Below, in pieces: positions 1 through 64,000 of a stretch of DNA of 64,000 bases. Source of the DNA: a virus; IMG/VR virus record IMGVR_UViG_3300020046_001459, positions 3,750 to 67,749 of that record; one strand, given 5' to 3'. The translations under genes were made by a program, and so were the position numbers. Positions within the stretch are counted from its first letter, which is position 1. Every line of letters begins with the position of its first letter. The notes under the pieces are model-generated. The model worked only from the letters and a program-made list of their open reading frames with translations, had not been told where the DNA came from and did not search any database.

Positions 1-337
1 AAGCAATGGTGCAGCTACTACTATATTAAACGCATCTACTCAGGTGGATATTGATATAGCCAACTCTTTGGTTTTAAGGGTAACATCAACTGGGCTTACT
101 TTAGATAGCGGAAAGGGTATATTATTTAATACCGCTACTGGTGGTTATATCGGCACTGGCACAACTCAAAAGATAGGCGTATGGGCTAAGACACCAATAG
201 TACAACCCACTACTGCTTTTGCGGCTGCTACATTTGTGGCTAATGCTGGTACTGCCGTAAATGACGCTAGCACCTTTGACGGCTACACTATTAAACAGGT
301 GGTGGCTGCTTTAAGGGCTATTGGTTGGTTAGCGTAA
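1..337 (+). CDS. C-terminal fragment of a virion/tail-fibre-like protein; reading frame is open to the window start
   Basis: Frame of ORF 44..337 has no stop back to position 2; Gly/Thr/Ala-rich fibre-like composition. Confidence 0.5.
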   Translation, partial: SNGAATTILNASTQVDIDIANSLVLRVTSTGLTLDSGKGILFNTATGGYIGTGTTQKIGVWAKTPIVQPTTAFAAATFVANAGTAVNDASTFDGYTIKQVVAALRAIGWLA

Positions 338-354
338 TTTAGTATATTTGTACC

Positions 355-762
355 ATGAAACAAACACTTTTCCTAATATCATTCCCTTTCCTTTTAACAT
401 CACAGACAATATTAGGTTATAAGATAACTGATAAAGACTTGCATGATCAAGCTGGTATGATTATATCAGGTTGGGCATCATCTAGTGTCTATTATTGGGA
501 ATTAAAACCTTGGTTATCTATGGGAGCTGGTATAGGTGCTGCAGGTACAATAGGTGTAGGTAAAGAGGTTATTTGGGATACTTGGTTAGGTAGAGGTACT
601 CCTGATCCACATGATGCAGGAGCTACTGTATTTGGAGGTATACGTATGAGTATTATATCTAGAATTGGATTTGATTACTACGAAAAGAAAGTATATAGAA
701 TAGATAGTTTAAGATTTCAGTTTGATAGCCTAAATGCGCAGAAAAATTTGGAAATTAGGTAA
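355..762 (+). CDS. hypothetical secreted Gly-rich protein (N-terminal signal peptide)
   Basis: Hydrophobic N-terminus MKQTLFLISFPFLLTS; tightly packed among structural genes. Confidence 0.5.
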   Translation: MKQTLFLISFPFLLTSQTILGYKITDKDLHDQAGMIISGWASSSVYYWELKPWLSMGAGIGAAGTIGVGKEVIWDTWLGRGTPDPHDAGATVFGGIRMSIISRIGFDYYEKKVYRIDSLRFQFDSLNAQKNLEIR

Positions 763-803
763 AAAAGTGTTATATTAATTATATACATTTAACATAAAAA
801 GAT

Positions 804-1130
804 ATGGAAAAGGAAGTAAAATTAACAGTATTAGATCGTGTAATATTACCATCTGTACTAAAAAAGGAAGCAAATTATATGACCCTTATTATTAATAAGG
901 ACATTAAGAAGAAAGTAGATTTAACTCAAGATGAACTAGTTAAGTTCAAATTTAAGTCAATAGGTCAAGGTTTAACTTGGTCTTTACCAGAAGATATGGA
1001 AGATTCTTTCAGCTTTTCTTTTACAGCTACAGAAGTAACTGAGATCTCTGAGTGTTTAAATAAGTTAAATTCTGAAAATAAATTAACAGAAGAACTAATC
1101 AATTTGTACACAATATTCAATAAAATGTAA
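804..1130 (+). CDS. hypothetical protein
   Basis: ORF in gene-dense co-directional block. Confidence 0.45.
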   Translation: MEKEVKLTVLDRVILPSVLKKEANYMTLIINKDIKKKVDLTQDELVKFKFKSIGQGLTWSLPEDMEDSFSFSFTATEVTEISECLNKLNSENKLTEELINLYTIFNKM

Positions 1131-1132
1131 TT

Positions 1133-1393
1133 ATGTCCCAAGAGCATGAAATCTATAAAGTATTACTAGAGTTAAAAGAAACTGCTGGTAGTACTGCTAG
1201 TAAAATAGATGATATTAAGAAATCTATAGCTGATCAAGTTGTTAAACATGAGAAACTTGAAGAAGAACATAGAGAACTTAGAGATAGTCATAACTCTTAC
1301 AAAGGTAAGATCTTATTAGTCAGTGGGTTTGTAGGTTCAATATTTGGGGCAATAACAACTTGGTTTTATAAAACATTCATAGATAATCAATAA
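1133..1393 (+). CDS. hypothetical protein with C-terminal transmembrane helix
   Basis: C-terminal LLVSGFVGSIFGAITTWFY hydrophobic segment; start abuts previous stop. Confidence 0.5.
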   Translation: MSQEHEIYKVLLELKETAGSTASKIDDIKKSIADQVVKHEKLEEEHRELRDSHNSYKGKILLVSGFVGSIFGAITTWFYKTFIDNQ

Positions 1394-1875
1394 TGGCATA
1401 TACCAGAGCACAAATAAATAGGATATCCGCAGATAAAAGAGCTGTTAGAGGTCTGGTTTATTTGGATACTGATGGTAATGCTTGGAAGGGTACAGATGAT
1501 GGTAGGTTAGTAAAAACCTATACTTCTGATACAGTAGTAAGTGTTAAGCATGAACCTAGTCAAACTCCTGAGTCATTATCTCAATATCTGGAGAATCTAG
1601 ATACTTATAATGATTTAACACAGGATTTTCTAAACACTTATAAGTTTGCACAAAAGACAGGTTATAAGGTATTTACATATACTGGAGATAACTTAACGGA
1701 ACAAAAGATCTACAAGAGCAATACTCTGGTAGATTTACTATTTACAGTTACTTATACCTATACAGGTGATAACTTAACTGAACTATTAATAGAGAAGTCT
1801 GATGGTACTTTTACACTTACTAAGACATTAGACTACGATATAGATAATAATTTAACAAACATAACATTAACATAA
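1393..1875 (+). CDS. hypothetical virion protein with internal YTYTGDNLTE repeat
   Basis: Two copies of ..TYTGDNLTE(Q/L).. ~25 aa apart; ATG overlaps preceding stop. Confidence 0.55.
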   Translation: MAYTRAQINRISADKRAVRGLVYLDTDGNAWKGTDDGRLVKTYTSDTVVSVKHEPSQTPESLSQYLENLDTYNDLTQDFLNTYKFAQKTGYKVFTYTGDNLTEQKIYKSNTLVDLLFTVTYTYTGDNLTELLIEKSDGTFTLTKTLDYDIDNNLTNITLT

Positions 1876-1876
1876 C

Positions 1877-2317
1877 ATGTCAAAATCTAATACTTTTGAG
1901 AACGACCTTCTACAATTAATATTTAATAACGTAGATATTGCTGACATTGGTGATGCCGCAGGTATTCAAAATAGTGCTGTAGCTGGTTCATTATACCTAG
2001 CTTTACATACAGCAGATCCAGGTGAAGCTGGTAATGCTACTACTAACGAATGTGCTTATACATCATATGCACGTGTAGCTGTAGCTCGTACAATAGGTGG
2101 TTGGACAGTAGCTACTAATACTGCTACTAATGCTGCTTTAGCTCAATTCCCTGAATGTACAGGTGGTTCTGAAACCATTACCCATGTATCTATTACAGTA
2201 GCTTCATCAGGTGCTAGTAAGATTCTTTATAGTGGTGCATTAACAGCATCTCGTTCAGTATCTTCTGGTATCCAGCCTCAGTTTGCTGCATCAGCTCTTG
2301 TAGTTACTGAAGATTAA
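1877..2317 (+). CDS. hypothetical structural protein (Ala/Thr/Ser-rich)
   Basis: ORF, composition typical of fibre/capsid decoration proteins. Confidence 0.55.
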   Translation: MSKSNTFENDLLQLIFNNVDIADIGDAAGIQNSAVAGSLYLALHTADPGEAGNATTNECAYTSYARVAVARTIGGWTVATNTATNAALAQFPECTGGSETITHVSITVASSGASKILYSGALTASRSVSSGIQPQFAASALVVTED

Positions 2318-2340
2318 TTTGGTAATTAGTATAATTTTTC

Positions 2341-2348
2341 TTACCTTT
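2341..2348 (+). promoter_or_regulatory. candidate Bacteroidota-type -7 promoter element TAccTTTG in the 206-bp gap upstream of the 288-aa structural gene
   Basis: Matches TAnnTTTG consensus; lies in largest + strand intergenic gap (2318-2523), which has no ORF after recount. Confidence 0.3.
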
Positions 2349-2523
2349 GTAGATTAAAATAGTATATGTATAAATGTAGTAAATGTAAATTAGAAGTAAT
2401 AATTTACGATGAGAAGGGTGGAGTTTTACCTAAACCTATTAGAGCTTGTAACTGTAATGCATCAATCATTATGGATATGAATGCTCCTGAAGTAAAGGGT
2501 AAGAGTCAATTTAAACAGAATTA

Positions 2524-3390
2524 ATGAGTGGATTTAAAACCATAGGACAAGTAGTAGACTGTGAGTTAGAAGGTAGAGTAAGAGATTACATCTGGCGTAA
2601 AACTCCTTCACAGGCTTTTACATCAGGTATATGGGTAGATCTATCAATGAGTCCTGGTATGCCTGTACCTAAGTACTGGTTTGATGCTGCTCCTTTAACT
2701 GCTAAACAAATTACACAGTCATCAGATGGTGGATTTTATCATGGTCCTAATGTAAGTCCTTCAGAGAAGTATTTACGTAAAATAACAACACAAGCTAGTG
2801 CAGCAACTGCATTACCAATGAATGCTATTCTATGTGATTATTTATTGTATTATCCTACAATAGATGATGGTACTACTGATGAACAGCTAATGGATAATAC
2901 AACTACTCTATCAAGATACACAGATGGTAGAGGGGTACAAATGATAGCAGTAACAACAGGTGCTAGAACTGGTGGTCAAACTTTCACAGTTAAGTATACT
3001 AATCAAGATGGTATAACAGGTAGAGTAACACCTCTAGTAAGACAGAATACATCTACATTATTAGGTACTTTAACAACAACTAATACAACAGCAGTAAATG
3101 GTGCTGGTCCATACATACCTCTACAAGATGGTGATACTGGTGTTAGAGCTGTAGAATCTGTTACAATGACTAATGTGGATACTGGAATCTTTAGTATTAT
3201 ATTAGTTAAACCATTAGTACAAACTTGTTTTAGAGAGATTACAGTACCTTATGAAAAAGATTTTTTAATACCAACAACAGATTTAGTAAAAATAGAAGAC
3301 AATGCTTTTTTAAACTTTTTATGTTTACCTCTAGGTACTCTAGCAGCAACAGCATTAAGAGGAGATTTAAAAGTAATATGGACTTCATAA
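2524..3390 (+). CDS. virion structural protein (288 aa)
   Basis: Thr-rich beta-rich composition, follows putative promoter gap. Confidence 0.6.
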   Translation: MSGFKTIGQVVDCELEGRVRDYIWRKTPSQAFTSGIWVDLSMSPGMPVPKYWFDAAPLTAKQITQSSDGGFYHGPNVSPSEKYLRKITTQASAATALPMNAILCDYLLYYPTIDDGTTDEQLMDNTTTLSRYTDGRGVQMIAVTTGARTGGQTFTVKYTNQDGITGRVTPLVRQNTSTLLGTLTTTNTTAVNGAGPYIPLQDGDTGVRAVESVTMTNVDTGIFSIILVKPLVQTCFREITVPYEKDFLIPTTDLVKIEDNAFLNFLCLPLGTLAATALRGDLKVIWTS

Positions 3391-3401
3391 AATAAAATAT
3401 A

Positions 3402-4574
3402 ATGCCTGGATTTTCAAGTAATGATCAGATAATAGAAGCGTTAAGCTTAGGACAAAAATGGGATGCTAATTGGTCTAAAAACACAGCCCCTACAACTGTA
3501 GCTATTGCCAATGAATGGGCTACTTTATTTAGAGGAGCTGGTAATCCTCCTGCAGATGCTTTATATAATACAGGAACTAACTTAACTTTTCAAGCTGTAA
3601 AAGATACCACAGCAAATGCTGCATCTATCCCACATGGTGGAAATGTACAACCTACTTATTATAAGTATTTATTAAGTGGACATGCTGTAACTGCTGCTGC
3701 AACCGTAGCACCATGTACATTAGCTTTAGTAGATGTAATAGGATTCTATAGGGTTACATCAGTAACTACTACTACTGCTCAAGCTACTACTAATACATTA
3801 GGTCAATCAGATACATTTACTGCTGATGATACTACTGATATTTGTATTTATACTTCAACAGCGAATATTCCTAGTAATATATTAACAGGAACAAGAGTAC
3901 GTTTAACAACAACTACTACATTACCTGCGCCTTTAGCCACAGCTACTGATTATTATGTTGTTAAGGTTTCAGATACTACTTTTAAATTAGCAACATCTTA
4001 TGCTAATGCTGTTGCAGGTACTGTTATTGATATAACAACTACAGGTACTGGAACACATACCATAACATGGTTATTACCACGTTATACAAATGGTGCAGGT
4101 GTACAAGCAATTATATTTAATTCTAATGCAACAGCATTAGGAGCAGCTACTCCTAACATGAGTTTAGGATACACCAATTCTAGCCAAACAACATCAAGAG
4201 CTACACCAACAGTGTTACCTATTGGTAAAACAGCTTGTCCAAACTCTCAGATTGTGTACACAGGAGCTACAGGTACAGGTAAATATAATTATATGATGCC
4301 ACTACAAAGTGGTGATGCTGGTATAGCGGAAATAAATACTATTCAAAACTCTACATCTTATGTAAGTGGTGAGTATACAGTTGCTTTAGTAAAAGAACTT
4401 GGTAGATTCCCTATATCAACTTTAGGATTAGCAAGTGAGCGTAACTTCTTATTTGAATATCCTAGTATGCCACGTATTTATGATGGGGCTGCTTTATATT
4501 TCTTAATTGGGCATGGTGCCGCTACACCAACAAATAGTGCATTAAGTGGTATGTTAACTACTGTTTGGAGATAA
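3402..4574 (+). CDS. virion structural protein (390 aa, Thr/Ala-rich)
   Basis: ORF; long poly-T/A stretches (TTTTAQATTNT, TTTTTLPAPLATAT). Confidence 0.6.
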   Translation: MPGFSSNDQIIEALSLGQKWDANWSKNTAPTTVAIANEWATLFRGAGNPPADALYNTGTNLTFQAVKDTTANAASIPHGGNVQPTYYKYLLSGHAVTAAATVAPCTLALVDVIGFYRVTSVTTTTAQATTNTLGQSDTFTADDTTDICIYTSTANIPSNILTGTRVRLTTTTTLPAPLATATDYYVVKVSDTTFKLATSYANAVAGTVIDITTTGTGTHTITWLLPRYTNGAGVQAIIFNSNATALGAATPNMSLGYTNSSQTTSRATPTVLPIGKTACPNSQIVYTGATGTGKYNYMMPLQSGDAGIAEINTIQNSTSYVSGEYTVALVKELGRFPISTLGLASERNFLFEYPSMPRIYDGAALYFLIGHGAATPTNSALSGMLTTVWR

Positions 4575-5437
4575 TGTTAATTACTAATTACTCATATATT
4601 AATAAACCATTAGGAAGAAATCATAGTGGAATAACAAACCCACGGTGGGTTTGTAAACCAGAAGTTATGAGAAATTTCTTCACACAAGCTGATATTACTA
4701 ATATAGAGCAGATAAAAAGAGATTCTTTTCCTACAGGAACCAATCCTCCTTACTCTTATGTGTTAGGAGATAAAGGTGGTTTATTAAGTGCCTCTACTAC
4801 TAATAATGGTAGTGCAACTATTGCAGGTAATATATCTCAAGGTATTAATATTGATGCTACATTAGCAGGAACTAGTGATATTTCTACAGCTAACTTAGCT
4901 TTAGTAGTACAATTAGCTGCAGCATTAGCTGGAGATGGTCAGATCACTGCTGCAAATCTTGTAGGTACAATTGCTTTAGCAGCTACCTTAACAGGTACTG
5001 GTAATCTTACAGCAGGTTTAAATGTTATTGCCTTTATGACTAGTACCTTAGCTGGTACTGGTGGATTAACTGCAACATTAAGAGGTACTTTAGATATGTC
5101 TGCAGATATATTTGTTAACCAATCTGAAGCTACTGTACAACAGTTGATAGAAGGTGTATGGAATGCTATGGCTGCTGATTATAATAATCCTAATACAATG
5201 GGAGAAATTATGAACAACTTAGGTTCAGTAGCAGATCCTTGGTCTACTACATTACCAGGTGCTTATGCTCCAGGTGAAGCAGGATATATATTAGGTAACT
5301 TATTAGTTAATATACCTGATGCTGTTTGGGATGAATTAAAAACTACACATACTACAGCCAGTTCATATGGTAAGATAGTTCAAGACTTAGAAACAATAGC
5401 TAAACAAATAAAAGGATTAACAGCAGCAAACCTATAG
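4565..5437 (+). CDS. structural protein with ~20-aa Ala/Thr/Gly LAGT..ANL repeats
   Basis: Periodic motif DATLAGTSD..ANLALVVQLAAALAGDGQITAANLVGTIALAATLTGTGNLTAGL. Confidence 0.55.
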   Translation: MEIMLITNYSYINKPLGRNHSGITNPRWVCKPEVMRNFFTQADITNIEQIKRDSFPTGTNPPYSYVLGDKGGLLSASTTNNGSATIAGNISQGINIDATLAGTSDISTANLALVVQLAAALAGDGQITAANLVGTIALAATLTGTGNLTAGLNVIAFMTSTLAGTGGLTATLRGTLDMSADIFVNQSEATVQQLIEGVWNAMAADYNNPNTMGEIMNNLGSVADPWSTTLPGAYAPGEAGYILGNLLVNIPDAVWDELKTTHTTASSYGKIVQDLETIAKQIKGLTAANL

Positions 5438-5439
5438 AT

Positions 5440-6009
5440 ATGATAGATACAACTTATAATGGATTGAAAGAATACTTTAAATCCTTAAATTACACATTTG
5501 ATGAAAGAGTATTTGGCATCAACATTATTGGTATTAGATCTTCTTTAAATGCTACAAACTTATGGGATGATAAGTTAGTCTTAGCTTATATTGATAATAA
5601 AAGACAACCTGTAGTTAGGGAATTTACTAACTTTACTACAGACCCAGGATATTATTTCCTTAAAACCAAATTGTTAAACCCTAAAGGTTGTGCTATTCTT
5701 TGTGAAGGGCAACATTTAAGGATGTTTACAAATGGTAAACATAATAACAAATATGAAGCATTAGTACAGTATGCTCCTGTAAAGGTATATCGTGATTCTA
5801 ATAAAGATAATATATTAGATACAACTCTTATTGATAAGGGGATGTTTGGTATTAATTTACATCATGGTTATGGTTCAGCATTAGTCTTTAATAACTCTGC
5901 TGGATGTCAAGTATTGAAGAGTCCTGCTGATTTAACAATAGTACTTTCTTTAACTAAAATCCATGAATCTGTATATGGTAAAGGTATTAACTACACATTA
6001 TTAAGATAA
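5440..6009 (+). CDS. YkuD-like L,D-transpeptidase-fold protein, possible virion-associated peptidoglycan peptidase
   Basis: Motif LHHGYGSALVFNNSAGCQVL resembles the HG..S.GC.R catalytic signature of YkuD/Ldt domains. Confidence 0.4.
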   Translation: MIDTTYNGLKEYFKSLNYTFDERVFGINIIGIRSSLNATNLWDDKLVLAYIDNKRQPVVREFTNFTTDPGYYFLKTKLLNPKGCAILCEGQHLRMFTNGKHNNKYEALVQYAPVKVYRDSNKDNILDTTLIDKGMFGINLHHGYGSALVFNNSAGCQVLKSPADLTIVLSLTKIHESVYGKGINYTLLR

Positions 6010-6010
6010 T

Positions 6011-6220
6011 ATGAAAAAATTAACAAAAGAATTTATGGCAGACTGGGGAGCAACTATTGCTGGTATCCTAGTTGCTTTAGGATCAGCATGGGCAACCATT
6101 GACTGGAAAGAGTTTGATATCAATAAAGAATGGCCTCATTTGCTTATTACAGCAATGATTGCATTAGGTGGATATTTCTCACAATTTAAACTAAAAAAGA
6201 ATGTCAATACAGAAGCTTAA
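6011..6220 (+). CDS. small 2-TM membrane protein (holin-like)
   Basis: 69 aa with two hydrophobic helices (ATIAGILVALGSAWATI; HLLITAMIALGGYF) and charged C-terminus; directly follows putative peptidase. Confidence 0.45.
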   Translation: MKKLTKEFMADWGATIAGILVALGSAWATIDWKEFDINKEWPHLLITAMIALGGYFSQFKLKKNVNTEA

Positions 6221-6635
6221 AACAGTATTCAGTACAGGTGCTTGGTTAAATAAGGTTAAGACCTTCTATGATAAGATCAACGAGATCATTGATTATTTAA
6301 ATGGTACAGGTCCTAGTGGAAGTGGTTCTTATAAAAAATATGAAGCCCTACTATCACAACAGGCTTTACAAGATCCTACTGTATCTAGTCTATTAAATAA
6401 TAATACTGGGCAAACATTAACTTGGGTATATACTGATGTAGGTCAATATACAGCTGTTGGAGACTTTCCAGATATAACTAAATGTGCACTTATTCCAGGA
6501 ACTTCTCCAGGAGCATCTCATATAGCTTCATTATTTACAACTAGTAGTGTAACTATTTTTACTTTTGATACCGCTGGCTTAGCTGCTAATGAAGTGTTAT
6601 CAAATACATTTATAGAAATTAGAATTTATAACTAA
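6201..6635 (+). CDS. hypothetical protein
   Basis: ORF in co-directional block. Confidence 0.5.
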   Translation: MSIQKLKTVFSTGAWLNKVKTFYDKINEIIDYLNGTGPSGSGSYKKYEALLSQQALQDPTVSSLLNNNTGQTLTWVYTDVGQYTAVGDFPDITKCALIPGTSPGASHIASLFTTSSVTIFTFDTAGLAANEVLSNTFIEIRIYN

Positions 6636-7243
6636 TGTCTAAAGAAAATATATTTAAAACTATTAAATGGGTAGTTATAGGTGTTATAATTTTATTATTG
6701 CTTAAAGAATGTAATAGTGCTATTAAATCCTATCTACCTGGTTTTAAACCTAAATCTGATACTGTTGTTGTGACTAGTCATACTTCAGATACTATTTGGG
6801 CTATAGATACTATTTATAAAATAAAACCTAAGAAAGTCTTTATTCCAGTAGTTGATACTTTTTGGAAACCTGTACCTATAGATACTATGGACTTTTTTAG
6901 AGTATTTGTATCAAGAGATACCTTCCCAGATTCAAATCTTACTCTATTTACTGAGACACATTATCAAGGATTGTTAAGAGAAATTAAACCTTCTTATAAA
7001 CTTAAAATACCTATTAAAATAGTTGATACCGTTAAAGTAGCCACAACAATTACAATTACAAATACAGTAACTGTACCCAGTACCCTACAAATGCATATAG
7101 GAGCTATTGTAAGTTCAGAGCTATTAGCTCCTGAAGTTGGGGTATCTTTAAAAAGACATACTTTTAGGATTGGATATAATCTATATACCCCACAAAATAA
7201 ATTTCCTACAATAGGATATTCTTATACAATATTCAGAAAATAA
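6635..7243 (+). CDS. membrane-anchored protein (N-terminal TM/signal anchor)
   Basis: WVVIGVIILLLL N-terminal hydrophobic helix. Confidence 0.5.
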   Translation: MSKENIFKTIKWVVIGVIILLLLKECNSAIKSYLPGFKPKSDTVVVTSHTSDTIWAIDTIYKIKPKKVFIPVVDTFWKPVPIDTMDFFRVFVSRDTFPDSNLTLFTETHYQGLLREIKPSYKLKIPIKIVDTVKVATTITITNTVTVPSTLQMHIGAIVSSELLAPEVGVSLKRHTFRIGYNLYTPQNKFPTIGYSYTIFRK

Positions 7244-7258
7244 TCTTATCTTTACAAC

Positions 7259-7948
7259 ATGCAAGTTACTATAAATGAAATAGCTTCTGATGTGCGCAAT
7301 ATGGCTACCTCTGGTGACCTATCTTATGCATTTAGAATTGAAGATGAGCAGATCTACTTTTGGATCAATGAGACCAGATCTATGCTTATTTCTCAAGCAT
7401 TATCTAAAAGGCAGAACATTAGCGATGTTTGGATACAAGCAATTAAATGCTTAAAGATGATCCAAGTAGATGCTACAGAATGCTGTTTAGATCCTAGTAC
7501 TTGTGTAGTATATAGATCTGAAGAGCAGTTACCTATAACAATAGAAACACATATAGATAACTCTATCATTAGAGTTGTTTTTCCTAGTGGGGAAGTTATT
7601 AGTAAAAGTAATGCTTTTGAAACTAAGTATTTAAAGTACAATAAGTATACATCTAATAAAGCACAATGGTTTATTCAGAATGGTTACTTATATATAACTA
7701 ATGTAGATATATTAGAATATGTTACAGTTTATGGATTATTTGAAGACCCCTCTGCTTTATCAGAATTTACTGATTGTGGGGGAGATGCTTGTTTTGATAT
7801 TGACGGTCCTTATCCAGTATCAATGAAAATGGCTAACGAAATAACTAATTATATAATTAAAACCAAAGTAGTACCTTTCATGAAGTTCAAGCAAGATGAT
7901 ACCAATGATGGTAACAATGAAAGTGCTCAATTACCAGGTACACCATAA
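7259..7948 (+). CDS. hypothetical protein
   Basis: ORF. Confidence 0.5.
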   Translation: MQVTINEIASDVRNMATSGDLSYAFRIEDEQIYFWINETRSMLISQALSKRQNISDVWIQAIKCLKMIQVDATECCLDPSTCVVYRSEEQLPITIETHIDNSIIRVVFPSGEVISKSNAFETKYLKYNKYTSNKAQWFIQNGYLYITNVDILEYVTVYGLFEDPSALSEFTDCGGDACFDIDGPYPVSMKMANEITNYIIKTKVVPFMKFKQDDTNDGNNESAQLPGTP

Positions 7949-8427
7949 TGTTTAAGATAGGAAGAAGAACTAAAGGAAAATTAAAGGTAGATATAGGATT
8001 AAAGAATTTCTATGCTGAATATAAAAGAGAAGCTGAGATTAAGAATCGAACACCTGTATCATACGAAGTATTTAGCAAGGCTATAAAGCTATTCAACACT
8101 AAAGTATCTGAAAGGGTAGTTTATAAGTGTGAAAGTTATAAAATGCCTTATAGGTTAGGTTTGTTGGGAGTAATTAAGTTTGAACAGAAGTTTGATCCTG
8201 ATAAGAAATACAAATGGGCTGTAGACTGGAAAGCATCTAAAGAACATAATCAGATCATCTACTTTGAGAACTCAGATAGGTATAAATGGAGATGGGACAA
8301 ATCCTATACTCGTTTTAAAGGTAAGAAATATTACGCATTCAAAGCTACTAAGCAAAATAAAATATTAATTAAAACAGCAAAACAAGAGAATCCTAAGTTA
8401 GACTTTTATTCAAAACTAGCACCATGA
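7948..8427 (+). CDS. basic Lys/Tyr/Trp-rich hypothetical protein
   Basis: ORF; ATG overlaps preceding stop. Confidence 0.5.
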   Translation: MFKIGRRTKGKLKVDIGLKNFYAEYKREAEIKNRTPVSYEVFSKAIKLFNTKVSERVVYKCESYKMPYRLGLLGVIKFEQKFDPDKKYKWAVDWKASKEHNQIIYFENSDRYKWRWDKSYTRFKGKKYYAFKATKQNKILIKTAKQENPKLDFYSKLAP

Positions 8428-9125
8428 TATACAAATATAAATCATCTAAATCTATTATAGCTAAGCTATATCGTGATTTAGGATCTAATGGAGAAATTAA
8501 TGAATCAGATGTCCTTGAATGGATAGGTGAGGCTATGGCTAGAATTGGTGCCTACTCACAATATCTTAATAAGTCTATTGTGTTAGAGGTTACTAATTAC
8601 AGGGTAATGTTACCTTGTGATTTTGTTTATCCTATTGATATAGCACATAATGGTAGACCATTATCATGGAAAAATAAATCTATGATAGCTAACTATGGCT
8701 GTCCAGATTGTAATCAGATACCTCAATGCTGTACTGATCATACTTTTTATATACAAGATAATTGGATCAATACTTCTTTTGAAGAAGGAGAGTTGTGTTT
8801 AGTATATCAAGCTGTAGCTACTGATGATGAACACTTTCCACTAGTTCCTGATAATACATATTTTGATGAGGCTCTATCCTCATACTGCACTTTTAGATTA
8901 GATAGAATAGATTACCGCCAAGGTAAAATAGCTAAAGATGTTTATATGGAATCCCAAAGAGATTGGTTATTCTATGTTAACTCAGCTAGAGGTTCTGCTA
9001 ATATGCCAGACACAGCTAAAATGGAACAACTTAAAAATGTATGGTTAAGGCTAATGCCATTAACTAATGAATATGCTAACTTCTTTAGCAATACAGGAAA
9101 CAGAGAAAGGAAATACTTACAATAA
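8424..9125 (+). CDS. Cys-rich hypothetical protein (CPDCNQIPQCCTDH)
   Basis: ORF with cysteine cluster. Confidence 0.5.
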   Translation: MIYKYKSSKSIIAKLYRDLGSNGEINESDVLEWIGEAMARIGAYSQYLNKSIVLEVTNYRVMLPCDFVYPIDIAHNGRPLSWKNKSMIANYGCPDCNQIPQCCTDHTFYIQDNWINTSFEEGELCLVYQAVATDDEHFPLVPDNTYFDEALSSYCTFRLDRIDYRQGKIAKDVYMESQRDWLFYVNSARGSANMPDTAKMEQLKNVWLRLMPLTNEYANFFSNTGNRERKYLQ

Positions 9126-12100
9126 TGGAAGCAGTTAATGATTTTTCTAGGGGGATGCAAAGCGATGTATCTAAATTGATACAAGCTAAAAATACCTATT
9201 TGGAAGCTATAAACTTCCGACCATTCACAGAGCTAGGTGCATCTAATACTTCATTAGTTACTATTAAAGGTAATGAGTGTGGTGTTAAGTTTCCTACTAT
9301 GAATGATATCTTTAAGTTAAAAATAGATATTAAAGATAACACTACTTTTACAGATACTATAGATTTTACTATTATAGGCCCTTGGGGTACTGATACTGTT
9401 ACTGGATTTACTGTAAACAGTTCTACTAATATCTTTACATTATATCAAGAAATTATTGCTCTACCAAACTATGGTACAGAATATACAGCTGCATATAAAG
9501 ATGATTATATCATGATCTATCAACGTACTACTACTGTAGATTGTGTTGATGATGTTAGTCCTTTTACTGTAGATATATCTGAGAATTCAGCTCCTGGAAC
9601 TCAAAATACTATTTGGTATGTTAAGCCAGATGGTACATTTGTAAACAATCCTATTGGTCTTGGAGATGATACATTCTTTATTCCTGCGGCAGTAGATCCA
9701 CTTATTCCTATTGGTTATACAACTATTCTTGAAGATGTTTATTTATTTGTAGCTGAAGATAATCCAGCTTATACAGATATCTATCCATCTGGTATAGGTA
9801 TTCCAACTAATGATTCTTATTCATATCCTGGTTACATATTTAAATTACAATATGATGAATCTACATCAGCTACTACACTTACATTAGTATATGCAGCTTA
9901 TTTGAACTTTACTAAGTATGCAGCTATTGCCCCTAGTGCAGCTATTGGTAGATATGAATCTCAAGAAATTCAACGTATTTATTGGTCAGACTTTTATAAT
10001 AAAGTTAAAACTTTAAATGTTACTGATCCACAAGTAATGGCTATAAATCCTATATTAACAGGACTTAATCCATCAGTTGGTTTTGACATTCCTATTATGA
10101 CTAACATCATAGCAGGATCCTTGAATGTAGGTACTTATGAACTATGCTATAGATTAAAACAAACATTAGGAGCTATTACTAATTATAGTACTGTATCTAA
10201 TATGGTACATTTAGCTAGTCCTAGTATCACTGATTTTTTAAACTATGAAGGTAGTGTACCAGGATCTAACTCTAATAAAGGAATTAGATTTAAGATTTCT
10301 AATGTAGATAATGCTTATGATGTTATAGAATATATAGTATTATTCAGAGATAGTGATACTGATGTTTGTAAAGTTTATTCTTTAGATGAAGAAAATATAC
10401 CTACTAGTGGTATAGTTACTGTAGATGTTACTAGTTTAGCTTCTGCTGATGAGATATTATTAACAGACTTCTTAGCTATACAATCTTCATTTACTCATGC
10501 TAAAACTGTAGATACAAAAGATAACCGTTTATTTTGGGGTAATGTTAAAACTAAGCGTGGTAGTTTACCATCTTGGGATGCTAGAGCTTTTAGAGCTAAG
10601 ACAACAGATCCTATTGGTTTAGTGAATAACGATGATGTCTACTTAATTAATAACGGAGTATCTACTGGGGCTATTACTCAAGCAGCTGCAGAAGCTTTTC
10701 CTGAAACATATGATTGTATTAATGAGTACTATGATAATACAGGTGGATTTGGTACTGATGCTTGTTACTATAAACCAGGTGCTGCTTATGTAGGTGGATC
10801 ACCTGTATTAGGTGGGGCTGGTGCTAATATATCTTATGAATTTGGTACTTTAAGTATTAGTCTAGATGATAATGATACAATGTATAATTATGATGCTGGA
10901 TATAATATTTATAGTGATGTTCCATTTAGAAATGTTAATGGTGATACAAGAACACAAACTTTATTAAGTTCACCTAACGATTCTCCTAATCAGACTTATA
11001 CACTAGATACTTTTAACTCTATGAAAAGTCCTTATAGAAGTTCTTTATTAAAAGGATTTCAACATGAGGAGATTTATAGATTTGCTTTTGAGGCACTTGA
11101 TCTTGAAGGTAATCCCTATTTTTCAAAATGGATAGGTGATATTAAAATGCCATCTTATGGTGATCCAAATACTAATCCTGATCCAACAGCATTAGCTTAT
11201 GGTGTTACTGATTTTAGATTATCTTATAATGGTTCTTCTCCTAATAGTAACGTATATGCTACATATGGTCAAGTTCTATATATTAAATTTGAGGTTGATG
11301 TAACTGCAATAAAAGATGTTATAAGTGGCTACAGAATTGTTAGAATGGAGAGAGATACTAATGCTAACAAAACTATATTAGGTTGTGGATTAATTACTCC
11401 TACTTATGCAGAGAATGCTGTATCTAATGATGTATTCTTACCTTCTTGTTGGAGGTATGTTAATAGGACAATACCTACTATTCTAAATCCAGCTAATCAA
11501 GGGAAACCTTGGAATCCCTCACCATCACAAGATGTTTGGGAAACTCTTACTATAGATGCTGCTACACATGGATCTATGGATCCTAAAGCACGCACAACAA
11601 AAACATTTGATTGTTTTGACTTCTTTGTAAATAATGGATTCAGTGCTGCCACAGGTGATAAAATGCTTATAAGATCTAAGCAAACTTCTAAAAACTATGT
11701 AGATGCTTTAGCGGGTAATAGCATGGGTTATAGATGGTGGGATTATAGTAATGGTAATGGTGCTGACTGGTATAATATAGGTGGTCCACCTAGAACTATG
11801 AATGCTTTAAAACCATTAGTAGAATCAGTATTTCCTCTTTTTGGTCCTGGTGCTTATGGTATAGATGCTTATAACTTTAATACAGGTTTAGGCGCTACTG
11901 TAAATCATCAAACAGGATATGATTCTGATCAAATGCCTTACTACATCCATAAGTATATGGATAATAATATATTTGGTACATTTGCTACTGTAAGCGCTTC
12001 AGGTACTTATAACGTAACTATTGATGAAGCTCAGTGGGTTGAAGCAGGTATTAATGAAACAGCAGCTTTTGGTACTGGTGCTGTATACTGTAATTACGGC

Positions 12101-13951
12101 AGAACTTATGGTACAGGAGGACAAAAAACAATTAACCCTTGTATTGGTCATTCTACTTTAGCTATGTCTATAGCTTTGAATGAGACTGCAGCTCCTTTTA
12201 GTTGTGACCCATCAACAGATGCTGGTAAATTATTAGCATTATATTATAGACCTAATACTAATCAATATGGTGGTAATACCTATGCTTCTAGAGCGGGAAA
12301 TACATATATAGCATGTGGTAGTTATATTCCTATAAAAAGAAATGGTCTTGTTTTAACAAATAACCTTTCTTTAACCATTGATACATTAGGTGGTGATATC
12401 CAATTAGGATATTGGGATATGCAAAAAGCATCTAAAGATGTAAGCAATGGTTCTGCATCAGGGCCTATTTTTGAATATTATGGACATGGAGCTGCAATAG
12501 ATACACAATATGCAGGAGGACTTGGCGTAACACCTTTACAAGCAGAGGCTACAGTATCTGTTACATTAATGTTTCCTTGTACTAATATTGCTAACTCAGA
12601 AATGCGTTTTGGTGCTCATATCAATAGAAACTTGACTAGCAACGTATATATACAACCAGACACTAATACTTATGCTAATTACCATTCAAACGAGTCTAAT
12701 GTAGTTAAGTATTTCTCTGAGCCTTTAGATTTTGTTGAGTCTGATAAGTGGATCAATAGGGTACATTACTCTGAAGTAAAATATAACAACGAGACTAAAG
12801 ATAGTTGGCAAGTATATAAGACTAATAACTTCTATGATGTAGAAGGTAACTATGGTTCTATTAATGCTCTAGTAGCATTTAAAGAAAACCTTTACTATAT
12901 ACAAGAACGAGGATTTGGTATACTATATGTAAATCCTATGACTGCTGTTACTAGTGATAATAATATCCCAGTAGTACTAGGTCTAGGTGCTACTATACAA
13001 CGTCATAACTATATTAAGTTAGATGTAGGAACTATGCATCAATGGTCTGTATTCAGATCACCTGATAACATTAGTTTTATAGATAGTAGACATAAGACAC
13101 AATATATGTTCAATGGTCAATCTTTACAACCTGTATCTGATTTAAAAGGACAACGTAACTTCTTTATTAAGAGATTTCATCCAGATATTATTCTTAGAGA
13201 TAATCCTATTATAGGTAAAGGTGTGCATACAACATATGACTTTTACCATAAAGAGTTCTTAACTACTTTTAATAATGAACATGATCCTGCAGATGTATCT
13301 TATGAACAATACACTATTGCTTATAGTGAAGCTATAGATGCTTATAGTTCTTTATACACATGTGTACCTAAAACATACTTTAATAACAATAGGTATATAT
13401 TTAGTTTTGATAATACAGAATCTATCTATGTGCACAATGTTGGTTACTATGGTACATTCTATGAAGTAGAGAATCCTTCTTACTTAAAGGTTCTTGTAAA
13501 TGATAATCCTAAGTATACTAAGGTGTTTGATAATCTTATCCTAACAACTGAATCTATAGATGATCAGATTGAATGGATTGATGAGGTCATTACTCCAAGT
13601 TCTAATACTCAAGTATACTCTGATAACATCAATATGTTAACAGATACTTTTAATGAGCTTAGATGTTATACAGATGCTTACAATACAGATTGGACAGCAT
13701 TAGTACTAGACTTCAATCTTAAGAAGAAAGAACAATCCTGGTTTACACCAGTACCTAGAAACAAGGTAGAATACGATACATTAACTCCTAGTACAAGTTC
13801 TATATTTGATCCTGCTGTTCTAACCAAGTTAGACTTTGGAGAACGTTTGAGAGATAAATATATGGTAGTAGATCTAAAGTACAACAATGCTGATAACCGC
13901 AGATTCATTGTACACAATTTACGCACTATGTATAGACCTTCAGCTAGATAA
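9125..13951 (+). CDS. large virion protein (1608 aa), probable tail fibre/tailspike or tail tip
   Basis: Very long ORF, Thr/Asn/Gly/Tyr-rich beta-type composition. Confidence 0.7.
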   Translation: MEAVNDFSRGMQSDVSKLIQAKNTYLEAINFRPFTELGASNTSLVTIKGNECGVKFPTMNDIFKLKIDIKDNTTFTDTIDFTIIGPWGTDTVTGFTVNSSTNIFTLYQEIIALPNYGTEYTAAYKDDYIMIYQRTTTVDCVDDVSPFTVDISENSAPGTQNTIWYVKPDGTFVNNPIGLGDDTFFIPAAVDPLIPIGYTTILEDVYLFVAEDNPAYTDIYPSGIGIPTNDSYSYPGYIFKLQYDESTSATTLTLVYAAYLNFTKYAAIAPSAAIGRYESQEIQRIYWSDFYNKVKTLNVTDPQVMAINPILTGLNPSVGFDIPIMTNIIAGSLNVGTYELCYRLKQTLGAITNYSTVSNMVHLASPSITDFLNYEGSVPGSNSNKGIRFKISNVDNAYDVIEYIVLFRDSDTDVCKVYSLDEENIPTSGIVTVDVTSLASADEILLTDFLAIQSSFTHAKTVDTKDNRLFWGNVKTKRGSLPSWDARAFRAKTTDPIGLVNNDDVYLINNGVSTGAITQAAAEAFPETYDCINEYYDNTGGFGTDACYYKPGAAYVGGSPVLGGAGANISYEFGTLSISLDDNDTMYNYDAGYNIYSDVPFRNVNGDTRTQTLLSSPNDSPNQTYTLDTFNSMKSPYRSSLLKGFQHEEIYRFAFEALDLEGNPYFSKWIGDIKMPSYGDPNTNPDPTALAYGVTDFRLSYNGSSPNSNVYATYGQVLYIKFEVDVTAIKDVISGYRIVRMERDTNANKTILGCGLITPTYAENAVSNDVFLPSCWRYVNRTIPTILNPANQGKPWNPSPSQDVWETLTIDAATHGSMDPKARTTKTFDCFDFFVNNGFSAATGDKMLIRSKQTSKNYVDALAGNSMGYRWWDYSNGNGADWYNIGGPPRTMNALKPLVESVFPLFGPGAYGIDAYNFNTGLGATVNHQTGYDSDQMPYYIHKYMDNNIFGTFATVSASGTYNVTIDEAQWVEAGINETAAFGTGAVYCNYGRTYGTGGQKTINPCIGHSTLAMSIALNETAAPFSCDPSTDAGKLLALYYRPNTNQYGGNTYASRAGNTYIACGSYIPIKRNGLVLTNNLSLTIDTLGGDIQLGYWDMQKASKDVSNGSASGPIFEYYGHGAAIDTQYAGGLGVTPLQAEATVSVTLMFPCTNIANSEMRFGAHINRNLTSNVYIQPDTNTYANYHSNESNVVKYFSEPLDFVESDKWINRVHYSEVKYNNETKDSWQVYKTNNFYDVEGNYGSINALVAFKENLYYIQERGFGILYVNPMTAVTSDNNIPVVLGLGATIQRHNYIKLDVGTMHQWSVFRSPDNISFIDSRHKTQYMFNGQSLQPVSDLKGQRNFFIKRFHPDIILRDNPIIGKGVHTTYDFYHKEFLTTFNNEHDPADVSYEQYTIAYSEAIDAYSSLYTCVPKTYFNNNRYIFSFDNTESIYVHNVGYYGTFYEVENPSYLKVLVNDNPKYTKVFDNLILTTESIDDQIEWIDEVITPSSNTQVYSDNINMLTDTFNELRCYTDAYNTDWTALVLDFNLKKKEQSWFTPVPRNKVEYDTLTPSTSSIFDPAVLTKLDFGERLRDKYMVVDLKYNNADNRRFIVHNLRTMYRPSAR

Positions 13952-13975
13952 TCTATAATAGTTCCTATTATAAGA

Positions 13976-13983
13976 TATATTTG
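13976..13983 (+). promoter_or_regulatory. candidate -7 promoter element TAtaTTTG ~55 nt upstream of the 902-aa gene
   Basis: TAnnTTTG match in 88-bp intergenic gap. Confidence 0.3.
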
Positions 13984-14039
13984 CATTCTATCATAAAAAT
14001 CATTATATTACCTATACAGTATAACAAACTTTATTATCC

Positions 14040-16748
14040 ATGGCTTCATCCTTTAAAAGAAAGAAAAAACCATTACCAAAATTTACTAATGGTTCTATAT
14101 ATTCAGACGCCGCTACCAATAATATGGCTAATGCTAGAATTGATGATCGTGGACGTAGTTCTGCGGGAGATTATTCTATGATGGCTAGCGCAGAAGGTGC
14201 TAGGATGGGGACAGAATCTGGTGATATGACAGGTACAGCAGGAGTACAATCAGCTGGTGGTGACTCTGGTATGATGGGAAATATGGGTAAGATGAATATG
14301 TTTGGTATGGTTGAGGCTGGTGCAAAAGGTCTTACTAACCAAGAGAATGCTCAATATACTGATGGTGCACAAGGGGGGACGAATGGTAATCTTGAAAAAC
14401 AAGCTGGAAAAATCTTACCTTGGATGGGCATGGCTACATCTTTAAGAGATATGGGACAATCTTACTTAGGTAGAGATGAACTAGGTAACCTTAAAGGTGA
14501 TGGTAATAAAATAGCTGGTGAGTGGTCAACTGCTGATCATACTCAAATGTTAAAGTATGCTCAAAAAGGAGATGCTTGGGGAGTTGTAAGAGAGTCTGCT
14601 GGTATTGGAAAGATTGGTAGAACTGTTTCTCATATAGCTGGTAAGGGGAAAGAAGAATCTGGAGGATGGGGTAAATTCAATAAAGCTATGGGTATGGAAA
14701 AAGATAAAGTAGCAGTAGATCCTAATTTAGCAATTAAACAACAAGCTGAGATGGCAGATATAGCAAACAAAAATAAATATGGTACCTTTAGACAAGGTGG
14801 AATGTCTTACCCTACTAATGCTATTCCTATGCATGGTAATATGTGGGCTGTTCCTACATTTGCTATGGGTGGTGTTAATGCTGAAGTAGAGAAGCAAGAA
14901 AATACTATTGCTCCTGATGGAGAGTTTACACAATTTGATGGCCCCTCACATGAGCAGGGTGGTATTAAAACTAGCCTAGAGCCAGGTGAACTTATCTTTA
15001 GTGATAAGTTAAAACCTATGGGTTCTAAGAAGACTTTTGCTAAATTGAATAAAAGCAATAACACTAATAAAGAACAAAAGATATTAGAGGATCCTAAATC
15101 TTCTACACTATCTAAAAAAACAGCAGAGTTAAATCTAATGTCTAAACAAGCAGATTCATTAAAACTATTCCAAGCACAAGAGTCTTTAAAGATGTCTAAG
15201 CTAAATAGTTATACTAAACGATTGGGTGGTATTCAAACACATGCATATGGTGGATATCAAGATGATCCTGTTAAGAAAATTGGGGCATCAGGATATAATG
15301 CAGTATTAATAGACCCTAAAAATTTACCATCTGATTATCAGTTCCAAGAAAGAACTACTACACCTTTAGGTGGAGGTAGAACAAGAGTTACTAATGTATA
15401 TAATAAGCCTGTTACAGATAAACCTGTACCAAGTACTTCTCCTGGTGGACCTAGTGCAGATTGGGAGAATGCTATCATCAAAAGACTTCAATCAGGAGAA
15501 TCACCTGAAGATCTAAGAGTAGCTGGTTATTTTGGAAATGAAGGTGCTAAAAAGTATGCTAAATACTATAGACCATTAAAAACAGAAATAACACAAGAAG
15601 CTCCAAAGCAAGATGCTAGAGTATATGGTGAAAAAACCATAGCTGGTAAAATTCAACCTAAAGGATATGCAGAGCAGCCTTGGGAAACTTATAGAACATT
15701 CCCTGAAGCTGGTAAAGCTAATGTATATACAGATGTTAATTACTATCAAGGTAAACCTATTGATGTGACGAAGTCATTTGACTCTACAGGTAAGTTTATA
15801 CCTTCATATTTAGACAGTGCTGCTACAGGTACATACTTGCAGCAACAAGGTAATACTATGAATAGGAATCCTTTACCATTACTAAATCCTAATGAGAAAG
15901 CAACTAATCTAAACTCTTACTCTGTAAATAGATATGGTGGAATTCAGAAGTTTAGTCCAGGTGGTACATATCCGAATAAATCCTTGTATGATTTTAATAT
16001 GCCTATTGGAGGCCCATTAGATCAAGCTATTCTTAGAGATAAGAATCAATCTTATAAGTCAGATAAAACTGAATATAACTATGATCCTACTACAGGTAAA
16101 TATTATGATGATCCTACTATTGGAACACCTGATACAGCAGGTGATGATAATACTCCTAAATCAAATTCAGGGTCAAATAATAACTGGAAAGAAGGAGCTT
16201 ATCAATTAGCTACAGGGTTAGCTAGTAATATGGGAGAGATCTATGCTATGCAGAAAGCCTCTAAACCTGTTGAGGTTCAACAGCGTTATGATTATAAACC
16301 AGAGGTATTAAACAATACTGCTGCTGATAGAGCTGCATGGAAGATGTATAAAACCACAGCAGATAGTTTAAAAAATGCTGGATTAAGTGCCGGACAATAT
16401 GTTAGTAATTTAGGTGCTAATAGAGCTAGTTTAACTGAACAGTTAGATACTCAACGTATAAATCGTGAGAATGTTAATGTTGGTATTAGAAATGATGCTC
16501 AAGTACGTAATATAGCTGGTAGATATTCTGTAGATGATATTAATGCTAGAAACAGGGCAGCTAAAGAAAACTTACAACTTAAAGCTACTGAGCGTATGGG
16601 TACTAACTTTGCTCAACAATCTAAAGACTATCGTGCTACTCAGCAAGAAAAACAAATGTTACCTTTCATGCAGAAAGCCTTTTCTGATCCTGCCTTCCAA
16701 AAAATGTTCGCTGAATGGATGGCTTCTAATGGTGGAAAAACAACTTAA
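14040..16748 (+). CDS. virion protein (902 aa) with Gly/Met-rich low-complexity N-terminus; possible internal/ejection protein
   Basis: GDMTGTAGVQSAGGDSGMMGNMGKMNMFGM low-complexity segment. Confidence 0.7.
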   Translation: MASSFKRKKKPLPKFTNGSIYSDAATNNMANARIDDRGRSSAGDYSMMASAEGARMGTESGDMTGTAGVQSAGGDSGMMGNMGKMNMFGMVEAGAKGLTNQENAQYTDGAQGGTNGNLEKQAGKILPWMGMATSLRDMGQSYLGRDELGNLKGDGNKIAGEWSTADHTQMLKYAQKGDAWGVVRESAGIGKIGRTVSHIAGKGKEESGGWGKFNKAMGMEKDKVAVDPNLAIKQQAEMADIANKNKYGTFRQGGMSYPTNAIPMHGNMWAVPTFAMGGVNAEVEKQENTIAPDGEFTQFDGPSHEQGGIKTSLEPGELIFSDKLKPMGSKKTFAKLNKSNNTNKEQKILEDPKSSTLSKKTAELNLMSKQADSLKLFQAQESLKMSKLNSYTKRLGGIQTHAYGGYQDDPVKKIGASGYNAVLIDPKNLPSDYQFQERTTTPLGGGRTRVTNVYNKPVTDKPVPSTSPGGPSADWENAIIKRLQSGESPEDLRVAGYFGNEGAKKYAKYYRPLKTEITQEAPKQDARVYGEKTIAGKIQPKGYAEQPWETYRTFPEAGKANVYTDVNYYQGKPIDVTKSFDSTGKFIPSYLDSAATGTYLQQQGNTMNRNPLPLLNPNEKATNLNSYSVNRYGGIQKFSPGGTYPNKSLYDFNMPIGGPLDQAILRDKNQSYKSDKTEYNYDPTTGKYYDDPTIGTPDTAGDDNTPKSNSGSNNNWKEGAYQLATGLASNMGEIYAMQKASKPVEVQQRYDYKPEVLNNTAADRAAWKMYKTTADSLKNAGLSAGQYVSNLGANRASLTEQLDTQRINRENVNVGIRNDAQVRNIAGRYSVDDINARNRAAKENLQLKATERMGTNFAQQSKDYRATQQEKQMLPFMQKAFSDPAFQKMFAEWMASNGGKTT

Positions 16749-16798
16749 TTTTCCATATTAAATTTTGATATTTAAATAATAATTATTACTTTTACACT

Positions 16799-18880
16799 AT
16801 GGCTATAAATAGATACGTTGATGTTAATTTTGATCAACCAGTGTCAAACTATGTACCTCTCCCATTGGAGATGTTATATAAACTTGGTAAAGATGCTAGT
16901 AAGGATTATGAAGATACCATGAAAGATATGGAATCTGGTAAAGATCCTATCTCTAAATTAAATACACGTAGTGTAGCTAGAGTTTATGATCCTGCTCAAG
17001 GAGGTATGGTTGATGCTCCTATTGATTTTGAAAAGGAGAAAAAAGGAGTATTAGATTATATGAATACTCAAAAGCAACAAATAGTAGATGATTATATTAA
17101 GGATAAAGATACCAACAGATATAAACAAAGAGCAGCTAAGTTAAAAGGAGAACTAACTTCTGCCTATTCTGATTTAGCAGGAAAGTCTGCTATTGTAGAT
17201 CAAATTAATAAAGAGAATATTGAATTAAGTAAAAGTGAAGCATTTGGACTGAATCCTGCTTATGCTACTAAACGTTTACAATATAACACCCAATATCTAA
17301 AAGATATGCAAAACCCTGATAAGGGGTTACAAGCATATGCACCACCAGCTGTTGCTAAACAAGTGTCAATGGAAGATGTTTATGTTAAAGACATCACTGG
17401 TTGGAAAGAAGATGATATGGGCAGCAAATCTTATACTGATGGTCAGTATATTCATGATATAAATACTAAAGGAATTACTGGTACACGAGTTTATGATTAT
17501 GCTAAAAGAGCTTGGAATGACCCTAATCATTCAGCAAGAGCTGTAGCTAATTTAGAACTAGAACATGATTTAAACATGAAAGGATTAAAACCAGATTCTA
17601 TTGTTGAATATCAAGACTATAAGAAAGATGCTGATGGTAATATTATAAAAGATAAACAAGGTAATCCTGTATTAGAAGTTAAGAAAGGTAAATACGCAGA
17701 TATCTTTATGGAAGATAAACAAAGAGACTATGCTCAAGCTTTAGCTGATAGAATAGTACACCAAACTATTGATACTAAAATGTCTGCAGATGCTTTTGGT
17801 TTACATGATTATAAGCAAAAAGTAGCTGAAGAGTCTGCTAAGTCTTATGCAAATACATCCTCAGTTGGTAATCCTACTGCTACAAATATGCAACAACTTT
17901 TATCTGAAAATGGTTTAAGTGATCTTATAGATGCTGATGGAAATATTAAATCACATAATTCTGGAATTCTAGTAGGACACAATCCAGCTGGTATGTTACC
18001 TAATATTGGTTTTTATGGGGCAACTGAAGGTGACAATGCTGTAAACGCAGCATTTAAAAAAGCACAGGAAGTAGGTAAAGCTCTTAATTTACCAACTCCT
18101 AAAGATGGTAATTGGGTTAAAGCTGTGCATAGACATTTTCAAAATGTGGCTATACAAGCTTCTACTACATCAGATTTCCACCCTAGTACAGCAGAGTCTT
18201 TAACTAAAAACTTTTTAGGTGAGAACTCTGATATTGGTAATATGGAAATATATCCACAAGGAAGTCAAAATAAAAATGATAAGGCTACTACAGAAGTAGC
18301 AGGTAGATTGGCTAAAAATTCTAAATTTACAGGTATAGATTACTATGCCAATGATAATGCAGGATTAAAATTAGCATACACACCTAAAGATTCTAATGGA
18401 GCACAATCTGGTCCAGATGAATCTTATATAGCTATTCCAAAAAATAAAAACTTCTTAGCTGAGGCAGAGCCAGTAAGGCATATTAGTAATGCTTATGTAA
18501 CCTACATGAAAAATCCTGTAGCTTATGACAAAGATATTAAAGAGAATCCAAATAAATATTTTAAAACAGATGATGGATCAACTAACATATTAAAAAATAA
18601 AGCTAAAGAGGTTATAGGTGAAGGTAGTAAATTAATAGCTACATCTGTTGAAATACGTAAGGATGCTAAAAATAACCCATATACTATATATAGAGGTGTT
18701 GTAGAGGCGGGTGGAAATACTGCTGTACTTACTTATAATGGAAAAACTAAAACTTGGAACAGGGCTGAGCCATTACAATCTGTTCAAGAAGAACAGACTC
18801 ATTATATTGAAACAGAAGGGTCTTTAAGACAATTTAATACTAAGTTAGCAGAAACTTTAAAAACTACTGAAGTAGAATAA
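16799..18880 (+). CDS. virion protein (693 aa)
   Basis: ORF between large structural genes. Confidence 0.65.
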   Translation: MAINRYVDVNFDQPVSNYVPLPLEMLYKLGKDASKDYEDTMKDMESGKDPISKLNTRSVARVYDPAQGGMVDAPIDFEKEKKGVLDYMNTQKQQIVDDYIKDKDTNRYKQRAAKLKGELTSAYSDLAGKSAIVDQINKENIELSKSEAFGLNPAYATKRLQYNTQYLKDMQNPDKGLQAYAPPAVAKQVSMEDVYVKDITGWKEDDMGSKSYTDGQYIHDINTKGITGTRVYDYAKRAWNDPNHSARAVANLELEHDLNMKGLKPDSIVEYQDYKKDADGNIIKDKQGNPVLEVKKGKYADIFMEDKQRDYAQALADRIVHQTIDTKMSADAFGLHDYKQKVAEESAKSYANTSSVGNPTATNMQQLLSENGLSDLIDADGNIKSHNSGILVGHNPAGMLPNIGFYGATEGDNAVNAAFKKAQEVGKALNLPTPKDGNWVKAVHRHFQNVAIQASTTSDFHPSTAESLTKNFLGENSDIGNMEIYPQGSQNKNDKATTEVAGRLAKNSKFTGIDYYANDNAGLKLAYTPKDSNGAQSGPDESYIAIPKNKNFLAEAEPVRHISNAYVTYMKNPVAYDKDIKENPNKYFKTDDGSTNILKNKAKEVIGEGSKLIATSVEIRKDAKNNPYTIYRGVVEAGGNTAVLTYNGKTKTWNRAEPLQSVQEEQTHYIETEGSLRQFNTKLAETLKTTEVE

Positions 18881-18887
18881 TATTAAC

Positions 18888-21800
18888 ATGGGTAAAAAAG
18901 AAAAATTTTCAGGTATTCCTCAAGAAGCCATTAACCAACCAATACAATTAGATCCAGCATTATTTAAACAAAAATCAGAATTTATAGGTTCTTCACAGAA
19001 TAAAGATTTTGGGGAAAGTAAGCTTGATACTAATGTACCTGTTTCAATGGTTGAATCAGGAGATTATAAATACTTACGTGGTCAAAAACAATCTAATTTG
19101 GATAAAGCTGCTCATGGAATTATCCGTGGGGTAGGAGCCGCTGCTCAAACTTTAGCAGATGGTACTGTTGGTATTGGTTATGGTTTGATGAAATATTCAT
19201 CAGATGTTGCTACAGATGAATTAAATAAAGCTAAATATAAAGCTGAACATGGTACTCTTGAAGGATTTAAACCTTCTTCATGGACTGCTATCTTTGATAA
19301 TGAAGTTACTAGAAAAGGTGAGGAACTTGTTAAGGATCTAGAAGGTGAAGTACCTCTCTATAATACTAAAGAGTATGAAGAGGCATCTGGTATTGAGAAG
19401 TTGAAATATATGAACTTCTGGATGGATGATGTTGTTAAAGGTATTGGTACCACAGTTGGTTCTATGCCTTTAGGAGCTATGGGCTCTAAATTATTTAATG
19501 CTATTGGTAAGAACTTTGTAGCTGGTAAACTAGCTAATGGGGTTAAGACTGCATTAACTGGTACTGAGAATCTGGAAAAGGTTCTTGTAGATCAAGCTAA
19601 AAAAATAAAAATATATAATGCCACAGATAAACTAACTGCCAGTGCTTTTGCTTCTGTAAGTGAGGCTGGTATGGAAGCTCGTGGTACAGGAGATAAATTA
19701 CGAGAACAGTTATTATCTGAAATCTCTGCTAATGGTACAAGACAACCTACTCAAGCAGAATTAGACTGGGTAGAAATGACTGTAGATGATGCTAAGAAAG
19801 CTGCTTTTGGAACTAACATGGCTATTATTAGTGGTACAGATTTCTTTACCTTTGGTAAGTACATGGTATCTAATAAGTCTGCTAAGTACTTAGACGATAT
19901 AGAAAAACTATCTTCTAAGACTAATGTTAATGCTGGAAAGTATATCAATAAGGTTTCTAAAGAAGGTTCTACATTAGGTACAGATTACGTAGCTACAGAG
20001 TTATCTAAAAGTAAAAAAATATTAGATGCTGTAACTAAAGCTACTAAGCGTGTTATAGGAACTAATCTTGGTGAAGGTATTGAAGAGAATCTTCAAACTG
20101 CTACTGATTGGGGAGTTATTGACTTCGCTAAACAAAAATATTATGGTAAGCAAGATGCAGAATCTTTCTTACATTCATTAGGCGCAGCCTATGAAGGTGC
20201 AACATCTTCTGAAGGTGTTGAGGCTTTCTTAGCCGGATTTATTAGTGGTGGTATCTCTAACACTATTCTATCTAAGGGACAAAATATTAAAGAAGCATTC
20301 TCTAAGGATCCTGTTGTTAATAATGCTTTATCACAAATAAACCTATACAACTCTCAAAGTGTTATGGGTGAGTTAATGAAAGGTGTTGCTGAACAGTATG
20401 CTGCTGGTGTGCGTATGGATAATGCTAAGAGTGATACTTTTACATTTAACAATGCTCAATCAGATTTAGCTACTAGTTATGTATTAAGTCGTATTAAGAC
20501 TGGTAAGTTTGAAGATTTACAAACAGATCTTGATGAGTTAAAATCAATGCCTTCTGATGAGGTAGAAAAACTATTTGGTGTTAAGATTGGTGAAGGTGGT
20601 AAGAGATCTGTAGTAGATTATATCCAAGGAAAGATGGAGCAAGCTAAACAGATCAAACAGATCCATGATGCTAGTTATGTTGTGTTCCCTGAAGGAACTG
20701 TATCTGATAATAATCGTGATAGATTAATACATGCTAATGTATCTATCTTAGACTCACAAAAACGTATAGACTCTGTTAATAAAGATATCTTAGAAAAAAC
20801 AACAGGTCTATCTGAAAACTATAGTGAGAACGGACAAGTATCTACTGTTAACCTATCTCATTTCACAAAATCTGATGGTACAGTAGTTAACTATAATCAA
20901 CTTTCAGGTAAAGAAAGAAGTGCTGTTAGTGGTGAAATAGTTGCTAGATTAGAAAATAGTTCTATAGCTCCTGTAGAAATTCCTGGAATATTTAATCAAT
21001 TACATGATTTAGATAGATTAAAAGTTAGGCATGATGCCTATAAGGATATTTATAATTCATTATTAAATCCTGTAGAGGCTGCTAAGTTAGATAAAGAAGA
21101 TGCTGCTATTGAGAAAGAAATAGTACAGGAGAATGCTGCTAAAAAACTACAAGAAGAAAATCCCATTGTTACCAAAACTACAGAAAGTAAATCTGCTGCA
21201 TTAGCTGCTGCTCAAAAAGAAGCTACTGAAAATGGTAATATTGATGTCAACACAGAAGATTTCGCTGATCCTAATATTAAAAAAGCTAATACTATTATAG
21301 ATAAGATTGGGGAATCACAAATAGATAATCCAATGTTTGATGCTTCTGGTAATTTTAATCCTGATGCGGAAGATCCTGGTAAAAAAACATATGATAATTC
21401 TAAAAAACCTTTAACTGTACATAAAGAAGTTCTATCTGGGAAAGATACTTTTAATAGAATACATGTTAATAAGCATGATGCACCCAACGTTAAGGTTAAT
21501 GAGCTTAGAAAAGCACTGAGTAATATTTTTAAACTTCCAAAATCTGAATGGAATAAATATATAAAAATAGATCTTACTAATTATTGGTCTACAAGAAATA
21601 CTTCCAGTGATCAAATTCATACTAATAAATCTAATTCCCCATTTAATACTAAAGGTAACCAAGATATAGATACTAAAATTATTATTATTGATCCTGCTAC
21701 AGGAAAGATAGTAGATGATTTCCATAATATAAAGTATCATAATATGCTTACTCCTAAGAAGGAGATGGTTATAGGTACTAAAACATATAAACCTGGTGAG

Positions 21801-24800
21801 TCTATTGAGATTGATCAGCTTACATATGAAGAGGCTGTAGAACTTTTTGCAATAAATCAAGATGAAGAATTAACTGAGGAAGAATTTGAAGCATACAAGA
21901 TCTCTTATAAAGAGATAAAAGACTTACGTAAAGCATTAACACTTTACTATGAGTCTACTAAGAAGAAAGATGAAGAGCACATGGAGGTTCCATCTAAGAT
22001 GTATGATGTAGCTCCATTATGGGCTCTTGATTATATTCAAGATGGTGCTGTAGAATATCCTGCTATAAGTACTATAGAAGGTGCTAAAGATACTGATGGT
22101 AAATATGTTATTTATCAAGGTGGTACTGTGCAGAAATTTTTGATTGGTACTGATACTAAAGTTGGAGATATAAATACCGTACCTAATGGTAGTGGTGTTT
22201 ATCTTCAAGTTACTTTGCCAGATGGCTCTAAGAAATGGATGCCTATTAAATCTGCTAAAGTTAAACCTGCTACTAAAGTATGGGAAAGAATTCAGAATGC
22301 TGCTGCAGAATTAGCTAAAATACCAGCAGGTAATAAAGAGGAAGCATACCAAGTTATTAAAGATTTATCTTTGTATGCCGCAGGTAGAGGTAAGTTGGAT
22401 TTTAGTTATGGTTGGAATTCTGATTTAAAAAAATACACATTACGTTTCAATGTTGGTAATGGTCTTGAAACTCCTAAGTCTATTGACTTATCAGAAGGTG
22501 TTTCTAAGACTGATAAAGCTACTATGCTTGAGAAGGATTTAAATTTCCTTATTAATCGTATTAACTATCATGCTAATAAGAGAGGAATATCTACTACTAT
22601 AGACGAAAATTCTTTTAGAGAAGATACCCCTATAGAACCATCTAATAAACCTATTGTAGGTAATTTTGTAGCTACTGCTACTGGATTTACACCTACTAAT
22701 ATTAAGATATATCCAGCTGATTTAGCTGTTAAAGAAGCTCCTGTTGTTGTATATAAGAAAAAAAGCACACCTACTAAAACAGAAAAAGCAGATGTTAAAC
22801 CTGAGCCTAAAACTAAGGTAGATGGACTTATAGAAGAAGATAAGAAATTTAAAGATAAGGGAATTACTAGAAAAAGAAAAGGTAAAAATGGTGCTGCAAA
22901 AACAGGTAGTACTACAAAAACCCCTATTGATCTACAGAAAGCCTTAGACTATTTAAAAGGTATATTACCTGCAGGTATTAAAGTTGAGATGTCCCATGTA
23001 GCTGAAAAGCTATCTAATGGTGATATGTTATGGGGATTCTTTAGTGATTCAGTATTGAAGCTTAACGCCTTAGCTGAAGCTGGAACTGAATTCCATGAAG
23101 CTTTTCATGCTGTATTTAGATCTGTATTATCTGATAAACAGATAGATACTTATTTATCAGTGGCTAAAAAAGAAATGAATCTTTCTGAAGCTCAGTTAGA
23201 GGCACGTAAAAATGAATTACGCTCTTTATATGATGAGATTAGTGAGAAAGAATTAGAAGATTTAGTTTATGAGGAATACTTAGCAGATAAATTCCAAGCT
23301 TGGAAAAAGGATAAAGCAACTCCTACTGCTGTAGTAAACAAAGGATTATTTAGAAGATTATTAGATTTTGCTAAAGAATTCTTAGGTATTAAATCTAAGG
23401 TAGATAGTTTATTTGAGCGTATAGATACTGGATATTATGCCGGTAAAGATGCTGTTATAAACAGATTTACAGATACAGATCAAGCAGCATATAAATCATT
23501 ACCAGGTAAAACAATAGCACAATCTAAAGATATTATTGTTACTGTTGCTGCAAAAGCTGCAGAAACTGCATTCAAAGAAAAGTCTAAAAAACCTGATATT
23601 ACCAGAGCTCTAGATGAATATATACAAGGTTATTCTTCAGAAGCTAACGTGGATGAGAAGAAAGCTGTACGTGCTTTACTACAAGAAGAGTATGAATACT
23701 TAACACATCCTGAGATCTATAAACAGATATTTACTGAAGTAAATAATATTACTAAGCGTTATAAGTATGATGCCATGACTGACTCTTTTCTTGAAATGGA
23801 AGAGTCTGAGGGCGGTGCTGAGAATTGGCAATTTGATCACTTTGAAGTAGGTGGTGTGGATATGTTAGATTCTGATATAAGATCTTTCCTAGCCTTAACC
23901 TTATATGAAACTAAGGATGAGTATGGACGTACTATTCAGAAAGCTATCAATTTAGATACTGTATATAATGCAATTATTACCAACTTAATTGATGTACACC
24001 CTTCTGAATTTTTATCTAGATTAAAAGTACTTAGTAAGTATAATCCTGAAGTTAGGGCTGTGGTTGCTAAGATTGAAGCTAAGACTAAAGATAGAGGACT
24101 TGTTGGAGAACAACTATTAAAGAAAATTCAGAAGTCATTTGAGCGTACTAAAATGAATTACTTAACCATACGTTCTGTAACTAATGGTACCTCAAATATA
24201 TTTAACTCTAACTATAAGTCTCCTGAAAAGAAACTATTCAATAATTGGTCTAACAACTATATACACAATATTTTAGGTAAATTAAGTTCTGATACTAAGT
24301 TTAAGAAGGAAGTTATTAAGAAGTTATTAGATATTCAAAAAGCTATTAATAATGATACTTCTACAGTAGGTGTTAAAAAAATACCTTTAAAAGAAGCTAT
24401 TATTAGCACATTAAATGAATTAGGTATAGATATTACCGAAGGTACAGTAGATTTATTCTTTACTCCTAATACGGATAACTCGTTAGATGCTATTAGAGAA
24501 CAATACAAAGATCTTGAGAAACCTATCGTAGGATTCTTTAGTCACCTTAGTAACTTAGTATCTAAAGGAGATCTTATCTATAAAGGAGCTCTTGAAACTA
24601 ATGATAAGGACTCTGTTGGTTATGTAAAGCAATTATTAAATTTAGCTATAGCAGATAAACATTTTAGAGCAGACTTATTTGAGTCATCTTTCCAAGACGC
24701 TAGAAATAAGAACAGATACTCTTTTATAATGCAGTCTTATTTATCAGACATGATTATAGAGTTACAGAAAGGGCTATCTTCTAAAACAGCTGTTGAAGAA

Positions 24801-27800
24801 AAACAAAAAGATCCTTACTTTGCTAAATCACCGTTATTTAAATTATTCACACCTGCTGTTATTGCTGATACTTTCAGTAATATGCAATTGTTATTTACAG
24901 GAGATTTAATTGAGGTAGAAGAAAAAACCTTCGATGGTAAAAAATCCTTTACTAAAAATGAACGTGTAGATGGTGTTACTGCTAAGAATATCAAGGCTAA
25001 AGAATACTTGCTTATGCAGTTATTATTATTTAGTGATCAACAAAAAAACACACAGACAGGATTAAACACAGCTAAGTATGTTGTAGGTGTAGAAGAGTCT
25101 AAATCTCAGATCTACGCTGTAGACTTACCTGTACTAACAGGAGTTGTTACAGAAGCAGGTATGATCAATGGGGATGGTGCTCTGCAAATATTTAATACTA
25201 TATTCTCTCAAGAAATTGATAGGTTAATAAATGGTATTCCTTCTAAAAAGAAGGGGTTTGCTTATTTTAATGACTTTAATAATAGAGAGAAATATAAAGC
25301 TTTACATGATACCTTTGAAGGAGAATATAATACAAAAGGAGAGCTTGTAAAAATTAATAGGATTGCTAATAATGATACTTTTAAAGCAGAGGCTTTGAAA
25401 GCTATTACACAAACTGTTAATGAAGAAATAACAGATGTATTATCTATGGCTAATGAATATCAATTAGCTGATAGAACTAAGAATGGTGTTGAGACCTATG
25501 GTACTTTCGATAAGTTAGTAGGTTCTGCTGTAGTTAATGACTTTTTAATGTCTTCCTCAATAGATCAACTTGTTGATGGAGATTTATCACAATATAAAGA
25601 TGTCGATGATAAATTTAAGCGTAATGGCGGTAGAAATGCAGCTGGTATAAACAGATCTGGTAGTGAGATTAATGTTGCTTATACTACTGAGTCTAAAGAA
25701 ACTAAGAAAGATTCTATCTCAGGAGATGCTGAAATAAATGTAGATGATGCTCAAGTATATTCTTCTGTACAAGATAGGATAAATATGTTAAGTGATTTTG
25801 GTAGATTAACACCAGAAATAGAAGATATTCTTAATCGTATAGATAATCCTCCTATTGTTAATGGTGTACCTCAGTTTATTACAGAAGAAGAAGCTAGTAA
25901 GGTAGACTTAGTTGCTGCTAAGTTAGTTACCTATGGTAAAGATAATGCTGGTAATTTAATTTACCACAAGATGTCTGTATTCCCTTTAACTAAACAATTT
26001 ACGTCAAGATATGATGCTAAGTCTGAACGCTGGGTAGCTTTACCAGGAAGAGAAAAACTACACAATAAGAGGGAGTGGATGGAGAAACATAATATTCATC
26101 AACTGATACCATTATCAGCTTCTAAATTAACTAGTCCTGATAATATTATTAAGCATGAAAGCTTCAATAGTTCTGATTTTGATGTGAATAATCATTTTGG
26201 GTATAAAGATAAAGATGGTAATCTTAAATCTTACGCAAAATATAATGGTAAATTCCAACGTTTACAAGTAGAGAATGATTCTGGTTCTACAGAGATTGTT
26301 AATGGTACTCAAAAAATACAGTTGATTACTGCTGGTCTTGACATGACTAAAGATAGTAATGTCAATGATGTTAAAAAGTATTATGAATTGTTAGCTAAAC
26401 TACGTCAAACCTTATTTGATGATGCTTTAAGTATACTAAGTACATCAAAAGAAGGTAAAACAAGACGTAAGGATCTTAAAGTATTCATTAACAAATTGAT
26501 GAATAATGCTGCTTCTAGTGGTTCTAGTTTTATTATGGAACAATTCTTAGCTGAAGAAGGCGGAGATTTTAAAAATGATCCTAACTTACCACACTTATTA
26601 AGTCAGTTTGAGAAGTATTTCTTAGCACACTTTAATAAAGGTGTTATGATTCAGAAAACTACTGGTAATAAACTTACATTAGTAAGTGCTGATGGTATTA
26701 AAGTACATCGTGATAATTATGGTAAAGTAATTTCTGCTGAGGAGTTAGCTGTTAATCCCAAGTTAGCTGTTAATCCGGCTGAAGATTTACGTATCCATAA
26801 AATGGAAAATGGTAAGTTACAGTATGCTGAGGTTATGATGACTAGACGTTCTGCTGAACTACTAGGACTTAAACCTGGTGATAGTCTAACTGCAGAAGAA
26901 GTTAAGATCATGTTGGGTACTCGTATCCCATCACAGTCTCAACACTCTATGATGCCATTTAAAGTTGTAGATTTCTTACCTGACTACTATGGTGATAGCA
27001 TAATAGGCCCTAAAGAATTAGTATGGTTATCAGGAGCTGACTTTGATATTGATAAGTTGTATGTCTATAGAAAAGGTACCTACAGAAATAAAAAAGGTGA
27101 CCTTGTTATTTTTGGTAAGGGTAATGCTTTTGAAGAATACACATTATCTAAAAAAAATACTAAGGTATTTAAAGATACCTTGGAGAAGATGGTTTTAGAG
27201 AATCCTACTTTCCCTGAATATAAGGATTTACTAGATAGACGTAATGCTATTTATGCTTCTTTAGAAGAAAACTTAGCTAAATCTAAAAAAGAAGACCAGC
27301 GTGCTTTATTGAGAGGTATTAAAAATTTAAAAAACTTAATTAAAATTAATGCTATTAATTCTAAAGAAGACGAAGATCATCCTTTAGTACAAGAAAGAAG
27401 AAAAGCTCAACTTTTATTTGACTCTATTAAAGATGATTTAGATAAATATACTACTGCTGCTGGCGGTGGTATGTCATTATCTAGTATTAATGATCGTATA
27501 ACTCAATTTGAAGAAGCTTATGAATTAGATGCTATGGAAGAACTTGGTTTTATTACTTCTAGTACTGAATCAGTTCCACCCGCAGCTGAGACTTTACAAA
27601 ATCAATTATTAGACTTAGAATTATCTCTATTAGATAGACCAGAACTAGAGGAGTCCTTAAAGACACCTGCTAGTGTAGACACTCTTAAAACCATTGCTAA
27701 CACTCTAACTAAAGTAGGTGGAGCTAAGTTAAATAAAGCAAGGTTATCTTTAGGATTATTATCTAAATTTATTGGTAAGAAGAATATTGATATTGGTAAA

Positions 27801-30125
27801 GAAAATATTGGTATTGCTGCTAATGGCAACATAGCCAATGCTTGGTTAACTACTAATAGAATCCACTTAAAAGATGAATTTGCTATTAATCTAGACGGTA
27901 AAAACTATGGTAGTTTTGAGTTTGTTAATGAAGAAGATATGGTGTTGAATGAAGATGGTACTTTGAATAAAGAACTTATTCGTAAACCTAAATCTGATAC
28001 TATTTCTACTGAACTATCGGCTGCTACAGATAACGCCAAAGAACAATTAGCATCATTAGTTAATCGTGCTAGTGATATTTTAAATGGGGTGTTAGTTTGG
28101 CAATCTTTAGGATTAGGGCAGACACGTACTACTATTATGGCTGTACAACCTATCATGGTTGAACTTACAGAAAAGATAGAGTTAACTAAATCTAATATTG
28201 ATAAGAAATCCCTTAAGATAGGTACATCAATGGTTCCTAGAGCTAAAGATGTTGCTGGAGCGCTTATGGAAGATCTTATGCAAAAATTCTATGCTGCTGC
28301 TGAAAAAGAAATGGAAGCAGCTAATATAAAAGGTACTCGTGAGGATATTAAGGAACCTCAGTATTCTTTAAACACTGAACAGTTACTAGAAATTTATAAG
28401 AAAGGTAAAGCTGAAACTTCTGACGAAATTCTACAGCAAATAGCTGTATTAGGTGCATATATCAAAGCTATGGAAGTTAATGATGCTAACACTAAATTAT
28501 TATCTTTATTAAAAGTTAATAAGGGAGTAGGATCTGAACTAACCAATCTTGAAACCATAGCTGAAAATTATGAGGCTTTACAAGATTCTGCACAAATACC
28601 TTATGGTCAAAGTTTTGTAAACGCACTTAGAACACATCCTAATATTAAAGTAAATAAGGATATGGCTAGAACTATAAAGAATATAGCGTCTGAATTTTTT
28701 ATTCGTGAGACTGGTGGTTATAAAATTTTTCAAAATAGATTTGGTAAGTTATTTGGAAATAGAAATTTTAGAGAAAAACAAAAGGCTGTTAAGGACTTTT
28801 TAACATTCCTAAATTTACGTATCTATGAGAAAACCCTACGTGAAGATTATGGTGATGACAGTTTTAGATTAGATGAATTGAATAAATTAGCTTACTCTGG
28901 TATAGAGGAAGGTAGTGTTTCTATTATAGCTGACTTTAATGCTTTATTAAAAACTGATTCAGTACTAGAAGTAATAGCATCTAATTCAAAGAAAGAATTT
29001 GCAAAGAATGATTTAGTTAAGTGGTTAACTGTAAAACCAGCAGATTCTAACTATAGAAGAATAGACTTATTAACTGTTGATACCCGTGCTAAACTGTCTA
29101 ATGATGTATTAGAAAAGTTTAACCAATCATTAAATGATCTTTATAACTCTTCTAACGCGGATATAAAACAATTTGCACAGGATGTATTTGATTATTTAGT
29201 TGTAGAAGGTAATCTAAAGTTTACTAACGAAAGTTTAATTAAGTTTATAGGACCAGAATTCTTCTTAAGTATATCTAAGAAGTTGAAAGAAGTTACTAAA
29301 CTCTTTGGTACTGTTGGTCCTAAAGAACTTTCTGTTGAGGATAAAACTTTTAATGCTAAGTTACAAACTGCTACTGGTTATACCTTTTCAGAGCTAGTTA
29401 ATATGTATACAGAGTTATATGCACGTAGTACTAAAAATGCTAAGAATTTAATAAATGTACACGGTAAAGATTTTAAAGAATCCTTTACAGTAACTTTGAA
29501 TAAAGATGTATTGTCTGTTGATTTAATTGATGTTGAAAAAGCAAACCAACAATCTTTTATGGAGGGTATTGTAGAAGATAAGACTGTTGTAGGATTAAAG
29601 TTCCCTGCCTTTTTAGGTGTAGTTGGTAAAAATCAAATGATGGAGGATTATCATGATGTTTATAAACTGACTGAAAGTACAGACTTCAAAGCTGTATATA
29701 CAAGAGTTGATAAATTTTATGACTTACATAACCCTATGTTACATCTATCTCCAGAGGAGGCCACTAAGTTATCTCAATACCTAGCTAGTAAAAAAGGTAG
29801 TTTTAATGGGGCTTATTCTGATAATGTAGAGTATACTCAAGAAGATTTAGATTTTGCTAACGCACAATTTCAGAGAGCTAAACCAGAATATGCTTATGAA
29901 CCTGGTAGTAATATAGAAAATGCACCTGATTTAGATGATGAGAATTTACCTGGTACTATACCTGCTTCTTTAGTATCTAGAATAGAAACTATAGGTGAAG
30001 AAGAATATGAGGTACCATTAAGATACTGGGAAGCTGCAGATGCTGAAGCTGAGCGCCAACAAGGTAAGACCCCAGATGTAGATGATAATAATTTACCAGA
30101 TATTAAAGATCCAAACTGTGATTAA
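18888..30125 (+). CDS. giant protein (3745 aa) with RNA-polymerase-like DxDxD catalytic-loop motif; candidate virion-packaged RNA polymerase as in crAss-like phages
   Basis: Single uninterrupted ORF; motif WLSGADFDIDKLYVY (DFDID) ~residue 2720 resembles the NADFDGD loop of the RNA polymerase double-psi beta-barrel; highly basic K-rich linker near residue 1290. Confidence 0.7.
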   Translation: MGKKEKFSGIPQEAINQPIQLDPALFKQKSEFIGSSQNKDFGESKLDTNVPVSMVESGDYKYLRGQKQSNLDKAAHGIIRGVGAAAQTLADGTVGIGYGLMKYSSDVATDELNKAKYKAEHGTLEGFKPSSWTAIFDNEVTRKGEELVKDLEGEVPLYNTKEYEEASGIEKLKYMNFWMDDVVKGIGTTVGSMPLGAMGSKLFNAIGKNFVAGKLANGVKTALTGTENLEKVLVDQAKKIKIYNATDKLTASAFASVSEAGMEARGTGDKLREQLLSEISANGTRQPTQAELDWVEMTVDDAKKAAFGTNMAIISGTDFFTFGKYMVSNKSAKYLDDIEKLSSKTNVNAGKYINKVSKEGSTLGTDYVATELSKSKKILDAVTKATKRVIGTNLGEGIEENLQTATDWGVIDFAKQKYYGKQDAESFLHSLGAAYEGATSSEGVEAFLAGFISGGISNTILSKGQNIKEAFSKDPVVNNALSQINLYNSQSVMGELMKGVAEQYAAGVRMDNAKSDTFTFNNAQSDLATSYVLSRIKTGKFEDLQTDLDELKSMPSDEVEKLFGVKIGEGGKRSVVDYIQGKMEQAKQIKQIHDASYVVFPEGTVSDNNRDRLIHANVSILDSQKRIDSVNKDILEKTTGLSENYSENGQVSTVNLSHFTKSDGTVVNYNQLSGKERSAVSGEIVARLENSSIAPVEIPGIFNQLHDLDRLKVRHDAYKDIYNSLLNPVEAAKLDKEDAAIEKEIVQENAAKKLQEENPIVTKTTESKSAALAAAQKEATENGNIDVNTEDFADPNIKKANTIIDKIGESQIDNPMFDASGNFNPDAEDPGKKTYDNSKKPLTVHKEVLSGKDTFNRIHVNKHDAPNVKVNELRKALSNIFKLPKSEWNKYIKIDLTNYWSTRNTSSDQIHTNKSNSPFNTKGNQDIDTKIIIIDPATGKIVDDFHNIKYHNMLTPKKEMVIGTKTYKPGESIEIDQLTYEEAVELFAINQDEELTEEEFEAYKISYKEIKDLRKALTLYYESTKKKDEEHMEVPSKMYDVAPLWALDYIQDGAVEYPAISTIEGAKDTDGKYVIYQGGTVQKFLIGTDTKVGDINTVPNGSGVYLQVTLPDGSKKWMPIKSAKVKPATKVWERIQNAAAELAKIPAGNKEEAYQVIKDLSLYAAGRGKLDFSYGWNSDLKKYTLRFNVGNGLETPKSIDLSEGVSKTDKATMLEKDLNFLINRINYHANKRGISTTIDENSFREDTPIEPSNKPIVGNFVATATGFTPTNIKIYPADLAVKEAPVVVYKKKSTPTKTEKADVKPEPKTKVDGLIEEDKKFKDKGITRKRKGKNGAAKTGSTTKTPIDLQKALDYLKGILPAGIKVEMSHVAEKLSNGDMLWGFFSDSVLKLNALAEAGTEFHEAFHAVFRSVLSDKQIDTYLSVAKKEMNLSEAQLEARKNELRSLYDEISEKELEDLVYEEYLADKFQAWKKDKATPTAVVNKGLFRRLLDFAKEFLGIKSKVDSLFERIDTGYYAGKDAVINRFTDTDQAAYKSLPGKTIAQSKDIIVTVAAKAAETAFKEKSKKPDITRALDEYIQGYSSEANVDEKKAVRALLQEEYEYLTHPEIYKQIFTEVNNITKRYKYDAMTDSFLEMEESEGGAENWQFDHFEVGGVDMLDSDIRSFLALTLYETKDEYGRTIQKAINLDTVYNAIITNLIDVHPSEFLSRLKVLSKYNPEVRAVVAKIEAKTKDRGLVGEQLLKKIQKSFERTKMNYLTIRSVTNGTSNIFNSNYKSPEKKLFNNWSNNYIHNILGKLSSDTKFKKEVIKKLLDIQKAINNDTSTVGVKKIPLKEAIISTLNELGIDITEGTVDLFFTPNTDNSLDAIREQYKDLEKPIVGFFSHLSNLVSKGDLIYKGALETNDKDSVGYVKQLLNLAIADKHFRADLFESSFQDARNKNRYSFIMQSYLSDMIIELQKGLSSKTAVEEKQKDPYFAKSPLFKLFTPAVIADTFSNMQLLFTGDLIEVEEKTFDGKKSFTKNERVDGVTAKNIKAKEYLLMQLLLFSDQQKNTQTGLNTAKYVVGVEESKSQIYAVDLPVLTGVVTEAGMINGDGALQIFNTIFSQEIDRLINGIPSKKKGFAYFNDFNNREKYKALHDTFEGEYNTKGELVKINRIANNDTFKAEALKAITQTVNEEITDVLSMANEYQLADRTKNGVETYGTFDKLVGSAVVNDFLMSSSIDQLVDGDLSQYKDVDDKFKRNGGRNAAGINRSGSEINVAYTTESKETKKDSISGDAEINVDDAQVYSSVQDRINMLSDFGRLTPEIEDILNRIDNPPIVNGVPQFITEEEASKVDLVAAKLVTYGKDNAGNLIYHKMSVFPLTKQFTSRYDAKSERWVALPGREKLHNKREWMEKHNIHQLIPLSASKLTSPDNIIKHESFNSSDFDVNNHFGYKDKDGNLKSYAKYNGKFQRLQVENDSGSTEIVNGTQKIQLITAGLDMTKDSNVNDVKKYYELLAKLRQTLFDDALSILSTSKEGKTRRKDLKVFINKLMNNAASSGSSFIMEQFLAEEGGDFKNDPNLPHLLSQFEKYFLAHFNKGVMIQKTTGNKLTLVSADGIKVHRDNYGKVISAEELAVNPKLAVNPAEDLRIHKMENGKLQYAEVMMTRRSAELLGLKPGDSLTAEEVKIMLGTRIPSQSQHSMMPFKVVDFLPDYYGDSIIGPKELVWLSGADFDIDKLYVYRKGTYRNKKGDLVIFGKGNAFEEYTLSKKNTKVFKDTLEKMVLENPTFPEYKDLLDRRNAIYASLEENLAKSKKEDQRALLRGIKNLKNLIKINAINSKEDEDHPLVQERRKAQLLFDSIKDDLDKYTTAAGGGMSLSSINDRITQFEEAYELDAMEELGFITSSTESVPPAAETLQNQLLDLELSLLDRPELEESLKTPASVDTLKTIANTLTKVGGAKLNKARLSLGLLSKFIGKKNIDIGKENIGIAANGNIANAWLTTNRIHLKDEFAINLDGKNYGSFEFVNEEDMVLNEDGTLNKELIRKPKSDTISTELSAATDNAKEQLASLVNRASDILNGVLVWQSLGLGQTRTTIMAVQPIMVELTEKIELTKSNIDKKSLKIGTSMVPRAKDVAGALMEDLMQKFYAAAEKEMEAANIKGTREDIKEPQYSLNTEQLLEIYKKGKAETSDEILQQIAVLGAYIKAMEVNDANTKLLSLLKVNKGVGSELTNLETIAENYEALQDSAQIPYGQSFVNALRTHPNIKVNKDMARTIKNIASEFFIRETGGYKIFQNRFGKLFGNRNFREKQKAVKDFLTFLNLRIYEKTLREDYGDDSFRLDELNKLAYSGIEEGSVSIIADFNALLKTDSVLEVIASNSKKEFAKNDLVKWLTVKPADSNYRRIDLLTVDTRAKLSNDVLEKFNQSLNDLYNSSNADIKQFAQDVFDYLVVEGNLKFTNESLIKFIGPEFFLSISKKLKEVTKLFGTVGPKELSVEDKTFNAKLQTATGYTFSELVNMYTELYARSTKNAKNLINVHGKDFKESFTVTLNKDVLSVDLIDVEKANQQSFMEGIVEDKTVVGLKFPAFLGVVGKNQMMEDYHDVYKLTESTDFKAVYTRVDKFYDLHNPMLHLSPEEATKLSQYLASKKGSFNGAYSDNVEYTQEDLDFANAQFQRAKPEYAYEPGSNIENAPDLDDENLPGTIPASLVSRIETIGEEEYEVPLRYWEAADAEAERQQGKTPDVDDNNLPDIKDPNCD
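26744..26776 (+). repeat. in-frame tandem duplication (15-bp exact repeat GTTAGCTGTTAATCC x2, period 18) inside giant gene
   Basis: Encodes LAVNPK LAVNPA. Confidence 0.6.
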
Positions 30126-30628
30126 TGAGTTGTAGAGTAAAATATGCGGAAGCAATAGCTGATAAAATAAGGGAAACTGTAGGTGTAGATCACAATACAG
30201 CAGAAGAGATTTACCCTGGTAAGATCCTTTTAAAGGTATCTCCTGAAAACCCTAAGTTAAAAAACAAACATAATGTTACTAAATGGGCCAAAAGACTAGC
30301 CGATAAGCTTAATACTATGTTTAATTCTAAGGATTATGGTACAGTAGCTACTATTGATGATAGGTACTTAAAAGGTACTATCATAAACTATAATATACCT
30401 ACTAAGCTAGTAGATGCCTATATAGACAAAAATGCCTATAAACCTGTGAAAAAAGCAGAAAGTTCTTCTGAAACTGGTTTATTATCAGAAAAAACACTAT
30501 CTTTATCAGAATTTCCACAAGAAATTATTGATACATATAAAGGTGATATTAGGACTTTATTAGATGATGATTCAATATCACTGGATCAATTTAAGAATTT
30601 TATAGAACATTTAAAAAATTGTAAATGA
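30125..30628 (+). CDS. hypothetical protein (167 aa)
   Basis: ATGA overlap with giant gene stop. Confidence 0.5.
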   Translation: MSCRVKYAEAIADKIRETVGVDHNTAEEIYPGKILLKVSPENPKLKNKHNVTKWAKRLADKLNTMFNSKDYGTVATIDDRYLKGTIINYNIPTKLVDAYIDKNAYKPVKKAESSSETGLLSEKTLSLSEFPQEIIDTYKGDIRTLLDDDSISLDQFKNFIEHLKNCK

Positions 30629-33600
30629 TAGCTTGTCCAAATAAATCAACTCCTGCATGGCAGAATTTAGTAAAGAAATATGGTGATACAAAAGCCATGT
30701 ATATGTATACTAAAAATGGAGAAGTTATACCCTCTTTAGAAGAAGCTGCTAAACTATTAAAGTTTAAGAGTATACGTGAACAAGTTTCTATCGGTATGAT
30801 TGAGACCTTAGTTAATAAGGCTAATAAAGTACGCGCTGCTAAAAAATTACCAAACATTGTTATTACTAGAAATAAATCTACTATCGGTAGCTTAGCTTCT
30901 TTTAATTCTTCTACAGGAGTATTAAATATAACCCCTAATATTAACCCATCTGTAATAGTAGATTATATGATGGGGAATGATATCAGTACTAGTTCTAAGC
31001 AGAAGAAAATCATGCTTGCTAAAATTGAAGCAGAAGAATTTTCTCTAGAAGAAATAAAATCTCTACTCCACAATGATGAAGACGCATTTAACTTTTTATT
31101 ATTTCATGAATTAAGTCATGTTATATATGAGGATAGCGCATCTTATCCTAAAGACAAAGAAGGTAACTTAGATCTTTTACATGAAAGAGCTATAGCTATA
31201 GAAACAAGAGCTACTATAGAAGCACTAAATAGTTTAAAAGCTATTAATAGTGATGAGGAAGTTTATAAAGCAGATGCTAAGAAGAAAGAAACTCCTGGTA
31301 ACTCTAATGAGAATAAAAATACTTCTATATGGGATTCTGTTACTAAGAGTATTGTAGATGTTTTAAAACTACGTAAAGAATATTTTGAAAGGTTTGAAGG
31401 TAGTGAAGGTTTTGACTTTGGTAAAAACTCTATTAACCGGATAGAAGCCCTGTTAGCTATGGCTAATAATACTACAGATCAAAAAGTTATGTTTAAACGT
31501 TTGTTAAACAATGCTACTATAGAACTTGATAAAGTACGTAAGTACCTTAACAACCCTGAGAAGAGAAATGATCCTAACTATTTAAGGAACATTATTGAAT
31601 TTAAAAAGTATATAGCAAGTTATCAAGGTTTAACAAGACCTGATCTAGCTTTTGATGATAAAACACGTAAGGATATTATTACTTTATCCTCTCAACTTGT
31701 AGAGCTAAAAACAGCTTTACCAGGACATATTCTAGATTCAGTTAAAGAGTTAGCCAGAGAGAAACTTTCTAAAGGAGCTTCTATGACTGATGAAGAACTT
31801 GATACTATGTTGAAACAAGGTTATGATATCTCTTTATCAGATATGGCATTTAGAGATTTATCTACTTCTACAGATAAGTTATTGGCATTAGTTGATAAAC
31901 TTTATAAAGATGCTGAACAGAAATCACTTGATAAGTTAGATACTTTTGAAAGTAAGGTTAAAGCCCTAGGTAGAAAGTTAGTATCTGTAGGTGTTACTAC
32001 TTATGACTGGATGTTTGAGAAAGATGGGGATAGAACTACTGGTAACTATATACGTAAAATATCTAAAGAATACTATAAGAAGTTATATGAATTAAAGGAC
32101 AAGATGTCTGATGATACTGGAGCTACACTTCAGTATAAACATATAACAGATACATCTAAAGCTTCTGTTGCTGATCTACAGTATAATAAGATGGTGAAGA
32201 GAGTTAAAGCTAACTTTGCTGATTTTATAACAGCTGAGAGGTTGGAAGAAGGTAACTTACTAGACGGTGATAATGTTAAGTATACAGATGAATTTAAAGC
32301 TGCTCGTGCTAAACATGAAGAGCATGTGGAAGTTGGTGAAAAGGGTTATAAAGAATGGGTTAAAAAAGCAAGTGTTTCTGCTGAAGAATATGAAAGGTAT
32401 AAATACAAGTATTTTACAGAGCCTAAATTAACCTTAAAGGCCATTCCTGAATTTAATAAAGTACTAAACAAGTATGAGTTTACAGGTAAAACAGATTACC
32501 GTACAGTTAGTTTTGTTAAGGCAGAATACACAGAAGTTAGAGAAGATAAGTGGGGAAATAAAGAATACCTTGCTTTAATGAATGATAACAGTGAATCAGG
32601 TAAGGCTAAACGTGACTTCTATAAGTTCTTTGCCCAACAAATGGAAGATCCTAAAGGATTATTATCTGCTCTACCTAAAGATGTACGTTCAGATATGAAA
32701 GGACGTATTCCTGTGGTTATTAAATCATTTAAAAAACAATTACTTAATTCTGATGCTGGTAAACTATCTGTACTAGGTAGAGCTATTAAAGGAATGTTTA
32801 ATGTTGAGGTGTTTGAGAAGAAAAGACAAACTGATGAACAAGGATTATTAGTTAGTGATGTTCCTATCTTCCATACCCAAAGACTACGTAATGAGAGAAC
32901 TATTGAGAGATTAAAAGATAAAATTGCTGATATAAAACAAGGTACTGATCAAACAGAATTAGAGAAGTACCAAAAAGCTCTTAAGATAGAGGAGTCTAAA
33001 CCTACAGCTTCTGAAATGGAAACAGATCTTGTAGATGTACTTTTAAATACAGCTAACATGGCTTATAACTATGAGGCTATGAAGAATATAGAATCTTCTG
33101 TATTGGCTATTAAAGATGTTATTGAGACTAAAAAATATTACCAGAAATCTGGTTCAGGAATTTTGAAAAACCAAAGTGGTGAACCTGCTCTAGTAGAGGG
33201 TAAAGACTCCTTAGCTGCTAAGCGTCTAAGTACTTGGATGAGAATGGTATTATATGATAACAGTGAGATGGATAATACTAAGATCGCTAAGTTCAGTAAG
33301 ACTGTTTTAAAGTATAACTCATTAAAAGGTATTGGATTAAACCCATTTTCTGCCATTAATAACTATGTGATGGCTAGGATAAATACATCTATTGAAGCTG
33401 CTGGTGGGAAATTTTTTCAGCAGTCTTCAGGGAATAAAGCAACTGCCTTATTTAACACTGAATTTCTGCCTAATATATTTAAAGAGATTAATCAATCTAA
33501 GTACGCTGAGAAGAAAGCATCTAGTAAATATAAAGCAGTAGTAGATTACTTTAGATTTATCAAACATCAAGCATCTATAGACGGTAGAACCTCTAATGGT

Positions 33601-41750: not shown

Positions 41751-42454
41751 ATTATTGGTTTTAAATTATTGTTTACTAAGTACTCATTTGTCTTAGACAA
41801 GTGTTTACATCCTTTAAATCCTTTAACACTAAAGGGGCTTGGATGAGCTGCTTCTAACACTAAATGGTACTTATTGTGTATAAATTTCTTATACTCTCTT
41901 GCATGATCCCCCCATAGCATAAATACTACAGGAGTCTGCTTATCACAAACAGCCTTAAAGGCTATTTCTGTAAATTGTTGCCATCCCAAATGACCATGTG
42001 AAAAAGGACTACCTTTCTCAACAGTTAAACAGGTATTTAGTAATAAAACACCTTGTTTAGACCATCTGGTTAGGTCTGGATTCTTATCCAGATATAGACC
42101 ATTATATACATCATTTTCAATCTCAGCAAAGATGTTTACTAATGATGGTGGTACACTAGGTTGGTTATTAGGTACACTAAATGCTAAACCTGTAGCCAGT
42201 CCTGGTGTATGGTAGCAGTCTTGCCCTAACACAAGAACTCTTACATCATCAAAAGAGTCTTCAAAGGCTTTATAGACCTTATCTGATGAAGGAAATATAT
42301 CAGCACCTTCTCCCTTACGGGAGATAAGATAGTCATATATATTCTTCATATAATCCTGATCAAACTCTTGGGATAGCTGTTTCCACCATGTTTCATGGAA
42401 CTTAGCTTTTTGAGATTCCTTTAGACTGGACATATTCATGATTACGGTCATCAA
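41744..42454 (-). CDS. ung: uracil-DNA glycosylase (family 1)
   Basis: GQDCYH (GQDPYH water-activating loop) and AAHPSPFS (HPSPLS) motifs. Confidence 0.85.
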   Translation of the reverse strand: MMTVIMNMSSLKESQKAKFHETWWKQLSQEFDQDYMKNIYDYLISRKGEGADIFPSSDKVYKAFEDSFDDVRVLVLGQDCYHTPGLATGLAFSVPNNQPSVPPSLVNIFAEIENDVYNGLYLDKNPDLTRWSKQGVLLLNTCLTVEKGSPFSHGHLGWQQFTEIAFKAVCDKQTPVVFMLWGDHAREYKKFIHNKYHLVLEAAHPSPFSVKGFKGCKHLSKTNEYLVNNNLKPIIW

Positions 42455-42782
42455 GACCTCTTTTTAAATGTATACTCTCTCTTAACATCATTAATGATGC
42501 TATAGCATGATCAAGGTGGTGATTACCTGATTCATCAATGTCTTCTCCTAACATCCATGAATTAAGATGCCTTTGACAAGCGTCATAATATCTTAACCAA
42601 CTAGTACCATGTATGTAATTAAACTTACCGTACTTCCCCTCACCATAATTGAATGCTCCACAAACAGATACTAGTGTCTTTTGAGGAAGATCACTCATCC
42701 TCCATTTACCAGTATCATGCTTGATTGTTTCAAGCCTTTCCTTTAATTTTTCTTCCTCCACCTTGCCCTCTTTTGTTAACAT
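42402..42782 (-). CDS. hypothetical protein (126 aa)
   Basis: ORF. Confidence 0.45.
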   Translation of the reverse strand: MLTKEGKVEEEKLKERLETIKHDTGKWRMSDLPQKTLVSVCGAFNYGEGKYGKFNYIHGTSWLRYYDACQRHLNSWMLGEDIDESGNHHLDHAIASLMMLRESIHLKRGLDDRNHEYVQSKGISKS

Positions 42783-43566
42783 AAAAACCTTCTTTTCTTA
42801 ATTTATCATTAATTCTTTTAATAGTAACTCCTACAGCACTTCTTGTTGTGTTGTAAGCTTTAGCTATAGAATCTAAAGATTGGTTATTTAAATATCTAGC
42901 GTAAATATTTTTATGCTTTTTATTACTAATAAACTCTAATAATCCCTCATTATCTTTAAAATTAGACTCTGCTATAATTTGACAATCAACAGACTCTTTA
43001 ATTTTATTATCTAAACAGTTTTTATTAAATTTATTAAATTTCAAACCATCAAATCTTTTTAATAGATTATCAATAGTATTTACTTTTAGTTTAAATCTAT
43101 AAGCAACTTGCCCAATAGTATATCCATTATAAAGCTCTTGTATTATTCTCTTTTCAAGATAGCTTAAATTTTTTGTAATATAATATATATCAGGATTTTC
43201 TTCAAATGATGTAAAATAATGTTGCTCTACTGGTATTTCAAAAGCAGTATTATTTTTTTCATCCTCCTCATCATCATTAATTTTATTATTATGAATATCC
43301 TCCAGATACATAATATTCTTATTAGCTCTTGAAATCTCTTTACTTACATTAGACGCTACTTTACCACAAAAAAATATAAATCTTTTTGTAGATTCAAATT
43401 TAGTATTGTCTAATATTTCTAATAAACGAATAGTAGTCTCTCCAAACAAATCATTTGCTTTTTCTACATCATTTTTATTTAATACTAAACAATGTTTATA
43501 TATTTTATCTTTATTATGAAAAAAGTCATGAATTGTGTATATCTTACTTGATTCCATTATTATCAA
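42730..43566 (-). CDS. transcription regulator with two sigma-70 region-4-like helix-turn-helix (HTH) modules
   Basis: LSYLEKRIIQELYNGYTIGQVAYRFKLKVNTIDNLLKR and YARYLNNQSLDSIAKAYNTTRSAVGVTIKRINDKLRK. Confidence 0.5.
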   Translation of the reverse strand: MIIMESSKIYTIHDFFHNKDKIYKHCLVLNKNDVEKANDLFGETTIRLLEILDNTKFESTKRFIFFCGKVASNVSKEISRANKNIMYLEDIHNNKINDDEEDEKNNTAFEIPVEQHYFTSFEENPDIYYITKNLSYLEKRIIQELYNGYTIGQVAYRFKLKVNTIDNLLKRFDGLKFNKFNKNCLDNKIKESVDCQIIAESNFKDNEGLLEFISNKKHKNIYARYLNNQSLDSIAKAYNTTRSAVGVTIKRINDKLRKEGFYVNKRGQGGGRKIKGKA

Positions 43567-43753
43567 TATACTCCTCCATAGCTTTTGTAAATTCTAAATC
43601 ACTTAATTTTTTACCTTTTGTGATCTCTTGATAGATCTCACAAAAAGGTTTATCTAGTTTAGCTGTCCATATTCTATCAAACTTGTTTAGAATAGGGAAA
43701 ACTCTCATAGGATCTGATAAATTCTCTAACTTCTTAATTATATCTTTACTCAT
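43544..43753 (-). CDS. hypothetical protein (69 aa)
   Basis: ORF, translationally coupled. Confidence 0.4.
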   Translation of the reverse strand: MSKDIIKKLENLSDPMRVFPILNKFDRIWTAKLDKPFCEIYQEITKGKKLSDLEFTKAMEEYIDNNGIK

Positions 43754-44367
43754 ACATTATCTTTATCATTATTTAAATCCTTAATATTTTTATAAACCTC
43801 ATATTTTAAATCAGGCTTAGACATTAATTCTTTAACATCTTTTATATCTACTTCAAAATGCTTTGCTACTATCTCCCTTTTTCTGACAGAAGGATTAAGG
43901 ATTTCCCACATTGTAGTAGCAACTTGTCCATTAACTATTAATGGTGCATCATTTAAATCATACACATTATTGGTATAAAATACCTTTAGTATATTTTTGT
44001 ATCCTTGAGAAATCTCAGAATATAGTCCATTTAATATCTTATAATAATCATCTTCATGCTTCTTGGGTACTTTAACTACAAAAACCAATTCTTTATTATC
44101 ATCGTCATTAAAAGACTCTACAAAGTCCTCATGATCATTAATCTTTTTTAATACTTTTACTACATCTTCATCATCTGTATTTAAGACAACTATATACAGG
44201 TATTGTTCATCTGTGTGTTGTATGTACACATTTAACAATTTACCCTTGAAATCTCTCCTGTGTAGCCCTATCATAGGTAAACAGAAGTTTGTCACTTTAG
44301 TATGTCTTAAATCACCATCATCTTTTACATATCCCTGTTGTTTTAGATATGCTAATCTTAAACTCAT
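43750..44367 (-). CDS. hypothetical protein (205 aa)
   Basis: ORF. Confidence 0.5.
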   Translation of the reverse strand: MSLRLAYLKQQGYVKDDGDLRHTKVTNFCLPMIGLHRRDFKGKLLNVYIQHTDEQYLYIVVLNTDDEDVVKVLKKINDHEDFVESFNDDDNKELVFVVKVPKKHEDDYYKILNGLYSEISQGYKNILKVFYTNNVYDLNDAPLIVNGQVATTMWEILNPSVRKREIVAKHFEVDIKDVKELMSKPDLKYEVYKNIKDLNNDKDNV

Positions 44368-45128
44368 AGAACTCCTTCTTTTTTCACACTAATAGGTTCA
44401 GGAATTACAAACCCCTCAAATCCTTCTAGGATCTTTAAGCATGAATAATTTTTATAAAATTCCTTAATTCCCACCCCTTCCCCAAAGTGGCTAATGTAAG
44501 CTTCTAGTACTAATGGCCTGTATTCTTCAGCAGAATTACACCCATCAAATAATTTCTGTACAAACTTCTCACCTTTACCAGGTATACCTTTAACAGCATC
44601 CCCTGATTGACCAGCGATCATATCTACCCAAAAATTATAAACAGCTTCTACTTTATTAGTATAGACCCATTCATTTTTTCTCCAATTATAATGACTACCT
44701 TCAAGACCCAATAAATCTTTGTCAATAGCACATATAAATGAATCTCTTAAAGCTAATCTAGTGATATTTACAGCATCATCTACTTCAATACCATCTACTG
44801 GTATAGCTTTATATTCTTCTATAAAGTAATTCTTTATAAAGCCCCACCATTTAGGTGATTCTTTAGGTCTATTAGCTTTATAGTCACTCTTAATCTCATA
44901 TCTATAGTTCCCTTTACCTTTAATAAAAGCTATATAATGAGTTGCTTCAGATTTAGTTAAGATCTCATTCATCCAATAATGAACAGAGTTCTTTAACTCA
45001 TCTTCAGTCTTATCTGTATATACAAACTTACCATTTTCCTTTATAGGCTCATTATTCTCACCTAATACCTTATTTGGTGATCCCGCAGCAAAAGCTAACG
45101 AATCTAGATCAATAACAGCTATCTTCAT
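44364..45128 (-). CDS. 5'-3' exonuclease / flap endonuclease (T4 RNase H-like)
   Basis: VDGIEVDDAV, IDKDLLGL, GIPGKGEK (H3TH) motifs. Confidence 0.85.
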   Translation of the reverse strand: MKIAVIDLDSLAFAAGSPNKVLGENNEPIKENGKFVYTDKTEDELKNSVHYWMNEILTKSEATHYIAFIKGKGNYRYEIKSDYKANRPKESPKWWGFIKNYFIEEYKAIPVDGIEVDDAVNITRLALRDSFICAIDKDLLGLEGSHYNWRKNEWVYTNKVEAVYNFWVDMIAGQSGDAVKGIPGKGEKFVQKLFDGCNSAEEYRPLVLEAYISHFGEGVGIKEFYKNYSCLKILEGFEGFVIPEPISVKKEGVL

Positions 45129-45304
45129 GGTTTTACATCTGTATAGTTATCCTTTATAAGTTGTGATAACTTAGCAGCTTTTTTGTAATTTTTAACACGT
45201 TCTTTTATATACTTACTGGTTGTTGCTCCTGATGGTACTGGTTTATTAAGCTCGTCAAGAACCTTGACAACATCTTTTAAAACCCATGTTTCGACTTTAT
45301 ACAT
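45125..45304 (-). CDS. small basic 59-aa ORF below the track length cutoff
   Basis: Translated by hand: MYKVENMGLKDVVKVLDELNKPVPSGATTSKYIKERVKNYKKAAKLSQLIKDNYTDVKP; TGA overlaps downstream ATG (ATGA). Confidence 0.35.
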   Translation of the reverse strand: MYKVETWVLKDVVKVLDELNKPVPSGATTSKYIKERVKNYKKAAKLSQLIKDNYTDVKP

Positions 45305-45762
45305 CCTAATATCCTTTTTTTATAAACTGAATCTGCCTCAGCATATCCAATCCTTGTTAAAAACTCAAAATAATCTTCTCCAGATCTATAATATTTCTTC
45401 TGCCATCTAGCATAAAAAACTACAGATTCTTTCCAATCTCTAAAGTACATATAACCATTTCTGGCCCTAAAGCCAAAAAGGTTATTACGTTCTTTAAAAT
45501 ACTTAGAAGTAAAGTTACCTGTCTCTAATCTTGCTTGCGCATAGACAGTATCAGGAAACTTAATATTATTTTTCTTAATCTCTTTCTTTAGAAGAGCTGT
45601 TGAAAATGTATCACTTACTACAATAGGGATATCTTTACGTATCTCCTTATATTCTATCAGAGGAGTATCATGTTTTAATGACACCATACTACATCCTATA
45701 GTAATTAGTATTGCAATACATATAACTTCAAATGATCTTTGTGCTATTTTATCTCTATCCAT
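45277..45762 (-). CDS. peptidoglycan hydrolase with GH73 glucosaminidase domain and N-terminal membrane anchor (endolysin candidate, possibly signal-anchor-release (SAR) type)
   Basis: AQARLETGNFTS...NNLFGFRAR; N-terminal VICIAILITIGCSMV. Confidence 0.7.
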   Translation of the reverse strand: MDRDKIAQRSFEVICIAILITIGCSMVSLKHDTPLIEYKEIRKDIPIVVSDTFSTALLKKEIKKNNIKFPDTVYAQARLETGNFTSKYFKERNNLFGFRARNGYMYFRDWKESVVFYARWQKKYYRSGEDYFEFLTRIGYAEADSVYKKRILGCIKSKHGF

Positions 45763-46118
45763 AATGATGTCAAATTAATATATGTTAATATTCCGTTAAT
45801 TACTACTGTTACTGCTAAGTATAGATATCCTAATCTGTAGTCAGCCAATATTCTTTGTGGTGGTATAAACATCGCCCACAACAATAACCAAGTTGTTAGT
45901 ATAAATGAAAATACTAATCCTTGAGAGGGGTGTGGCCAATAGAAAATACTCATTAAAAGATATACAGCCTCAATAATAGTTATTACTTTGGTAGATATTT
46001 CAATATCTTTATTAATAACTTCTGTCAAATAAGTTTTAAACTGATCTGATACTAACATTGATGCATAATATAATGTAAAAAATGCACTTAAAATCACTAA
46101 AATTAATAATACATTCAT
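45744..46118 (-). CDS. multi-TM (~4 helix) membrane protein, holin candidate
   Basis: 124 aa, four hydrophobic segments; overlaps start of glucosaminidase gene. Confidence 0.4.
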   Translation of the reverse strand: MNVLLILVILSAFFTLYYASMLVSDQFKTYLTEVINKDIEISTKVITIIEAVYLLMSIFYWPHPSQGLVFSFILTTWLLLWAMFIPPQRILADYRLGYLYLAVTVVINGILTYINLTSLWIEIK

Positions 46119-46609
46119 AATTTCTTTTTTTTAATTAAATTTATAACTTTTATAACATTCTCTTGTGTATTGGGTACATATAAGTCCACTCTAAAACCAT
46201 GTGCTGCAAGAAGTTTCTTAAACATCTTCCATTTGATCTTAAAATCAGTTGTCTCAAAGCCTTTAGTTTCAATGATCCAACCTACTTTATTTTCATCTAT
46301 ACATACAAAATCAGGTGTATAGGTAATAGCTCTTATCTTTGGACTATCTAAATCAAAGGTCTTAATTATCTTACCTGCCTTTTTCTTACTCTGAAGTTCC
46401 CAGCTATTTAATGGAAAATCAAACTTATCTTGTAATATAAACTTATGCCCTTCATACTGAAAATTCTTGAATCCATTAGCCTTTAGTTGTGTATAACAGA
46501 AAGCCTCTAGTGAGGACTTAAAGTTGATACCATCTACAGTTTTCTTTTTAGCGTTCTTAATTTTCTGACCACCTACTTTAAAACTGTACTTTTTCTTTTT
46601 AACATTCAT
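46115..46609 (-). CDS. PD-(D/E)xK-family nuclease (possible junction resolvase)
   Basis: YTPDFVC ... IIETKG arrangement. Confidence 0.45.
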   Translation of the reverse strand: MNVKKKKYSFKVGGQKIKNAKKKTVDGINFKSSLEAFCYTQLKANGFKNFQYEGHKFILQDKFDFPLNSWELQSKKKAGKIIKTFDLDSPKIRAITYTPDFVCIDENKVGWIIETKGFETTDFKIKWKMFKKLLAAHGFRVDLYVPNTQENVIKVINLIKKKKL

Positions 46610-47027
46610 TTACTAGTCTGTTAACTTTTTCTTGTAGCTGCTGATACCATTTAGGATTTAAATTGAATCCATCAGGTTTATAGTCTACTAGAATACCATC
46701 ACAATATTCAGATAATTCATCTATTTGCATAACTGTATTCTGTAGGTTATCAAGAAATATATCAATCTTTTCAGTTTCTATTCGAGCTAATTTTAGAGCT
46801 ACTGTACCTGGATTAAAAGCATGATCTACAGCTAATCCAATAACATCTCTAACAGCCCATATATAAAAAGAACTATCATTGGTAGAAATTAAAAACAATT
46901 CCACATCATCTACTTTAAGTTTAGAGTTAAAGTCCTGTGGTCTATTCTTAAGAACACTAATAACATTACGAAAAGCTTCTATATTCCAATTATCTGTGAT
47001 CTCAAATCCTATCTTTATTTTACTCAT
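46599..47027 (-). CDS. hypothetical protein (142 aa)
   Basis: ORF. Confidence 0.5.
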   Translation of the reverse strand: MSKIKIGFEITDNWNIEAFRNVISVLKNRPQDFNSKLKVDDVELFLISTNDSSFYIWAVRDVIGLAVDHAFNPGTVALKLARIETEKIDIFLDNLQNTVMQIDELSEYCDGILVDYKPDGFNLNPKWYQQLQEKVNRLVNEC

Positions 47028-48054
47028 ATTTATTTAATAATTGTTTTATTAATATTTCACCCTGTTCTACTCCAAACTTCTTGGCATAATCACTAATATC
47101 TTTACAACCACTGTCATTTGGTATAAATATACTATTAACTGAAGAATGGCTCATGCAGAAGTTATCTGTATACTTCCTACCTTCACTATCATTATCAAGA
47201 AACACAGTTATATTTTTAAATCTTTTATGTAGAGAATCCATTAATTCTTCAGGTATTTTAGCACCCTCAGACGGTAATGATACTACATTATAACCCATTT
47301 TTTTAAGAATAATTCTGTCTTTTCTACTTTTAGTTATGATCAAGAGATCACCTTTATCAGGAAGATCCTTATAACCATCTATATTACGACTAGAAGAATT
47401 ATTTAAGAATCTAATACCTTCTTTACTTGCTAATGGAAAATAGAGCTTATAGCCTATAAATTCATTAGTTTCATAATCATACTCTTTATAAGCATATATA
47501 GGATTAGACTTTCTATACTCAAAAGTAGTGACATTTTGCCCCTTTATTAGGTGGGCTACTTTAACACTAATAATCTCTTCTTTATGTAGATCATCTAAAG
47601 TAATGCCATATTTTGACCAATATGTATAATCAGTAGATGTATAGTTTTGAGATATAATCTCTATTTGAGACTTGACTTTAGGTTTAACAGGTACATCCAT
47701 GATAATATCATTTGATACTATAACAGACGGGCTTATATTTACCTTAATAGACTTTATTGAGAAATCATTAGCTATAACTTTCAAACATTCATAATAATTT
47801 ATATTATACTTTTTAGAAATATAATCAAAACATCCTAAATGTTCTCCAGAACCAAAATCTTTATAATAAAGACTATTATTAGTACTTGCGTATATCCTAC
47901 ATGATGGTTTAGTATCATAGTAGAATTCGCTTAAAAAAGGCTTATCTACCTCTTCAAAATTCTTACAATAGTATCTAAATAGTTGATATTCAGACACTTT
48001 TGACAGAATTTCTTCTTTTGTTACTTCTGTTTCTGCGTCTTTAAAGTCAAACAT
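47020..48054 (-). CDS. TOPRIM-domain protein, DnaG/T7 gp4-like primase; first catalytic Glu apparently substituted
   Basis: VVSLPSEGAK, FLDNDSEGRKY, IPNDSGCKD align with T7 gp4 TOPRIM; TEGEID position reads TKSRKD. Confidence 0.5.
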   Translation of the reverse strand: MFDFKDAETEVTKEEILSKVSEYQLFRYYCKNFEEVDKPFLSEFYYDTKPSCRIYASTNNSLYYKDFGSGEHLGCFDYISKKYNINYYECLKVIANDFSIKSIKVNISPSVIVSNDIIMDVPVKPKVKSQIEIISQNYTSTDYTYWSKYGITLDDLHKEEIISVKVAHLIKGQNVTTFEYRKSNPIYAYKEYDYETNEFIGYKLYFPLASKEGIRFLNNSSSRNIDGYKDLPDKGDLLIITKSRKDRIILKKMGYNVVSLPSEGAKIPEELMDSLHKRFKNITVFLDNDSEGRKYTDNFCMSHSSVNSIFIPNDSGCKDISDYAKKFGVEQGEILIKQLLNKYE

Positions 48055-48062
48055 AATGAAAT

Positions 48063-48121
48063 TTTATAAAAATAGGGGAGGGGGCAAACACTGCAAAAAC
48101 TGCAAGCTGCAAACCCCCTCC
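48063..48121 (-). terminator. intrinsic terminator (- strand) with GC clamp and CTGCAA-repeat loop
   Basis: GGAGGGGG(48077-84)/CCCCCTCC(48114-21), 29-nt loop with three CTGCAA copies, U-run following on - strand. Confidence 0.5.
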
Positions 48122-48140
48122 ACCGTATTTTAATTACTTA

Positions 48141-48695
48141 TTACCAAGTAGGCTCTACTGTGTTAGAGATACCAGGTTGACCAACTACTGGAGTTAACTT
48201 TTTGATATTCTTTGAAGGATCAAAAGTTAATGTTCCAGAATTAGCTGGTGCTACTGAACCTTTACCGAAGTTAAATTCAGCTTTAGTCCAATTAGGTTTA
48301 CCATCTTTACCTTGAATTTCTTTACCAGATAAACGGATATCAAATGGTTTACCAACAGTCATCTTAGCTAATTCAGCAGATAACTGAGCAGCACTAGATG
48401 CTGCAGGTAATTTTGCTTTAGCTTCGTCAAAACTGATATTATTAATTGCAGCAATTAGATTTACGATAGCAATCTTCGTAATATCCCAAGCTGACTTACC
48501 ACCTTCTGTTTTAGCAGTAGTATTGATGTATAAGCGGCTATTACAACCTAACCCTTCTCTATCTTCAATACTAAATTCTAAAAATGGTGCTCCAGTACTT
48601 GCAATACCATCAACTACTTGTGTAATTTTTACTGTATGAATTCCAGGATTTAAATACTTGCTCTTGCTTTCTTCAGCGTCATTAAAATTAAACAT
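48141..48695 (-). CDS. hypothetical protein (184 aa), possible ssDNA-binding protein
   Basis: Position between primase and ATPase genes; no diagnostic motif. Confidence 0.45.
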   Translation of the reverse strand: MFNFNDAEESKSKYLNPGIHTVKITQVVDGIASTGAPFLEFSIEDREGLGCNSRLYINTTAKTEGGKSAWDITKIAIVNLIAAINNISFDEAKAKLPAASSAAQLSAELAKMTVGKPFDIRLSGKEIQGKDGKPNWTKAEFNFGKGSVAPANSGTLTFDPSKNIKKLTPVVGQPGISNTVEPTW

Positions 48696-48716
48696 ATATC
48701 TTAGTTCTTTATATTA

Positions 48717-48929
48717 TTATGAATTAACTACTTCAACTCCTGAAGCAGTTGGTGTTACATCATCAACTACCGAATAGGTTGGTTTATGAGTTTTTTTAAA
48801 TTTAAGACCACAGTCTTTCATTAAACGTGCTGTTGCAGCACTTGTTAGGCTATACTTAGCCATGATATCTTCTTTTTTCTTTCCGCTGTTAACTAATTCA
48901 GTTAACTCTTTCTTTGATATTTGAATCAT
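48717..48929 (-). CDS. small putative HTH DNA-binding protein
   Basis: LTSAATARLMKDCGL helix-turn-helix-like segment. Confidence 0.35.
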   Translation of the reverse strand: MIQISKKELTELVNSGKKKEDIMAKYSLTSAATARLMKDCGLKFKKTHKPTYSVVDDVTPTASGVEVVNS

Positions 48930-48942
48930 AGTTCTTGTTTAT

Positions 48943-49626
48943 TTATTTATAATATTCATCCATAGCTTTAAACACTATAGACAGGTCATTTGGTATTTCC
49001 AAAGAAGCAAACATATCTGCTGGACTCTTTGCTGGGATTACCAACCCATTCTTTAAAGTGCGATTAGTGATGAAACTATATTTAGCTTCACCAGTTTTAT
49101 CATCAAAAGACACATTAGTAAATAGAGCGCAGGTTACAACTCCTAATGGATTGTACTGATCCTCTACCATTTTACCCACTGTTTTTAATTTTTTACCTAC
49201 TTTAATTCTATCTGAAATATCATCATCATCATGAAACATGAAGACAACATTTAGATCATCTCTCATACCTTTAGCATAGGCAATAATTTGCTGCATATGC
49301 TGTGCAATGTCAGTGAACTTGCCAAAGCCATTTTCTTTAGCTCTAGCAAATAATTCAGTAGTCATTACAAATCCGATATCATCTAATATCAGATTCTTGA
49401 TATGAGTAGCCTTTTTATCTATAGCCTCAAGAGTAGCATAAACCTCAGCATAACTGTCTGTAGATTTAGTGTTCCTATTCTCAGCATTATATAAACTCTT
49501 AGAACCCTTAAAAGGTAATGGTTTATTTAATGTATTTATAATATAGGTCTCTTTAGGATCCAGATTCTTTAGACTGGTAGACTTACCAGTTCCTGTGTCA
49601 CCACAGATTATAGTCACTCTAGCCAT
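48943..49626 (-). CDS. P-loop ATPase (227 aa; helicase-loader or Sak4/RecA-like)
   Basis: Walker A GDTGTGKST, Walker B-like ILDDIG. Confidence 0.65.
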   Translation of the reverse strand: MARVTIICGDTGTGKSTSLKNLDPKETYIINTLNKPLPFKGSKSLYNAENRNTKSTDSYAEVYATLEAIDKKATHIKNLILDDIGFVMTTELFARAKENGFGKFTDIAQHMQQIIAYAKGMRDDLNVVFMFHDDDDISDRIKVGKKLKTVGKMVEDQYNPLGVVTCALFTNVSFDDKTGEAKYSFITNRTLKNGLVIPAKSPADMFASLEIPNDLSIVFKAMDEYYK

Positions 49627-49627
49627 C

Positions 49628-50701
49628 TTATCTTTCTCTAATTAATTTATTATACCTCTCGATATCACTTTGCGTAATATCTGTAGGTTTTGGTAGTTCT
49701 TCAAAACTACCTGCTTCAGCTAAGAATAATAGTCCTATTTTGACATTATCCCTACTAAGCCTATTCTTTACTACCTTAAGCATTCTAAACCTATTGTATA
49801 GTGAATATAGTGCATCTTTCTTATTGATATTATAACCAAGACAGGTTTCCATATCCATTTGATACGCATTCATTAGTCCTAAAACTACGTCAGCGTCAGC
49901 ATATGGTGTTGTACTATCTTTAAAGTCACTTTGTTGTGGAGAAATATCCACACCTTTGTACTTAGCTCTTTCCACAGAACTAAGCCCTTGATTAAATTGT
50001 TGTAACCAAAAGAAAGTCATTTTAAATAGGTTACGTAAGATAATACTATATTCAGAGAGTTTATCAAGATTTTGTTTTAAATTGTATCCTCTTTCAGTCT
50101 TAAATAAGGCAAGGTGATCACCTACGACTATATTATATTCTTCAGGATTTGTAAATACAAATCTAACAATTCTCTGTTTAGTTTTCCCTTCTTCATCTAC
50201 ATAATTTTCCTTTTCAAAAGTTCCTCTTGTTTCCATATGTTTCCATAAAGTGTTATAAACACCTGTAGGATTAGTGGATTCAAAGAACCATTTTATTTTA
50301 GAAAAAAGTAAATTTAGATTAGGAGTTTCATCCATAACTAATTTTAATTCATCTTCAGTTAATCTGTTATCACCAAGACCTTTGATCTTCTCAGGAGAAA
50401 TGATAATATCATATTTCTTGTATATAAGAACAGACAACCAATTAGCACGTTTACTCATCTCATCAATCTCCAGACAATAGTAAAAAATATTTATTGGAAT
50501 ATTCTCAGCTAATGCGTCTTCAAGAGCATTAATGATTATAAAATCTACGAGAGTTGTCTTAGCACTACCTGATAATCCACCAAGTAATGTGTAACAAGCC
50601 CTCTGCACTCCAAAGATATATTTGTTTATACGACCCAATCCATTATTCAGTCCCTGGTATTTACCAGCAAGACCTGCTTGTATTCTTTCTTCAAATGTCA
50701 T
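49628..50701 (-). CDS. P-loop NTPase, putative replicative (DnaB/gp4-like) helicase
   Basis: GGLSGSAKTT Walker A-like; size and position next to primase. Confidence 0.45.
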   Translation of the reverse strand: MTFEERIQAGLAGKYQGLNNGLGRINKYIFGVQRACYTLLGGLSGSAKTTLVDFIIINALEDALAENIPINIFYYCLEIDEMSKRANWLSVLIYKKYDIIISPEKIKGLGDNRLTEDELKLVMDETPNLNLLFSKIKWFFESTNPTGVYNTLWKHMETRGTFEKENYVDEEGKTKQRIVRFVFTNPEEYNIVVGDHLALFKTERGYNLKQNLDKLSEYSIILRNLFKMTFFWLQQFNQGLSSVERAKYKGVDISPQQSDFKDSTTPYADADVVLGLMNAYQMDMETCLGYNINKKDALYSLYNRFRMLKVVKNRLSRDNVKIGLLFLAEAGSFEELPKPTDITQSDIERYNKLIRER

Positions 50702-51270
50702 ATTGCGTCTACATCTTCTTCTGTATTACTACTACCAGCTTCATCAACATATGCTTCCCAATTTCTCTGATGTAAAAAGGTTGGTAGAGCCTGGATAAAA
50801 TTCATTTTACCTGTTCTTTTTAAACCTTCAACATATAAATTAATACATTTTAATATTAATTGGTGTTTTTCTACATTAACTACACCATTAGTAATAATGG
50901 TTTTTTTATAAATCTCTATACATCTAGCATTATCTAAATGCAGCATTCTTTCACCAAACTTTTTGGGGTATGTCTGCTTTAATTCAGCAAAACATACCTC
51001 AAAATTTTGGTTACTTATTGGAAATAAGGTTGTAGCCTTGCTTCCTAATTTCAAAGAACTGAATAATATTTGACCATCTTCTTCCTGAGCATATGTGAGG
51101 AAATCTTGTTCCTGTAATTTTTTAAATATCTCATCGTCAAATGGCTTTATATTACGTGCATAGTTTAATAAGCTCTCTTTATGAGAGTTCTTAATACAAA
51201 ATAGTAAAAAATATTCCTCAAATGTAAGCTTATTAGCTAACAATTGATCAACATTAATTTCTATAATCAT
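50698..51270 (-). CDS. hypothetical protein (190 aa)
   Basis: ORF. Confidence 0.5.
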   Translation of the reverse strand: MIIEINVDQLLANKLTFEEYFLLFCIKNSHKESLLNYARNIKPFDDEIFKKLQEQDFLTYAQEEDGQILFSSLKLGSKATTLFPISNQNFEVCFAELKQTYPKKFGERMLHLDNARCIEIYKKTIITNGVVNVEKHQLILKCINLYVEGLKRTGKMNFIQALPTFLHQRNWEAYVDEAGSSNTEEDVDAI

Positions 51271-51497
51271 CTAATGCTTAAATTTTTGTATTGTTGAGCT
51301 ATATCAGCAGATAGCTCTTCTGCCTCACAATTCTCTTCTATCCTATCCAGATCCACATCAATGTCATATAATCCCTTCAATTCTTTCTGTATCTTCTTAT
51401 AAGATATGCTTTTGTAATTATGTATTTGTTGTATTGTGCTGATATATCCTCTGAGCGTTGTAGAGGATATATCATCTGGATTTATTGTTTTGGACAT
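51267..51497 (-). CDS. hypothetical protein (76 aa)
   Basis: ORF, coupled. Confidence 0.4.
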   Translation of the reverse strand: MSKTINPDDISSTTLRGYISTIQQIHNYKSISYKKIQKELKGLYDIDVDLDRIEENCEAEELSADIAQQYKNLSIR

Positions 51498-51513
51498 AAG
51501 TTAGTTTGTTTAG

Positions 51514-52701
51514 TTAAATTATTGTTTTTAATTGATCTATTGAGTTTATCCAATAGACGTTGGATTGGTCAAAATCCTTTTGGGATTTCCTAAGCCACTT
51601 CTCGTCCTGAGTACCTTGGATATATAAACGTATCATAATAGGCTTCTTCCCCTCTACATATCTGCAAATACGTCCTGTTTGTTGTATAAGATCTCTAGCT
51701 ACTGATGAGCCAGATAACTGTATACCTACTTCAAGATTATTTATAGATACTCCTTCATTTAACGCCTTAACAGTACTTATAAACCTGATTCTGGTTCTAC
51801 CATCTTCTAAACTAGCTATAGCAGCCAATTTCTCTCTCTTCTTGAGTTTAGAATGATAGACTAAACTATCTGTTCTACCCTCTACCAACTTTTCACATTG
51901 TGCTATATCTGAAGAAAACAGTATACCATTTGATTCTGGGAACAAATCTAATATTTCCCTTGCGGTTTTTATTTTATTATAAGCTTTGTCTAATATAGAC
52001 TTGCGCTTCTTAATGCAAGCGTAAAATATGTTTGCCCAGCCCTTTTGTTCAGGAGTACCATTAGCTCTATATATAGTAGCCATACGAAAAGCTTCATATG
52101 GGCCACCTAATAGGTGTTCATAGTAGTTATAGTTCCTCTGCACCTTCTTTAATTCAGCTTCCTCTTCTTCACTTAGTTTAACAGCATAATTCACAAATTT
52201 AAAAGCTGACACCACACCATCTTTTGCAGCCTGTGAAATATTATATGTGTAAACTGTTGGTCCTAGTCTACTCTGAGCTACTTTTAAAGAATCATCAATC
52301 GTTGCACTTAAGCCTAGGAAATACCTATAGGCATTATTTTCAAAGAACTTAAAATATTCATAAGCCTCACCCTGCTTATACAGCATTCTGTGAAGCTCAT
52401 CACATACTACTAAAGTCCAATCAGTATTTGTCCATTTATAGACAGTCTGAATGCACTCTATAGTACAATTTGCTAGTAGTTTAGTTTCTCCGAATTTAGC
52501 AAAATCTTCTGGAAAAACTTTATCCCGTATTAGTTCTGTTGGAACTATTATTAGGATCTTAGCATCTGGGAACTTATTCACCACAGCTCTAATTACCATA
52601 ATGGCTATGCGTGTTTTACCTGCTCCTGTACAGAGCTCCAGAACTGATCTGGTGTTAGCAGCCCACGCATTGTAGGCTAGAAGTTGAACTGTATCCCTCA
52701 T
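51514..52701 (-). CDS. SF2 DExH-box helicase
   Basis: Motif I CTGAGKT, II DELH, III SAT, VI QQTGRICR. Confidence 0.8.
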   Translation of the reverse strand: MRDTVQLLAYNAWAANTRSVLELCTGAGKTRIAIMVIRAVVNKFPDAKILIIVPTELIRDKVFPEDFAKFGETKLLANCTIECIQTVYKWTNTDWTLVVCDELHRMLYKQGEAYEYFKFFENNAYRYFLGLSATIDDSLKVAQSRLGPTVYTYNISQAAKDGVVSAFKFVNYAVKLSEEEEAELKKVQRNYNYYEHLLGGPYEAFRMATIYRANGTPEQKGWANIFYACIKKRKSILDKAYNKIKTAREILDLFPESNGILFSSDIAQCEKLVEGRTDSLVYHSKLKKREKLAAIASLEDGRTRIRFISTVKALNEGVSINNLEVGIQLSGSSVARDLIQQTGRICRYVEGKKPIMIRLYIQGTQDEKWLRKSQKDFDQSNVYWINSIDQLKTII

Positions 52702-52705
52702 AATA

Positions 52706-53707
52706 TTAATCTATTAAGTTATAATTATTATATACTGTAGGTGTATTACTATCTTTAATGAATTTATTTAGATATTTTGACCTAAAAGTTACTTGTCCTT
52801 CGACAGTCTTTATTTCAGGCTTTTTAATCTCAAACTTTTTAACAGGTAATAAAACCTCTGGTTTATATGTTTGGTTTAAATAACCATTCTTAATTGATTC
52901 TGCCCAATCCCTTTGCTCACTAATAGTCTTTAATTCTGGTAAATGTACCCCTGAGAAAAACTCAGATATACCAGATTTAATAACAACTTTTATCTTATTT
53001 GGATTAGTCATTATATTGAATAAATATTTAGTAACTTTAGTATGATTCATTGAAGTTATACTATCAGTTTCACAGTTTACCCAAAATTCAAATTTAGATA
53101 CATCTATAGGTAATCCAAGTAGATTAGCCCCTTTATAATAATCTATGTAGGTTTTATCTATCATTAACATTACTAAAGGTCTAATCTTAGAATCATTACC
53201 TAACACACCTCCAAATCCTTTACTTACAAAAAGAAAGCTACTACCTAAGATACCAGTATATAAACTTCTATACGATAGTGGTACAGATACTTTTGCATAG
53301 TTATTAACAAATATCTTACTTGTAATATTGTTAAACATAGCATGATATGCTATTGTTTTAGTAAAATTATTTGTATAAACAAAAGCTGAAGCATCATACA
53401 TACATGAATCATATGTATCTAAGTAGTTTGCAAAATTTCTAGCAGCTGTTCTTTTAGTACTCTCCAACTGATCATGATGAATGTCTTCTCTTAAAAGACA
53501 CTTAATAAAGTCAAAACTACCTCTAGTAGGAACACTCTTATTCGTATAATATAAATCAATAGATTCATAATCACCTAATGCGTTAGTATTAAAACTTGGT
53601 AGAATACATACAGGAACATGAGTATCTGTTGACTTTAATCTAAACAATGGAGAGGCTACTGAACTAGTGGACAGTGGCTTACATATAGTTAAATCACGTA
53701 GGTTCAT
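52706..53707 (-). CDS. hypothetical protein (333 aa), last gene of E1/JAB operon
   Basis: ATGA-coupled to E1-like gene. Confidence 0.5.
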   Translation of the reverse strand: MNLRDLTICKPLSTSSVASPLFRLKSTDTHVPVCILPSFNTNALGDYESIDLYYTNKSVPTRGSFDFIKCLLREDIHHDQLESTKRTAARNFANYLDTYDSCMYDASAFVYTNNFTKTIAYHAMFNNITSKIFVNNYAKVSVPLSYRSLYTGILGSSFLFVSKGFGGVLGNDSKIRPLVMLMIDKTYIDYYKGANLLGLPIDVSKFEFWVNCETDSITSMNHTKVTKYLFNIMTNPNKIKVVIKSGISEFFSGVHLPELKTISEQRDWAESIKNGYLNQTYKPEVLLPVKKFEIKKPEIKTVEGQVTFRSKYLNKFIKDSNTPTVYNNYNLID

Positions 53708-54426
53708 TTTATTTCAAAATTAAATAATGCTAATTGATAATCTATATTAAATGGTAATGCTCTGATAGGTGTCTTTAAATTAACTAAGAAGTTATTAAAA
53801 CCACTAACCATTAAACTTGCTATCATTGTTGAACAATGTGTAGTACCTTTATAGGAACAGTCTTCTAAAGCAACCTCAGAGTCATCAAATAATGTAGCTC
53901 TATATTGTTCTATTCTGTCTGTAGTGACAAAAAATACTTGACCTATTTCTGCTAGTAATCTACCATCAATAAATATAGCATCTTTACTATCTTTATATTG
54001 TGTAGCCCAAGCTTCAAACAAGATCTTCCTAGCCTCCATATTATCAAAACAAGAAAAGCAATATTTATCTATACTTACTGTATTTTCAGTTAATTCTCCT
54101 AGATCAATAAATTTACCATTTTTATCAATCATAGGATCTGCAAAATTAACCAATGATTCACACAAAGCTGTTGTCTTAAGATCTCCTATATTACCATGTA
54201 TATATAGCTGTGAAGCTAAATTAACCTCATCTACAGTATCTTTATCATAAACAAACAAGGTAACACCCTGTCTGGCTAAAAATAAAGCTACCCATGATCC
54301 TATATTACCAACACCACCAACAATAGCTGTTGCGTCCTTAGCTTGGTTAAACCAAGGAGCATTAGAAAATCTAGACTTTTTAACATCAATATCTTCAAGA
54401 ATTGATATAACTTCATTATTTTCCAT
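53704..54426 (-). CDS. E1-like ThiF/MoeB-family adenylyltransferase
   Basis: VGGVGNIGSWVALFLARQGV...DKDTVDEVNLASQ and CFDNMEAR motifs. Confidence 0.8.
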   Translation of the reverse strand: MENNEVISILEDIDVKKSRFSNAPWFNQAKDATAIVGGVGNIGSWVALFLARQGVTLFVYDKDTVDEVNLASQLYIHGNIGDLKTTALCESLVNFADPMIDKNGKFIDLGELTENTVSIDKYCFSCFDNMEARKILFEAWATQYKDSKDAIFIDGRLLAEIGQVFFVTTDRIEQYRATLFDDSEVALEDCSYKGTTHCSTMIASLMVSGFNNFLVNLKTPIRALPFNIDYQLALFNFEIK

Positions 54427-55609
54427 CTTTTTTACCTTTTTTAAGTTTTAAAAATGCTTTATCTAATCCAGCAATAGCTTTACTAAGCTGATTTTCATTA
54501 CTAAATTTATGTATCTTAGGTGTTTTTTTTGTTTCTACTGCAAAATCAGCAGGTTCATCCACGTCAATATACATATCAAATATATCAATGATTTTATCGT
54601 AAAATGGATATCCTGATAAACGATATTTATCTAAGCACATAATACATTGTTTAAAGAATGCATTATGATGTTCTATTTCTAGAGTATCTCCAAAAACAGC
54701 ATAGTATGTAGTATTTAGACCAAAATCAAAGGCATCCCAAAACATTAAATCAAAAGCTTCACCGTACTGTTTCTGCTCTTTCTTAATATGGTCTAGTACT
54801 TCTTTAAGTCCCTCTGCAGTTTTTGTATCTAGAGATAAGGCTTTACTTAAATAAGACTCTATTTCAGAAACTGTTTTAGGTATATAAGGATTTGATTTAC
54901 CAAAACCCTCTCCAAACTGCGCTCCTAGATTTAGTTGATTAGAAGGGGTGGGGAAAGAAGGTCTGTTAAAAGATGTTACTTTCTTTACTGCTTCCGCTTC
55001 TGTTTTAGCTTTTCTGATAGAATCATATCTATCAAAATCAAATGTATCTAATTCATACTCTATAACACAATTAATAGTAAGTAATTGTTTATCCAATGTA
55101 GGTTTACTATCCTCAAGTCCTTTAAAAGAAAGACCATGACTAAATTTATACTTAGTTTCAACTTCAATATCAGCAATAATTCCTATCTTAGCGCAGAAAT
55201 TACCACCATTTCTAAAGTTTACAATTAATGATAAGTAAAAATTATGTGCTCCTGCGTTAGATTTTAATTCTTCTGTATCAGTTCCACTGAAAAATGCCTC
55301 CATATCATGATGTGTATGGAGCATTCCCCACTTCATTGTTAGTGCTTCAGGATATTTCTGATAAAAGTCTACAATAGACTCATCAGGTGAAAACTCTGTA
55401 TATGCTGCAGAACCAATATCCATCAAATAGACACGTTCTGCCTTTAGTACTAGTGTAGCAGGATCATTAATATCCCCTGATACAATTTTATAAAATACTA
55501 ATCCACTCCACTCAATATTACCAACTTTATGGTGTAGGTATGACACCTGTGCTAATACCTCTTTAGAAATAATTAGTCTTGCTTTACTCTTAAATTCAAC
55601 TTGTTGCAT
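54416..55609 (-). CDS. JAMM/JAB (MPN+) metalloprotease with ~230-aa C-terminal extension
   Basis: IEWSGLVF (E..G.L) and HTHHDMEAFFSGTD = HxHx7Sx2D. Confidence 0.8.
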   Translation of the reverse strand: MQQVEFKSKARLIISKEVLAQVSYLHHKVGNIEWSGLVFYKIVSGDINDPATLVLKAERVYLMDIGSAAYTEFSPDESIVDFYQKYPEALTMKWGMLHTHHDMEAFFSGTDTEELKSNAGAHNFYLSLIVNFRNGGNFCAKIGIIADIEVETKYKFSHGLSFKGLEDSKPTLDKQLLTINCVIEYELDTFDFDRYDSIRKAKTEAEAVKKVTSFNRPSFPTPSNQLNLGAQFGEGFGKSNPYIPKTVSEIESYLSKALSLDTKTAEGLKEVLDHIKKEQKQYGEAFDLMFWDAFDFGLNTTYYAVFGDTLEIEHHNAFFKQCIMCLDKYRLSGYPFYDKIIDIFDMYIDVDEPADFAVETKKTPKIHKFSNENQLSKAIAGLDKAFLKLKKGKKDGK

Positions 55610-56909
55610 ATTCTTTATTATAGTATTCGTTTATTTTTGACTCTAAATGTAGTTTGGCATCTCTCAGCAAACTTTTAGAGATTTGGTAAGTAGTTTCACT
55701 TATTGTATTATCATCATATAGATGTGGTTCTTTATTAAACATTTTAGCTACCTTAAGTACTTCAGCAGATTTATTTGTACTACGAGTTACATTTAGTGCA
55801 TTATGTGATGTTATTAAATATTCTGATCCATCGTTATCTACGTTAACTAAATAATCTACTTCTGCATAACCAGCTTCCTGAATCTTTTTTAGGACAGATG
55901 CCTCTAGAGTTTTATCTATAGTAACCTTAAATTTATTTGAATTTTTTACATATACCACATTAAAATCAGAAGGACCATAAGAAGCATTACGTACATATAT
56001 TCTCACTCTTGAAGGTGCACTATAGTAGTCTCCACGCCTCTTAATATCTGATAATTTAATGTAAGGACCACCAGCTAGTGACTCATGTTTAAGATAATTT
56101 TGAATCATATGTATGAATAGTTCATACTTAAGAGGTGTAAATTTATTATGTAAGCGTAAATCCATATTCATGGCTGCTATTTCTGTAGAGCCCAAACAAA
56201 AGGAATTAAACTTAAATGTATCTACTTCTCTAGGTAGATGTGAATGTCTATAACCAACATTAGCTTCTGTAGATCCCCAAGATAATCTAGTTCCTTTAAT
56301 AAGATCTGATAAAATAAATATTTTCTCACCAGCATTATTATTTGATACTATAAAAGGAATCTTAACTACAATATCTTTTAAGAGACGTTCTGACGAAGGA
56401 TTACCATTACTAATTATAACTTCTGGATAAAGTAAATAAACATCTAACTTGTTTTGAGCTAAATTAATATCAAACCTACAATTATCCCCATGTGCTTTTT
56501 TAGTAATTTCCACTATAGAATCACTTAATTTTAATAGATCTGCATATTTGCTTTTATTTAACTCTGTTACAATAAGAGGATCAATTCTTGAACTTGAAAA
56601 AGTATCTAATGCATCATTTGCTGCACGTTGTAATTTTGTATATTCTTGATATAGAGAAACACTCTCATTTATACTAGAGATATCTATAGCTGATAAAACA
56701 CTTTTATCAACTTCTTTAGAGTTAAGATACTCTTTCCCACCATCATACCATAATAAGCGCACACCATCATTCTCTTCAAATAAAGTAAATACATCATATG
56801 ATGGAGATACAACTATGATATAAAAAGATGAATCACCACTAAATCTTTCTCTCAAAGACCAGGTTACTTCTGTTTCTTGTTTTACTTCTTCTAAAACTTC
56901 TAATTCCAT
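55596..56909 (-). CDS. hypothetical protein (437 aa), first gene of E1/JAB operon
   Basis: Overlaps JAB gene start by 14 nt; contains YRHSHLPREVDTFKFNSFCLG. Confidence 0.5.
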   Translation of the reverse strand: MELEVLEEVKQETEVTWSLRERFSGDSSFYIIVVSPSYDVFTLFEENDGVRLLWYDGGKEYLNSKEVDKSVLSAIDISSINESVSLYQEYTKLQRAANDALDTFSSSRIDPLIVTELNKSKYADLLKLSDSIVEITKKAHGDNCRFDINLAQNKLDVYLLYPEVIISNGNPSSERLLKDIVVKIPFIVSNNNAGEKIFILSDLIKGTRLSWGSTEANVGYRHSHLPREVDTFKFNSFCLGSTEIAAMNMDLRLHNKFTPLKYELFIHMIQNYLKHESLAGGPYIKLSDIKRRGDYYSAPSRVRIYVRNASYGPSDFNVVYVKNSNKFKVTIDKTLEASVLKKIQEAGYAEVDYLVNVDNDGSEYLITSHNALNVTRSTNKSAEVLKVAKMFNKEPHLYDDNTISETTYQISKSLLRDAKLHLESKINEYYNKEYATS

Positions 56910-56938
56910 ATATAATATATTAAATAAAAAGAGTTAGG

Positions 56939-57163
56939 CTAATTGCCCAACTCTCTTTGTAATTTTTCGTATTCTGATATAATCTCTGCTTTATCTTCTT
57001 CCTCATCTTCTGATTCTAAGTCTGCTTGAGTATCCTCAAGGGCACTTATATGATCTTCCACAGCATCTTTAACTTCTGCTACAGTTTCTGCAGCAAATAG
57101 TGCTTGTGTAAATGAGTTCATTTGATTAGCTAAGATTTCTTTAAAATCTATTACTTCTGACAT
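56939..57163 (-). CDS. small acidic protein (74 aa)
   Basis: ORF; ends ..RELGN. Confidence 0.4.
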   Translation of the reverse strand: MSEVIDFKEILANQMNSFTQALFAAETVAEVKDAVEDHISALEDTQADLESEDEEEDKAEIISEYEKLQRELGN

Positions 57164-57399
57164 ACTTTCCCAGCTTTATTTTTAGCAGTAAACATATATA
57201 AAGTAAACTCACCTTCTGGAAGAGCAGCATCATTTACTTCTAATGAATTCTTTGTTTCTGCAACAATACCTTTCATATTATCAGTACTAATTCCATTAGC
57301 ACGTAAATCAGGTAATAAAGTTCCCCAAGTTCTTGCCTCTGACATAATTTCTACTGGCAAATTAGTGCTTGGATTCACTACTGTTATCTTTCTTGACAT
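57151..57399 (-). CDS. small protein (82 aa), possible beta-grasp/ubiquitin-like fold
   Basis: Alternating beta/alpha pattern KITVV..LPVEI..TWGTLLPDL..EFTLYMFT. Confidence 0.4.
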   Translation of the reverse strand: MSRKITVVNPSTNLPVEIMSEARTWGTLLPDLRANGISTDNMKGIVAETKNSLEVNDAALPEGEFTLYMFTAKNKAGKVCQK

Positions 57400-57414
57400 A
57401 TCTCTCTCTCTTTT

Positions 57415-57446
57415 TTATTATTTAAAAAGGGGAGGTTTCCCTCCCC
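57415..57446 (-). terminator. intrinsic terminator (- strand)
   Basis: GGGGAGG-tttc-CCTCCCC followed on - strand by UUUUUAAAUAAUAAAAAA. Confidence 0.6.
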
Positions 57447-57453
57447 ATGTTTA

Positions 57454-57726
57454 TTAGAACAAACTTTTTAGTTCTGCTAGATCTTTAATATCTTGCTCAG
57501 CATCAGCAACATCACGCTTAGCGTTAATCACTGCAGCAGGATTAAATGGTAAGCTTTTAAGTGCTTTATTATAACGATTCTTAGCGTCAGCTAAACGAGA
57601 CTTTGCACTCAATTCATCTGTCATTACTTGTAATGAAGCACGCTGTACAGCAACTTCTAATTCTGCTTTTTTCTCTTCTTTCTCATCCTTTGATAGGATA
57701 TCAATCAACTTTACGGTTTCAGCCAT
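57454..57726 (-). CDS. coiled-coil protein (90 aa)
   Basis: ORF. Confidence 0.45.
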   Translation of the reverse strand: MAETVKLIDILSKDEKEEKKAELEVAVQRASLQVMTDELSAKSRLADAKNRYNKALKSLPFNPAAVINAKRDVADAEQDIKDLAELKSLF

Positions 57727-57769
57727 TTTGTTTTGTTTTTATATTATTTAGGTGTGGTGATTTTATTTA

Positions 57770-58447
57770 TTAAATTGTATTTTTTAACGGGGTAGATACA
57801 AAACCCACTCTTTTATCTTTCTTCTTTAAAGTCCCTAGAGTAGACGTAATATCTTCTGTGTATGCAATAGTTGTAGGGCTAGCTTTAACACTACCAACTA
57901 ACTTCATAGCCATATTACCTTCTCTAATTACTCTTTCTAAATCATCATTCATATTTTTATTATTCATATTTTCTTTTGTTACACCGTCATTTGACAGTAG
58001 TTCTGGTAAGCTATAACACAGTGTTATACATTGTGGATTATTATCTAATGAAAATGAATCATATCCCTCACCATACACACTATTATTTCCATGACTAAAA
58101 TTTATATGATCACATATTCCCACACTAAGACAGTCTAAAGAAAGCCCAGCATGTTTATAAAAGGTATAACCTTTAGTAGCAGCCCAGTTGATTAAATCTG
58201 CTAATTCTGCATAACTTTTACATCTAACATAAAAATTTTCTTTAGCACTACTTGAAGTGCTATTAATAAATTCTTCTAATTCATTTCTTTTAAAAAAATA
58301 AAATGAACCATCCCTATCAAATCTAACTTTTATGGGATACTCATGATTATAATTCAAAGCGTCAATCTTTCCACTAAATCCAATATATGATATCGCAGTG
58401 TCATCATCTTCTGCACTTATTATTTTTACTCTATCTCCTACTTTCAT
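57770..58447 (-). CDS. hypothetical protein (225 aa)
   Basis: ORF. Confidence 0.5.
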   Translation of the reverse strand: MKVGDRVKIISAEDDDTAISYIGFSGKIDALNYNHEYPIKVRFDRDGSFYFFKRNELEEFINSTSSSAKENFYVRCKSYAELADLINWAATKGYTFYKHAGLSLDCLSVGICDHINFSHGNNSVYGEGYDSFSLDNNPQCITLCYSLPELLSNDGVTKENMNNKNMNDDLERVIREGNMAMKLVGSVKASPTTIAYTEDITSTLGTLKKKDKRVGFVSTPLKNTI

Positions 58448-58448
58448 T

Positions 58449-60335
58449 TTAAAATAATTCTAATTGTTTATTTATAATATTATCAATTTCTTTGTTACAC
58501 TCTTTAATATAAAAATCATAATTTATATCATAATCATCTGATTCTTGATACTTATTAAATACTGTAATTTGATATCCTTTATTAATCATCTCTGTACTAC
58601 CTTTCTTATAAACTTTAATAAAAGTAGACCCTTGATTAGATATGAAATATCTTACATTCTTTTGTTGTTTTAATACTTCTTTATAAGGTAATCTGCAATG
58701 ATTATACATTAATGTATGTGTTTCACCATAAGACTCTGATGTAAACTTTTGTCTACCACAAAAATCATATATGTTCTTATGATTTTTAATAGTCTGTTCA
58801 ACTGGAATATCTTTTACAAAGTATTCACTTAATGCTAGTGGAATTATTCTAAATGAATTGTCTTTATGTAATTCTTTATCTATTTCAAAAGCACCCTTAT
58901 ATTTACATTTACCATCAGTTTTAACAGCAATATAATTATTAACATCCCTTATTATCATTTTAGAATAATCTACAAATTCAAGATTAAGTTTGGTCTTGAT
59001 TTCCCAATCTTTACAGATTTCATAATAAAGATTAATCTGTTCTATATGTATCTTAACAGTTAGACCATCCGTATTAATTTGAAGCATTTGTAATCCAGGA
59101 ATAGTTACAACTAATTGTTCAGCTAACATAGATAACATCAATTGACCATTTAAAGTAATTTTCATAGTATACAAAGGATCCATGAGAAAACTAAATTTAT
59201 CATTTGATTTTCCATATACACTATTCAATGCTAACTTAAAAGCATCACTAATAGACATATTACCAGCTTTTTTAGCTTCAATACGTTGTTTTAAGATTCC
59301 TTCATAAATATCACAAAAAGATTTACCTAAATGTTCTGGATATAAACCATTAACCACAGCTATACTTGGATATAAGGATGCCACATCAGCATCTATAATA
59401 ACATATTCATCATCAGATTCATATATTCCTGGCTTTATACAACCATGAATTCCACCAGAACCATAATCATATTTAAATCCTTTATATATAACAGATTCAT
59501 CTATAGAACCTTTTGTTTCTGTTATGGTAGTATTATTAAAAGTATCTAGGATTTTATTAAATTCAAGGGTTTCAAATGATATATAATCAAATATACAATC
59601 TTTTAAATTAATTTGTGTTCTATTAGAGCGCATTTGTTTAACATCATATATATTTAATCCTGTTTTCTCACAATATAGTTTAAGTACTAATTGCTCACCT
59701 ATTTTACTATCAGGATAATTAGAACATCCTAAATTATAGCGAGCATCTAAATCTTTTCTAATAGCTATCTTATCTTTTGATAATTTATAAAACTCATATG
59801 TAGCTAAAACATCATTTAAATTATATTCTAGTATAGATGGTATTTCATCTAATGTAATATCTTCTTTAGTATGCTCAATAGGCATTTCCATTACATTAGG
59901 ATAATTCATGCTTATCTCTAATGCTTTAAGACTAGTACTTCTAGCCTTATTATTAAAATGCCATAATCTAAATAAATCTAATTGTTTAATTCTAGTATCA
60001 GACTCTTTAATAGTTACAAAAGCACCATTAATCTTATTTTGCTCAGTAATGATGCGTTGAGCTTCACTATAAGCTAATTTAATAATGTCTTTTGTATTTA
60101 CAGGAGCAGTTATTAATATTTTATGTATAACAGGGTAATCAAAACCAACATTATTAAATCCTATTTGTCCTTTACAATCTTGATCTAAATGCTCTAAAAA
60201 AGCAACAGAATCATCCCTGTCTTTATGTATAACATATTGAACTACTTCTTGAGTATCTATATTCATAGCACTATATGTGAAACATGAAGCTAAAGTTTCA
60301 ATATCATATACCCATATCTGACGATTTGTTATCAT
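58449..60335 (-). CDS. family B DNA polymerase with 3'-5' proofreading exonuclease (compact, 628 aa)
   Basis: Exo I VYDIETL, Exo II NNVGFDYPVI, Exo III YNLND; Pol motif A DADVASLYPSI, motif B KLALNSVYGKS, motif C-like QINTDGL. Confidence 0.85.
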   Translation of the reverse strand: MITNRQIWVYDIETLASCFTYSAMNIDTQEVVQYVIHKDRDDSVAFLEHLDQDCKGQIGFNNVGFDYPVIHKILITAPVNTKDIIKLAYSEAQRIITEQNKINGAFVTIKESDTRIKQLDLFRLWHFNNKARSTSLKALEISMNYPNVMEMPIEHTKEDITLDEIPSILEYNLNDVLATYEFYKLSKDKIAIRKDLDARYNLGCSNYPDSKIGEQLVLKLYCEKTGLNIYDVKQMRSNRTQINLKDCIFDYISFETLEFNKILDTFNNTTITETKGSIDESVIYKGFKYDYGSGGIHGCIKPGIYESDDEYVIIDADVASLYPSIAVVNGLYPEHLGKSFCDIYEGILKQRIEAKKAGNMSISDAFKLALNSVYGKSNDKFSFLMDPLYTMKITLNGQLMLSMLAEQLVVTIPGLQMLQINTDGLTVKIHIEQINLYYEICKDWEIKTKLNLEFVDYSKMIIRDVNNYIAVKTDGKCKYKGAFEIDKELHKDNSFRIIPLALSEYFVKDIPVEQTIKNHKNIYDFCGRQKFTSESYGETHTLMYNHCRLPYKEVLKQQKNVRYFISNQGSTFIKVYKKGSTEMINKGYQITVFNKYQESDDYDINYDFYIKECNKEIDNIINKQLELF

Positions 60336-60606
60336 CTGATTCTTGTTTAATTTCTTCTTTAATAGTCTCTACAGCTGCAGCTGCTTCAGTCATAGTCTGC
60401 TCTCTAATAGCAGCCATTTTATCATTAGCTAATTGTATTAGAGCCATCTTCTTAGTACCTCCTGGAGGATTATTAAATCCTGTCCAAATTGCTTTCAATT
60501 CTTCTAATGATTTATCTTTATATTCATTATAGAATTTTGTAAATGAGGCATATTGTTTAGCATTCAATATCTTCTTCTTATCTACTCCAAATTTATTTCT
60601 GCTCAT
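60304..60606 (-). CDS. hypothetical protein (100 aa)
   Basis: ORF overlapping polB start by 32 nt. Confidence 0.4.
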   Translation of the reverse strand: MSRNKFGVDKKKILNAKQYASFTKFYNEYKDKSLEELKAIWTGFNNPPGGTKKMALIQLANDKMAAIREQTMTEAAAAVETIKEEIKQESDDNKSSDMGI

Positions 60607-60607
60607 T

Positions 60608-61087
60608 TTATCTATATTTATTTTTTAATATTTTATCCCAATAACAAATTGTTTCTTCTTTTCCATTAGCATAATGAGCTGTCCATATACAAGGAAATTT
60701 TTCTCTTGCGTCTTTAATTCTCTCAATTGTTGACTTATTCTTATCAGTATTTCTACTATAATATAACCAACATTCCCAATAATGTGAGTTATCTGAACTA
60801 GGATTAAATTTAATAGCAATTTGCCATTTAAAGAATACAAAAGACCATATTGGATTCCATTCATGTCTATAATCATCAGCTTCCCATTTAGTTTTCCATC
60901 CTAAATCTATAAAATCAAAGCCTATTTTCTTTGGTATCGCTGTTAGATATCCTATCTTCTCTTTAGATTTAACCCATTTTCTAGGATAAAATATGGGAGT
61001 TCCATATCTAATCTTACCAATATAACATGTTGGTAAAATAAATTTAAACGGTGATAAATATATCTTTAAAAATGTAAAATTATTCAT
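60608..61087 (-). CDS. hypothetical Trp-rich protein (159 aa)
   Basis: ORF. Confidence 0.5.
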   Translation of the reverse strand: MNNFTFLKIYLSPFKFILPTCYIGKIRYGTPIFYPRKWVKSKEKIGYLTAIPKKIGFDFIDLGWKTKWEADDYRHEWNPIWSFVFFKWQIAIKFNPSSDNSHYWECWLYYSRNTDKNKSTIERIKDAREKFPCIWTAHYANGKEETICYWDKILKNKYR

Positions 61088-61104
61088 TGTTTTGTTTTAA
61101 TTTG

Positions 61105-61140
61105 TGTTTAAAATAAGGGGAATACTAATATGTACTCCCC
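61105..61140 (-). terminator. candidate intrinsic terminator (- strand)
   Basis: GGGGAATAC-taatat-GTACTCCCC (1 mismatch) followed by U-rich run on - strand. Confidence 0.4.
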
Positions 61141-61150
61141 TATATTTTTA

Positions 61151-61585
61151 TTAACCTAAGATATCCTTAAGTTGTTCTAAAGCCATACGCTTTTGATCTT
61201 CTTCACTTAAGAATTTAGATACTAAATCTTTAGCTTTATTCAACTTATCAAGTTGTTCTTGATGGCTTAAGATATTAATACGTAACTTAATATCTTCCTT
61301 ACAGTCTGCTAGAGTAAAACCATTAACTGAGAATTCAGGATAAGGACTAACACCCAGATCTTTAGCTGCTTCGTCATATGCCTTTTCTTTAGCACAGATA
61401 GTAGAATAAAGTTTAATTAAATTGTCGATCCTCATTTCAGTTTTAATATCACCAAAACCATTTCCTAAAGAACCTGATGTCTTATAAACACTGTCTGTAA
61501 TCTTCTTTAAAGAAGCTAATTTTTCATTGATTTTCTCTAAAACATCTGGAATGTTTACTGCTGGTAAATTTTCTTTGTCTTTCAT
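61151..61585 (-). CDS. hypothetical protein (144 aa)
   Basis: ORF. Confidence 0.5.
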   Translation of the reverse strand: MKDKENLPAVNIPDVLEKINEKLASLKKITDSVYKTSGSLGNGFGDIKTEMRIDNLIKLYSTICAKEKAYDEAAKDLGVSPYPEFSVNGFTLADCKEDIKLRINILSHQEQLDKLNKAKDLVSKFLSEEDQKRMALEQLKDILG

Positions 61586-61618
61586 GTGATTTACTTGTTT
61601 TTATTTGTTATTTATTTG

Positions 61619-61915
61619 TTAAAATATTTCGTAGTCATTGACTACTATAGGTGTTTCTACTAAACATCCTGCTGCTATTTCTTCTGGAGTAGCTTTCCTG
61701 AAATGTCCTTCATTATAATTCCAAGAGTAACCAGCGCTGCCTTCAAATTGAGCATAATTTCCGCTTCTTGTATCATGAGTTAATTGTACTACTTTATTGG
61801 TGAGTTTATCCATTTTATCCACCCCGATGGTACCACAATCCCAATTTCTACATTTACCTTTTTTAAACTTTTCAGAACTACCTATTATTGTTATATATTC
61901 TCCTTTTTTAAACAT
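61619..61915 (-). CDS. small early protein, paralog 4 with C-terminal ..IVVNDYEIF tail
   Basis: Member of tandem family sharing C-terminal motif. Confidence 0.55.
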   Translation of the reverse strand: MFKKGEYITIIGSSEKFKKGKCRNWDCGTIGVDKMDKLTNKVVQLTHDTRSGNYAQFEGSAGYSWNYNEGHFRKATPEEIAAGCLVETPIVVNDYEIF

Positions 61916-61916
61916 A

Positions 61917-62141
61917 TTAAAATATTGAATAATCGTTATTTATTTGTGGTTCTACATTATGTACTTTTTTTACTAAAAAAATATCTTCATATCCCCAACT
62001 ATGTCCTTTAGTGATAGCCTGATTCCAATATAAATCTCCACCTCTAATAAAACAACTTTCTATGGTTCTTTCTGAGGTTCCGCTCCAAGATCCTTTAATA
62101 ATATCACCTGGCCCTAAACTTTGTGCTTCTTCTAATGTCAT
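61917..62141 (-). CDS. small early protein, paralog 3 with C-terminal ..QINNDYSIF tail
   Basis: Member of tandem family. Confidence 0.55.
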   Translation of the reverse strand: MTLEEAQSLGPGDIIKGSWSGTSERTIESCFIRGGDLYWNQAITKGHSWGYEDIFLVKKVHNVEPQINNDYSIF

Positions 62142-62144
62142 GTT

Positions 62145-62426
62145 TTAAAATATTTCATAGTTGTTATTAATTACAGATTCTGGTTGCTTATTTAATACAT
62201 ACTTCTCAAATTGTTCAAATGTTATTTCTTGATAACCATCTAAAATAGCTTTGTTACTACAATTTCCACCACAAAAAGATTTATCTGAAAACATTGTAGC
62301 AGCATCATCGAAAGAAGCGTTATTAGCGTTATTAGCGTTATATTTTTTGTTATTGTATTCATTTAACACTTTATGATTTTTCTTATTTCTAATTATAAAC
62401 CATTTTTTAGGTAACTTATCTTCCAT
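62145..62426 (-). CDS. small early protein, paralog 2 with C-terminal ..VINNNYEIF tail
   Basis: Member of tandem family. Confidence 0.55.
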   Translation of the reverse strand: MEDKLPKKWFIIRNKKNHKVLNEYNNKKYNANNANNASFDDAATMFSDKSFCGGNCSNKAILDGYQEITFEQFEKYVLNKQPESVINNNYEIF

Positions 62427-62428
62427 AT

Positions 62429-62644
62429 CTAAAATATATTATAATCATTAATAATTTCTGATTTGGGTGTTACTAACACACAATTCCTGTAATCATGTCC
62501 ACGATCTTTCTCATCGAATAGAGTCCAACCTACCCTACTTACAATAAATGGGTCATCATAGGTTTTACCAGCATTTGATCCGCCTTGAAATCTTACTACT
62601 TTATCACCTGCTTTAAATGGATTTTTATTCTGTGTTGTCTTCAT
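62429..62644 (-). CDS. small early protein, paralog 1 with C-terminal ..EIINDYNIF tail
   Basis: Member of tandem family. Confidence 0.55.
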   Translation of the reverse strand: MKTTQNKNPFKAGDKVVRFQGGSNAGKTYDDPFIVSRVGWTLFDEKDRGHDYRNCVLVTPKSEIINDYNIF

Positions 62645-62679
62645 GTTTTAATTTTATTTAAATGATTAATTGATTAAAA

Positions 62680-62741
62680 AATAGATGTCTCATAAGTGAA
62701 TGAAAACCCACACGACAAGGGCTAGAGAGCACTTATGAGAC
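62680..62741 (-). terminator. 12-bp perfect stem-loop (GTCTCATAAGTG / CACTTATGAGAC, 31-nt loop) followed on - strand by U6; separates RNA island from early genes
   Basis: Arms at 62687-62698 and 62730-62741. Confidence 0.45.
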
Positions 62742-62785
62742 TAAAGACCCTATTAAGCCTTTTTTCACTCTCTATTTTAATTTGA

Positions 62786-63060
62786 TTGACTAGCTTATCT
62801 GCGCTTATACAACGTGCACCGTTAAAAGCAATTCGTTATATCCAGTTAAGGAGCTCAATGGCCCTACACCACGCCTTTGTATCAATTGCAGACTATCAGG
62901 AAGTGTGTTGTGACTTTCGACTCGACTCTATTACAGACTTCTTACTTCGTACACGGGTTGCTTGCGCCATCCGACATTTGAAGACTACGAGGCTATCCTC
63001 AGTTCTATTCAAGCCCACACACCGATAGCTTTACACTAGTCAATTGGTTGGTAGTTAGTA
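62786..63060 (-). ncRNA. GC-enriched non-coding island directly downstream of tRNA-Met; candidate structured RNA of unknown class
   Basis: No - strand ORF; markedly higher GC than genome; only a spurious + strand ORF. Confidence 0.3.
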
Positions 63061-63106
63061 TAGTTACTTCCTAGGAATAAATGTTTTCACTACACCTCCC
63101 ACCCAG

Positions 63107-63180
63107 TGCACCCTCGTGGACTCGAACCACGCACCTACAGATTATGAGTCTGTTGCTCTGACCAACTGAGCTAAGGGAGC
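63107..63180 (-). tRNA. tRNA-Met (anticodon CAU; initiator/elongator/Ile2 not distinguishable)
   Basis: Cloverleaf: acceptor GCUCCCU/AGGGUGC (one 3:70 mismatch), D-arm GCUC-AGUUGGUCA-GAGC, anticodon stem ACAGA/UCUGU loop CUCAUAA, T-arm CGUGG-UUCGAGU-CCACG, discriminator A. Confidence 0.85.
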
Positions 63181-63184
63181 TTTG

Positions 63185-63570
63185 TGGACCCGAAGGGAAT
63201 CGAACCCTTGTAATCATAAGTTATTAATTAATTTTCTACAAGTTTAGTATTTGTTTTTCTCCCAATACAGGATATTATATTTTTATTCAGACCAGCACTT
63301 AAATATAAAAACACACTAGTCTTGTTAGGTACAAGAACAACTAAACCTTGAGGTAGTTATCTACCGTTAAGCAGCCACAAGTTCCTCAACTTGTGTCTTT
63401 GCTAACATGTTGTTAGCTAGAACGTACTTAAGGTCTTGGATAGATCCAAGGCTTGAGTCTTTGTTGCCAAATACTCGGTTACCTGATAATTTATTAAACG
63501 CTGATATTATCAGACAATGCGTTACTTGCTTGTTAATTTATAATCAAATGACTCAAAACCTGGCGGGCCC
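63185..63570 (-). ncRNA. candidate tmRNA-like RNA (~386 nt) whose 5' and 3' ends form a tRNA-Ala-like domain
   Basis: 5' GGGCCCG pairs 3' CGGGUCC giving G3:U70 wobble and A73; T-arm AAGGG-UUCGAUU-CCCUU; long-range helix 5' UUAUAAAUUAA / 3' UUAAUUAAUAA; internal frame GCA AAG ACA CAA GUU GAG GAA CUU GUG GCU GCU UAA (AKTQVEELVAA*). Confidence 0.4.
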
Positions 63571-63756
63571 AATTTGTTATTTATAATCTCAAAGTTAGAC
63601 TTTCAATTTTCACGGTTTAAAAATAGAGACACGGCTGAACCCCATTTACGGCTGACATACCAATGCCCACTAGCCTTATAAGAATCGAACTTATCCACCG
63701 CATCTCTATTAACAGGAATCGAACCTGCAATCCTCTTTAACTCAATATAAGCAACA

Positions 63757-63969
63757 TTAAAACGGACATACAATGCGTTCTACTGGTTTTAAATCATCCA
63801 CAAAACAAGCCGTTCCGTTAATATAAATTGCCTTTTTGTTTCCTCTTAAAAACGGTTTAATTTCAATACCTCTTTTGGTGTTAATATATTTACCGCATTC
63901 GGTTAGACAAATATCCTCTGATATGAAGTGCTTAACATTGTAAGTATATGTAATTGAAATTGTTTCCAT
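63757..63969 (-). CDS. hypothetical protein (70 aa)
   Basis: ORF near window end. Confidence 0.35.
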   Translation of the reverse strand: METISITYTYNVKHFISEDICLTECGKYINTKRGIEIKPFLRGNKKAIYINGTACFVDDLKPVERIVCPF

Positions 63970-64000
63970 GTTATAAAATTACGCCAATCGAGTAGTTAGT

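Follow-up and report, generated by a model that had tools for sequence, protein, structure and literature searches.

The window analysed here, a stretch of 64,000 nucleotides, comes from a crAss-like phage. Judging from its coding sequences, this phage probably encodes a cassette for the conjugation of a ubiquitin-like protein (Ubl). The conserved unit consists of four genes, encoding a Ubl, an E2-like protein, a JAMM/JAB metalloprotease (JAB) and an E1-like enzyme, and extends from the gene of an 82-aa protein to the E1 gene. An earlier sequence-only reading had offered three functional options (phage-directed conjugation, counter-defence, and modification of nucleic acids or cofactors), and of these, Ubl conjugation agrees better with the evidence than a sulfur-carrier or cofactor pathway does.

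A conserved four-gene cassette

Six open reading frames are tightly packed on the minus strand at this locus. Neighbouring genes overlap by 13, 14, 11 and 4 nt, and the sole gap in the run is one of 29 nt between the genes of a 74-aa and a 437-aa protein. The sequence-only reading had described a unit of the 437-aa, JAB, E1 and 333-aa genes. The first three are indeed core members, but the 333-aa gene lies outside the unit and the 82-aa Ubl gene belongs to it. The 333-aa gene (52706..53707) is translationally coupled to the E1 gene and clade-specific; homologues of its product are confined to loci L003-L006, and no family or PDB match was found for it. We rejected it as a fifth component because no similarity to it could be detected in the genes downstream of E1 in the crAss001-type, FpV4-type and other lineages (phmmer; hhalign probability <1%).

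The four families were syntenic in the majority of the 18 first-round loci and in 8 further contigs from genome collections; thus, the arrangement is not due to chance. For instance, the synteny is kept in crAss001, DAC15, cr85_1, cr128_1, FpV4 and contigs from IMG/VR and metagenome-assembled genomes (MAGs), and the E2-like family comprises 3,095 clusters at 50% identity. Far from being a peculiarity of the window phage, the cassette is widespread among crAss-like and Flavobacterium phages, many of them uncultured. No near-identical DNA was present in the annotated phage collection. The neighbouring genes bear out that the cassette sits inside the replication block of the window phage, and it was always found amid genes of replication or early type. 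Xanthomonas and Erwinia jumbo phages were rejected as carriers; they have a ThiF homologue, and the adjoining 892-aa protein matches no cassette family or Pfam entry. Existing records label the cassette genes as "thiamine biosynthesis protein" or "hypothetical protein", and these labels are misleading.

The ubiquitin-like protein

The 82-aa protein (57151..57399, minus strand) includes a beta-grasp at residues 3-71, a flexible tail, Gly77 and a 5-aa extension, KVCQK. A beta-grasp-like pattern had been suspected from the letters, and the fold is indeed a beta-grasp of the ubiquitin type, nearer in structure to ubiquitin, FAT10 and ISG15 than to MoaD or ThiS. The protein had also been said to lack a C-terminal Gly-Gly. 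It has no terminal Gly-Gly, but a conserved C-terminal Gly does exist, namely Gly77 (codon 57169-57171), on the flexible tail before KVCQK and six residues past the last strand (65-71). A search of homologous phages for a Ubl ending in G or GG had been suggested, and there the Gly is invariant but never the final residue.

The extension after this Gly is variable. It measured 1-116 aa in all complete homologues (67/67), and 21 of the 67, including the window Ubl, are essentially stand-alone Ubls with just 1-5 extra residues, which indicates that the tail is dispensable and the Gly is not. Most phages have the Ubl at the N-terminus of a longer protein, whose tail of 100-250 aa carries its own conserved motifs. 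Furthermore, two loci have the Ubl and the tail as separate genes split exactly after the Gly, with a 55-nt spacer in L064 and an inserted HNH endonuclease gene in L063.

The 74-aa acidic protein encoded next to the Ubl (56939..57163, minus strand) is clade-specific, with homologues limited to close relatives (L003, L005, L006 and L066). Its gene occupies the slot of the tail ORF found after gene fission in other phages. Similarity to the Ubl tails (HMM E about 0.01 in an 83-sequence database; hhalign E 0.028) weakly suggests that it may be a detached form of the C-terminal tail that other phages have fused to the Ubl; BLASTP against the tails of P0187 and P0181 was not significant.

Given its fusion to a tail in most phages, the Ubl could also be an adaptor domain that is not cleaved. 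In such a non-conjugating system, the beta-grasp would be a cleavable or permanent chaperone or adaptor of the tail protein, the JAB a maturation protease and the 437-aa protein a scaffold, and the E1 would adenylate another substrate, for example a peptide C-terminus, as MccB and PaaA do. Ubiquitin itself serves as a chaperone- or adaptor-like N-terminal module in ribosomal fusion proteins, and TAPI plays such a part in lambda. In addition, the fused tails with their own motifs fit this explanation, and a Ubl and JAB pair occurs without E1 or E2 in lambda-like phages (PMC1779556). However, the stand-alone Ubls speak against it, and the fact that Ubl, E1, JAB and a Cys-bearing protein strictly occur together in very divergent phages is hard to reconcile with an unrelated E1 substrate. 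We regard a non-conjugating role as unlikely.

The JAMM/JAB protein

The 397-aa protein (54416..55609, minus strand) has a catalytic domain at residues ~1-150, followed by a helical C-terminal half specific to the family. Its JAMM active site had been described as intact, and the motif residues were verified in the window. They comprise E33 within NIEWSG (codon 55511-55513) and H98xH100x7S108xxD111 (55277-55318), where HTHHDMEAFFSGTD gives the pattern HxHx7SxxD; E33, H98, H100, S108 and D111 are all invariant in a family alignment of 14 homologues. In Pfam, Prok-JAB (PF14464) scored 19.1 bits, below the cut-off of 25, but the assignment is supported by matches of the family profile to CSN5 in the PDB (E 0.0034) and to JABs like PRTRC protein A (hhalign probability 97%, E 1e-10). 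Related loci were gathered by scanning DNA with a degenerate motif for the active-site signature of the JAB. The scan yielded mostly PRTRC-like JAB-ThiF pairs in the same gene order, with a Ubl ending in GTKG.

The E1-like protein

The 240-aa protein (53704..54426, minus strand) is a minimal E1-like adenylyltransferase. Its assignment as ThiF agrees with the Pfam match (PF00899, 57.6 bits against a cut-off of 28.1, E 1.4e-15, residues 29-217), and its motifs had been read correctly, namely GVGNIG in the GxGxxG loop (54298-54315), DKDTVDEVN as the DxD...N motif and CFDNMEAR as FDNMxAR (54028-54051). An N-terminal R19 is also present, and Cys190 (codon 53857-53859) is near-invariant. Across 16 homologues, the motifs that bind ATP and Mg are conserved, in that G38, G40, G43, D61, D63, N69, K84, D128, N129 and R133 are invariant or near-invariant. 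Alignment and domain search revealed neither CxxC zinc motifs nor a fused E2, rhodanese or Cys domain.

The family profile matched MccB, ThiF, UBA5, UBA1, UBA3, MoeB, Cap2 and BubCD in the PDB. The top PDB sequence matches were MccB and PaaA, which are peptide-modifying E1-like enzymes and would suit an E1 with a substrate other than the Ubl. Within NCBIfam, ThiF models scored best. PADLOC returned only partial matches to CBASS E1-E2 models, covering the Rossmann part of the E1 over ~70 residues in 21 of 22 models.

Minimal single-domain enzymes of the ThiF/MoeB type classically serve sulfur-carrier pathways, and this, together with the NCBIfam scores, speaks for a pathway of the ThiS/MoaD/TtuB type. 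Here the E1 would adenylate the Gly of the Ubl, a thiocarboxylate would form, and its sulfur would pass to a thiolated nucleotide, tRNA, DNA base or cofactor; the JAB would merely mature the carrier, and the 437-aa protein would accept or insert sulfur through Cys238. However, no rhodanese, cysteine desulfurase, PP-loop ATPase, ThiG/ThiH or MoaE was found in or beside the cassette at any locus scanned, and the Ubl fold points away from MoaD and ThiS. Furthermore, the 437-aa partner resembles E2/UEV/RWD folds rather than any known sulfurtransferase in structural comparison, and the closest recognisable operon kin are PRTRC cassettes, not thiamine or Moco loci. A sulfur-carrier pathway is quite unlikely on this evidence.

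A probable E2-like carrier

The 437-aa protein (55596..56909, minus strand) consists of a variable N-terminal region, a putative UBC/RWD-like core at residues ~123-273 and a C-terminal domain. An H..C segment, YRHSHLPREVDTFKFNSFCLG, had been proposed as a possible divergent E2 catalytic region, and it was correctly read. It belongs to the invariant motif Y220-x-H222-S223-H224 ... C238-x-G240 (56190-56252) in the E2-like core. H222-S-H224 and C238 are invariant among the homologues, with HPH in one, and are located in a loop past the sheet. A further motif of this protein is E276-S277-x-x-G280-x-P282-Y (56061-84). From the modelled fold, the 437-aa protein is probably an E2-like carrier, with Cys238 as the candidate catalytic residue.

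The proposal of an E2-like region did not gain support from homology to E2 families at the sequence or profile level. Pfam gave zero matches for 15 members of the family, NCBIfam and PADLOC did not recognise the 437-aa protein, and a PDB profile search with the family found nothing. Likewise, hhalign gave a probability of 0.1% against four canonical E2s and no significant similarity to PRTRC_B. Foldseek with the 437-aa model against the PDB returned no significant match and no E2. These negative results count in favour of a scaffold role. BubB and Cap2 were among the weak structural or sequence matches to the cassette proteins.

Proposed conjugation cascade

Under the preferred reading, Ubl conjugation, the 82-aa product would be the Ubl precursor, as suggested by its fold and invariant Gly. 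The JAMM protease would cut after Gly77 and remove KVCQK in the window phage; in other phages the part removed would reach as much as 250 aa (at most 116 aa in the 67 homologues for which it was counted). We infer this cleavage from the variable tails, the gene fissions at exactly this point and the precedent of BilC. The minimal E1, with its motifs intact, would adenylate its presumed substrate, the Gly77 carboxylate, with ATP, and Cys190 may form a thioester with the Ubl. Transfer to Cys238 of the E2-like protein is suggested by the fold resemblance, the invariant HSH...C motif and the position in the slot of PRTRC protein B. The N- and C-terminal flanking domains of the 437-aa protein probably choose the target, and the Ubl would be placed on lysines of phage or host proteins. 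In addition, the JAB could undo the conjugation.

Because the cassette always lies among genes of replication or early type, host takeover, replication control or counter-defence would be likelier functions than virion building. We tentatively propose, with a little less than even confidence, that Bacteroidota phages (among them crAss001, DAC15 and FpV4) operate a Ubl cascade of their own while they infect the host. Its E2-like proteins would form a new H-S-H...C family whose flanking domains act as a built-in E3, and the tagging of proteins from host or phage might, for instance, switch off host defences or regulate replication.

Implications

We found no published description of the cassette as a phage Ubl system in the literature on crAss-like phages with ThiF, JAB and ubiquitin or on crAss001 gp76-79. 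To our knowledge, the prokaryotic Ubl-conjugation systems characterised by experiment (Type II CBASS, Bil and Bub) are all host defences against phages. Bacteria tag phage proteins with the same kind of toolkit, and here the toolkit is on the phage side. If the proposal is true, this would be the first time that a complete Ubl conjugation pathway is assigned to a prokaryotic virus, and the pathway would be the mirror image of the tagging of phage proteins by Bil, Bub and CBASS. Protein tagging might be used by phages too, and the phage Ubl and JAB might interfere with tagging by the host. According to the literature, crAss-like phages are the most abundant phage group in the human gut. The carriers crAss001 (host Bacteroides intestinalis), DAC15 (B. 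thetaiotaomicron) and FpV4 (Flavobacterium psychrophilum) are in culture together with their hosts, so the conjugation hypothesis is directly testable.

Comparison with known systems

Neither NCBIfam nor PADLOC assigned the cassette to PRTRC, Bil or CBASS. The ThiS-ThiF, MoaD-MoeB and archaeal SAMP-UbaA pairs share with it a minimal E1 of ~240-270 aa and a beta-grasp protein ending in Gly, and SAMP/UbaA conjugates without a canonical E2. However, these pairs sit beside sulfur-transfer or biosynthetic partners, none of which accompanies the phage cassette. Moreover, the phage E1 differs in having no CxxC zinc motifs, and the phage Ubl has an E2-like companion and is predicted to need processing.

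Bub (6E/DUF6527) operons and Type II CBASS with Cap2/Cap3 also represent prokaryotic conjugation based on E1, E2 and peptidase. Cap2, however, is an E2-E1 fusion that conjugates a CD-NTase and not a Ubl, and no CD-NTase or effector was found in the window. Bub operons differ in using other peptidases and Ubls with multiple beta-grasps (PMC11601603).

Lambda and T1 encode TAPI, a Ubl, and TAPK, a JAB plus NlpC/P60 protein. TAPI is likewise a phage Ubl with a conserved C-terminal Gly and a fused C-terminal domain whose release by JAB is predicted (PMC1779556). This pair, however, has neither E1 nor E2 and belongs to a tail morphogenesis module with a ThiS/MoaD-like Ubl, whereas the present cassette lies in a replication module with an E1 and an E2-like protein.

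BilABCD, the bacterial ISG15-like anti-phage system (Types I and II), resembles the cassette in its four separate proteins, namely Ubl, E2, JAB deubiquitinase and E1. In both, the Ubl is structurally closest to ubiquitin, and in Bil Ubls, a Gly conserved throughout precedes variable residues, which the JAB cuts off (PMC10557695). However, Bil is a host defence and the present cassette is phage-borne. The Bil E1 is multidomain, with inactive and active adenylation domains and CYS, in contrast to the single 240-aa domain of the phage E1, and the Bil E2 is described as of the CEHH type, in contrast to HSH...C...E in the phage protein (PMC10557695). No sequence-level match to the cassette proteins was found for BilABCD.

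PRTRC, the ParB-related, ThiF-related cassette (NCBIfam TIGR03735-03738), which is presumably operon class 6d of Iyer et al. 2006, shows several likenesses. They include a small Ubl with a conserved Gly end (GTKG, with an optional short tail), the order of Ubl, Cys-bearing protein B, JAB (protein A) and minimal ThiF, the last three directly adjoining, and the same JAB active-site signature, HxHxxMxxFFSGTD. Both are carried by mobile elements. On the other hand, the phage E2-like protein is twice as long as protein B, and its H-S-H...C-x-G motif contrasts with N-x4-G-x-V-C-x-G of protein B. In phages, moreover, a long tail is often fused to the Ubl.

These likenesses raise the question of whether the cassette is a maintenance or partition-associated module of the PRTRC type, derived from plasmids or integrative conjugative elements and serving phage genome maintenance or replication instead of protein tagging. 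Besides the shared JAB signature and gene order, the position inside the replication block would fit such a role, and a PRTRC cassette was called a "partitioning cassette" in a study of Burkholderia prophages (PMC13366799). However, no ParB and no PRTRC protein D, E or F was found among the neighbours scanned, and the window proteins fall below every PRTRC model cut-off (the E1 scored 32.4 bits against PRTRC_ThiF, with a cut-off of 144.75, and the models for A, B and C were unmatched). Moreover, such an explanation names a context and not a mechanism, and we think it quite unlikely. It overlaps with Ubl conjugation more than it competes with it, because a Ubl/E1/E2/JAB system has been predicted for PRTRC itself (PMC1779556). 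Mobile elements such as PRTRC might also link the phage system and the defence systems by common ancestry.

Organization and genomic setting of the cassette

In the window, six minus-strand ORFs are packed closely within 52706-57399: the 82-aa ubiquitin-like (Ubl) ORF (57151-57399), a 74-aa ORF (56939-57163), the 437-aa ORF of the putative E2-like protein (55596-56909), the 397-aa JAB ORF (54416-55609), the 240-aa E1-like ORF (53704-54426) and a 333-aa ORF (52706-53707). Their junctions are overlaps of 13, 14, 11 and 4 nt and a single gap of 29 nt. The cassette is flanked by genes for a DNA polymerase (phrog_1252), a SNF2/ResIII-type helicase, a DnaB-like helicase and a primase, and the region is the replication block of a large phage, as the sequence-only reading had placed it.

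We searched 18 first-round loci using the window proteins and iterated HMMs, and found a constant order of Ubl-domain protein, 437-aa family, JAB family and ThiF. The carriers include crAss001 (gp79-76), DAC15, cr85_1, cr128_1, FpV4 (gp53-50) and 11 of the 12 IMG/VR contigs, the sole exception being L009, in which the Ubl-domain ORF was not detected. In addition, there were eight further full or partial cassettes in MAG contigs. The 74-aa, 90-aa, 225-aa and 333-aa genes were found only in close relatives of the window, and the gene downstream of E1 showed no detectable similarity between lineages. Therefore, the four-gene operon first read from the sequence (437-aa, JAB, E1 and 333-aa) was shifted by one gene: its first three members belong to the core, while the 333-aa gene lies outside it and the Ubl takes its place.

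No DNA nearly identical to the window was found in the annotated phage collection; the proteins of L003, an IMG/VR contig, are 96-100% identical to those of the window. The G+C content of the window is about 32%. At about 34000-35500, where the coding strand changes from plus to minus, both the GC skew and the AT skew reverse sign, and this is the border of two divergent transcription blocks. The window also encodes a 545-aa nicotinamide phosphoribosyltransferase (36897-38534, minus strand; phrog_448, E 1e-148), an NAD-salvage gene of the type linked to counteracting NAD-depleting defences. Furthermore, a single ORF of 3,745 aa occupies 18888-30125 on the plus strand. Such giant ORFs are typical of crAss-like phages, where they encode virion RNA polymerase or cargo proteins. 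The ORFs of 1,608, 902, 693 and 1,320 aa around it had no PHROG match.

The E1-like and JAB proteins

The 240-aa protein is ThiF-like, as had been proposed, since it passed the Pfam ThiF threshold (57.6 vs 28.1 bits). Among 16 homologues, the GxGxxG loop, D61xD63, N69, K84, D128-N129, R133, the N-terminal R19 and Cys190 (CSYKxTT) are invariant or nearly so, and the family profile matched MccB, ThiF, UBA5, UBA1, UBA3, MoeB, Cap2 and BubCD in the PDB. The window E1 is a minimal, single-domain protein that has neither CxxC zinc motifs nor a fused E2, rhodanese or Cys domain. Judged by numbering rather than by an aligned position, Cys190 may be the counterpart of the cysteine in the crossover loop of ThiF/MoeB-type enzymes. 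One alternative is that the cassette is a sulfur-carrier pathway. However, it includes no sulfur-transfer partners, and its Ubl is nearer to ubiquitin than to MoaD.

The E1s of crAss001-type phages (L001:5554-6711 in crAss001, L017:6767-7732 and L018:6707-7717) carry an additional N-terminal region of about 80-150 aa, which is missing in the window and FpV4 E1s; Pfam matched only their ThiF part and left the extension unmatched. A ThiF homologue with 31% identity is present in Xanthomonas phage PhiXhv-12 (L015:4247-7621) and in an Erwinia jumbo phage. In these jumbo phages, it stands directly after the gene for an 892-aa protein, which matched neither the phage E2-like family, the JAB family nor Pfam. 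This pair may be a separate E1-associated system.

The 397-aa protein scored 19.1 bits against Pfam Prok-JAB, under the 25-bit threshold. Its active site is intact as previously described, with E33 and the HxHx7SxxD residues (H98, H100, S108 and D111) invariant in 14 homologues, and the motif in the family profile aligned to CSN5 (E 0.0034). The last 250 residues of the protein are specific to the family and largely helical. In some relatives, homing endonuclease genes break up the cassette. For instance, a LAGLIDADG gene lying on the other strand divides the JAB region at L064:7021-9235 in two. At L010:5366-6983, JAB is present as two ORFs (112 aa and 280 aa) that are 436 nt apart.

The invariant glycine and the tails of the Ubl

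The invariant glycine of the Ubl (Gly77 in the window) was never the terminal residue in 67 complete homologues. In 21 of them, 1-5 residues come after it (K, N, KF, KC, KI, YGC, KCQM or KVCQK), and in the other 46 there are 16-116. The tails are longer still in cultured phages, where the whole proteins reach 225 aa (crAss001 gp79) and 289 aa (FpV4 gp53). Two apparent gene fissions, in the related loci L064 and L063, both fall precisely at the point between Gly and tail. The L064 Ubl gene ends with ...KKIKSGKF-stop, and after a 55-nt spacer the tail has its own ORF starting MSRSEIYDKIKKYGLQNEC; in crAss001, where Ubl and tail are fused, this sequence comes after ...KKIKSG-A. An HNH/NUMOD4 homing-endonuclease gene (L063:5309-5857) lies exactly between the Ubl and the tail ORF in L063.

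Type II BilA Ubls have a universally conserved Gly followed by no more than nine non-conserved residues, which are removed by the JAB protein BilC (Chambers et al., PMC10557695). The phage Ubls show the same pattern of a conserved Gly and variable following residues, and from this likeness we infer that the phage JAB would cut the Ubl after Gly77. Such cleavage might also serve a system of Ubl-tail maturation without conjugation, but the stand-alone Ubls with tails of 1-5 residues speak against this explanation.

The tail, which most of the phages have fused to the Ubl (crAss001 gp79, L001:2571-2700, and homologues), opens with a conserved MSRAEAYNAIKARGLQNECVKRFGKNFTMCKTQDLIDLL stretch, which by eye looks like a SAP/HeH-type bihelical motif, and closes with S-x-x-E-I-(D/N)-x-M-F-x-F, likewise conserved. 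Pfam gave no match to it.

The 437-aa protein

The 437-aa protein had no match in family libraries or in a profile search of PDB sequences. A profile search over 1.84 billion cluster representatives gave 3,095 family matches at E<=1e-3, 2,762 at E<=1e-10 and 644 at E<=1e-30. In 150 representatives, N168, Y220, H222, S223, H224, C238, G240, L251, E276, S277, G280 and P282 are invariant. In a more divergent set of loci, in which one member has H-P-H instead of H-S-H, the invariant residues are N168, R208, H224, C238, G240, E276, S277, G280 and P282. Thus, the H..C segment singled out in the sequence-only reading is central to the family.

The AlphaFold2 model (27 sequences, pLDDT 75) comprises a small N-terminal sheet, long helices, a core and a C-terminal alpha/beta domain. 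The core has a helix (123-140), four strands (144-149, 154-167, 175-190 and 196-212), a loop with HSH and Cys238, and two further helices (243-252 and 259-273). Foldseek against the PDB found no E2 for this model, and hhalign gave no significant alignment to PRTRC protein B or to four canonical E2s. We consider it rather probable that the protein is a UBC-fold E2-like carrier with Cys238 as the catalytic residue.

Relationship to PRTRC systems

The JAB signature HxHxxMxxFFSGTD was turned into a degenerate DNA pattern, with no ThiF criterion, and scanned against one genome per species in 185,579 species. Of the 44 loci found, 8 were phage-type cassettes, and nearly all the others came from MAGs of bacteria and archaea and had JAB adjoining a ThiF gene. 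Sampled JAB-ThiF loci matched PRTRC proteins C (Ubl), B and A (JAB) and PRTRC ThiF in NCBIfam under trusted cut-offs, and are clearly related to PRTRC. The Ubls of these loci have ...VGTKG at their C-terminus, in some cases followed by a short tail. The motif P-x-x-N-V-x-x-d-G-r-V-C-x-G of their protein B aligned to the E2 motif PNIxxxGxVCL (E 0.0014), and their JAB aligned to the phage JAB at 97% probability.

All window proteins fell below the cut-offs of the NCBIfam PRTRC models, and no ParB was found near the cassette. Therefore, the phage cassette is a relative of PRTRC rather than a member. A PRTRC-like maintenance role, itself undefined, overlaps with a conjugation pathway more than it excludes one. 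A PRTRC cassette, termed a 'partitioning cassette', is carried by a Burkholderia prophage (PMC13366799).

PRTRC-like JAB-ThiF pairs bearing the same signature in their JAB are found in MAGs of Woesearchaeota, Thermoplasmata and Nanobdellati (archaeal loci L023, L035, L047 and L052) and in several bacterial phyla, including Dehalococcoidia chromosomes (L037 and L059) and Victivallales (L046/L048), where one contig has two copies. PRTRC is usually reported from proteobacterial plasmids, and these pairs are spread beyond them.

Proposed pathway and comparison with known systems

A Ubl conjugation pathway is the best-supported reading of the cassette. Taking the observed folds, motifs, conservation, synteny and fission points together, we infer its chemical steps and the existence of targets. 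JAB would expose Gly77, E1 would adenylate it, and the Ubl would then be transferred onto Cys238 of the E2-like protein, whose variable N-terminal and conserved C-terminal domains would choose the targets. The cassette always lies among replication and early-type genes, a position that points to targets involved in taking over the host, in replication or in counter-defence.

The cassette is widespread and is present in the phage group that dominates the human gut, and cultured phage-host pairs that carry it make the pathway testable. In public records, its genes are annotated as 'thiamine biosynthesis protein', 'metalloprotease domain containing protein' and 'hypothetical protein'. In the literature open without subscription, we found no paper that ties crAss-like phages or FpV4 to ThiF, JAB or ubiquitin-like systems. 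Prokaryotic Ubl/E1/E2/JAB systems are already known. The phage cassette differs from them in that its E2-like family was not recognised before, its Ubl often carries a long fused tail, and its E1 is minimal.

Follow-up and report, generated by a model that had tools for sequence, protein, structure and literature searches.

Small proteins of uncultured phages that share a genome-specific C-terminal peptide and a conserved neighbour: a possible hub-and-spoke cassette

Why should four neighbouring phage genes encode proteins that have nothing in common but a short C-terminal tail? The question is raised by four small genes, here called P1 to P4, found in a stretch of 64,000 nucleotides (the 64-kb window) from an uncultured phage of 32% G+C. 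The genes abut on the minus strand, with 1-3 nucleotides between neighbours, and the list of open reading frames bears out exactly the lengths and tails that the original prediction had given them (Table 1). Their common C-terminal motif is [IV]N[DN][DN]YxIF. When the whole window is translated in six frames, the pattern [ND][ND]Yx[ILV]F has only four matches, all immediately before a stop codon, and the back-translated DNA pattern of the tail has 4 matches where 100 shuffles give an expected 0.00. Across the bodies no N-terminus is conserved: the common peptide is the extreme C-terminus.

Table 1. Features of the locus, in window coordinates
Feature	Position	Strand	Description
P1	62429..62644	-	71 aa ORF; body FKAGDKVVRF.., Pro-containing linker, tail EIINDYNIF
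P2	62145..62426	-	93 aa ORF; Asn-rich body, tail VINNNYEIF
P3	61917..62141	-	74 aa ORF; tail QINNDYSIF
P4	61619..61915	-	98 aa ORF; family A body, linker, tail IVVNDYEIF
P1 tail-encoding segment	62432..62458	-	Peptide and DNA pattern scans, codon comparison
P2 tail-encoding segment	62148..62174	-	Peptide and DNA pattern scans, codon comparison
P3 tail-encoding segment	61920..61946	-	Peptide and DNA pattern scans, codon comparison
P4 tail-encoding segment	61622..61648	-	Peptide and DNA pattern scans, codon comparison
P5	61151..61585	-	144 aa; four-helix protein, PHROG 2574, next gene after P4
Hairpin with T-run, terminator-like	61116..61141	-	Directly after P5
Hairpin with T-run, 12-bp stem	62676..62742	-	About 30 nt upstream of P1 start; fold; 92% conserved in L122
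Tail peptide of the window cassette			ETPIVVNDYEIF; putative cognate partner of the window P5

The claim that the four bodies are unrelated holds at the sequence level. Pairwise BLASTP of P1-P4 aligns little beyond the tail, and hhalign on tail-trimmed alignments of the bodies gives no significant similarity, the best pair being P1 and P3 with a probability of 12.5%. A search of Pfam and PHROG returns no match for P1, P2 and P3, and only a weak one for P4. The body of P1 is possibly a small beta barrel; that of P4 may be a small five-stranded beta barrel, weakly like those of SH3 or KOW type, with a helix 'RKATPEEI', and several of the array proteins described below also have bodies that resemble small beta barrels. 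The body of P4 defines a family, called family A, whose profile search retrieves 738 representative clusters.

The tails, for their part, are not copies of one DNA sequence, as had been noticed, since the four genes use different N, D and Y codons. All four Ile codons are ATA, which is unremarkable because ATA makes up 41% of the Ile codons of the window. Synonymous variation appears at every tail position in every lineage compared, and one genome (L274) encodes SLLESFIIF twice with almost wholly different codons. On account of this codon variation, we rejected a nucleotide-level element.

Orthologues in other contigs tell the same story for the proteins. Those of P1 keep the tail in L149, a close relative (about 65-66% identity), and in L122 (58%); those of P3 are found in L149 (68% identity), in L122 and in L277 (38%), where the tail reads PVINNYQIY. 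In L149, the orthologue of P4 is 90% identical, and that of P2 has identical N- and C-terminal parts around a replaced middle segment. The phage L122, whose PolB is 75% identical to that of the window, has the P1 and P3 orthologues with their tails, and a third tail protein that has a different body and ends in ..NNYEIINNYSIF. Between the window and L149, the dN/dS ratios of P1-P4 range from 0.47 to 0.89; the last 12 codons, however, are free of non-synonymous changes except in P3, which has three. The next gene, P5, is 100% identical in this pair while P1-P4 diverge, and in the more distant pair with L122 the ratios for P5 and PolB are 0.13-0.19 (PolB 0.19). Synonymous codons thus vary, and L149 keeps its tails while the bodies diverge: conservation acts on the protein, as the original prediction had it, and homologues in related phages do retain the motif.

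What surrounds these genes? The window has a plus-strand block (1-34587) with genes for virion-type proteins of very large size (3745, 1608 and 1320 aa), and a minus-strand block with PolB, helicases, a primase and NAD-salvage enzymes. The nearest polymerases of cultured phages are less than 41% identical to the window PolB. A Shine-Dalgarno-like motif is found for 2 of 49 window genes, a scarcity that may point to a host such as a member of the Bacteroidota. P1-P4 had been placed first in the minus-strand block, which turned out to be wrong: the contig L150, from the same phage, carries about 9 kb more of same-strand genes upstream, past the end of the window, and the tmRNA and tRNA-Met that lie directly upstream of P1 stand between them and P1. 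Since hairpins with T-runs are found on both sides, P1-P5 look like one cassette, with the hairpin that follows P5 as its likely 3' end and the one that precedes P1 as its likely 5' boundary.

The conserved neighbour P5, which lies outside the segment covered by the original prediction, is the strongest lead at this locus. Its residues 18-143 align to profile positions 15-138 (of 140) of phrog_2574 with E=1.3e-8, a family without assigned function. AF2 predicts four helices for P5 (pLDDT 82), and two loops that bear the highly conserved motifs DSVYKTSG..GDIKTE and PEFSVNG. P5 has no Pfam match, no HTH and no fold match in the PDB; its fold matches in BFVD are only uncharacterised proteins of Bacillus phages of the Bastillevirinae (CAM003, Hakuna). 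Against cultured phages, tblastn finds nothing for P5, nor for a family A protein with five repeats.

Arrays like that of the window exist elsewhere. Scans of IMG/VR with degenerate DNA patterns of the tail gave, among the matches listed, a single informative one (L035), the rest being mostly due to chance. This match leads to a 165-kb phage contig, L271, in which ten small genes end in (I/V)NNxY(E/D)I(F/Y); on a 58-kb contig, L272, nine small genes end in xY(Q/E)IY. Besides the tail proteins, P5 is the only window protein with homologues in the loci of both contigs, and it sits inside both arrays. Homologues of P5 occur in about 25 otherwise unrelated lineages of uncultured phages, and nearly all of them abut arrays of 2-11 small genes with a common C-terminal tail. 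For most locus pairs, P5 is the sole protein that the two have in common at E<1e-5.

Within one genome the tail keeps a single form, which changes from genome to genome. It reads IINNYQIY in L277 and L290 (nine genes), NxFPIY in L292 and L294, INxYSIF in L296, PTYEIY in L303, xNY(E/D)I(Y/F) in L304, FDxYEIF in L275, NNFEIW(N) in L276, LNYEF plus one residue in L279, LLxSFIIF in L274, ..LIIW and ..ICIW in L280, xEF(I/L)N in L306 and EP(Q/L)(I/L)FN in L308. Same-strand ORFs bear the tail in 56 of 169 cases when they lie within 3.5 kb of a P5 homologue, and in 3 of 192 when they lie farther away (Fisher p = 9e-18). A prediction set beforehand on two short contigs held: the gene that abuts P5 ends in ..VINNYEIF in L283, and in ..AINNNYSIY in L284. 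Some 14 additional lineages show this arrangement too. In L295, no clear tail gene directly abuts P5.

Tails and P5 also disappear together. L121 and L122 have nearly identical PolB proteins; in L121, both P5 and the array are absent and other genes are found instead, with a boundary exactly after P5. Within 6 kb, neither tails nor P5 turn up in relatives identified through PolB at identities of at most 66%. Wherever the cassette was examined, it lies among genes of replication or early type (PolB, PolA, helicase, SSB), away from the head genes. More remote P5-like genes exist in Bacillus phages of the Bastillevirinae, in C. difficile phages and in L067, and no tail array lies near them; in the Bacillus and C. 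difficile phages, all of them carry the annotation 'hypothetical'. The motifs of the P5 subfamily are missing in these relatives, and the link to the tails is thus a property of one P5 subfamily. It also follows that P5 has a function that does not need tails.

The distribution of tails over bodies can be read in two directions. We recognised family A bodies with an HMM that excludes the tail columns, and their tails are those of the genome in which they are found: VNDYEIF in the window, NNNYEIF in L271, INDYQIY in L277, LSSFIIF in L274, IQNLIIW in L280 and SLNYEFY in L279. Conversely, the 61 array proteins examined fall into 41 BLAST clusters, and unrelated bodies in one genome share one tail; at least 41 distinct bodies in other phages bear a tail. 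Family A itself has several paralogues per genome, six in L271. Because homologous bodies carry different tails, and non-homologous bodies the same tail, a recent duplication followed by fast divergence of the bodies cannot explain the tail, which follows the genome and not the body. This two-way pattern is what a docking peptide co-evolving with one lineage-specific receptor would produce.

Tail and body can also be separated. The tail of P4 is predicted to be unstructured (pLDDT < 50) and sits behind a Pro-containing linker. The family A domain is also present, in 2-5 copies, within large proteins of 400-1100 aa, where it has no tail; among its stand-alone members of about 100 aa, 43 of 52 end in [YF]x[ILVF][YFW], and 3 more do so with one extra residue. 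As a background, the core motif closes 0.6% of the ORFs in unrelated AT-rich viral loci, of which about 230 were used, and when NNYEIF is found in long ORFs it is terminal in one case out of 46, among the matches listed in IMG/VR. These comparisons support a tail that is an autonomous short motif, under selection at the protein level and common to different proteins. The short linear motif of the original prediction thus stands, as an autonomous module; the partners it had put forward, the sliding clamp, ClpX/ClpA and SecB, received no direct support.

We can now propose an answer to the initial question. Together with P5, P1-P4 would make up one cassette of a module that many uncultured phages have in some version. 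Its small proteins consist of a compact and fast-evolving body, a short Pro-containing linker, and a C-terminal peptide of 8-9 residues with an aromatic/aliphatic core, which in the window is [IV]-x-N-[DN]-Y-x-I-F-COOH. The peptide would act as a portable docking handle, identical on all array proteins of one phage; since all of them carry the same handle, we propose that all bind one common receptor. That the tail is such a docking peptide for a single receptor seems to us very probable. The most parsimonious choice for this receptor is P5, on the strength of its co-inheritance with the tails, and we would give this choice slightly less than even chances. P5 might then be the hub on which small binding or effector domains come together, in a set that changes. 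To the complete scheme, a mobile phage cassette with the P5 subfamily as hub and interchangeable, fast-evolving domains as spokes attached through a genome-specific C-terminal peptide, we assign a probability of roughly 0.35. For the bodies themselves, we infer a role in host interaction or in an arms race.

Two observations on P5 itself count against it as the receptor, in addition to the remote relatives without arrays and to L295. A search for columns of P5 that co-vary with the tail variants found nothing convincing: the FPIY variant appears at three separate places in the P5 tree (L292, L295 and L297), and, one variable position aside, no column switches consistently with it. Moreover, about 34 columns of P5 are nearly invariant across lineages with widely differing tails; what its conserved face binds may therefore not be the tail. 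P5 could instead be a co-regulated marker, as Aca genes are beside anti-CRISPR genes. Anti-CRISPR loci have a conserved small Aca gene next to fast-changing small genes, and it can be used as a marker for guilt by association. The likeness stops there: Acr proteins have no common peptide, and Aca is an HTH regulator, whereas P5 has neither an HTH nor another Pfam domain.

A receptor encoded beside its docking partners would have a known counterpart in encapsulins, whose cargo-loading peptides are short C-terminal peptides on unrelated cargo, encoded beside the gene of the receptor. The encapsulin receptor, however, is a shell protein with the HK97 fold, while the adjacent gene here encodes the 144-aa helical P5, and the peptide sequences are unrelated. 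A literature search for the peptide strings and for phage arrays with C-terminal motifs returned nothing relevant, and no description of the module was found. That diverse cargo proteins have a targeting or docking peptide in common is a known principle, and there is a real chance that the module is a new hub-and-spoke system.

Assuming that the tail is a docking peptide, its receptor may also belong to the host. The leading candidate is then the beta sliding clamp, and the tail would be a degenerate form of the clamp-binding motif (Phi-x-Phi-F at the C-terminus). The window PolB ends in KQLELF-COOH, a canonical clamp-binding motif (its relatives end in QLTLF, QLSLFN and QLKLF), and the clamp is therefore a relevant hub during infection; moreover, NYEIF and DYEIF are in the same hydrophobic register as QLELF. 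The consensus of clamp-binding motifs is QL[S/D]LF, usually at the C-terminus (PMC3716654). Short, hydrophobic and mostly C-terminal, with Phe as its last residue, it resembles the tail and links unrelated proteins to one hub, and Y-x-I-F fits its register of hydrophobic positions 2/4 and Phe at position 5. Its defining Gln, however, is missing from the tails: the position is occupied by N or D in the window, and by T, I, K, S or P in other lineages. Many lineages also end in Y, W or F-N (NYQIY, NFEIW, EPQIFN), unlike clamp-binding motifs. The clamp-binding motifs of a single bacterium are heterogeneous, whereas the tail is uniform within a genome over 8-9 residues, which is longer than the clamp pocket needs. 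The pocket is highly conserved across bacteria, so that the strong drift of the tail from one lineage to another, where it diverges more than the clamp motif does, would be unexpected. Finally, docking on the clamp leaves the strict linkage to P5 unexplained. We consider it unlikely, although it deserves more weight than the alternatives that follow.

Another aromatic-ending peptide comes to mind in this context, the C-terminal tip of SSB (DDDIPF), which follows a flexible linker and recruits partners. The array tails have no acidic run, with at most two acidic residues, and no Pro-Phe. An SSB-sized ORF in L150, without Pfam match, ends in NDQLPF; with this ..LPF end of its own, the idea that the tail mimics the SSB tip was dropped.

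Rather than recruit its carriers, the tail might have them destroyed, as a C-terminal degron through which a protease of the host or of the phage would clear all array proteins on a common schedule. An exposed, unstructured, hydrophobic and aromatic C-terminal peptide behind a flexible linker would suit this role; the carriers are perhaps toxic, or needed only briefly, and a phage tmRNA adjoins the cassette in the window lineage. This tmRNA, however, is found beside the array in that lineage only, and not in the other array-bearing lineages. The tails end in IF, IY, IW or FN, and bear no likeness to the LAA-type end of ssrA tags ((Y)ALAA or LAA-COOH). The degron also accounts neither for the linkage to P5 nor for the strong divergence of tails between lineages, and we find it improbable. 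A mimic of ssrA, in which NNY.. was compared with the Bacteroidota-type tag, was dropped on the same two grounds, the lineage-specific tmRNA and the differing tail ends.

A targeting peptide for the virion or capsid, by which the small proteins would be packaged and injected with the DNA, has the same low standing; it would be the C-terminal counterpart of the T4 targeting peptide, or the equivalent of an encapsulin cargo peptide. This reading draws on the closest known logic, that of the internal proteins of T-even phages (IPI, IPII, IPIII and others), a very diverse set with nothing in common but a short capsid targeting sequence, or CTS (PMC3012670). In both cases small, diverse and fast-evolving proteins, encoded at plastic loci, would be brought by one short peptide to one partner; the arrays are indeed hyperplastic, and P5 is helical, as scaffold proteins are. 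But the CTS is an N-terminal peptide that binds to the scaffolding core and is cut by the prohead protease, whereas the tail is C-terminal and shows no consensus for a cleavage site. The cassette, furthermore, lies among genes of replication or early type without an adjacent capsid gene, and its constant partner gene encodes the four-helix P5.

It is natural to ask whether the array genes are simply paralogues that arose by duplication, of which the tail would be the best-conserved structural element, for instance the last beta strand or an oligomerisation strand. The beta-barrel resemblance of several bodies, the multiple family A paralogues per genome and the faint profile signal between P1 and P3 go in this direction. 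They are outweighed by the two-way distribution of tails over bodies, by the family A domains embedded without tail in large proteins, by the low pLDDT of the tail and by the lack of relation between tail-trimmed profiles, which together make this explanation very improbable. Weakest of all, and hardly credible, is a tail that would serve as substrate tag for the phage ThiF/E1-like enzyme and its JAB-like neighbour, its C-terminus being adenylated or conjugated: E1-like enzymes do act on protein C-termini, and the window has a ThiF-family gene (53704-54426, PF00899, E=1.4e-15) adjoining a weak Prok-JAB match (54416-55609), but L121 has the ThiF/JAB pair without the cassette, no ThiF is annotated within about 10 kb of the arrays in other lineages, and the tails end in F, Y or W and not in the Gly typical of E1 substrates, so that the pair, unlinked to the arrays, was dropped.

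Most small phage genes have no assigned function, and offer no entry point for their study. If a single receptor, P5 or another, binds the tail as a docking peptide, the partner of a whole class of dark-matter proteins would come out of one pull-down with a synthetic peptide, and the fast-evolving bodies would be good candidates for modules of host interaction or counter-defence. As a further use, peptide and receptor could make a small orthogonal tagging pair, of which the lineage-specific tails would provide several versions that do not cross-react. If the hub-and-spoke scheme is right, phages would have a general means of coupling new modules, for host binding or anti-defence, to a single machine, and metagenomes could be searched for such effectors with a simple sequence rule. 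The search itself consists in locating a gene of the P5 subfamily and inspecting the C-termini of its neighbours; it has yielded well over a hundred small proteins, with dozens of body families, in about 25 phage lineages.

When P2 (window 62145-62426), one of the four small abutting genes that share a C-terminal tail, is compared to its orthologue in the related contig L149 (546-863), the two ends are identical, and the central ~50 residues are exchanged for unrelated sequence: this looks like a cassette-type swap within a 93-aa gene. Contig L122 encodes an array protein whose tail is doubled, and its body motif FYLCHN...GYKRSW is also found in P0032 and P0045, large proteins of several domains, beside repeats of family A, the body domain of P4. 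These two proteins, together with P0029 and P0030, are 400-1100 aa long and carry 2-5 tandem P4-type body domains, marked by an 'R-x-A-T-x-E-E-x-x-W-L' helix, without tails. None of the four has a match in Pfam, and P0030, the only one searched with tblastn, has none among cultured phages. The features discussed here are collected in the following table.

Coordinates of features in the window and in related or P5-carrying contigs (L)
Feature	Source	Position	Strand	Remarks
Single 3745-aa ORF	window	18888-30125	+	virion block
tRNA-Phe, anticodon AAA	window	35331-35404	-	ARAGORN call
NAD-salvage pair: nicotinamide phosphoribosyltransferase (545 aa), ribose-phosphate pyrophosphokinase (305 aa)	window	36897-39513	-	
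ThiF/E1-like protein and 397-aa neighbour	window	53704-55609	-	PF00899 E=1.4e-15; weak Prok-JAB E=1.3e-3
PolB C-terminus, KQLELF-COOH	window	58452-58466	-	canonical beta-clamp-binding motif
Non-coding spacer, 461 nt, higher G+C	window	62645-63105	-	between tRNA-Met and P1
tmRNA and tRNA-Met	window	63106-63570	-	directly upstream of cassette (P1-P5); tmRNA Rfam 61.6 bits
94-aa array protein with doubled tail (..ENNYEIINNYSIF)	L122	1069-1353		
SSB-sized ORF, 141 aa	L150	4721-5146		upstream of window end; C-terminus ..NDQLPF
Large DUF8224 (PF26675) protein	L271; L272	14986-17121; 15870-18019		few kb from P5
698-aa protein	L274	12044-14140		position equivalent to DUF8224 protein of L271/L272

The tmRNA is predicted by ARAGORN to have an unusually long tag, ending in ..ELVAA. 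L122 keeps this gene at 85% identity, without the tRNA-Met and without ~400 nt of the spacer; conservation of the spacer is limited to its last ~100 nt, which form the hairpin region. The predicted fold of the spacer is just slightly better than that of shuffled sequence (z = -1.84), and Rfam reports nothing in it at the gathering threshold.

Near P5, the conserved four-helix protein that adjoins the arrays, the DUF8224 protein of L272 is broken into several ORFs, and its 698-aa counterpart has no match in Pfam. A Bacillus phage with a P5-like locus has there a protein with a similar C-terminus, ..VKVKF. Consequently, a kinship with Herelleviridae is possible: some phages that carry P5 and arrays may, judging from these sequences, be their distant relatives.

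Relatives of PolB end in QLTLF, QLSLFN or QLKLF. Given its canonical clamp-binding end, the phage polymerase is expected to use a sliding clamp, presumably that of the host. The end of the SSB-sized ORF resembles the C-terminal tip of SSB; this ORF has no match in Pfam at E<=0.01.

The ThiF/E1-like protein and its weakly JAB-like neighbour are conserved in L121, L122 and L154; the two possibly form a ubiquitin-like or adenylation pair of the phage. The neighbours of the giant virion-block ORF are 1608, 902, 693 and 1320 aa long: among these five ORFs, only the 1608-aa protein matches a PHROG, a virion structural protein. The anticodon of the tRNA-Phe is unusual for a bacterial-type tRNA-Phe, where GAA is normal.

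Follow-up and report, generated by a model that had tools for sequence, protein, structure and literature searches.

The minus strand of the window, the whole 64,000-nt stretch of viral DNA analysed here, probably carries at positions 63044..62785 a gene for a new structured RNA of about 260–275 nt. In the predicted fold, the core of this RNA has its 5′ and 3′ ends paired in a helix, P1, that opens onto a three-way junction with A-rich joiners, and the helices P2 and P3 each bear a long arm. A comparison of three sequence variants reveals that the junction, which comprises approximately 85 nt, is invariant, and that the arms (about 70–130 nt each) are free to change entirely. The first-pass annotation had proposed that a further stable RNA is encoded in this RNA island; the general idea of another structured, probably stable RNA is supported at the sequence level by the occurrence of the same junction, with compensatory changes, in the three variants, and the known identities suggested at the time found no support, as described below. 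The evidence for the structure is real but thin, and the distribution of the candidate RNA, as seen in the sequences at hand, is narrow and restricted to a handful of crAss-like contigs.

Organization of the RNA island

The window derives from a crAss-like phage, as the open reading frame (ORF) at 9125–13951 matches the Crassvirus muzzle protein family (E = 2e-120). Below the island, a block of − strand genes specifies a family A DNA polymerase, helicases, a primase-like protein, UDG and related functions. The first member of the island is a tmRNA gene (63184..63570, −), found by ARAGORN and by the Rfam model RF00023 with 61.6 bits against a gathering score of 47. Its tag is GNKDSSLGSIQDLKYVLANNMLAKTQVEELVAA, and it is 84–86% identical to the tmRNAs of the related loci L002, L033 and L056. 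Among the window, L033 and L002, the tag frame and both ends of the tmRNA are conserved, and the pseudoknot region has been replaced. The gene for tRNA-Met(CAT) follows after 3 nt (63106..63180, −; ARAGORN; Rfam tRNA, 66.3 bits). It constitutes an optional cargo, which appears as a clean indel in the alignment and is missing from L033 and L002.

Downstream of tRNA-Met lie a 60-nt hairpin, hp1 (about 63050..63103, −), placed from the predicted fold and the relatives; the 260-nt core, in the form designated variant A, a candidate Y-shaped RNA (62785..63044, −); and a conserved hairpin module of 101 nt (62677..62777, −). The first downstream gene in the ORF list (62429..62644, −) encodes a protein of 71 aa with the C-terminal end NDYNIF and starts 31 nt past a T6 run. 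Exact copies of this gene occur in four JGI contigs, and homologues at 65% amino acid identity in ENA and Logan contigs. The core, the tmRNA, the tRNA and the downstream genes share one orientation (−). The distance from the tmRNA start to the T-run is 895 nt, in agreement with the island of about 900 nt delineated in the first-pass annotation.

That annotation had also noted about 275 nt of GC-enriched sequence without a − strand ORF directly 3′ of tRNA-Met. The enrichment is clear, with 44–47% G+C in 100-nt windows over 62800–63050 as compared with about 28%, and with about 20–35% in the flanking genes. No credible ORF is present, the longest on the − strand being one of 40 aa with a GTG start. 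The stretch between tRNA-Met and the hairpin module (63105..62778, −) is really 328 nt long, and consists of two separable modules, hp1 and the core.

The predicted fold of hp1 contains the stems GGUGG/CUACC and GGUGUAGU/ACUAUACU. With respect to L033, hp1 carries two substitutions (G·U to G-C and U-A to U·G), and by eye pairing is kept in both. The hairpin stays with the tmRNA/tRNA-Met side and not with the core: it is located after the tmRNA in L033 and after tRNA-Met in L056 and L058, where an insert of 1.27 kb parts it from the core. A decayed tRNA was considered for hp1 and rejected, given that ARAGORN made no call even with thresholds of 70%.

Related loci and distribution of the core

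Relatives were retrieved through the DNA polymerase in IMG/VR and through exact 19–21-mers, and further ones through the downstream 71-aa and 144-aa proteins in ENA, Logan and the JGI gene index, with the 71-aa gene as the anchor, and through a 121-aa gene found on the upstream side of the element in a subset of the relatives. Four JGI contigs add no information because they are 100% identical to the window over 62400–64000. In L002, the tmRNA (85% identity) is separated by 6 nt from the hairpin module (92%), with neither tRNA-Met nor the GC-rich segment. L033 has the tmRNA (84%) followed by hp1, core and hairpin module at 99–100% identity, again without tRNA-Met. Five loci, L049, L051, L052, L053 and L057, have the order tRNA-Lys, 121-aa gene, tRNA with an 8-nt anticodon loop, 1 nt, core and hairpin module; 268 nt match the window at 99.6%, including an identical 260-nt core, the hairpin module is 98–99% identical, and the adjacent homologue of the 71-aa gene is only 73–76% identical at the nucleotide level.

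The core of L048 likewise begins 1 nt after a tRNA, which in L048, L049 and L057 is a tRNA(gctt) with an 8-nt anticodon loop. L048 is identical to L057 (100%) over 1082 nt upstream and 97.7% identical downstream, and the interior of its core is different. In L056 and L058, tmRNA, tRNA-Met and hp1 are followed by the 1.27-kb insert, the same tRNA with an 8-nt anticodon loop, 26 nt, the core and the hairpin module. Three small genes make up the insert, and the product of one contains a SocA/Panacea domain. Insertions are frequent at this locus, which is a hot spot for them. L151 has tRNA-Met, an AAA ATPase gene and, 5 nt further, the start of a core at which the contig ends.

The core thus adjoins the tRNA/tmRNA cluster on the same strand in the window, L033 and L048/L049/L057, with L151 as the exception; as the core of L151 follows a protein gene, linkage to a tRNA is not obligatory. 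It is also present or absent independently of the tmRNA (L057, L151, L002). The hairpin module is found 7 nt after every core and is kept where the core is missing (L002). As judged from these arrangements, the island is an assembly of separable modules, namely the tRNA-Met cargo, hp1, the core and the hairpin module. A passive, long processed 3′ trailer of tRNA-Met, a form of which had been offered as an explanation of the GC-rich segment, is unlikely: the core occurs without tRNA-Met, after the tmRNA, another tRNA or a protein gene, and its junction is invariant.

Searches of GenBank phages by blastn, megablast and tblastn returned tRNA matches only and no close relative. In IMG/VR, three 19–20-mers from the core, an 18-mer from block 1 (see below) and a 21-mer from the hairpin retrieved only L033 and the contig bearing L002. 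A hairpin 21-mer and a core 21-mer had 0 matches in a metagenome contig collection, which evidently lacks the identical JGI contigs too. No further copy of the core was found in 28 DNA-polymerase loci and 80 loci with the 121-aa gene by BLAST, a fuzzy block search and R1, a covariance model of the junction alone. R1 is insensitive since the arms must be skipped, and true copies score only 21–29 bits, so that absence from 118 other loci constitutes weak evidence on the spread of the core. Long gaps after the 121-aa gene in other phages were inspected as possible analogues of the core, and proved to be tRNAs, a helicase gene or a group I intron.

Three core variants share a three-way junction

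The core exists in three variants: A (260 nt) in the window, L033, L049, L051, L052, L053 and L057; B (274 nt) in L048 and, as a partial copy, in L151; and C (271 nt) in L056 and L058. The variants have in common three blocks of 25–26 nt, which are 100% identical save for degenerate paired positions in blocks 2 and 3. The 5′ block is ATTGACTAGTGTAAAGCTATCGGTGT, the middle block is ACTTCCTGATAGTCT(G/A)C(A/G)ATTGA(T/C)A and the 3′ block is TAAG(C/A)G(C/T)AGATAAGCTAGTCAATCA; the invariant stretches of the blocks are GACTAGTGTAAAGCTATCGG, CCTGATAGTCT and AGATAAGCTAGTCAAT. The segments between the blocks, of about 110–130 nt and 70–95 nt, are unalignable across A, B and C.

The helices were first read off the predicted fold of variant A. 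RNAalifold, applied to the full-length variants, pairs the blocks with each other in P1 (10 bp), P2 (8 bp), P3 (4 bp) and the proximal part of P3a (3 bp). All elements lie on the − strand. P1 (63044–63035 with 62794–62785) pairs the 5′ and 3′ ends of the core through 10 bp between AUUGACUAGU and GCUAGUCAAU, and is connected by the joiner J1/2, GUAAA (63034–63030), to P2 (63029–63022 with 62899–62892), in which GCUAUCGG forms 8 bp with CUGAUAGU. P2a (63020–63016 with a partner just 5′ of 62902) leads into arm 1. P3 (62891–62888 with 62802–62799; CUGC with GCAG) directly abuts P2 with no linker, and is extended by P3a (62885–62883 with 62807–62805 and onwards), whose proximal part pairs UUG with UAA and which gives way to arm 2. 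The joiner J3/1, AUAA (62798–62795), returns the chain to P1.

The helices were examined in an alignment of real nucleotides only, which included five positions per side beyond the invariant parts, pairing or not, and in which the arms were replaced by GAAA. Over the 35 pairs of the junction helices, 98.1% of the cells in A, B and C are paired. In this comparison, of the kind suggested in the first-pass annotation to look for covariation, 6 of the 35 pairs (8 cells) are changed on both sides and still paired among the three variants, and two positions show three pair types. No pair has a one-sided change, and the two unpaired cells are at helix ends. The observed paired and compensated values are reached in 0 of 500 column shuffles, and sliding the partners by 1–3 columns leaves 0–1 compensated pairs and 26–40% pairing. 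By a rough binomial estimate, 8 of the 10 varied cells would be paired by chance with p of about 0.01. The covariation evidence is moderate, not overwhelming, because there are only three variants and B and C share some states.

The junction contains four invariant G·U pairs, one in P1, one in P3a and two in P2. These would be A·C on the other strand, which points to an RNA transcribed from the − strand and argues against a repeat of duplex DNA. The predicted fold is not more stable than dinucleotide shuffles of the sense strand (z = -0.47 for A, -1.08 for B and -1.06 for C), and the same holds for hp1 and core together (z = -0.66). The arms of A, B and C have no common predicted shape.

Coding potential and known RNA families

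The only long ORF opposite the core (62786..63028, +) has a TTG start and 80 codons, and had been regarded as spurious from the outset. Our data agree: it corresponds to no called gene on the record, matches no Pfam or PHROG family, and neither its frame nor its sequence is conserved. Variant B has an antisense ORF of 95 aa from the same TTG, which reads blocks 2 and 1 in another frame than A does, and in variant C the same start is followed by two stops after 8 codons. The antisense products of the three variants have nothing in common past MTSLS. The lengths of the open frames compare with those of shuffled sequences at p = 0.08 (A), 0.0025 (B) and 0.13 (C). Two ORFs of the core, one per strand, gave no protein-family signal. 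A conserved coding signal on the + strand, named in the first-pass annotation as the observation that would speak against an RNA, is absent from A, B and C, and the core is, as far as these sequences indicate, not protein-coding on the + strand.

Known RNA families were searched with Rfam 15, whose 4227 families include RNase P, 6S, group I and II introns, GOLLD, ROOL, HEARO, riboswitches, ribozymes and pRNA. At gathering thresholds, the whole window contains only two tRNAs and the tmRNA. Nothing was found for the core or the hairpin module at E ≤ 10 over 61500–64000, or at E ≤ 1 in five related loci; the isolated segment 62660–63110 (451 nt) and variant B, scanned at E ≤ 10 with the most permissive filters, produced chance matches only. 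The sole low matches, of 10–18 bits to snoRNA and leader models, are at chance level. The same scan detects a group I intron with 81.5 bits in another crAss-like tRNA island. An RNase P-like, 6S-like or intron-derived RNA, the identities proposed for the GC-rich segment, accordingly finds no support, and neither do GOLLD, ROOL and pRNA, given chance-level matches alone and an intron recognized elsewhere. The invariant blocks were also compared, by eye, with the cores of the hammerhead and other small ribozymes, the conserved regions of RNase P and the TPP aptamer, with no convincing match. An RNA linked to a retron or reverse transcriptase gains no support either, no RVT family being present in the 41 ORFs scanned in the window, which represents about two-thirds of the genome, and the six scanned in related loci. 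A search for an antisense target of the core in the rest of the window yielded nothing beyond 12 nt.

Mosaic structure and exchange of the core

The 260 nt of variant A are identical in three backgrounds whose flanks are 14–27% apart: the core is 100% identical where the adjacent gene is 73–76% and the tmRNA 84% identical. The breakpoints between the mosaic parts fall at the invariant blocks. The identity of A across diverged neighbours, together with the presence of B on a near-identical backbone, implies that the core and the hairpin module are exchanged between phages. The sequence pattern would most simply be explained if phages present in the same samples recombined homologously through the blocks and allele A spread recently.

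The same features may be viewed as those of an element acting at the DNA level, with the RNA structure as a by-product. The inverted repeats would then be recombination or protein-binding sites, or the element would be a structured signal in single-stranded DNA, for instance for the initiation of replication, or a small mobile element that is non-autonomous. The ends of the core do form an inverted repeat, TTGACTAG...CTAGTCAA, and the core unit is an indel relative to L002 in a locus prone to insertions; its 100% identity across diverged backbones and the occurrence of another interior on an upstream backbone of 100% identity would also fit. However, there is one copy per genome, and no other copy or part longer than 12 nt exists in the 64-kb window, which speaks against a miniature transposable element. 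The boundaries show no target-site duplication, comparison with L002 and L033 revealing nothing beyond a loose AGTGAAAA resemblance, and no transposase, integrase or reverse transcriptase is encoded by the 41 window ORFs and the six ORFs of related loci that were scanned. Moreover, the G·U pairs in P1, P2 and P3a would be mismatches in duplex DNA repeats, the compensatory changes keep pairing and not sequence, and ordinary homologous recombination through the invariant blocks accounts for the mosaic. Even taken jointly, these DNA-level forms are improbable.

We give still less credence to functionless captured foreign DNA or a decaying remnant, such as a degraded host fragment or debris of a tRNA array that is GC-rich by accident. 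The G+C content far above that of the genome, the decayed tRNA-like sequences present in the neighbourhood and the unremarkable fold stability are what such DNA might display. It would not account for invariant blocks with compensatory changes across three otherwise unalignable variants, nor for the 100% identity across diverged phages. A foreign source is not apparent either, for a 19-mer of the core, compared with 185,579 species genomes (one each), hit 12 loci with chance matches of 19–28 nt in high-GC genomes, and the ORFs tested on both strands gave no protein-family signal.

A more speculative interpretation, which we regard as rather unlikely, is that the core and the hairpin form an RNA module under diversifying selection, in which the junction would dock a partner and the arms would be swappable specificity or decoy parts. 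Such an RNA might, for example, counter or evade a host defence, or might itself be attacked by RNA-directed immunity. Recombination would then let alleles A, B and C sweep through crAss-like phages that circulate together, which would explain the 100% identity of A despite 24–27% divergence next door and the presence of B on an upstream backbone of 100% identity.

The hairpin module and the downstream genes

The perfect stem of 12 bp reported in the first-pass annotation, together with its 31-nt loop and the T6 tract, is present as described, with arms complementary at 12 of 12 positions (GTCTCATAAGTG, 62687–62698, and CACTTATGAGAC, 62730–62741). It is one of two perfect inverted repeats of at least 12 bp with separated arms within 60 nt in the 64-kb window (the other is at 51440–51474), and constitutes the centre of the 101-nt module, which is 92–100% identical in every relative, including the core-less L002. 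The stem is followed by a 5-nt spacer and the T6 run (62681..62676, −). The consensus fold of the module comprises a lower stem AAAUAGA/UCUAUUU, to which the T-run contributes its first U's, a small side hairpin AGGCUU/GGGUCU, the 12-bp stem and an inner 5-bp hairpin in its loop. All five substitutions among relatives are one-sided and keep the pairing (C-G to U·G, U·G to U-A, G·U to A-U); with no compensatory pair among them, they make the fold plausible but do not prove it.

Of the 12 pairs of the stem, only 5 are G-C, and in L056 and L057 an ORF starts 3 nt past the T-run. A terminator consensus scan does not report this hairpin, as its loop limit is 3–8 nt. By its sequence features, the 31-nt loop, the 5-nt spacer, the few G-C pairs and the nearby ORF, the hairpin does not look like a canonical, textbook terminator. 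We infer that the module is a 3′ end or a processing or stability structure that divides the RNA genes from the mRNA, and partial termination at it is possible.

The position of the module leaves room for a cis-acting leader, in which core and hairpin module would constitute a structured 5′ UTR steering the read-through, processing or stability of the downstream small-gene mRNA. Only downstream does the core have a constant neighbour, the hairpin module followed by small NDYxIF genes, and its upstream neighbour varies (tRNA-Met and hp1, tmRNA and hp1, another tRNA, or the AAA ATPase gene). The ORF 3 nt past the T-run in L056 and L057 also requires that the mRNA include or abut the hairpin, and the module may offer an alternative pairing of UAGAGAG with CUCUCUA in the loop. 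Nevertheless, the core is missing from L002, where the hairpin module and the same genes are present, and is thus dispensable for the expression of these genes. Hypervariable arms would be unusual for a leader that senses a ligand, no riboswitch, T-box or leader of Rfam matches, and no covariation backs any alternative fold. A leader function is conceivable, although we consider it unlikely.

In the reading that we favour, that of a new structured RNA, the core RNA would be co-transcribed with the tmRNA and tRNA as one precursor. The nucleases that process the tRNA, tmRNA or hp1 in front of it would also generate its 5′ end, and the hairpin module would define or protect its 3′ end. The function would reside in the invariant junction, which most likely offers a platform to which a protein or RNA of the phage or host binds early in infection, with the arms as peripheral parts.

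Comparison with known systems

The crAss-like phages are among the most abundant phages, and hardly anything has been explored of their non-coding RNAs. A 2023 screen for structured RNAs in IMG/VR considered only candidates with three or more regions, which had an average length of 67 nt (PMC10690425). It would have missed the core RNA, which occurs once in IMG/VR. No description of this RNA was found in the literature searched, and the core RNA is most likely previously undescribed. It is also experimentally tractable, since the invariant junction of approximately 85 nt can be mutated or serve as bait, and the natural arm-swap alleles in nearly isogenic phages are ready-made genetic experiments. 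If the arms are under diversifying selection, they would point to an RNA-level arms race between phage and host.

GOLLD and ROOL are often located near tRNA islands, and a marine metagenome provided the first sight of one GOLLD, which lay downstream of a Met-tRNA; of the two halves of GOLLD, one is conserved and the other only poorly so, and many of its members exceed 800 nt (PMC12286853). Like the candidate core RNA, GOLLD and ROOL are phage-encoded structured non-coding RNAs of unknown role that often lie beside tRNA islands. They are, however, two to three times larger (ROOL has about 580 nt) and contain many pseudoknots, whereas in the core a simple three-way junction carries the two variable arms, and their Rfam models do not match the core region even at E ≤ 10.

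The stable RNAs C and D of phage T4 (rnaC and rnaD, or ‘species 1 and 2’) belong to the tRNA cluster of T4. They measure about 120–140 nt, are co-transcribed with the phage tRNAs and freed by the tRNA-processing machinery, and their role is unknown. This processing route is the one that we infer for the core RNA; the likeness is in kind only, and no homology is claimed. In the phi29-type pRNA, of about 120–174 nt, the 5′ end pairs with the 3′ end, and a three-way junction bears two arms, a structure that is kept while the sequence diverges between related phages. This pRNA is found in phages that package DNA through a protein-primed system. The core shares with it the paired ends, the three-way junction and the two arms, but Rfam scans return no pRNA. 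To our knowledge, crAss-like phages make no use of a pRNA. By the tests run, the core RNA belongs to none of GOLLD, ROOL, the T4 RNAs C and D and pRNA, the T4 RNAs having been compared in kind only.

The neighbouring tmRNA resembles the core in belonging to the same operon and strand, and in having invariant functional parts around a replaced middle. A tRNA-like domain, a tag reading frame and an Rfam tmRNA signal, by contrast, are all missing from the core. A new RNA encoded in a tmRNA/tRNA island at the head of a block of replication genes would join GOLLD, ROOL and the T4 stable RNAs.

Accessory genes and tRNAs next to the core RNA

The locus that holds the hairpin hp1 and the core RNA, the candidate Y-shaped structured RNA, is an insertion hot spot for accessory genes. 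A 1.27-kb insert is positioned precisely between the two elements at the related locus L056 (854-2190), and the same insert is present in L058. It comprises three small ORFs, and the product of the one encoded on the opposite strand contains an antitoxin-like domain of the SocA/Panacea type (E = 1.3e-6). In L057 (1735-1808), L048 (982-1055), L049 (1324-1397) and L056 (2089-2164), ARAGORN and Rfam detect a tRNA whose anticodon loop has 8 nt and which is separated from the downstream core RNA by 1 nt (26 nt in L056). ARAGORN assigns it the four-base anticodon 'gctt', the Rfam tRNA model scores it at 54 bits, and it could be a frameshift-type or other non-canonical tRNA.

The 121-aa gene that is located 5' of the core RNA in some relatives is one of a large family, with 465 homologues, and many IMG/VR phage contigs (L071-L150) carry tRNA genes on one side of it or on both. 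Its surroundings are exemplified by L102:3410-3774, L085:3732-3919 and L155:2868-3632. The gene is directly followed by a tmRNA at one locus and by a group I intron (81.5 bits) at another, and a Thg1-like gene (tRNA-His guanylyltransferase family) is found nearby at a further locus.

The hairpin module and the downstream genes

Three independent short contigs (L059, L060 and L062) begin at the same base (TTTTCATTCACTTATG...) within the hairpin module, the conserved element that follows the core RNA, and the retrieved L033 locus ends at the T-run of its own module. Such shared ends probably represent assembly-graph branch points created by upstream polymorphism rather than a genome end. Apart from the 12-bp stem of the module, the window contains just one perfect hairpin of at least 12 bp with separated arms; it has a 13-bp stem and a 9-nt loop, and occupies the gap between two minus-strand genes (51440-51474).

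Downstream of the module, four small minus-strand genes in a row (71, 93, 74 and 98 aa; 61619-62644) share the C-terminal motif N[DN]Y[ENS]IF and constitute a tandem family of small proteins that has no match in Pfam or PHROG and whose membership differs among relatives.

Other features of the window

A GC-richer segment lies directly upstream of the tmRNA (63621-63786, minus strand). It includes two T-arm-like motifs (GTTCGATTC), and ARAGORN reports two overlapping tRNA-like genes here, but only at 70-80% of its thresholds, so they are probably decayed tRNA genes. A JGI-annotated 56-aa ORF (63603-63773) overlaps this stretch, and L033 lacks both the stretch and the 70-aa gene at 63757-63969.

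Neighbouring minus-strand genes at 36897-39513 have nicotinate phosphoribosyltransferase-family and phosphoribosyl-synthetase/transferase domains, an adjacency that suggests a putative phage NAD salvage module. In a minus-strand tRNA-Phe (35331-35404; Rfam tRNA, 50.3 bits), the anticodon called by ARAGORN is AAA, where GAA would be usual.

A comparison of the tmRNAs of the window (63184-63570), L033 (7956-8338) and L002 (339-722) reveals that the tag reading frame and the ends are nearly identical, whereas in the pseudoknot region a stretch of roughly 70 nt has been exchanged, and each phage carries a sequence there that is unrelated to those of the other two.

Follow-up and report, generated by a model that had tools for sequence, protein, structure and literature searches.

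Does a 386-nt stretch near one end of a piece of uncultivated phage DNA encode a working tmRNA and, if it does, at which codon would translation resume and what tag would be added? We addressed this in a window of 64,000 nt (positions 3,750 to 67,749 of IMG/VR record IMGVR_UViG_3300020046_001459; coordinates below are those of the window), in which a first-pass annotation had proposed a phage-encoded tmRNA-like RNA abutting a tRNA-Met gene. Two independent detectors, covariation and the phage context agreed with that proposal, and we put the probability that positions 63185-63570 of the minus strand are a functional one-piece tmRNA gene of a virulent-type, uncultivated tailed phage at about 0.9.

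The locus was identified as a tmRNA gene by both programs suggested for checking it. ARAGORN called a tmRNA at 63184-63570 on the minus strand, and the covariance-model search matched Rfam RF00023, the best-scoring member of its clan at this locus, at 61.6 bits (gathering score 47, E = 1e-21) over model positions 1-374, the full length of the model. The gene was 100% identical in L132, an assembly from a second sample. The gene and its tRNA-like parts are as follows.

63185-63570, minus strand: one-piece tmRNA (ssrA), 386 nt, from G1 (63570) to the discriminator A73 (63185).
63564-63570, minus strand: 5' strand of the acceptor stem, GGGCCCG, pairing with 63186-63192 (7 of 7 positions paired, including G3:U70).
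63186-63192, minus strand: 3' strand of the acceptor stem, CGGGUCC; U70 is 63188.
63193-63209, minus strand: canonical T-arm, AAGGG-UUCGAUU-CCCUU.

The 7-bp acceptor stem, its G3:U70 wobble and the discriminator A lay exactly where the first-pass annotation had placed them, as did the T-arm beside the 3' acceptor strand, and the absence of a D-arm and an anticodon arm could be read directly from the letters. The CCA end was not encoded in the DNA; CAAA follows the discriminator directly. Covariation supported these elements. Acceptor positions 4-7 each showed two to four pair types among eight homologs, and the first T-stem pair was A:U, G:C or C:G among variants. G3:U70 was invariant in four close copies and, together with the discriminator A, throughout the window subfamily; both were present in six of the eight homologs checked by hand and, with few exceptions, across the 31-member family table. 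G3:U70 was missing from two relatives, L009 (U3:A70, with discriminator G) and L036. Decay or a different mode of action is possible for some family members, and these two, having lost the alanine identity pair, may be charged differently. When 316 pair cells were counted in the four close copies, 97.5% were paired, compared with 31-46% when the partners were slid against each other, and six pairs had changed on both sides, all of them in the tRNA-like domain. T-loops with a 54/58 swap also occurred among the relatives.

These features bear on whether the element could instead be a tRNA-Ala-like gene split by a large intron, or else the degenerate remains of a tRNA. Other T-arm-like remnants nearby and the group I introns of the related phage L020 speak for such an origin. 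Against it, the D-arm and anticodon arm are absent, the full-length tmRNA model matched, no tRNA or intron model matched over 63185-63570 at E <= 1, and three features described below, the first pseudoknot, the context of the resume codon and the tag frame under selection, are specific to tmRNA. We regard an intron-containing or remnant tRNA as having next to no chance of being correct.

The tmRNA reading also accounts for the sequence between the two acceptor strands, where we located the following elements.

63524-63553, minus strand: 5' strand of helix 2, comprising P2a 18-23, P2b/c 28-38 and P2d 42-47 (tmRNA numbering).
63212-63243, minus strand: 3' strand of helix 2 (tmRNA 328-359), pairing with 63524-63553 and holding the near-invariant AAACUUGUAGAAA.
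63479-63523, minus strand: pseudoknot 1 (PK1), stem 1 48-52/70-74 and stem 2 54-65/81-92.
63276-63351, minus strand: variable segment of the pseudoknot domain (tmRNA 220-295), with one or two small pseudoknots or hairpins at the most.
63247-63272, minus strand: last pseudoknot or hairpin (tmRNA 299-324), UCCU/GGGA and GUAUU/AAUAC.

Helix 2 (P2a-d) comprised 22 pairs, with 87-100% of cells paired. Three pairs of P2a had changed on both sides in the four close copies, and in P2d A:U was exchanged for U:A in L009 and L020. The 10/11-bp long-range helix noticed in the first-pass annotation is part of it, being tmRNA 28-38 with 340-350 (window 63543-63533 with 63231-63221). PK1 sits just upstream of the mRNA-like domain. 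Its stem 1, AACGC/GCGUU in the window, occurred in four complementary versions among eight homologs and in 12 distinct, perfectly complementary versions in the wider family. Stem 2, UUGUCUGAUAAU/AUUAUCAGGUAA, forms 12 bp, was equalled by none of 300 shuffles and covaried in L009 and L134.

Downstream of the tag the structure was less constant. Between helix 5 and the last pseudoknot lie 70-76 nt that differed in sequence and best folds even among the closest variants, and the comparison does not establish a canonical arrangement of four pseudoknots. The last element was invariant in the four close copies, and a matching stem of other sequence but still complementary was found in L009 (ACAGU/ACUGU), in L019 and L134 (AUAGUU/AACUAU) and in L020 (UUUAUUU/AAAUAAA). 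In the window subfamily this element could fold as a pseudoknot; in the other relatives it is a simple hairpin. A last pseudoknot before the 3' strand of helix 2 is plausible. For the AT-rich P2 helices and this last hairpin, an automatic search for the best helix gave no useful information. The folding check for PK1-PK4 thus gave a solid PK1 and a plausible last pseudoknot, without the canonical set and with an unconserved middle. Known tmRNAs typically have PK2-PK4 downstream of the tag, though these vary and can be dispensed with. The number of pseudoknots varies among known tmRNAs, and pseudoknots can be replaced in them (PMC2481249, PMC1168896). The post-tag pseudoknot domain of this tmRNA is reduced and variable.

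We then considered the mRNA-like domain, which contains three in-frame resume candidates, GGC at tmRNA position 103, GCU at 154 and GCA at 169. The first-pass annotation had started the frame at GCA, reading AKTQVEELVAA-stop. The end of that frame was real; the resume codon, GGC, lies 22 codons upstream of the GCA.

63466-63468, minus strand: resume codon GGC (Gly), tmRNA position 103, with U and A at -5 and -4 (63473 and 63472).
63367-63468, minus strand: tag frame, 33 codons, GNKDSSLGSIQDLKYVLANNMLAKTQVEELVAA, followed by UAA (63369-63367).
63435-63450, minus strand: hairpin hp1 in the tag frame, CUUGGA-UCUA-UCCAAG.
63378-63393, minus strand: hairpin hp3 over the last tag codons, CAAGUU-GAGG-AACUUG, in the position of helix 5.

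Rfam alignment, the A at -4 and selection upstream of GCA all pointed to GGC. The consensus resume codon of the Rfam model aligned to it, and ARAGORN found the same tag frame. In E. coli U85/A86, A86 acts as a ruler four nucleotides ahead of the resume codon (PMC2481249), and the UA at -5/-4 of GGC has the same geometry, which supports this codon. An A stood at -4 of a GG[CA] codon in all eight hand-checked homologs. Family-wide extraction, which demanded an A at -4, yielded GG[CA] or, rarely, GCN codons, with tags of 32-42 residues in nearly all extracted members (exceptions L153, 10, and L139, 17); almost all of these tags start with GN.

The tag frame is under purifying selection. Tags were compared by global alignment and codon counts, and in the subfamily used for this purpose (window, L002, L033, L034, L140, L143, L159, L009 and L160) dN/dS was 0.15-0.3 over tag codons 1-21, with dS up to ~1.8. 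The changes in this interval included Ser AGC to UCU switches, and the peptide was kept despite synonymous changes in L140, L143, L159, L009 and L160. Substitutions at codon positions 1, 2 and 3 numbered 51, 43 and 80, an enrichment at the third. From composition alone, the probability for each frame to be open was only 3-9%. Two hairpins are superimposed on the frame: hp1 was present in six of six subfamily members, its pairing in L143 and L159 being preserved by a compensatory change of U:A to A:U, and hp3 showed a compensatory A:U to U:A change in L009. BLASTP of two tags gave no matches, tags being too short for BLASTP, and a scan of genome and metagenome contigs with the resume-site 18-mer GTATTTGGCAACAAAGAC returned 94 loci, none of them a tmRNA and all of them protein-coding matches to VFGNKD.

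Resumption at the internal GCA (63402-63400) or GCU (63417-63415) would give a tag of 11 or 16 residues and make the upstream frame accidental. GCA is the commonest resume codon, the 16-residue version ANNMLAKTQVEELVAA resembles cyanobacterial-type tags of that length, and composition alone gives the frame about an 8% chance of being open. The position at -4 is, however, U for GCU and G for GCA, both codons lie inside a 7-bp hairpin, and neither the Rfam consensus position nor the low dN/dS of codons 1-21 fits such a start; relatives, moreover, kept a GN... start with A at -4. An internal start is very improbable. We predict from these comparisons that translation resumes at GGC and that GNKDSSLGSIQDLKYVLANNMLAKTQVEELVAA follows the charged Ala, so that the tag has 33 residues rather than 11. 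Gly resume codons and mRNA-like domains of 48-126 nt are known (PMC1168896), so this tag, though long, falls inside the documented range.

Relatives of the gene were collected in several ways. Polymerase-based and pattern-based searches found three close variants (L002/L035, L034 and L033), and Rfam together with a local nhmmer profile found the homologs L019, L134, L036, L009 and L020; L020 belongs to a related phage that carries group I introns. The wider family was retrieved from IMG/VR with a gapped pattern on the two near-invariant P2d strands, which gave 36 stretches; with L009 and L020, which came separately from nhmmer, the set amounts to 31 non-redundant tmRNAs. All 31 lie on viral contigs of 10-500 kb. 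ARAGORN called 15 of the 31 and made no call in more distant relatives, including L036 and L134, which are tmRNAs by nhmmer and Rfam. As the program misses about half of the lineage, the frequencies published for phage tmRNAs are probably too low. No blastn match to the window tmRNA was found among 50,697 GenBank phage records.

The gene lies in phage DNA. The window, at ~32% GC, has two divergent gene arms and encodes a family A DNA polymerase (PolA), a primase, a DnaB-like helicase, virion proteins, a NAMPT and PRPP-synthetase pair and giant ORFs of 1608, 3745 and 1320 residues; no integrase was found in it. The phage is probably of ~100 kb, non-jumbo and virulent-type, with 64 kb seen here. 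Because the tmRNA gene is 430 nt from the window edge, its far side was checked in relatives. L132 is the same phage from another sample; its RNA cluster is 100% identical, and past the window edge it runs into small ORFs and an N6/N4 DNA methylase. L033 and L034 have small co-oriented phage ORFans upstream of the tmRNA. These phage genes on the far side argue that the gene is not a host ssrA at a prophage junction.

That question matters since ssrA is the integration site of many temperate phages, which take the 3' part of the gene with them (PMC9004378), and a gene so close to the edge could be host chromosome beside a prophage, or a functionless passenger left by imprecise excision or an att-site remnant. 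Here, however, the gene is full length, and the far side in L132, L033 and L034 is phage-type, with neither integrase nor housekeeping genes. The flanks are mosaic among relatives and the RNA is conserved, and the 31 viral copies hold their structure by covariation and their tag by purifying selection. A host gene or host fragment is thus highly unlikely, and the tmRNA is best read as belonging to the phage.

The surroundings of the gene were examined next, on the side of its 3' end.

63106-63180, minus strand: tRNA-Met(CAU), found by ARAGORN and by Rfam (66.3 bits), 4 nt (CAAA) after the tmRNA.
62786-63105, minus strand: 320-nt non-coding, GC-richer, RNA-like element in the same apparent transcription unit as the tmRNA.
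62678-62778, minus strand: stable conserved structure, a 12-bp hairpin GUCUCAUAAGUG/CACUUAUGAGAC inside an outer stem, followed by U6.

The tRNA-Met gene reported in the first-pass annotation was recovered at 63180-63106, separated from the tmRNA by the spacer CAAA. It is elongator-type or Ile2-type (G1:C72, with the GGG/CCC anticodon stem absent) and was not at the same position in L002, L033 or L034. Other members of the family also have a tRNA no more than 7 nt from the tmRNA, but a different one: tRNA-Leu in L019 and L142, and in L147 a tRNA-Arg on the upstream side. From these arrangements the abutment appears to reflect a mosaic RNA-gene cluster and no fixed tmRNA-tRNA-Met unit. Between the tmRNA and the putative terminator the window holds the tRNA-Met and the 320-nt element, L033 the element only and L002 neither. 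The element matched no Rfam family at E <= 10, had ordinary fold stability (z = -0.65) and no open frame on its sense strand, and no further homologs of it were found. The structure at 62678-62778 is stable (-34.2 kcal/mol, z = -3.89) and is kept in L033 and in L002, where it lies 6 nt past the tmRNA; it is probably the terminator of the RNA gene cluster.

On the 5' side, the promoter-like TAacTTTG element proposed in the first-pass annotation did not hold up. It is present, as TAACTTTG at 63597-63590 upstream of the tmRNA, but its motif class occurs at chance frequency (TANNTTTG, 99 occurrences in the window against 93.9 expected) and it is absent upstream of the homologous tmRNA genes in L002 and L033. 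No sigma-70-like site was seen directly upstream of the tmRNA. With no convincing promoter directly upstream, co-transcription with upstream genes is possible. ACTACTCGATTGGCGTAA was also considered as a promoter and rejected, being single-copy and only a syntenic landmark. At 8 nt upstream of G1 stands TATAAATA, parts of which recur in L033 and L009. The T-arm-like remnants lie further out, at 63722-63706 and 63693-63677.

As predicted from its sequence, the window tmRNA is real and probably functional, and by analogy with known tmRNAs we infer how it might be processed, alanylated, used with host SmpB and coupled to proteolysis to the benefit of the phage. The tmRNA would most likely be co-transcribed with tRNA-Met and the 320-nt element, up to the hairpin and U-run. 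RNase P would generate both 5' ends, that of the tmRNA and that of tRNA-Met, and the cleavage at tRNA-Met would also free the tmRNA 3' end, leaving a 4-nt CAAA trailer that would then be trimmed; since CCA is not encoded, it would be added after transcription. Host alanyl-tRNA synthetase would charge the molecule via G3:U70 and A73, and host SmpB and EF-Tu would deliver it to ribosomes stalled on broken mRNAs. Host SmpB is assumed because tblastn with SmpB query sequences found no SmpB in the 64-kb window, which is an incomplete genome, or in related loci. The nascent chain would be moved to Ala, translation would restart at GGC, set by the A four nucleotides upstream, and the ribosome would add the 33 residues, stop at UAA and be recycled. 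The hydrophobic ...LVAA end would presumably direct the product to host ClpXP-type proteases. During infection, as host mRNAs are broken down, the phage may gain by keeping ribosomes available and perhaps by recycling amino acids.

In most respects the predicted molecule is like a bacterial one-piece tmRNA (SsrA, RF00023), with the same tRNA-like domain (G3:U70 and A73), T-arm, long helix 2, PK1 before the resume codon, A at -4, ...VAA-UAA tag end and helix-5-like hairpin. It differs in being phage-encoded, in its unencoded CCA and in having no cognate smpB nearby. Its tag has 33 residues and a Gly resume codon, compared with ~10 residues in E. coli. The E. coli tmRNA has ~160 nt, holding PK2-PK4, between helix 5 and helix 2; the window tmRNA has ~108 nt.

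A tmRNA is carried by ~2.3% of 18,146 phage genomes (PMC9004378). Huge phages carry them as well (PMC7162821), and mycobacteriophage cluster C is reported to do so too. Known phage tmRNAs (cluster C, huge phages, marine myophages such as Melnitz) likewise belong to lytic phages and are often adjacent to tRNAs, their function usually undemonstrated. Melnitz-type tmRNA genes are two-piece and riboswitch-linked, in contrast to the one-piece gene described here, and some huge phages also carry SmpB, in contrast to what was seen here. Phage tmRNAs as such are therefore already known; a lineage with an unusually long, 33-residue, peptide-conserved tag is previously unremarked.

Why phages carry tmRNAs is a matter on which the literature offers speculation only (PMC9004378, PMC7162821). 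The present lineage indicates that a non-jumbo, virulent-type phage invests in ribosome rescue, and its 31 viral tmRNAs make a clean comparative set. In it a resume site can be fixed by the A(-4) rule combined with codon-level selection, and very long tags can be conserved as peptides.

This conservation leaves room for a working tmRNA whose main value is something other than generic rescue, either a phage-specific role of the tag (being recognised by a certain adaptor or protease, for example, or serving to mark or re-route the host proteins that carry it) or replacement of a host tmRNA inactivated during infection or by a defence system. Purifying selection over the whole 33-42-residue peptide, beyond the C-terminal degron, and the conserved hairpins within the tag frame are consistent with the former. 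In bacteria, however, the N-terminal portion of the tag is likewise conserved, because adaptors bind it (SspB in E. coli), so peptide conservation alone implies no new role. Replacement has a parallel in the proposal that phage tRNAs replace host tRNAs cut by defence nucleases (PMC10264068). We consider a main value of either kind rather unlikely. Similarly tentative is the broader reading that the at least 31 copies in IMG/VR represent a widespread viral tmRNA lineage whose 32-42-residue tags have a peptide role beyond the C-terminal degron; the tags may in that case engage a specific adaptor or protease or re-route tagged host proteins. If a phage-specific tag function were true, the family would be a tractable entry to why phages carry tmRNAs.

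Permuted genes offered a further comparison. Permuted two-piece architecture (RF04321, RF01849-51) was rejected for the window tmRNA, whose acceptor 5' strand is at the 5' end of the gene and whose T-arm is at the 3' end. The crAss-like phages cr50_1, cr10_1, cr114_1 and cr125_1 and Chryseobacterium phage MA9V-3 do carry permuted two-piece tmRNAs (RF04321, 60-65 bits), which gave no match to the window family profile. These phages are AT-rich, of ~100 kb and from Bacteroidota-type environments, as here, and their T-arm and acceptor sequences resemble those of L019. Their tags have 13-17 residues but also start with GN (GNVIDINKYVAKLEVAA, GNNFVTDYTAIGA), and this shared start hints at a Bacteroidota-associated origin.

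About half of the viral tmRNAs considered here escape the standard gene finder. ARAGORN finds 15 of the 31 non-redundant viral members of the tmRNA family (loci L002-L165), which Rfam and nhmmer detect, and because it calls just these 15, ARAGORN-based censuses of phage tmRNAs are probably underestimates.

The alanine identity pair is missing from two members of the family, found in these related viral loci:
L009:1264-1658: tmRNA with U3:A70 and discriminator G
L036:2909-3305: tmRNA with G3:C70 and discriminator C
Both retain pseudoknot 1, helix 2, the A at -4 relative to the resume codon and a long open tag frame. These RNAs may be pseudogenes or tmRNAs carrying another amino acid. The L009 tmRNA also shares with those of L141, L149 and L155 a T-loop reading AUCGUAC in place of UUCGAxU, in which positions 54 and 58 are exchanged (U..A to A..U), as if the T54-A58 pair had changed in a compensatory way.

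Two further elements lie downstream of the tmRNA and tRNA-Met genes in the window:
62786-63105, - strand: 320-nt non-coding stretch between tRNA-Met and a terminator-like hairpin
62678-62778, - strand: stable structure, conserved in relatives, that contains a 12-bp hairpin and, directly after it, U6
The 320-nt element has a GC content of 43% (vs 32% window-wide), and every sense frame is closed. It matched no Rfam family at E <= 10 and its fold stability is ordinary (z = -0.65). The sole further copy (L033:8341-8658) is 99.4% identical, and predicted pairs are preserved at both of the two differences. The element lies within the putative tmRNA-tRNA transcription unit. The structure that follows is very stable (-34.2 kcal/mol, z = -3.9) and has counterparts in L002 (~725-830) and L033; most likely it terminates transcription of the RNA gene cluster, though it could instead be a leader of the next gene.

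Other tRNA-like elements were observed in the window:
63722-63706, - strand: T-arm-like mini-hairpin GCAGG-UUCGAUU-CCUGU, upstream of the tmRNA
63693-63677, - strand: T-arm-like mini-hairpin AUAAG-UUCGAUU-CUUAU, upstream of the tmRNA
35331-35404, - strand: tRNA called Phe(AAA), with a 9-nt anticodon loop (CGUAAAAAG)
Neither mini-hairpin gave a tRNA call. Comparable mini-hairpins occur downstream of the L020 tmRNA (~4606-4680). Such hairpins could be what is left of former tRNA genes, or could serve as signals for RNA processing. The tRNA tentatively assigned to Phe is placed exactly where the two divergent gene arms meet. Upstream of the family A DNA polymerase (PolA) gene in several relatives (L004, L005 and L023:6572-6640; L009:4315-4384; L017:801-870), ARAGORN reports tRNAs with 2-nt anticodons to which it assigns no identity; for the one in L009, the Rfam tRNA model gives 49.9 bits.

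In L020, two group I intron matches (8001-8372, 77.9 bits; 8884-9032, 48.7 bits) fall inside the DNA polymerase region, which accounts for the split PolA match of this related phage. In the crAss-like uncultured phage cr50_1, a RAGATH-22 RNA (L167:871-1037, 155.6 bits) lies ~420 nt upstream of a permuted tmRNA.

Elsewhere in the window, protein-coding genes include:
36897-38534, - strand: nicotinamide phosphoribosyltransferase
38596-39513, - strand: adjoining ribose-phosphate pyrophosphokinase
18888-30125, + strand: 3745-residue ORF in the structural arm
The first two form an NAD-salvage pair, which possibly counters NAD-depleting host defences. The 3745-residue ORF has no PHROG match; its neighbours on either side in the structural arm are ORFs 1608 and 1320 residues long.
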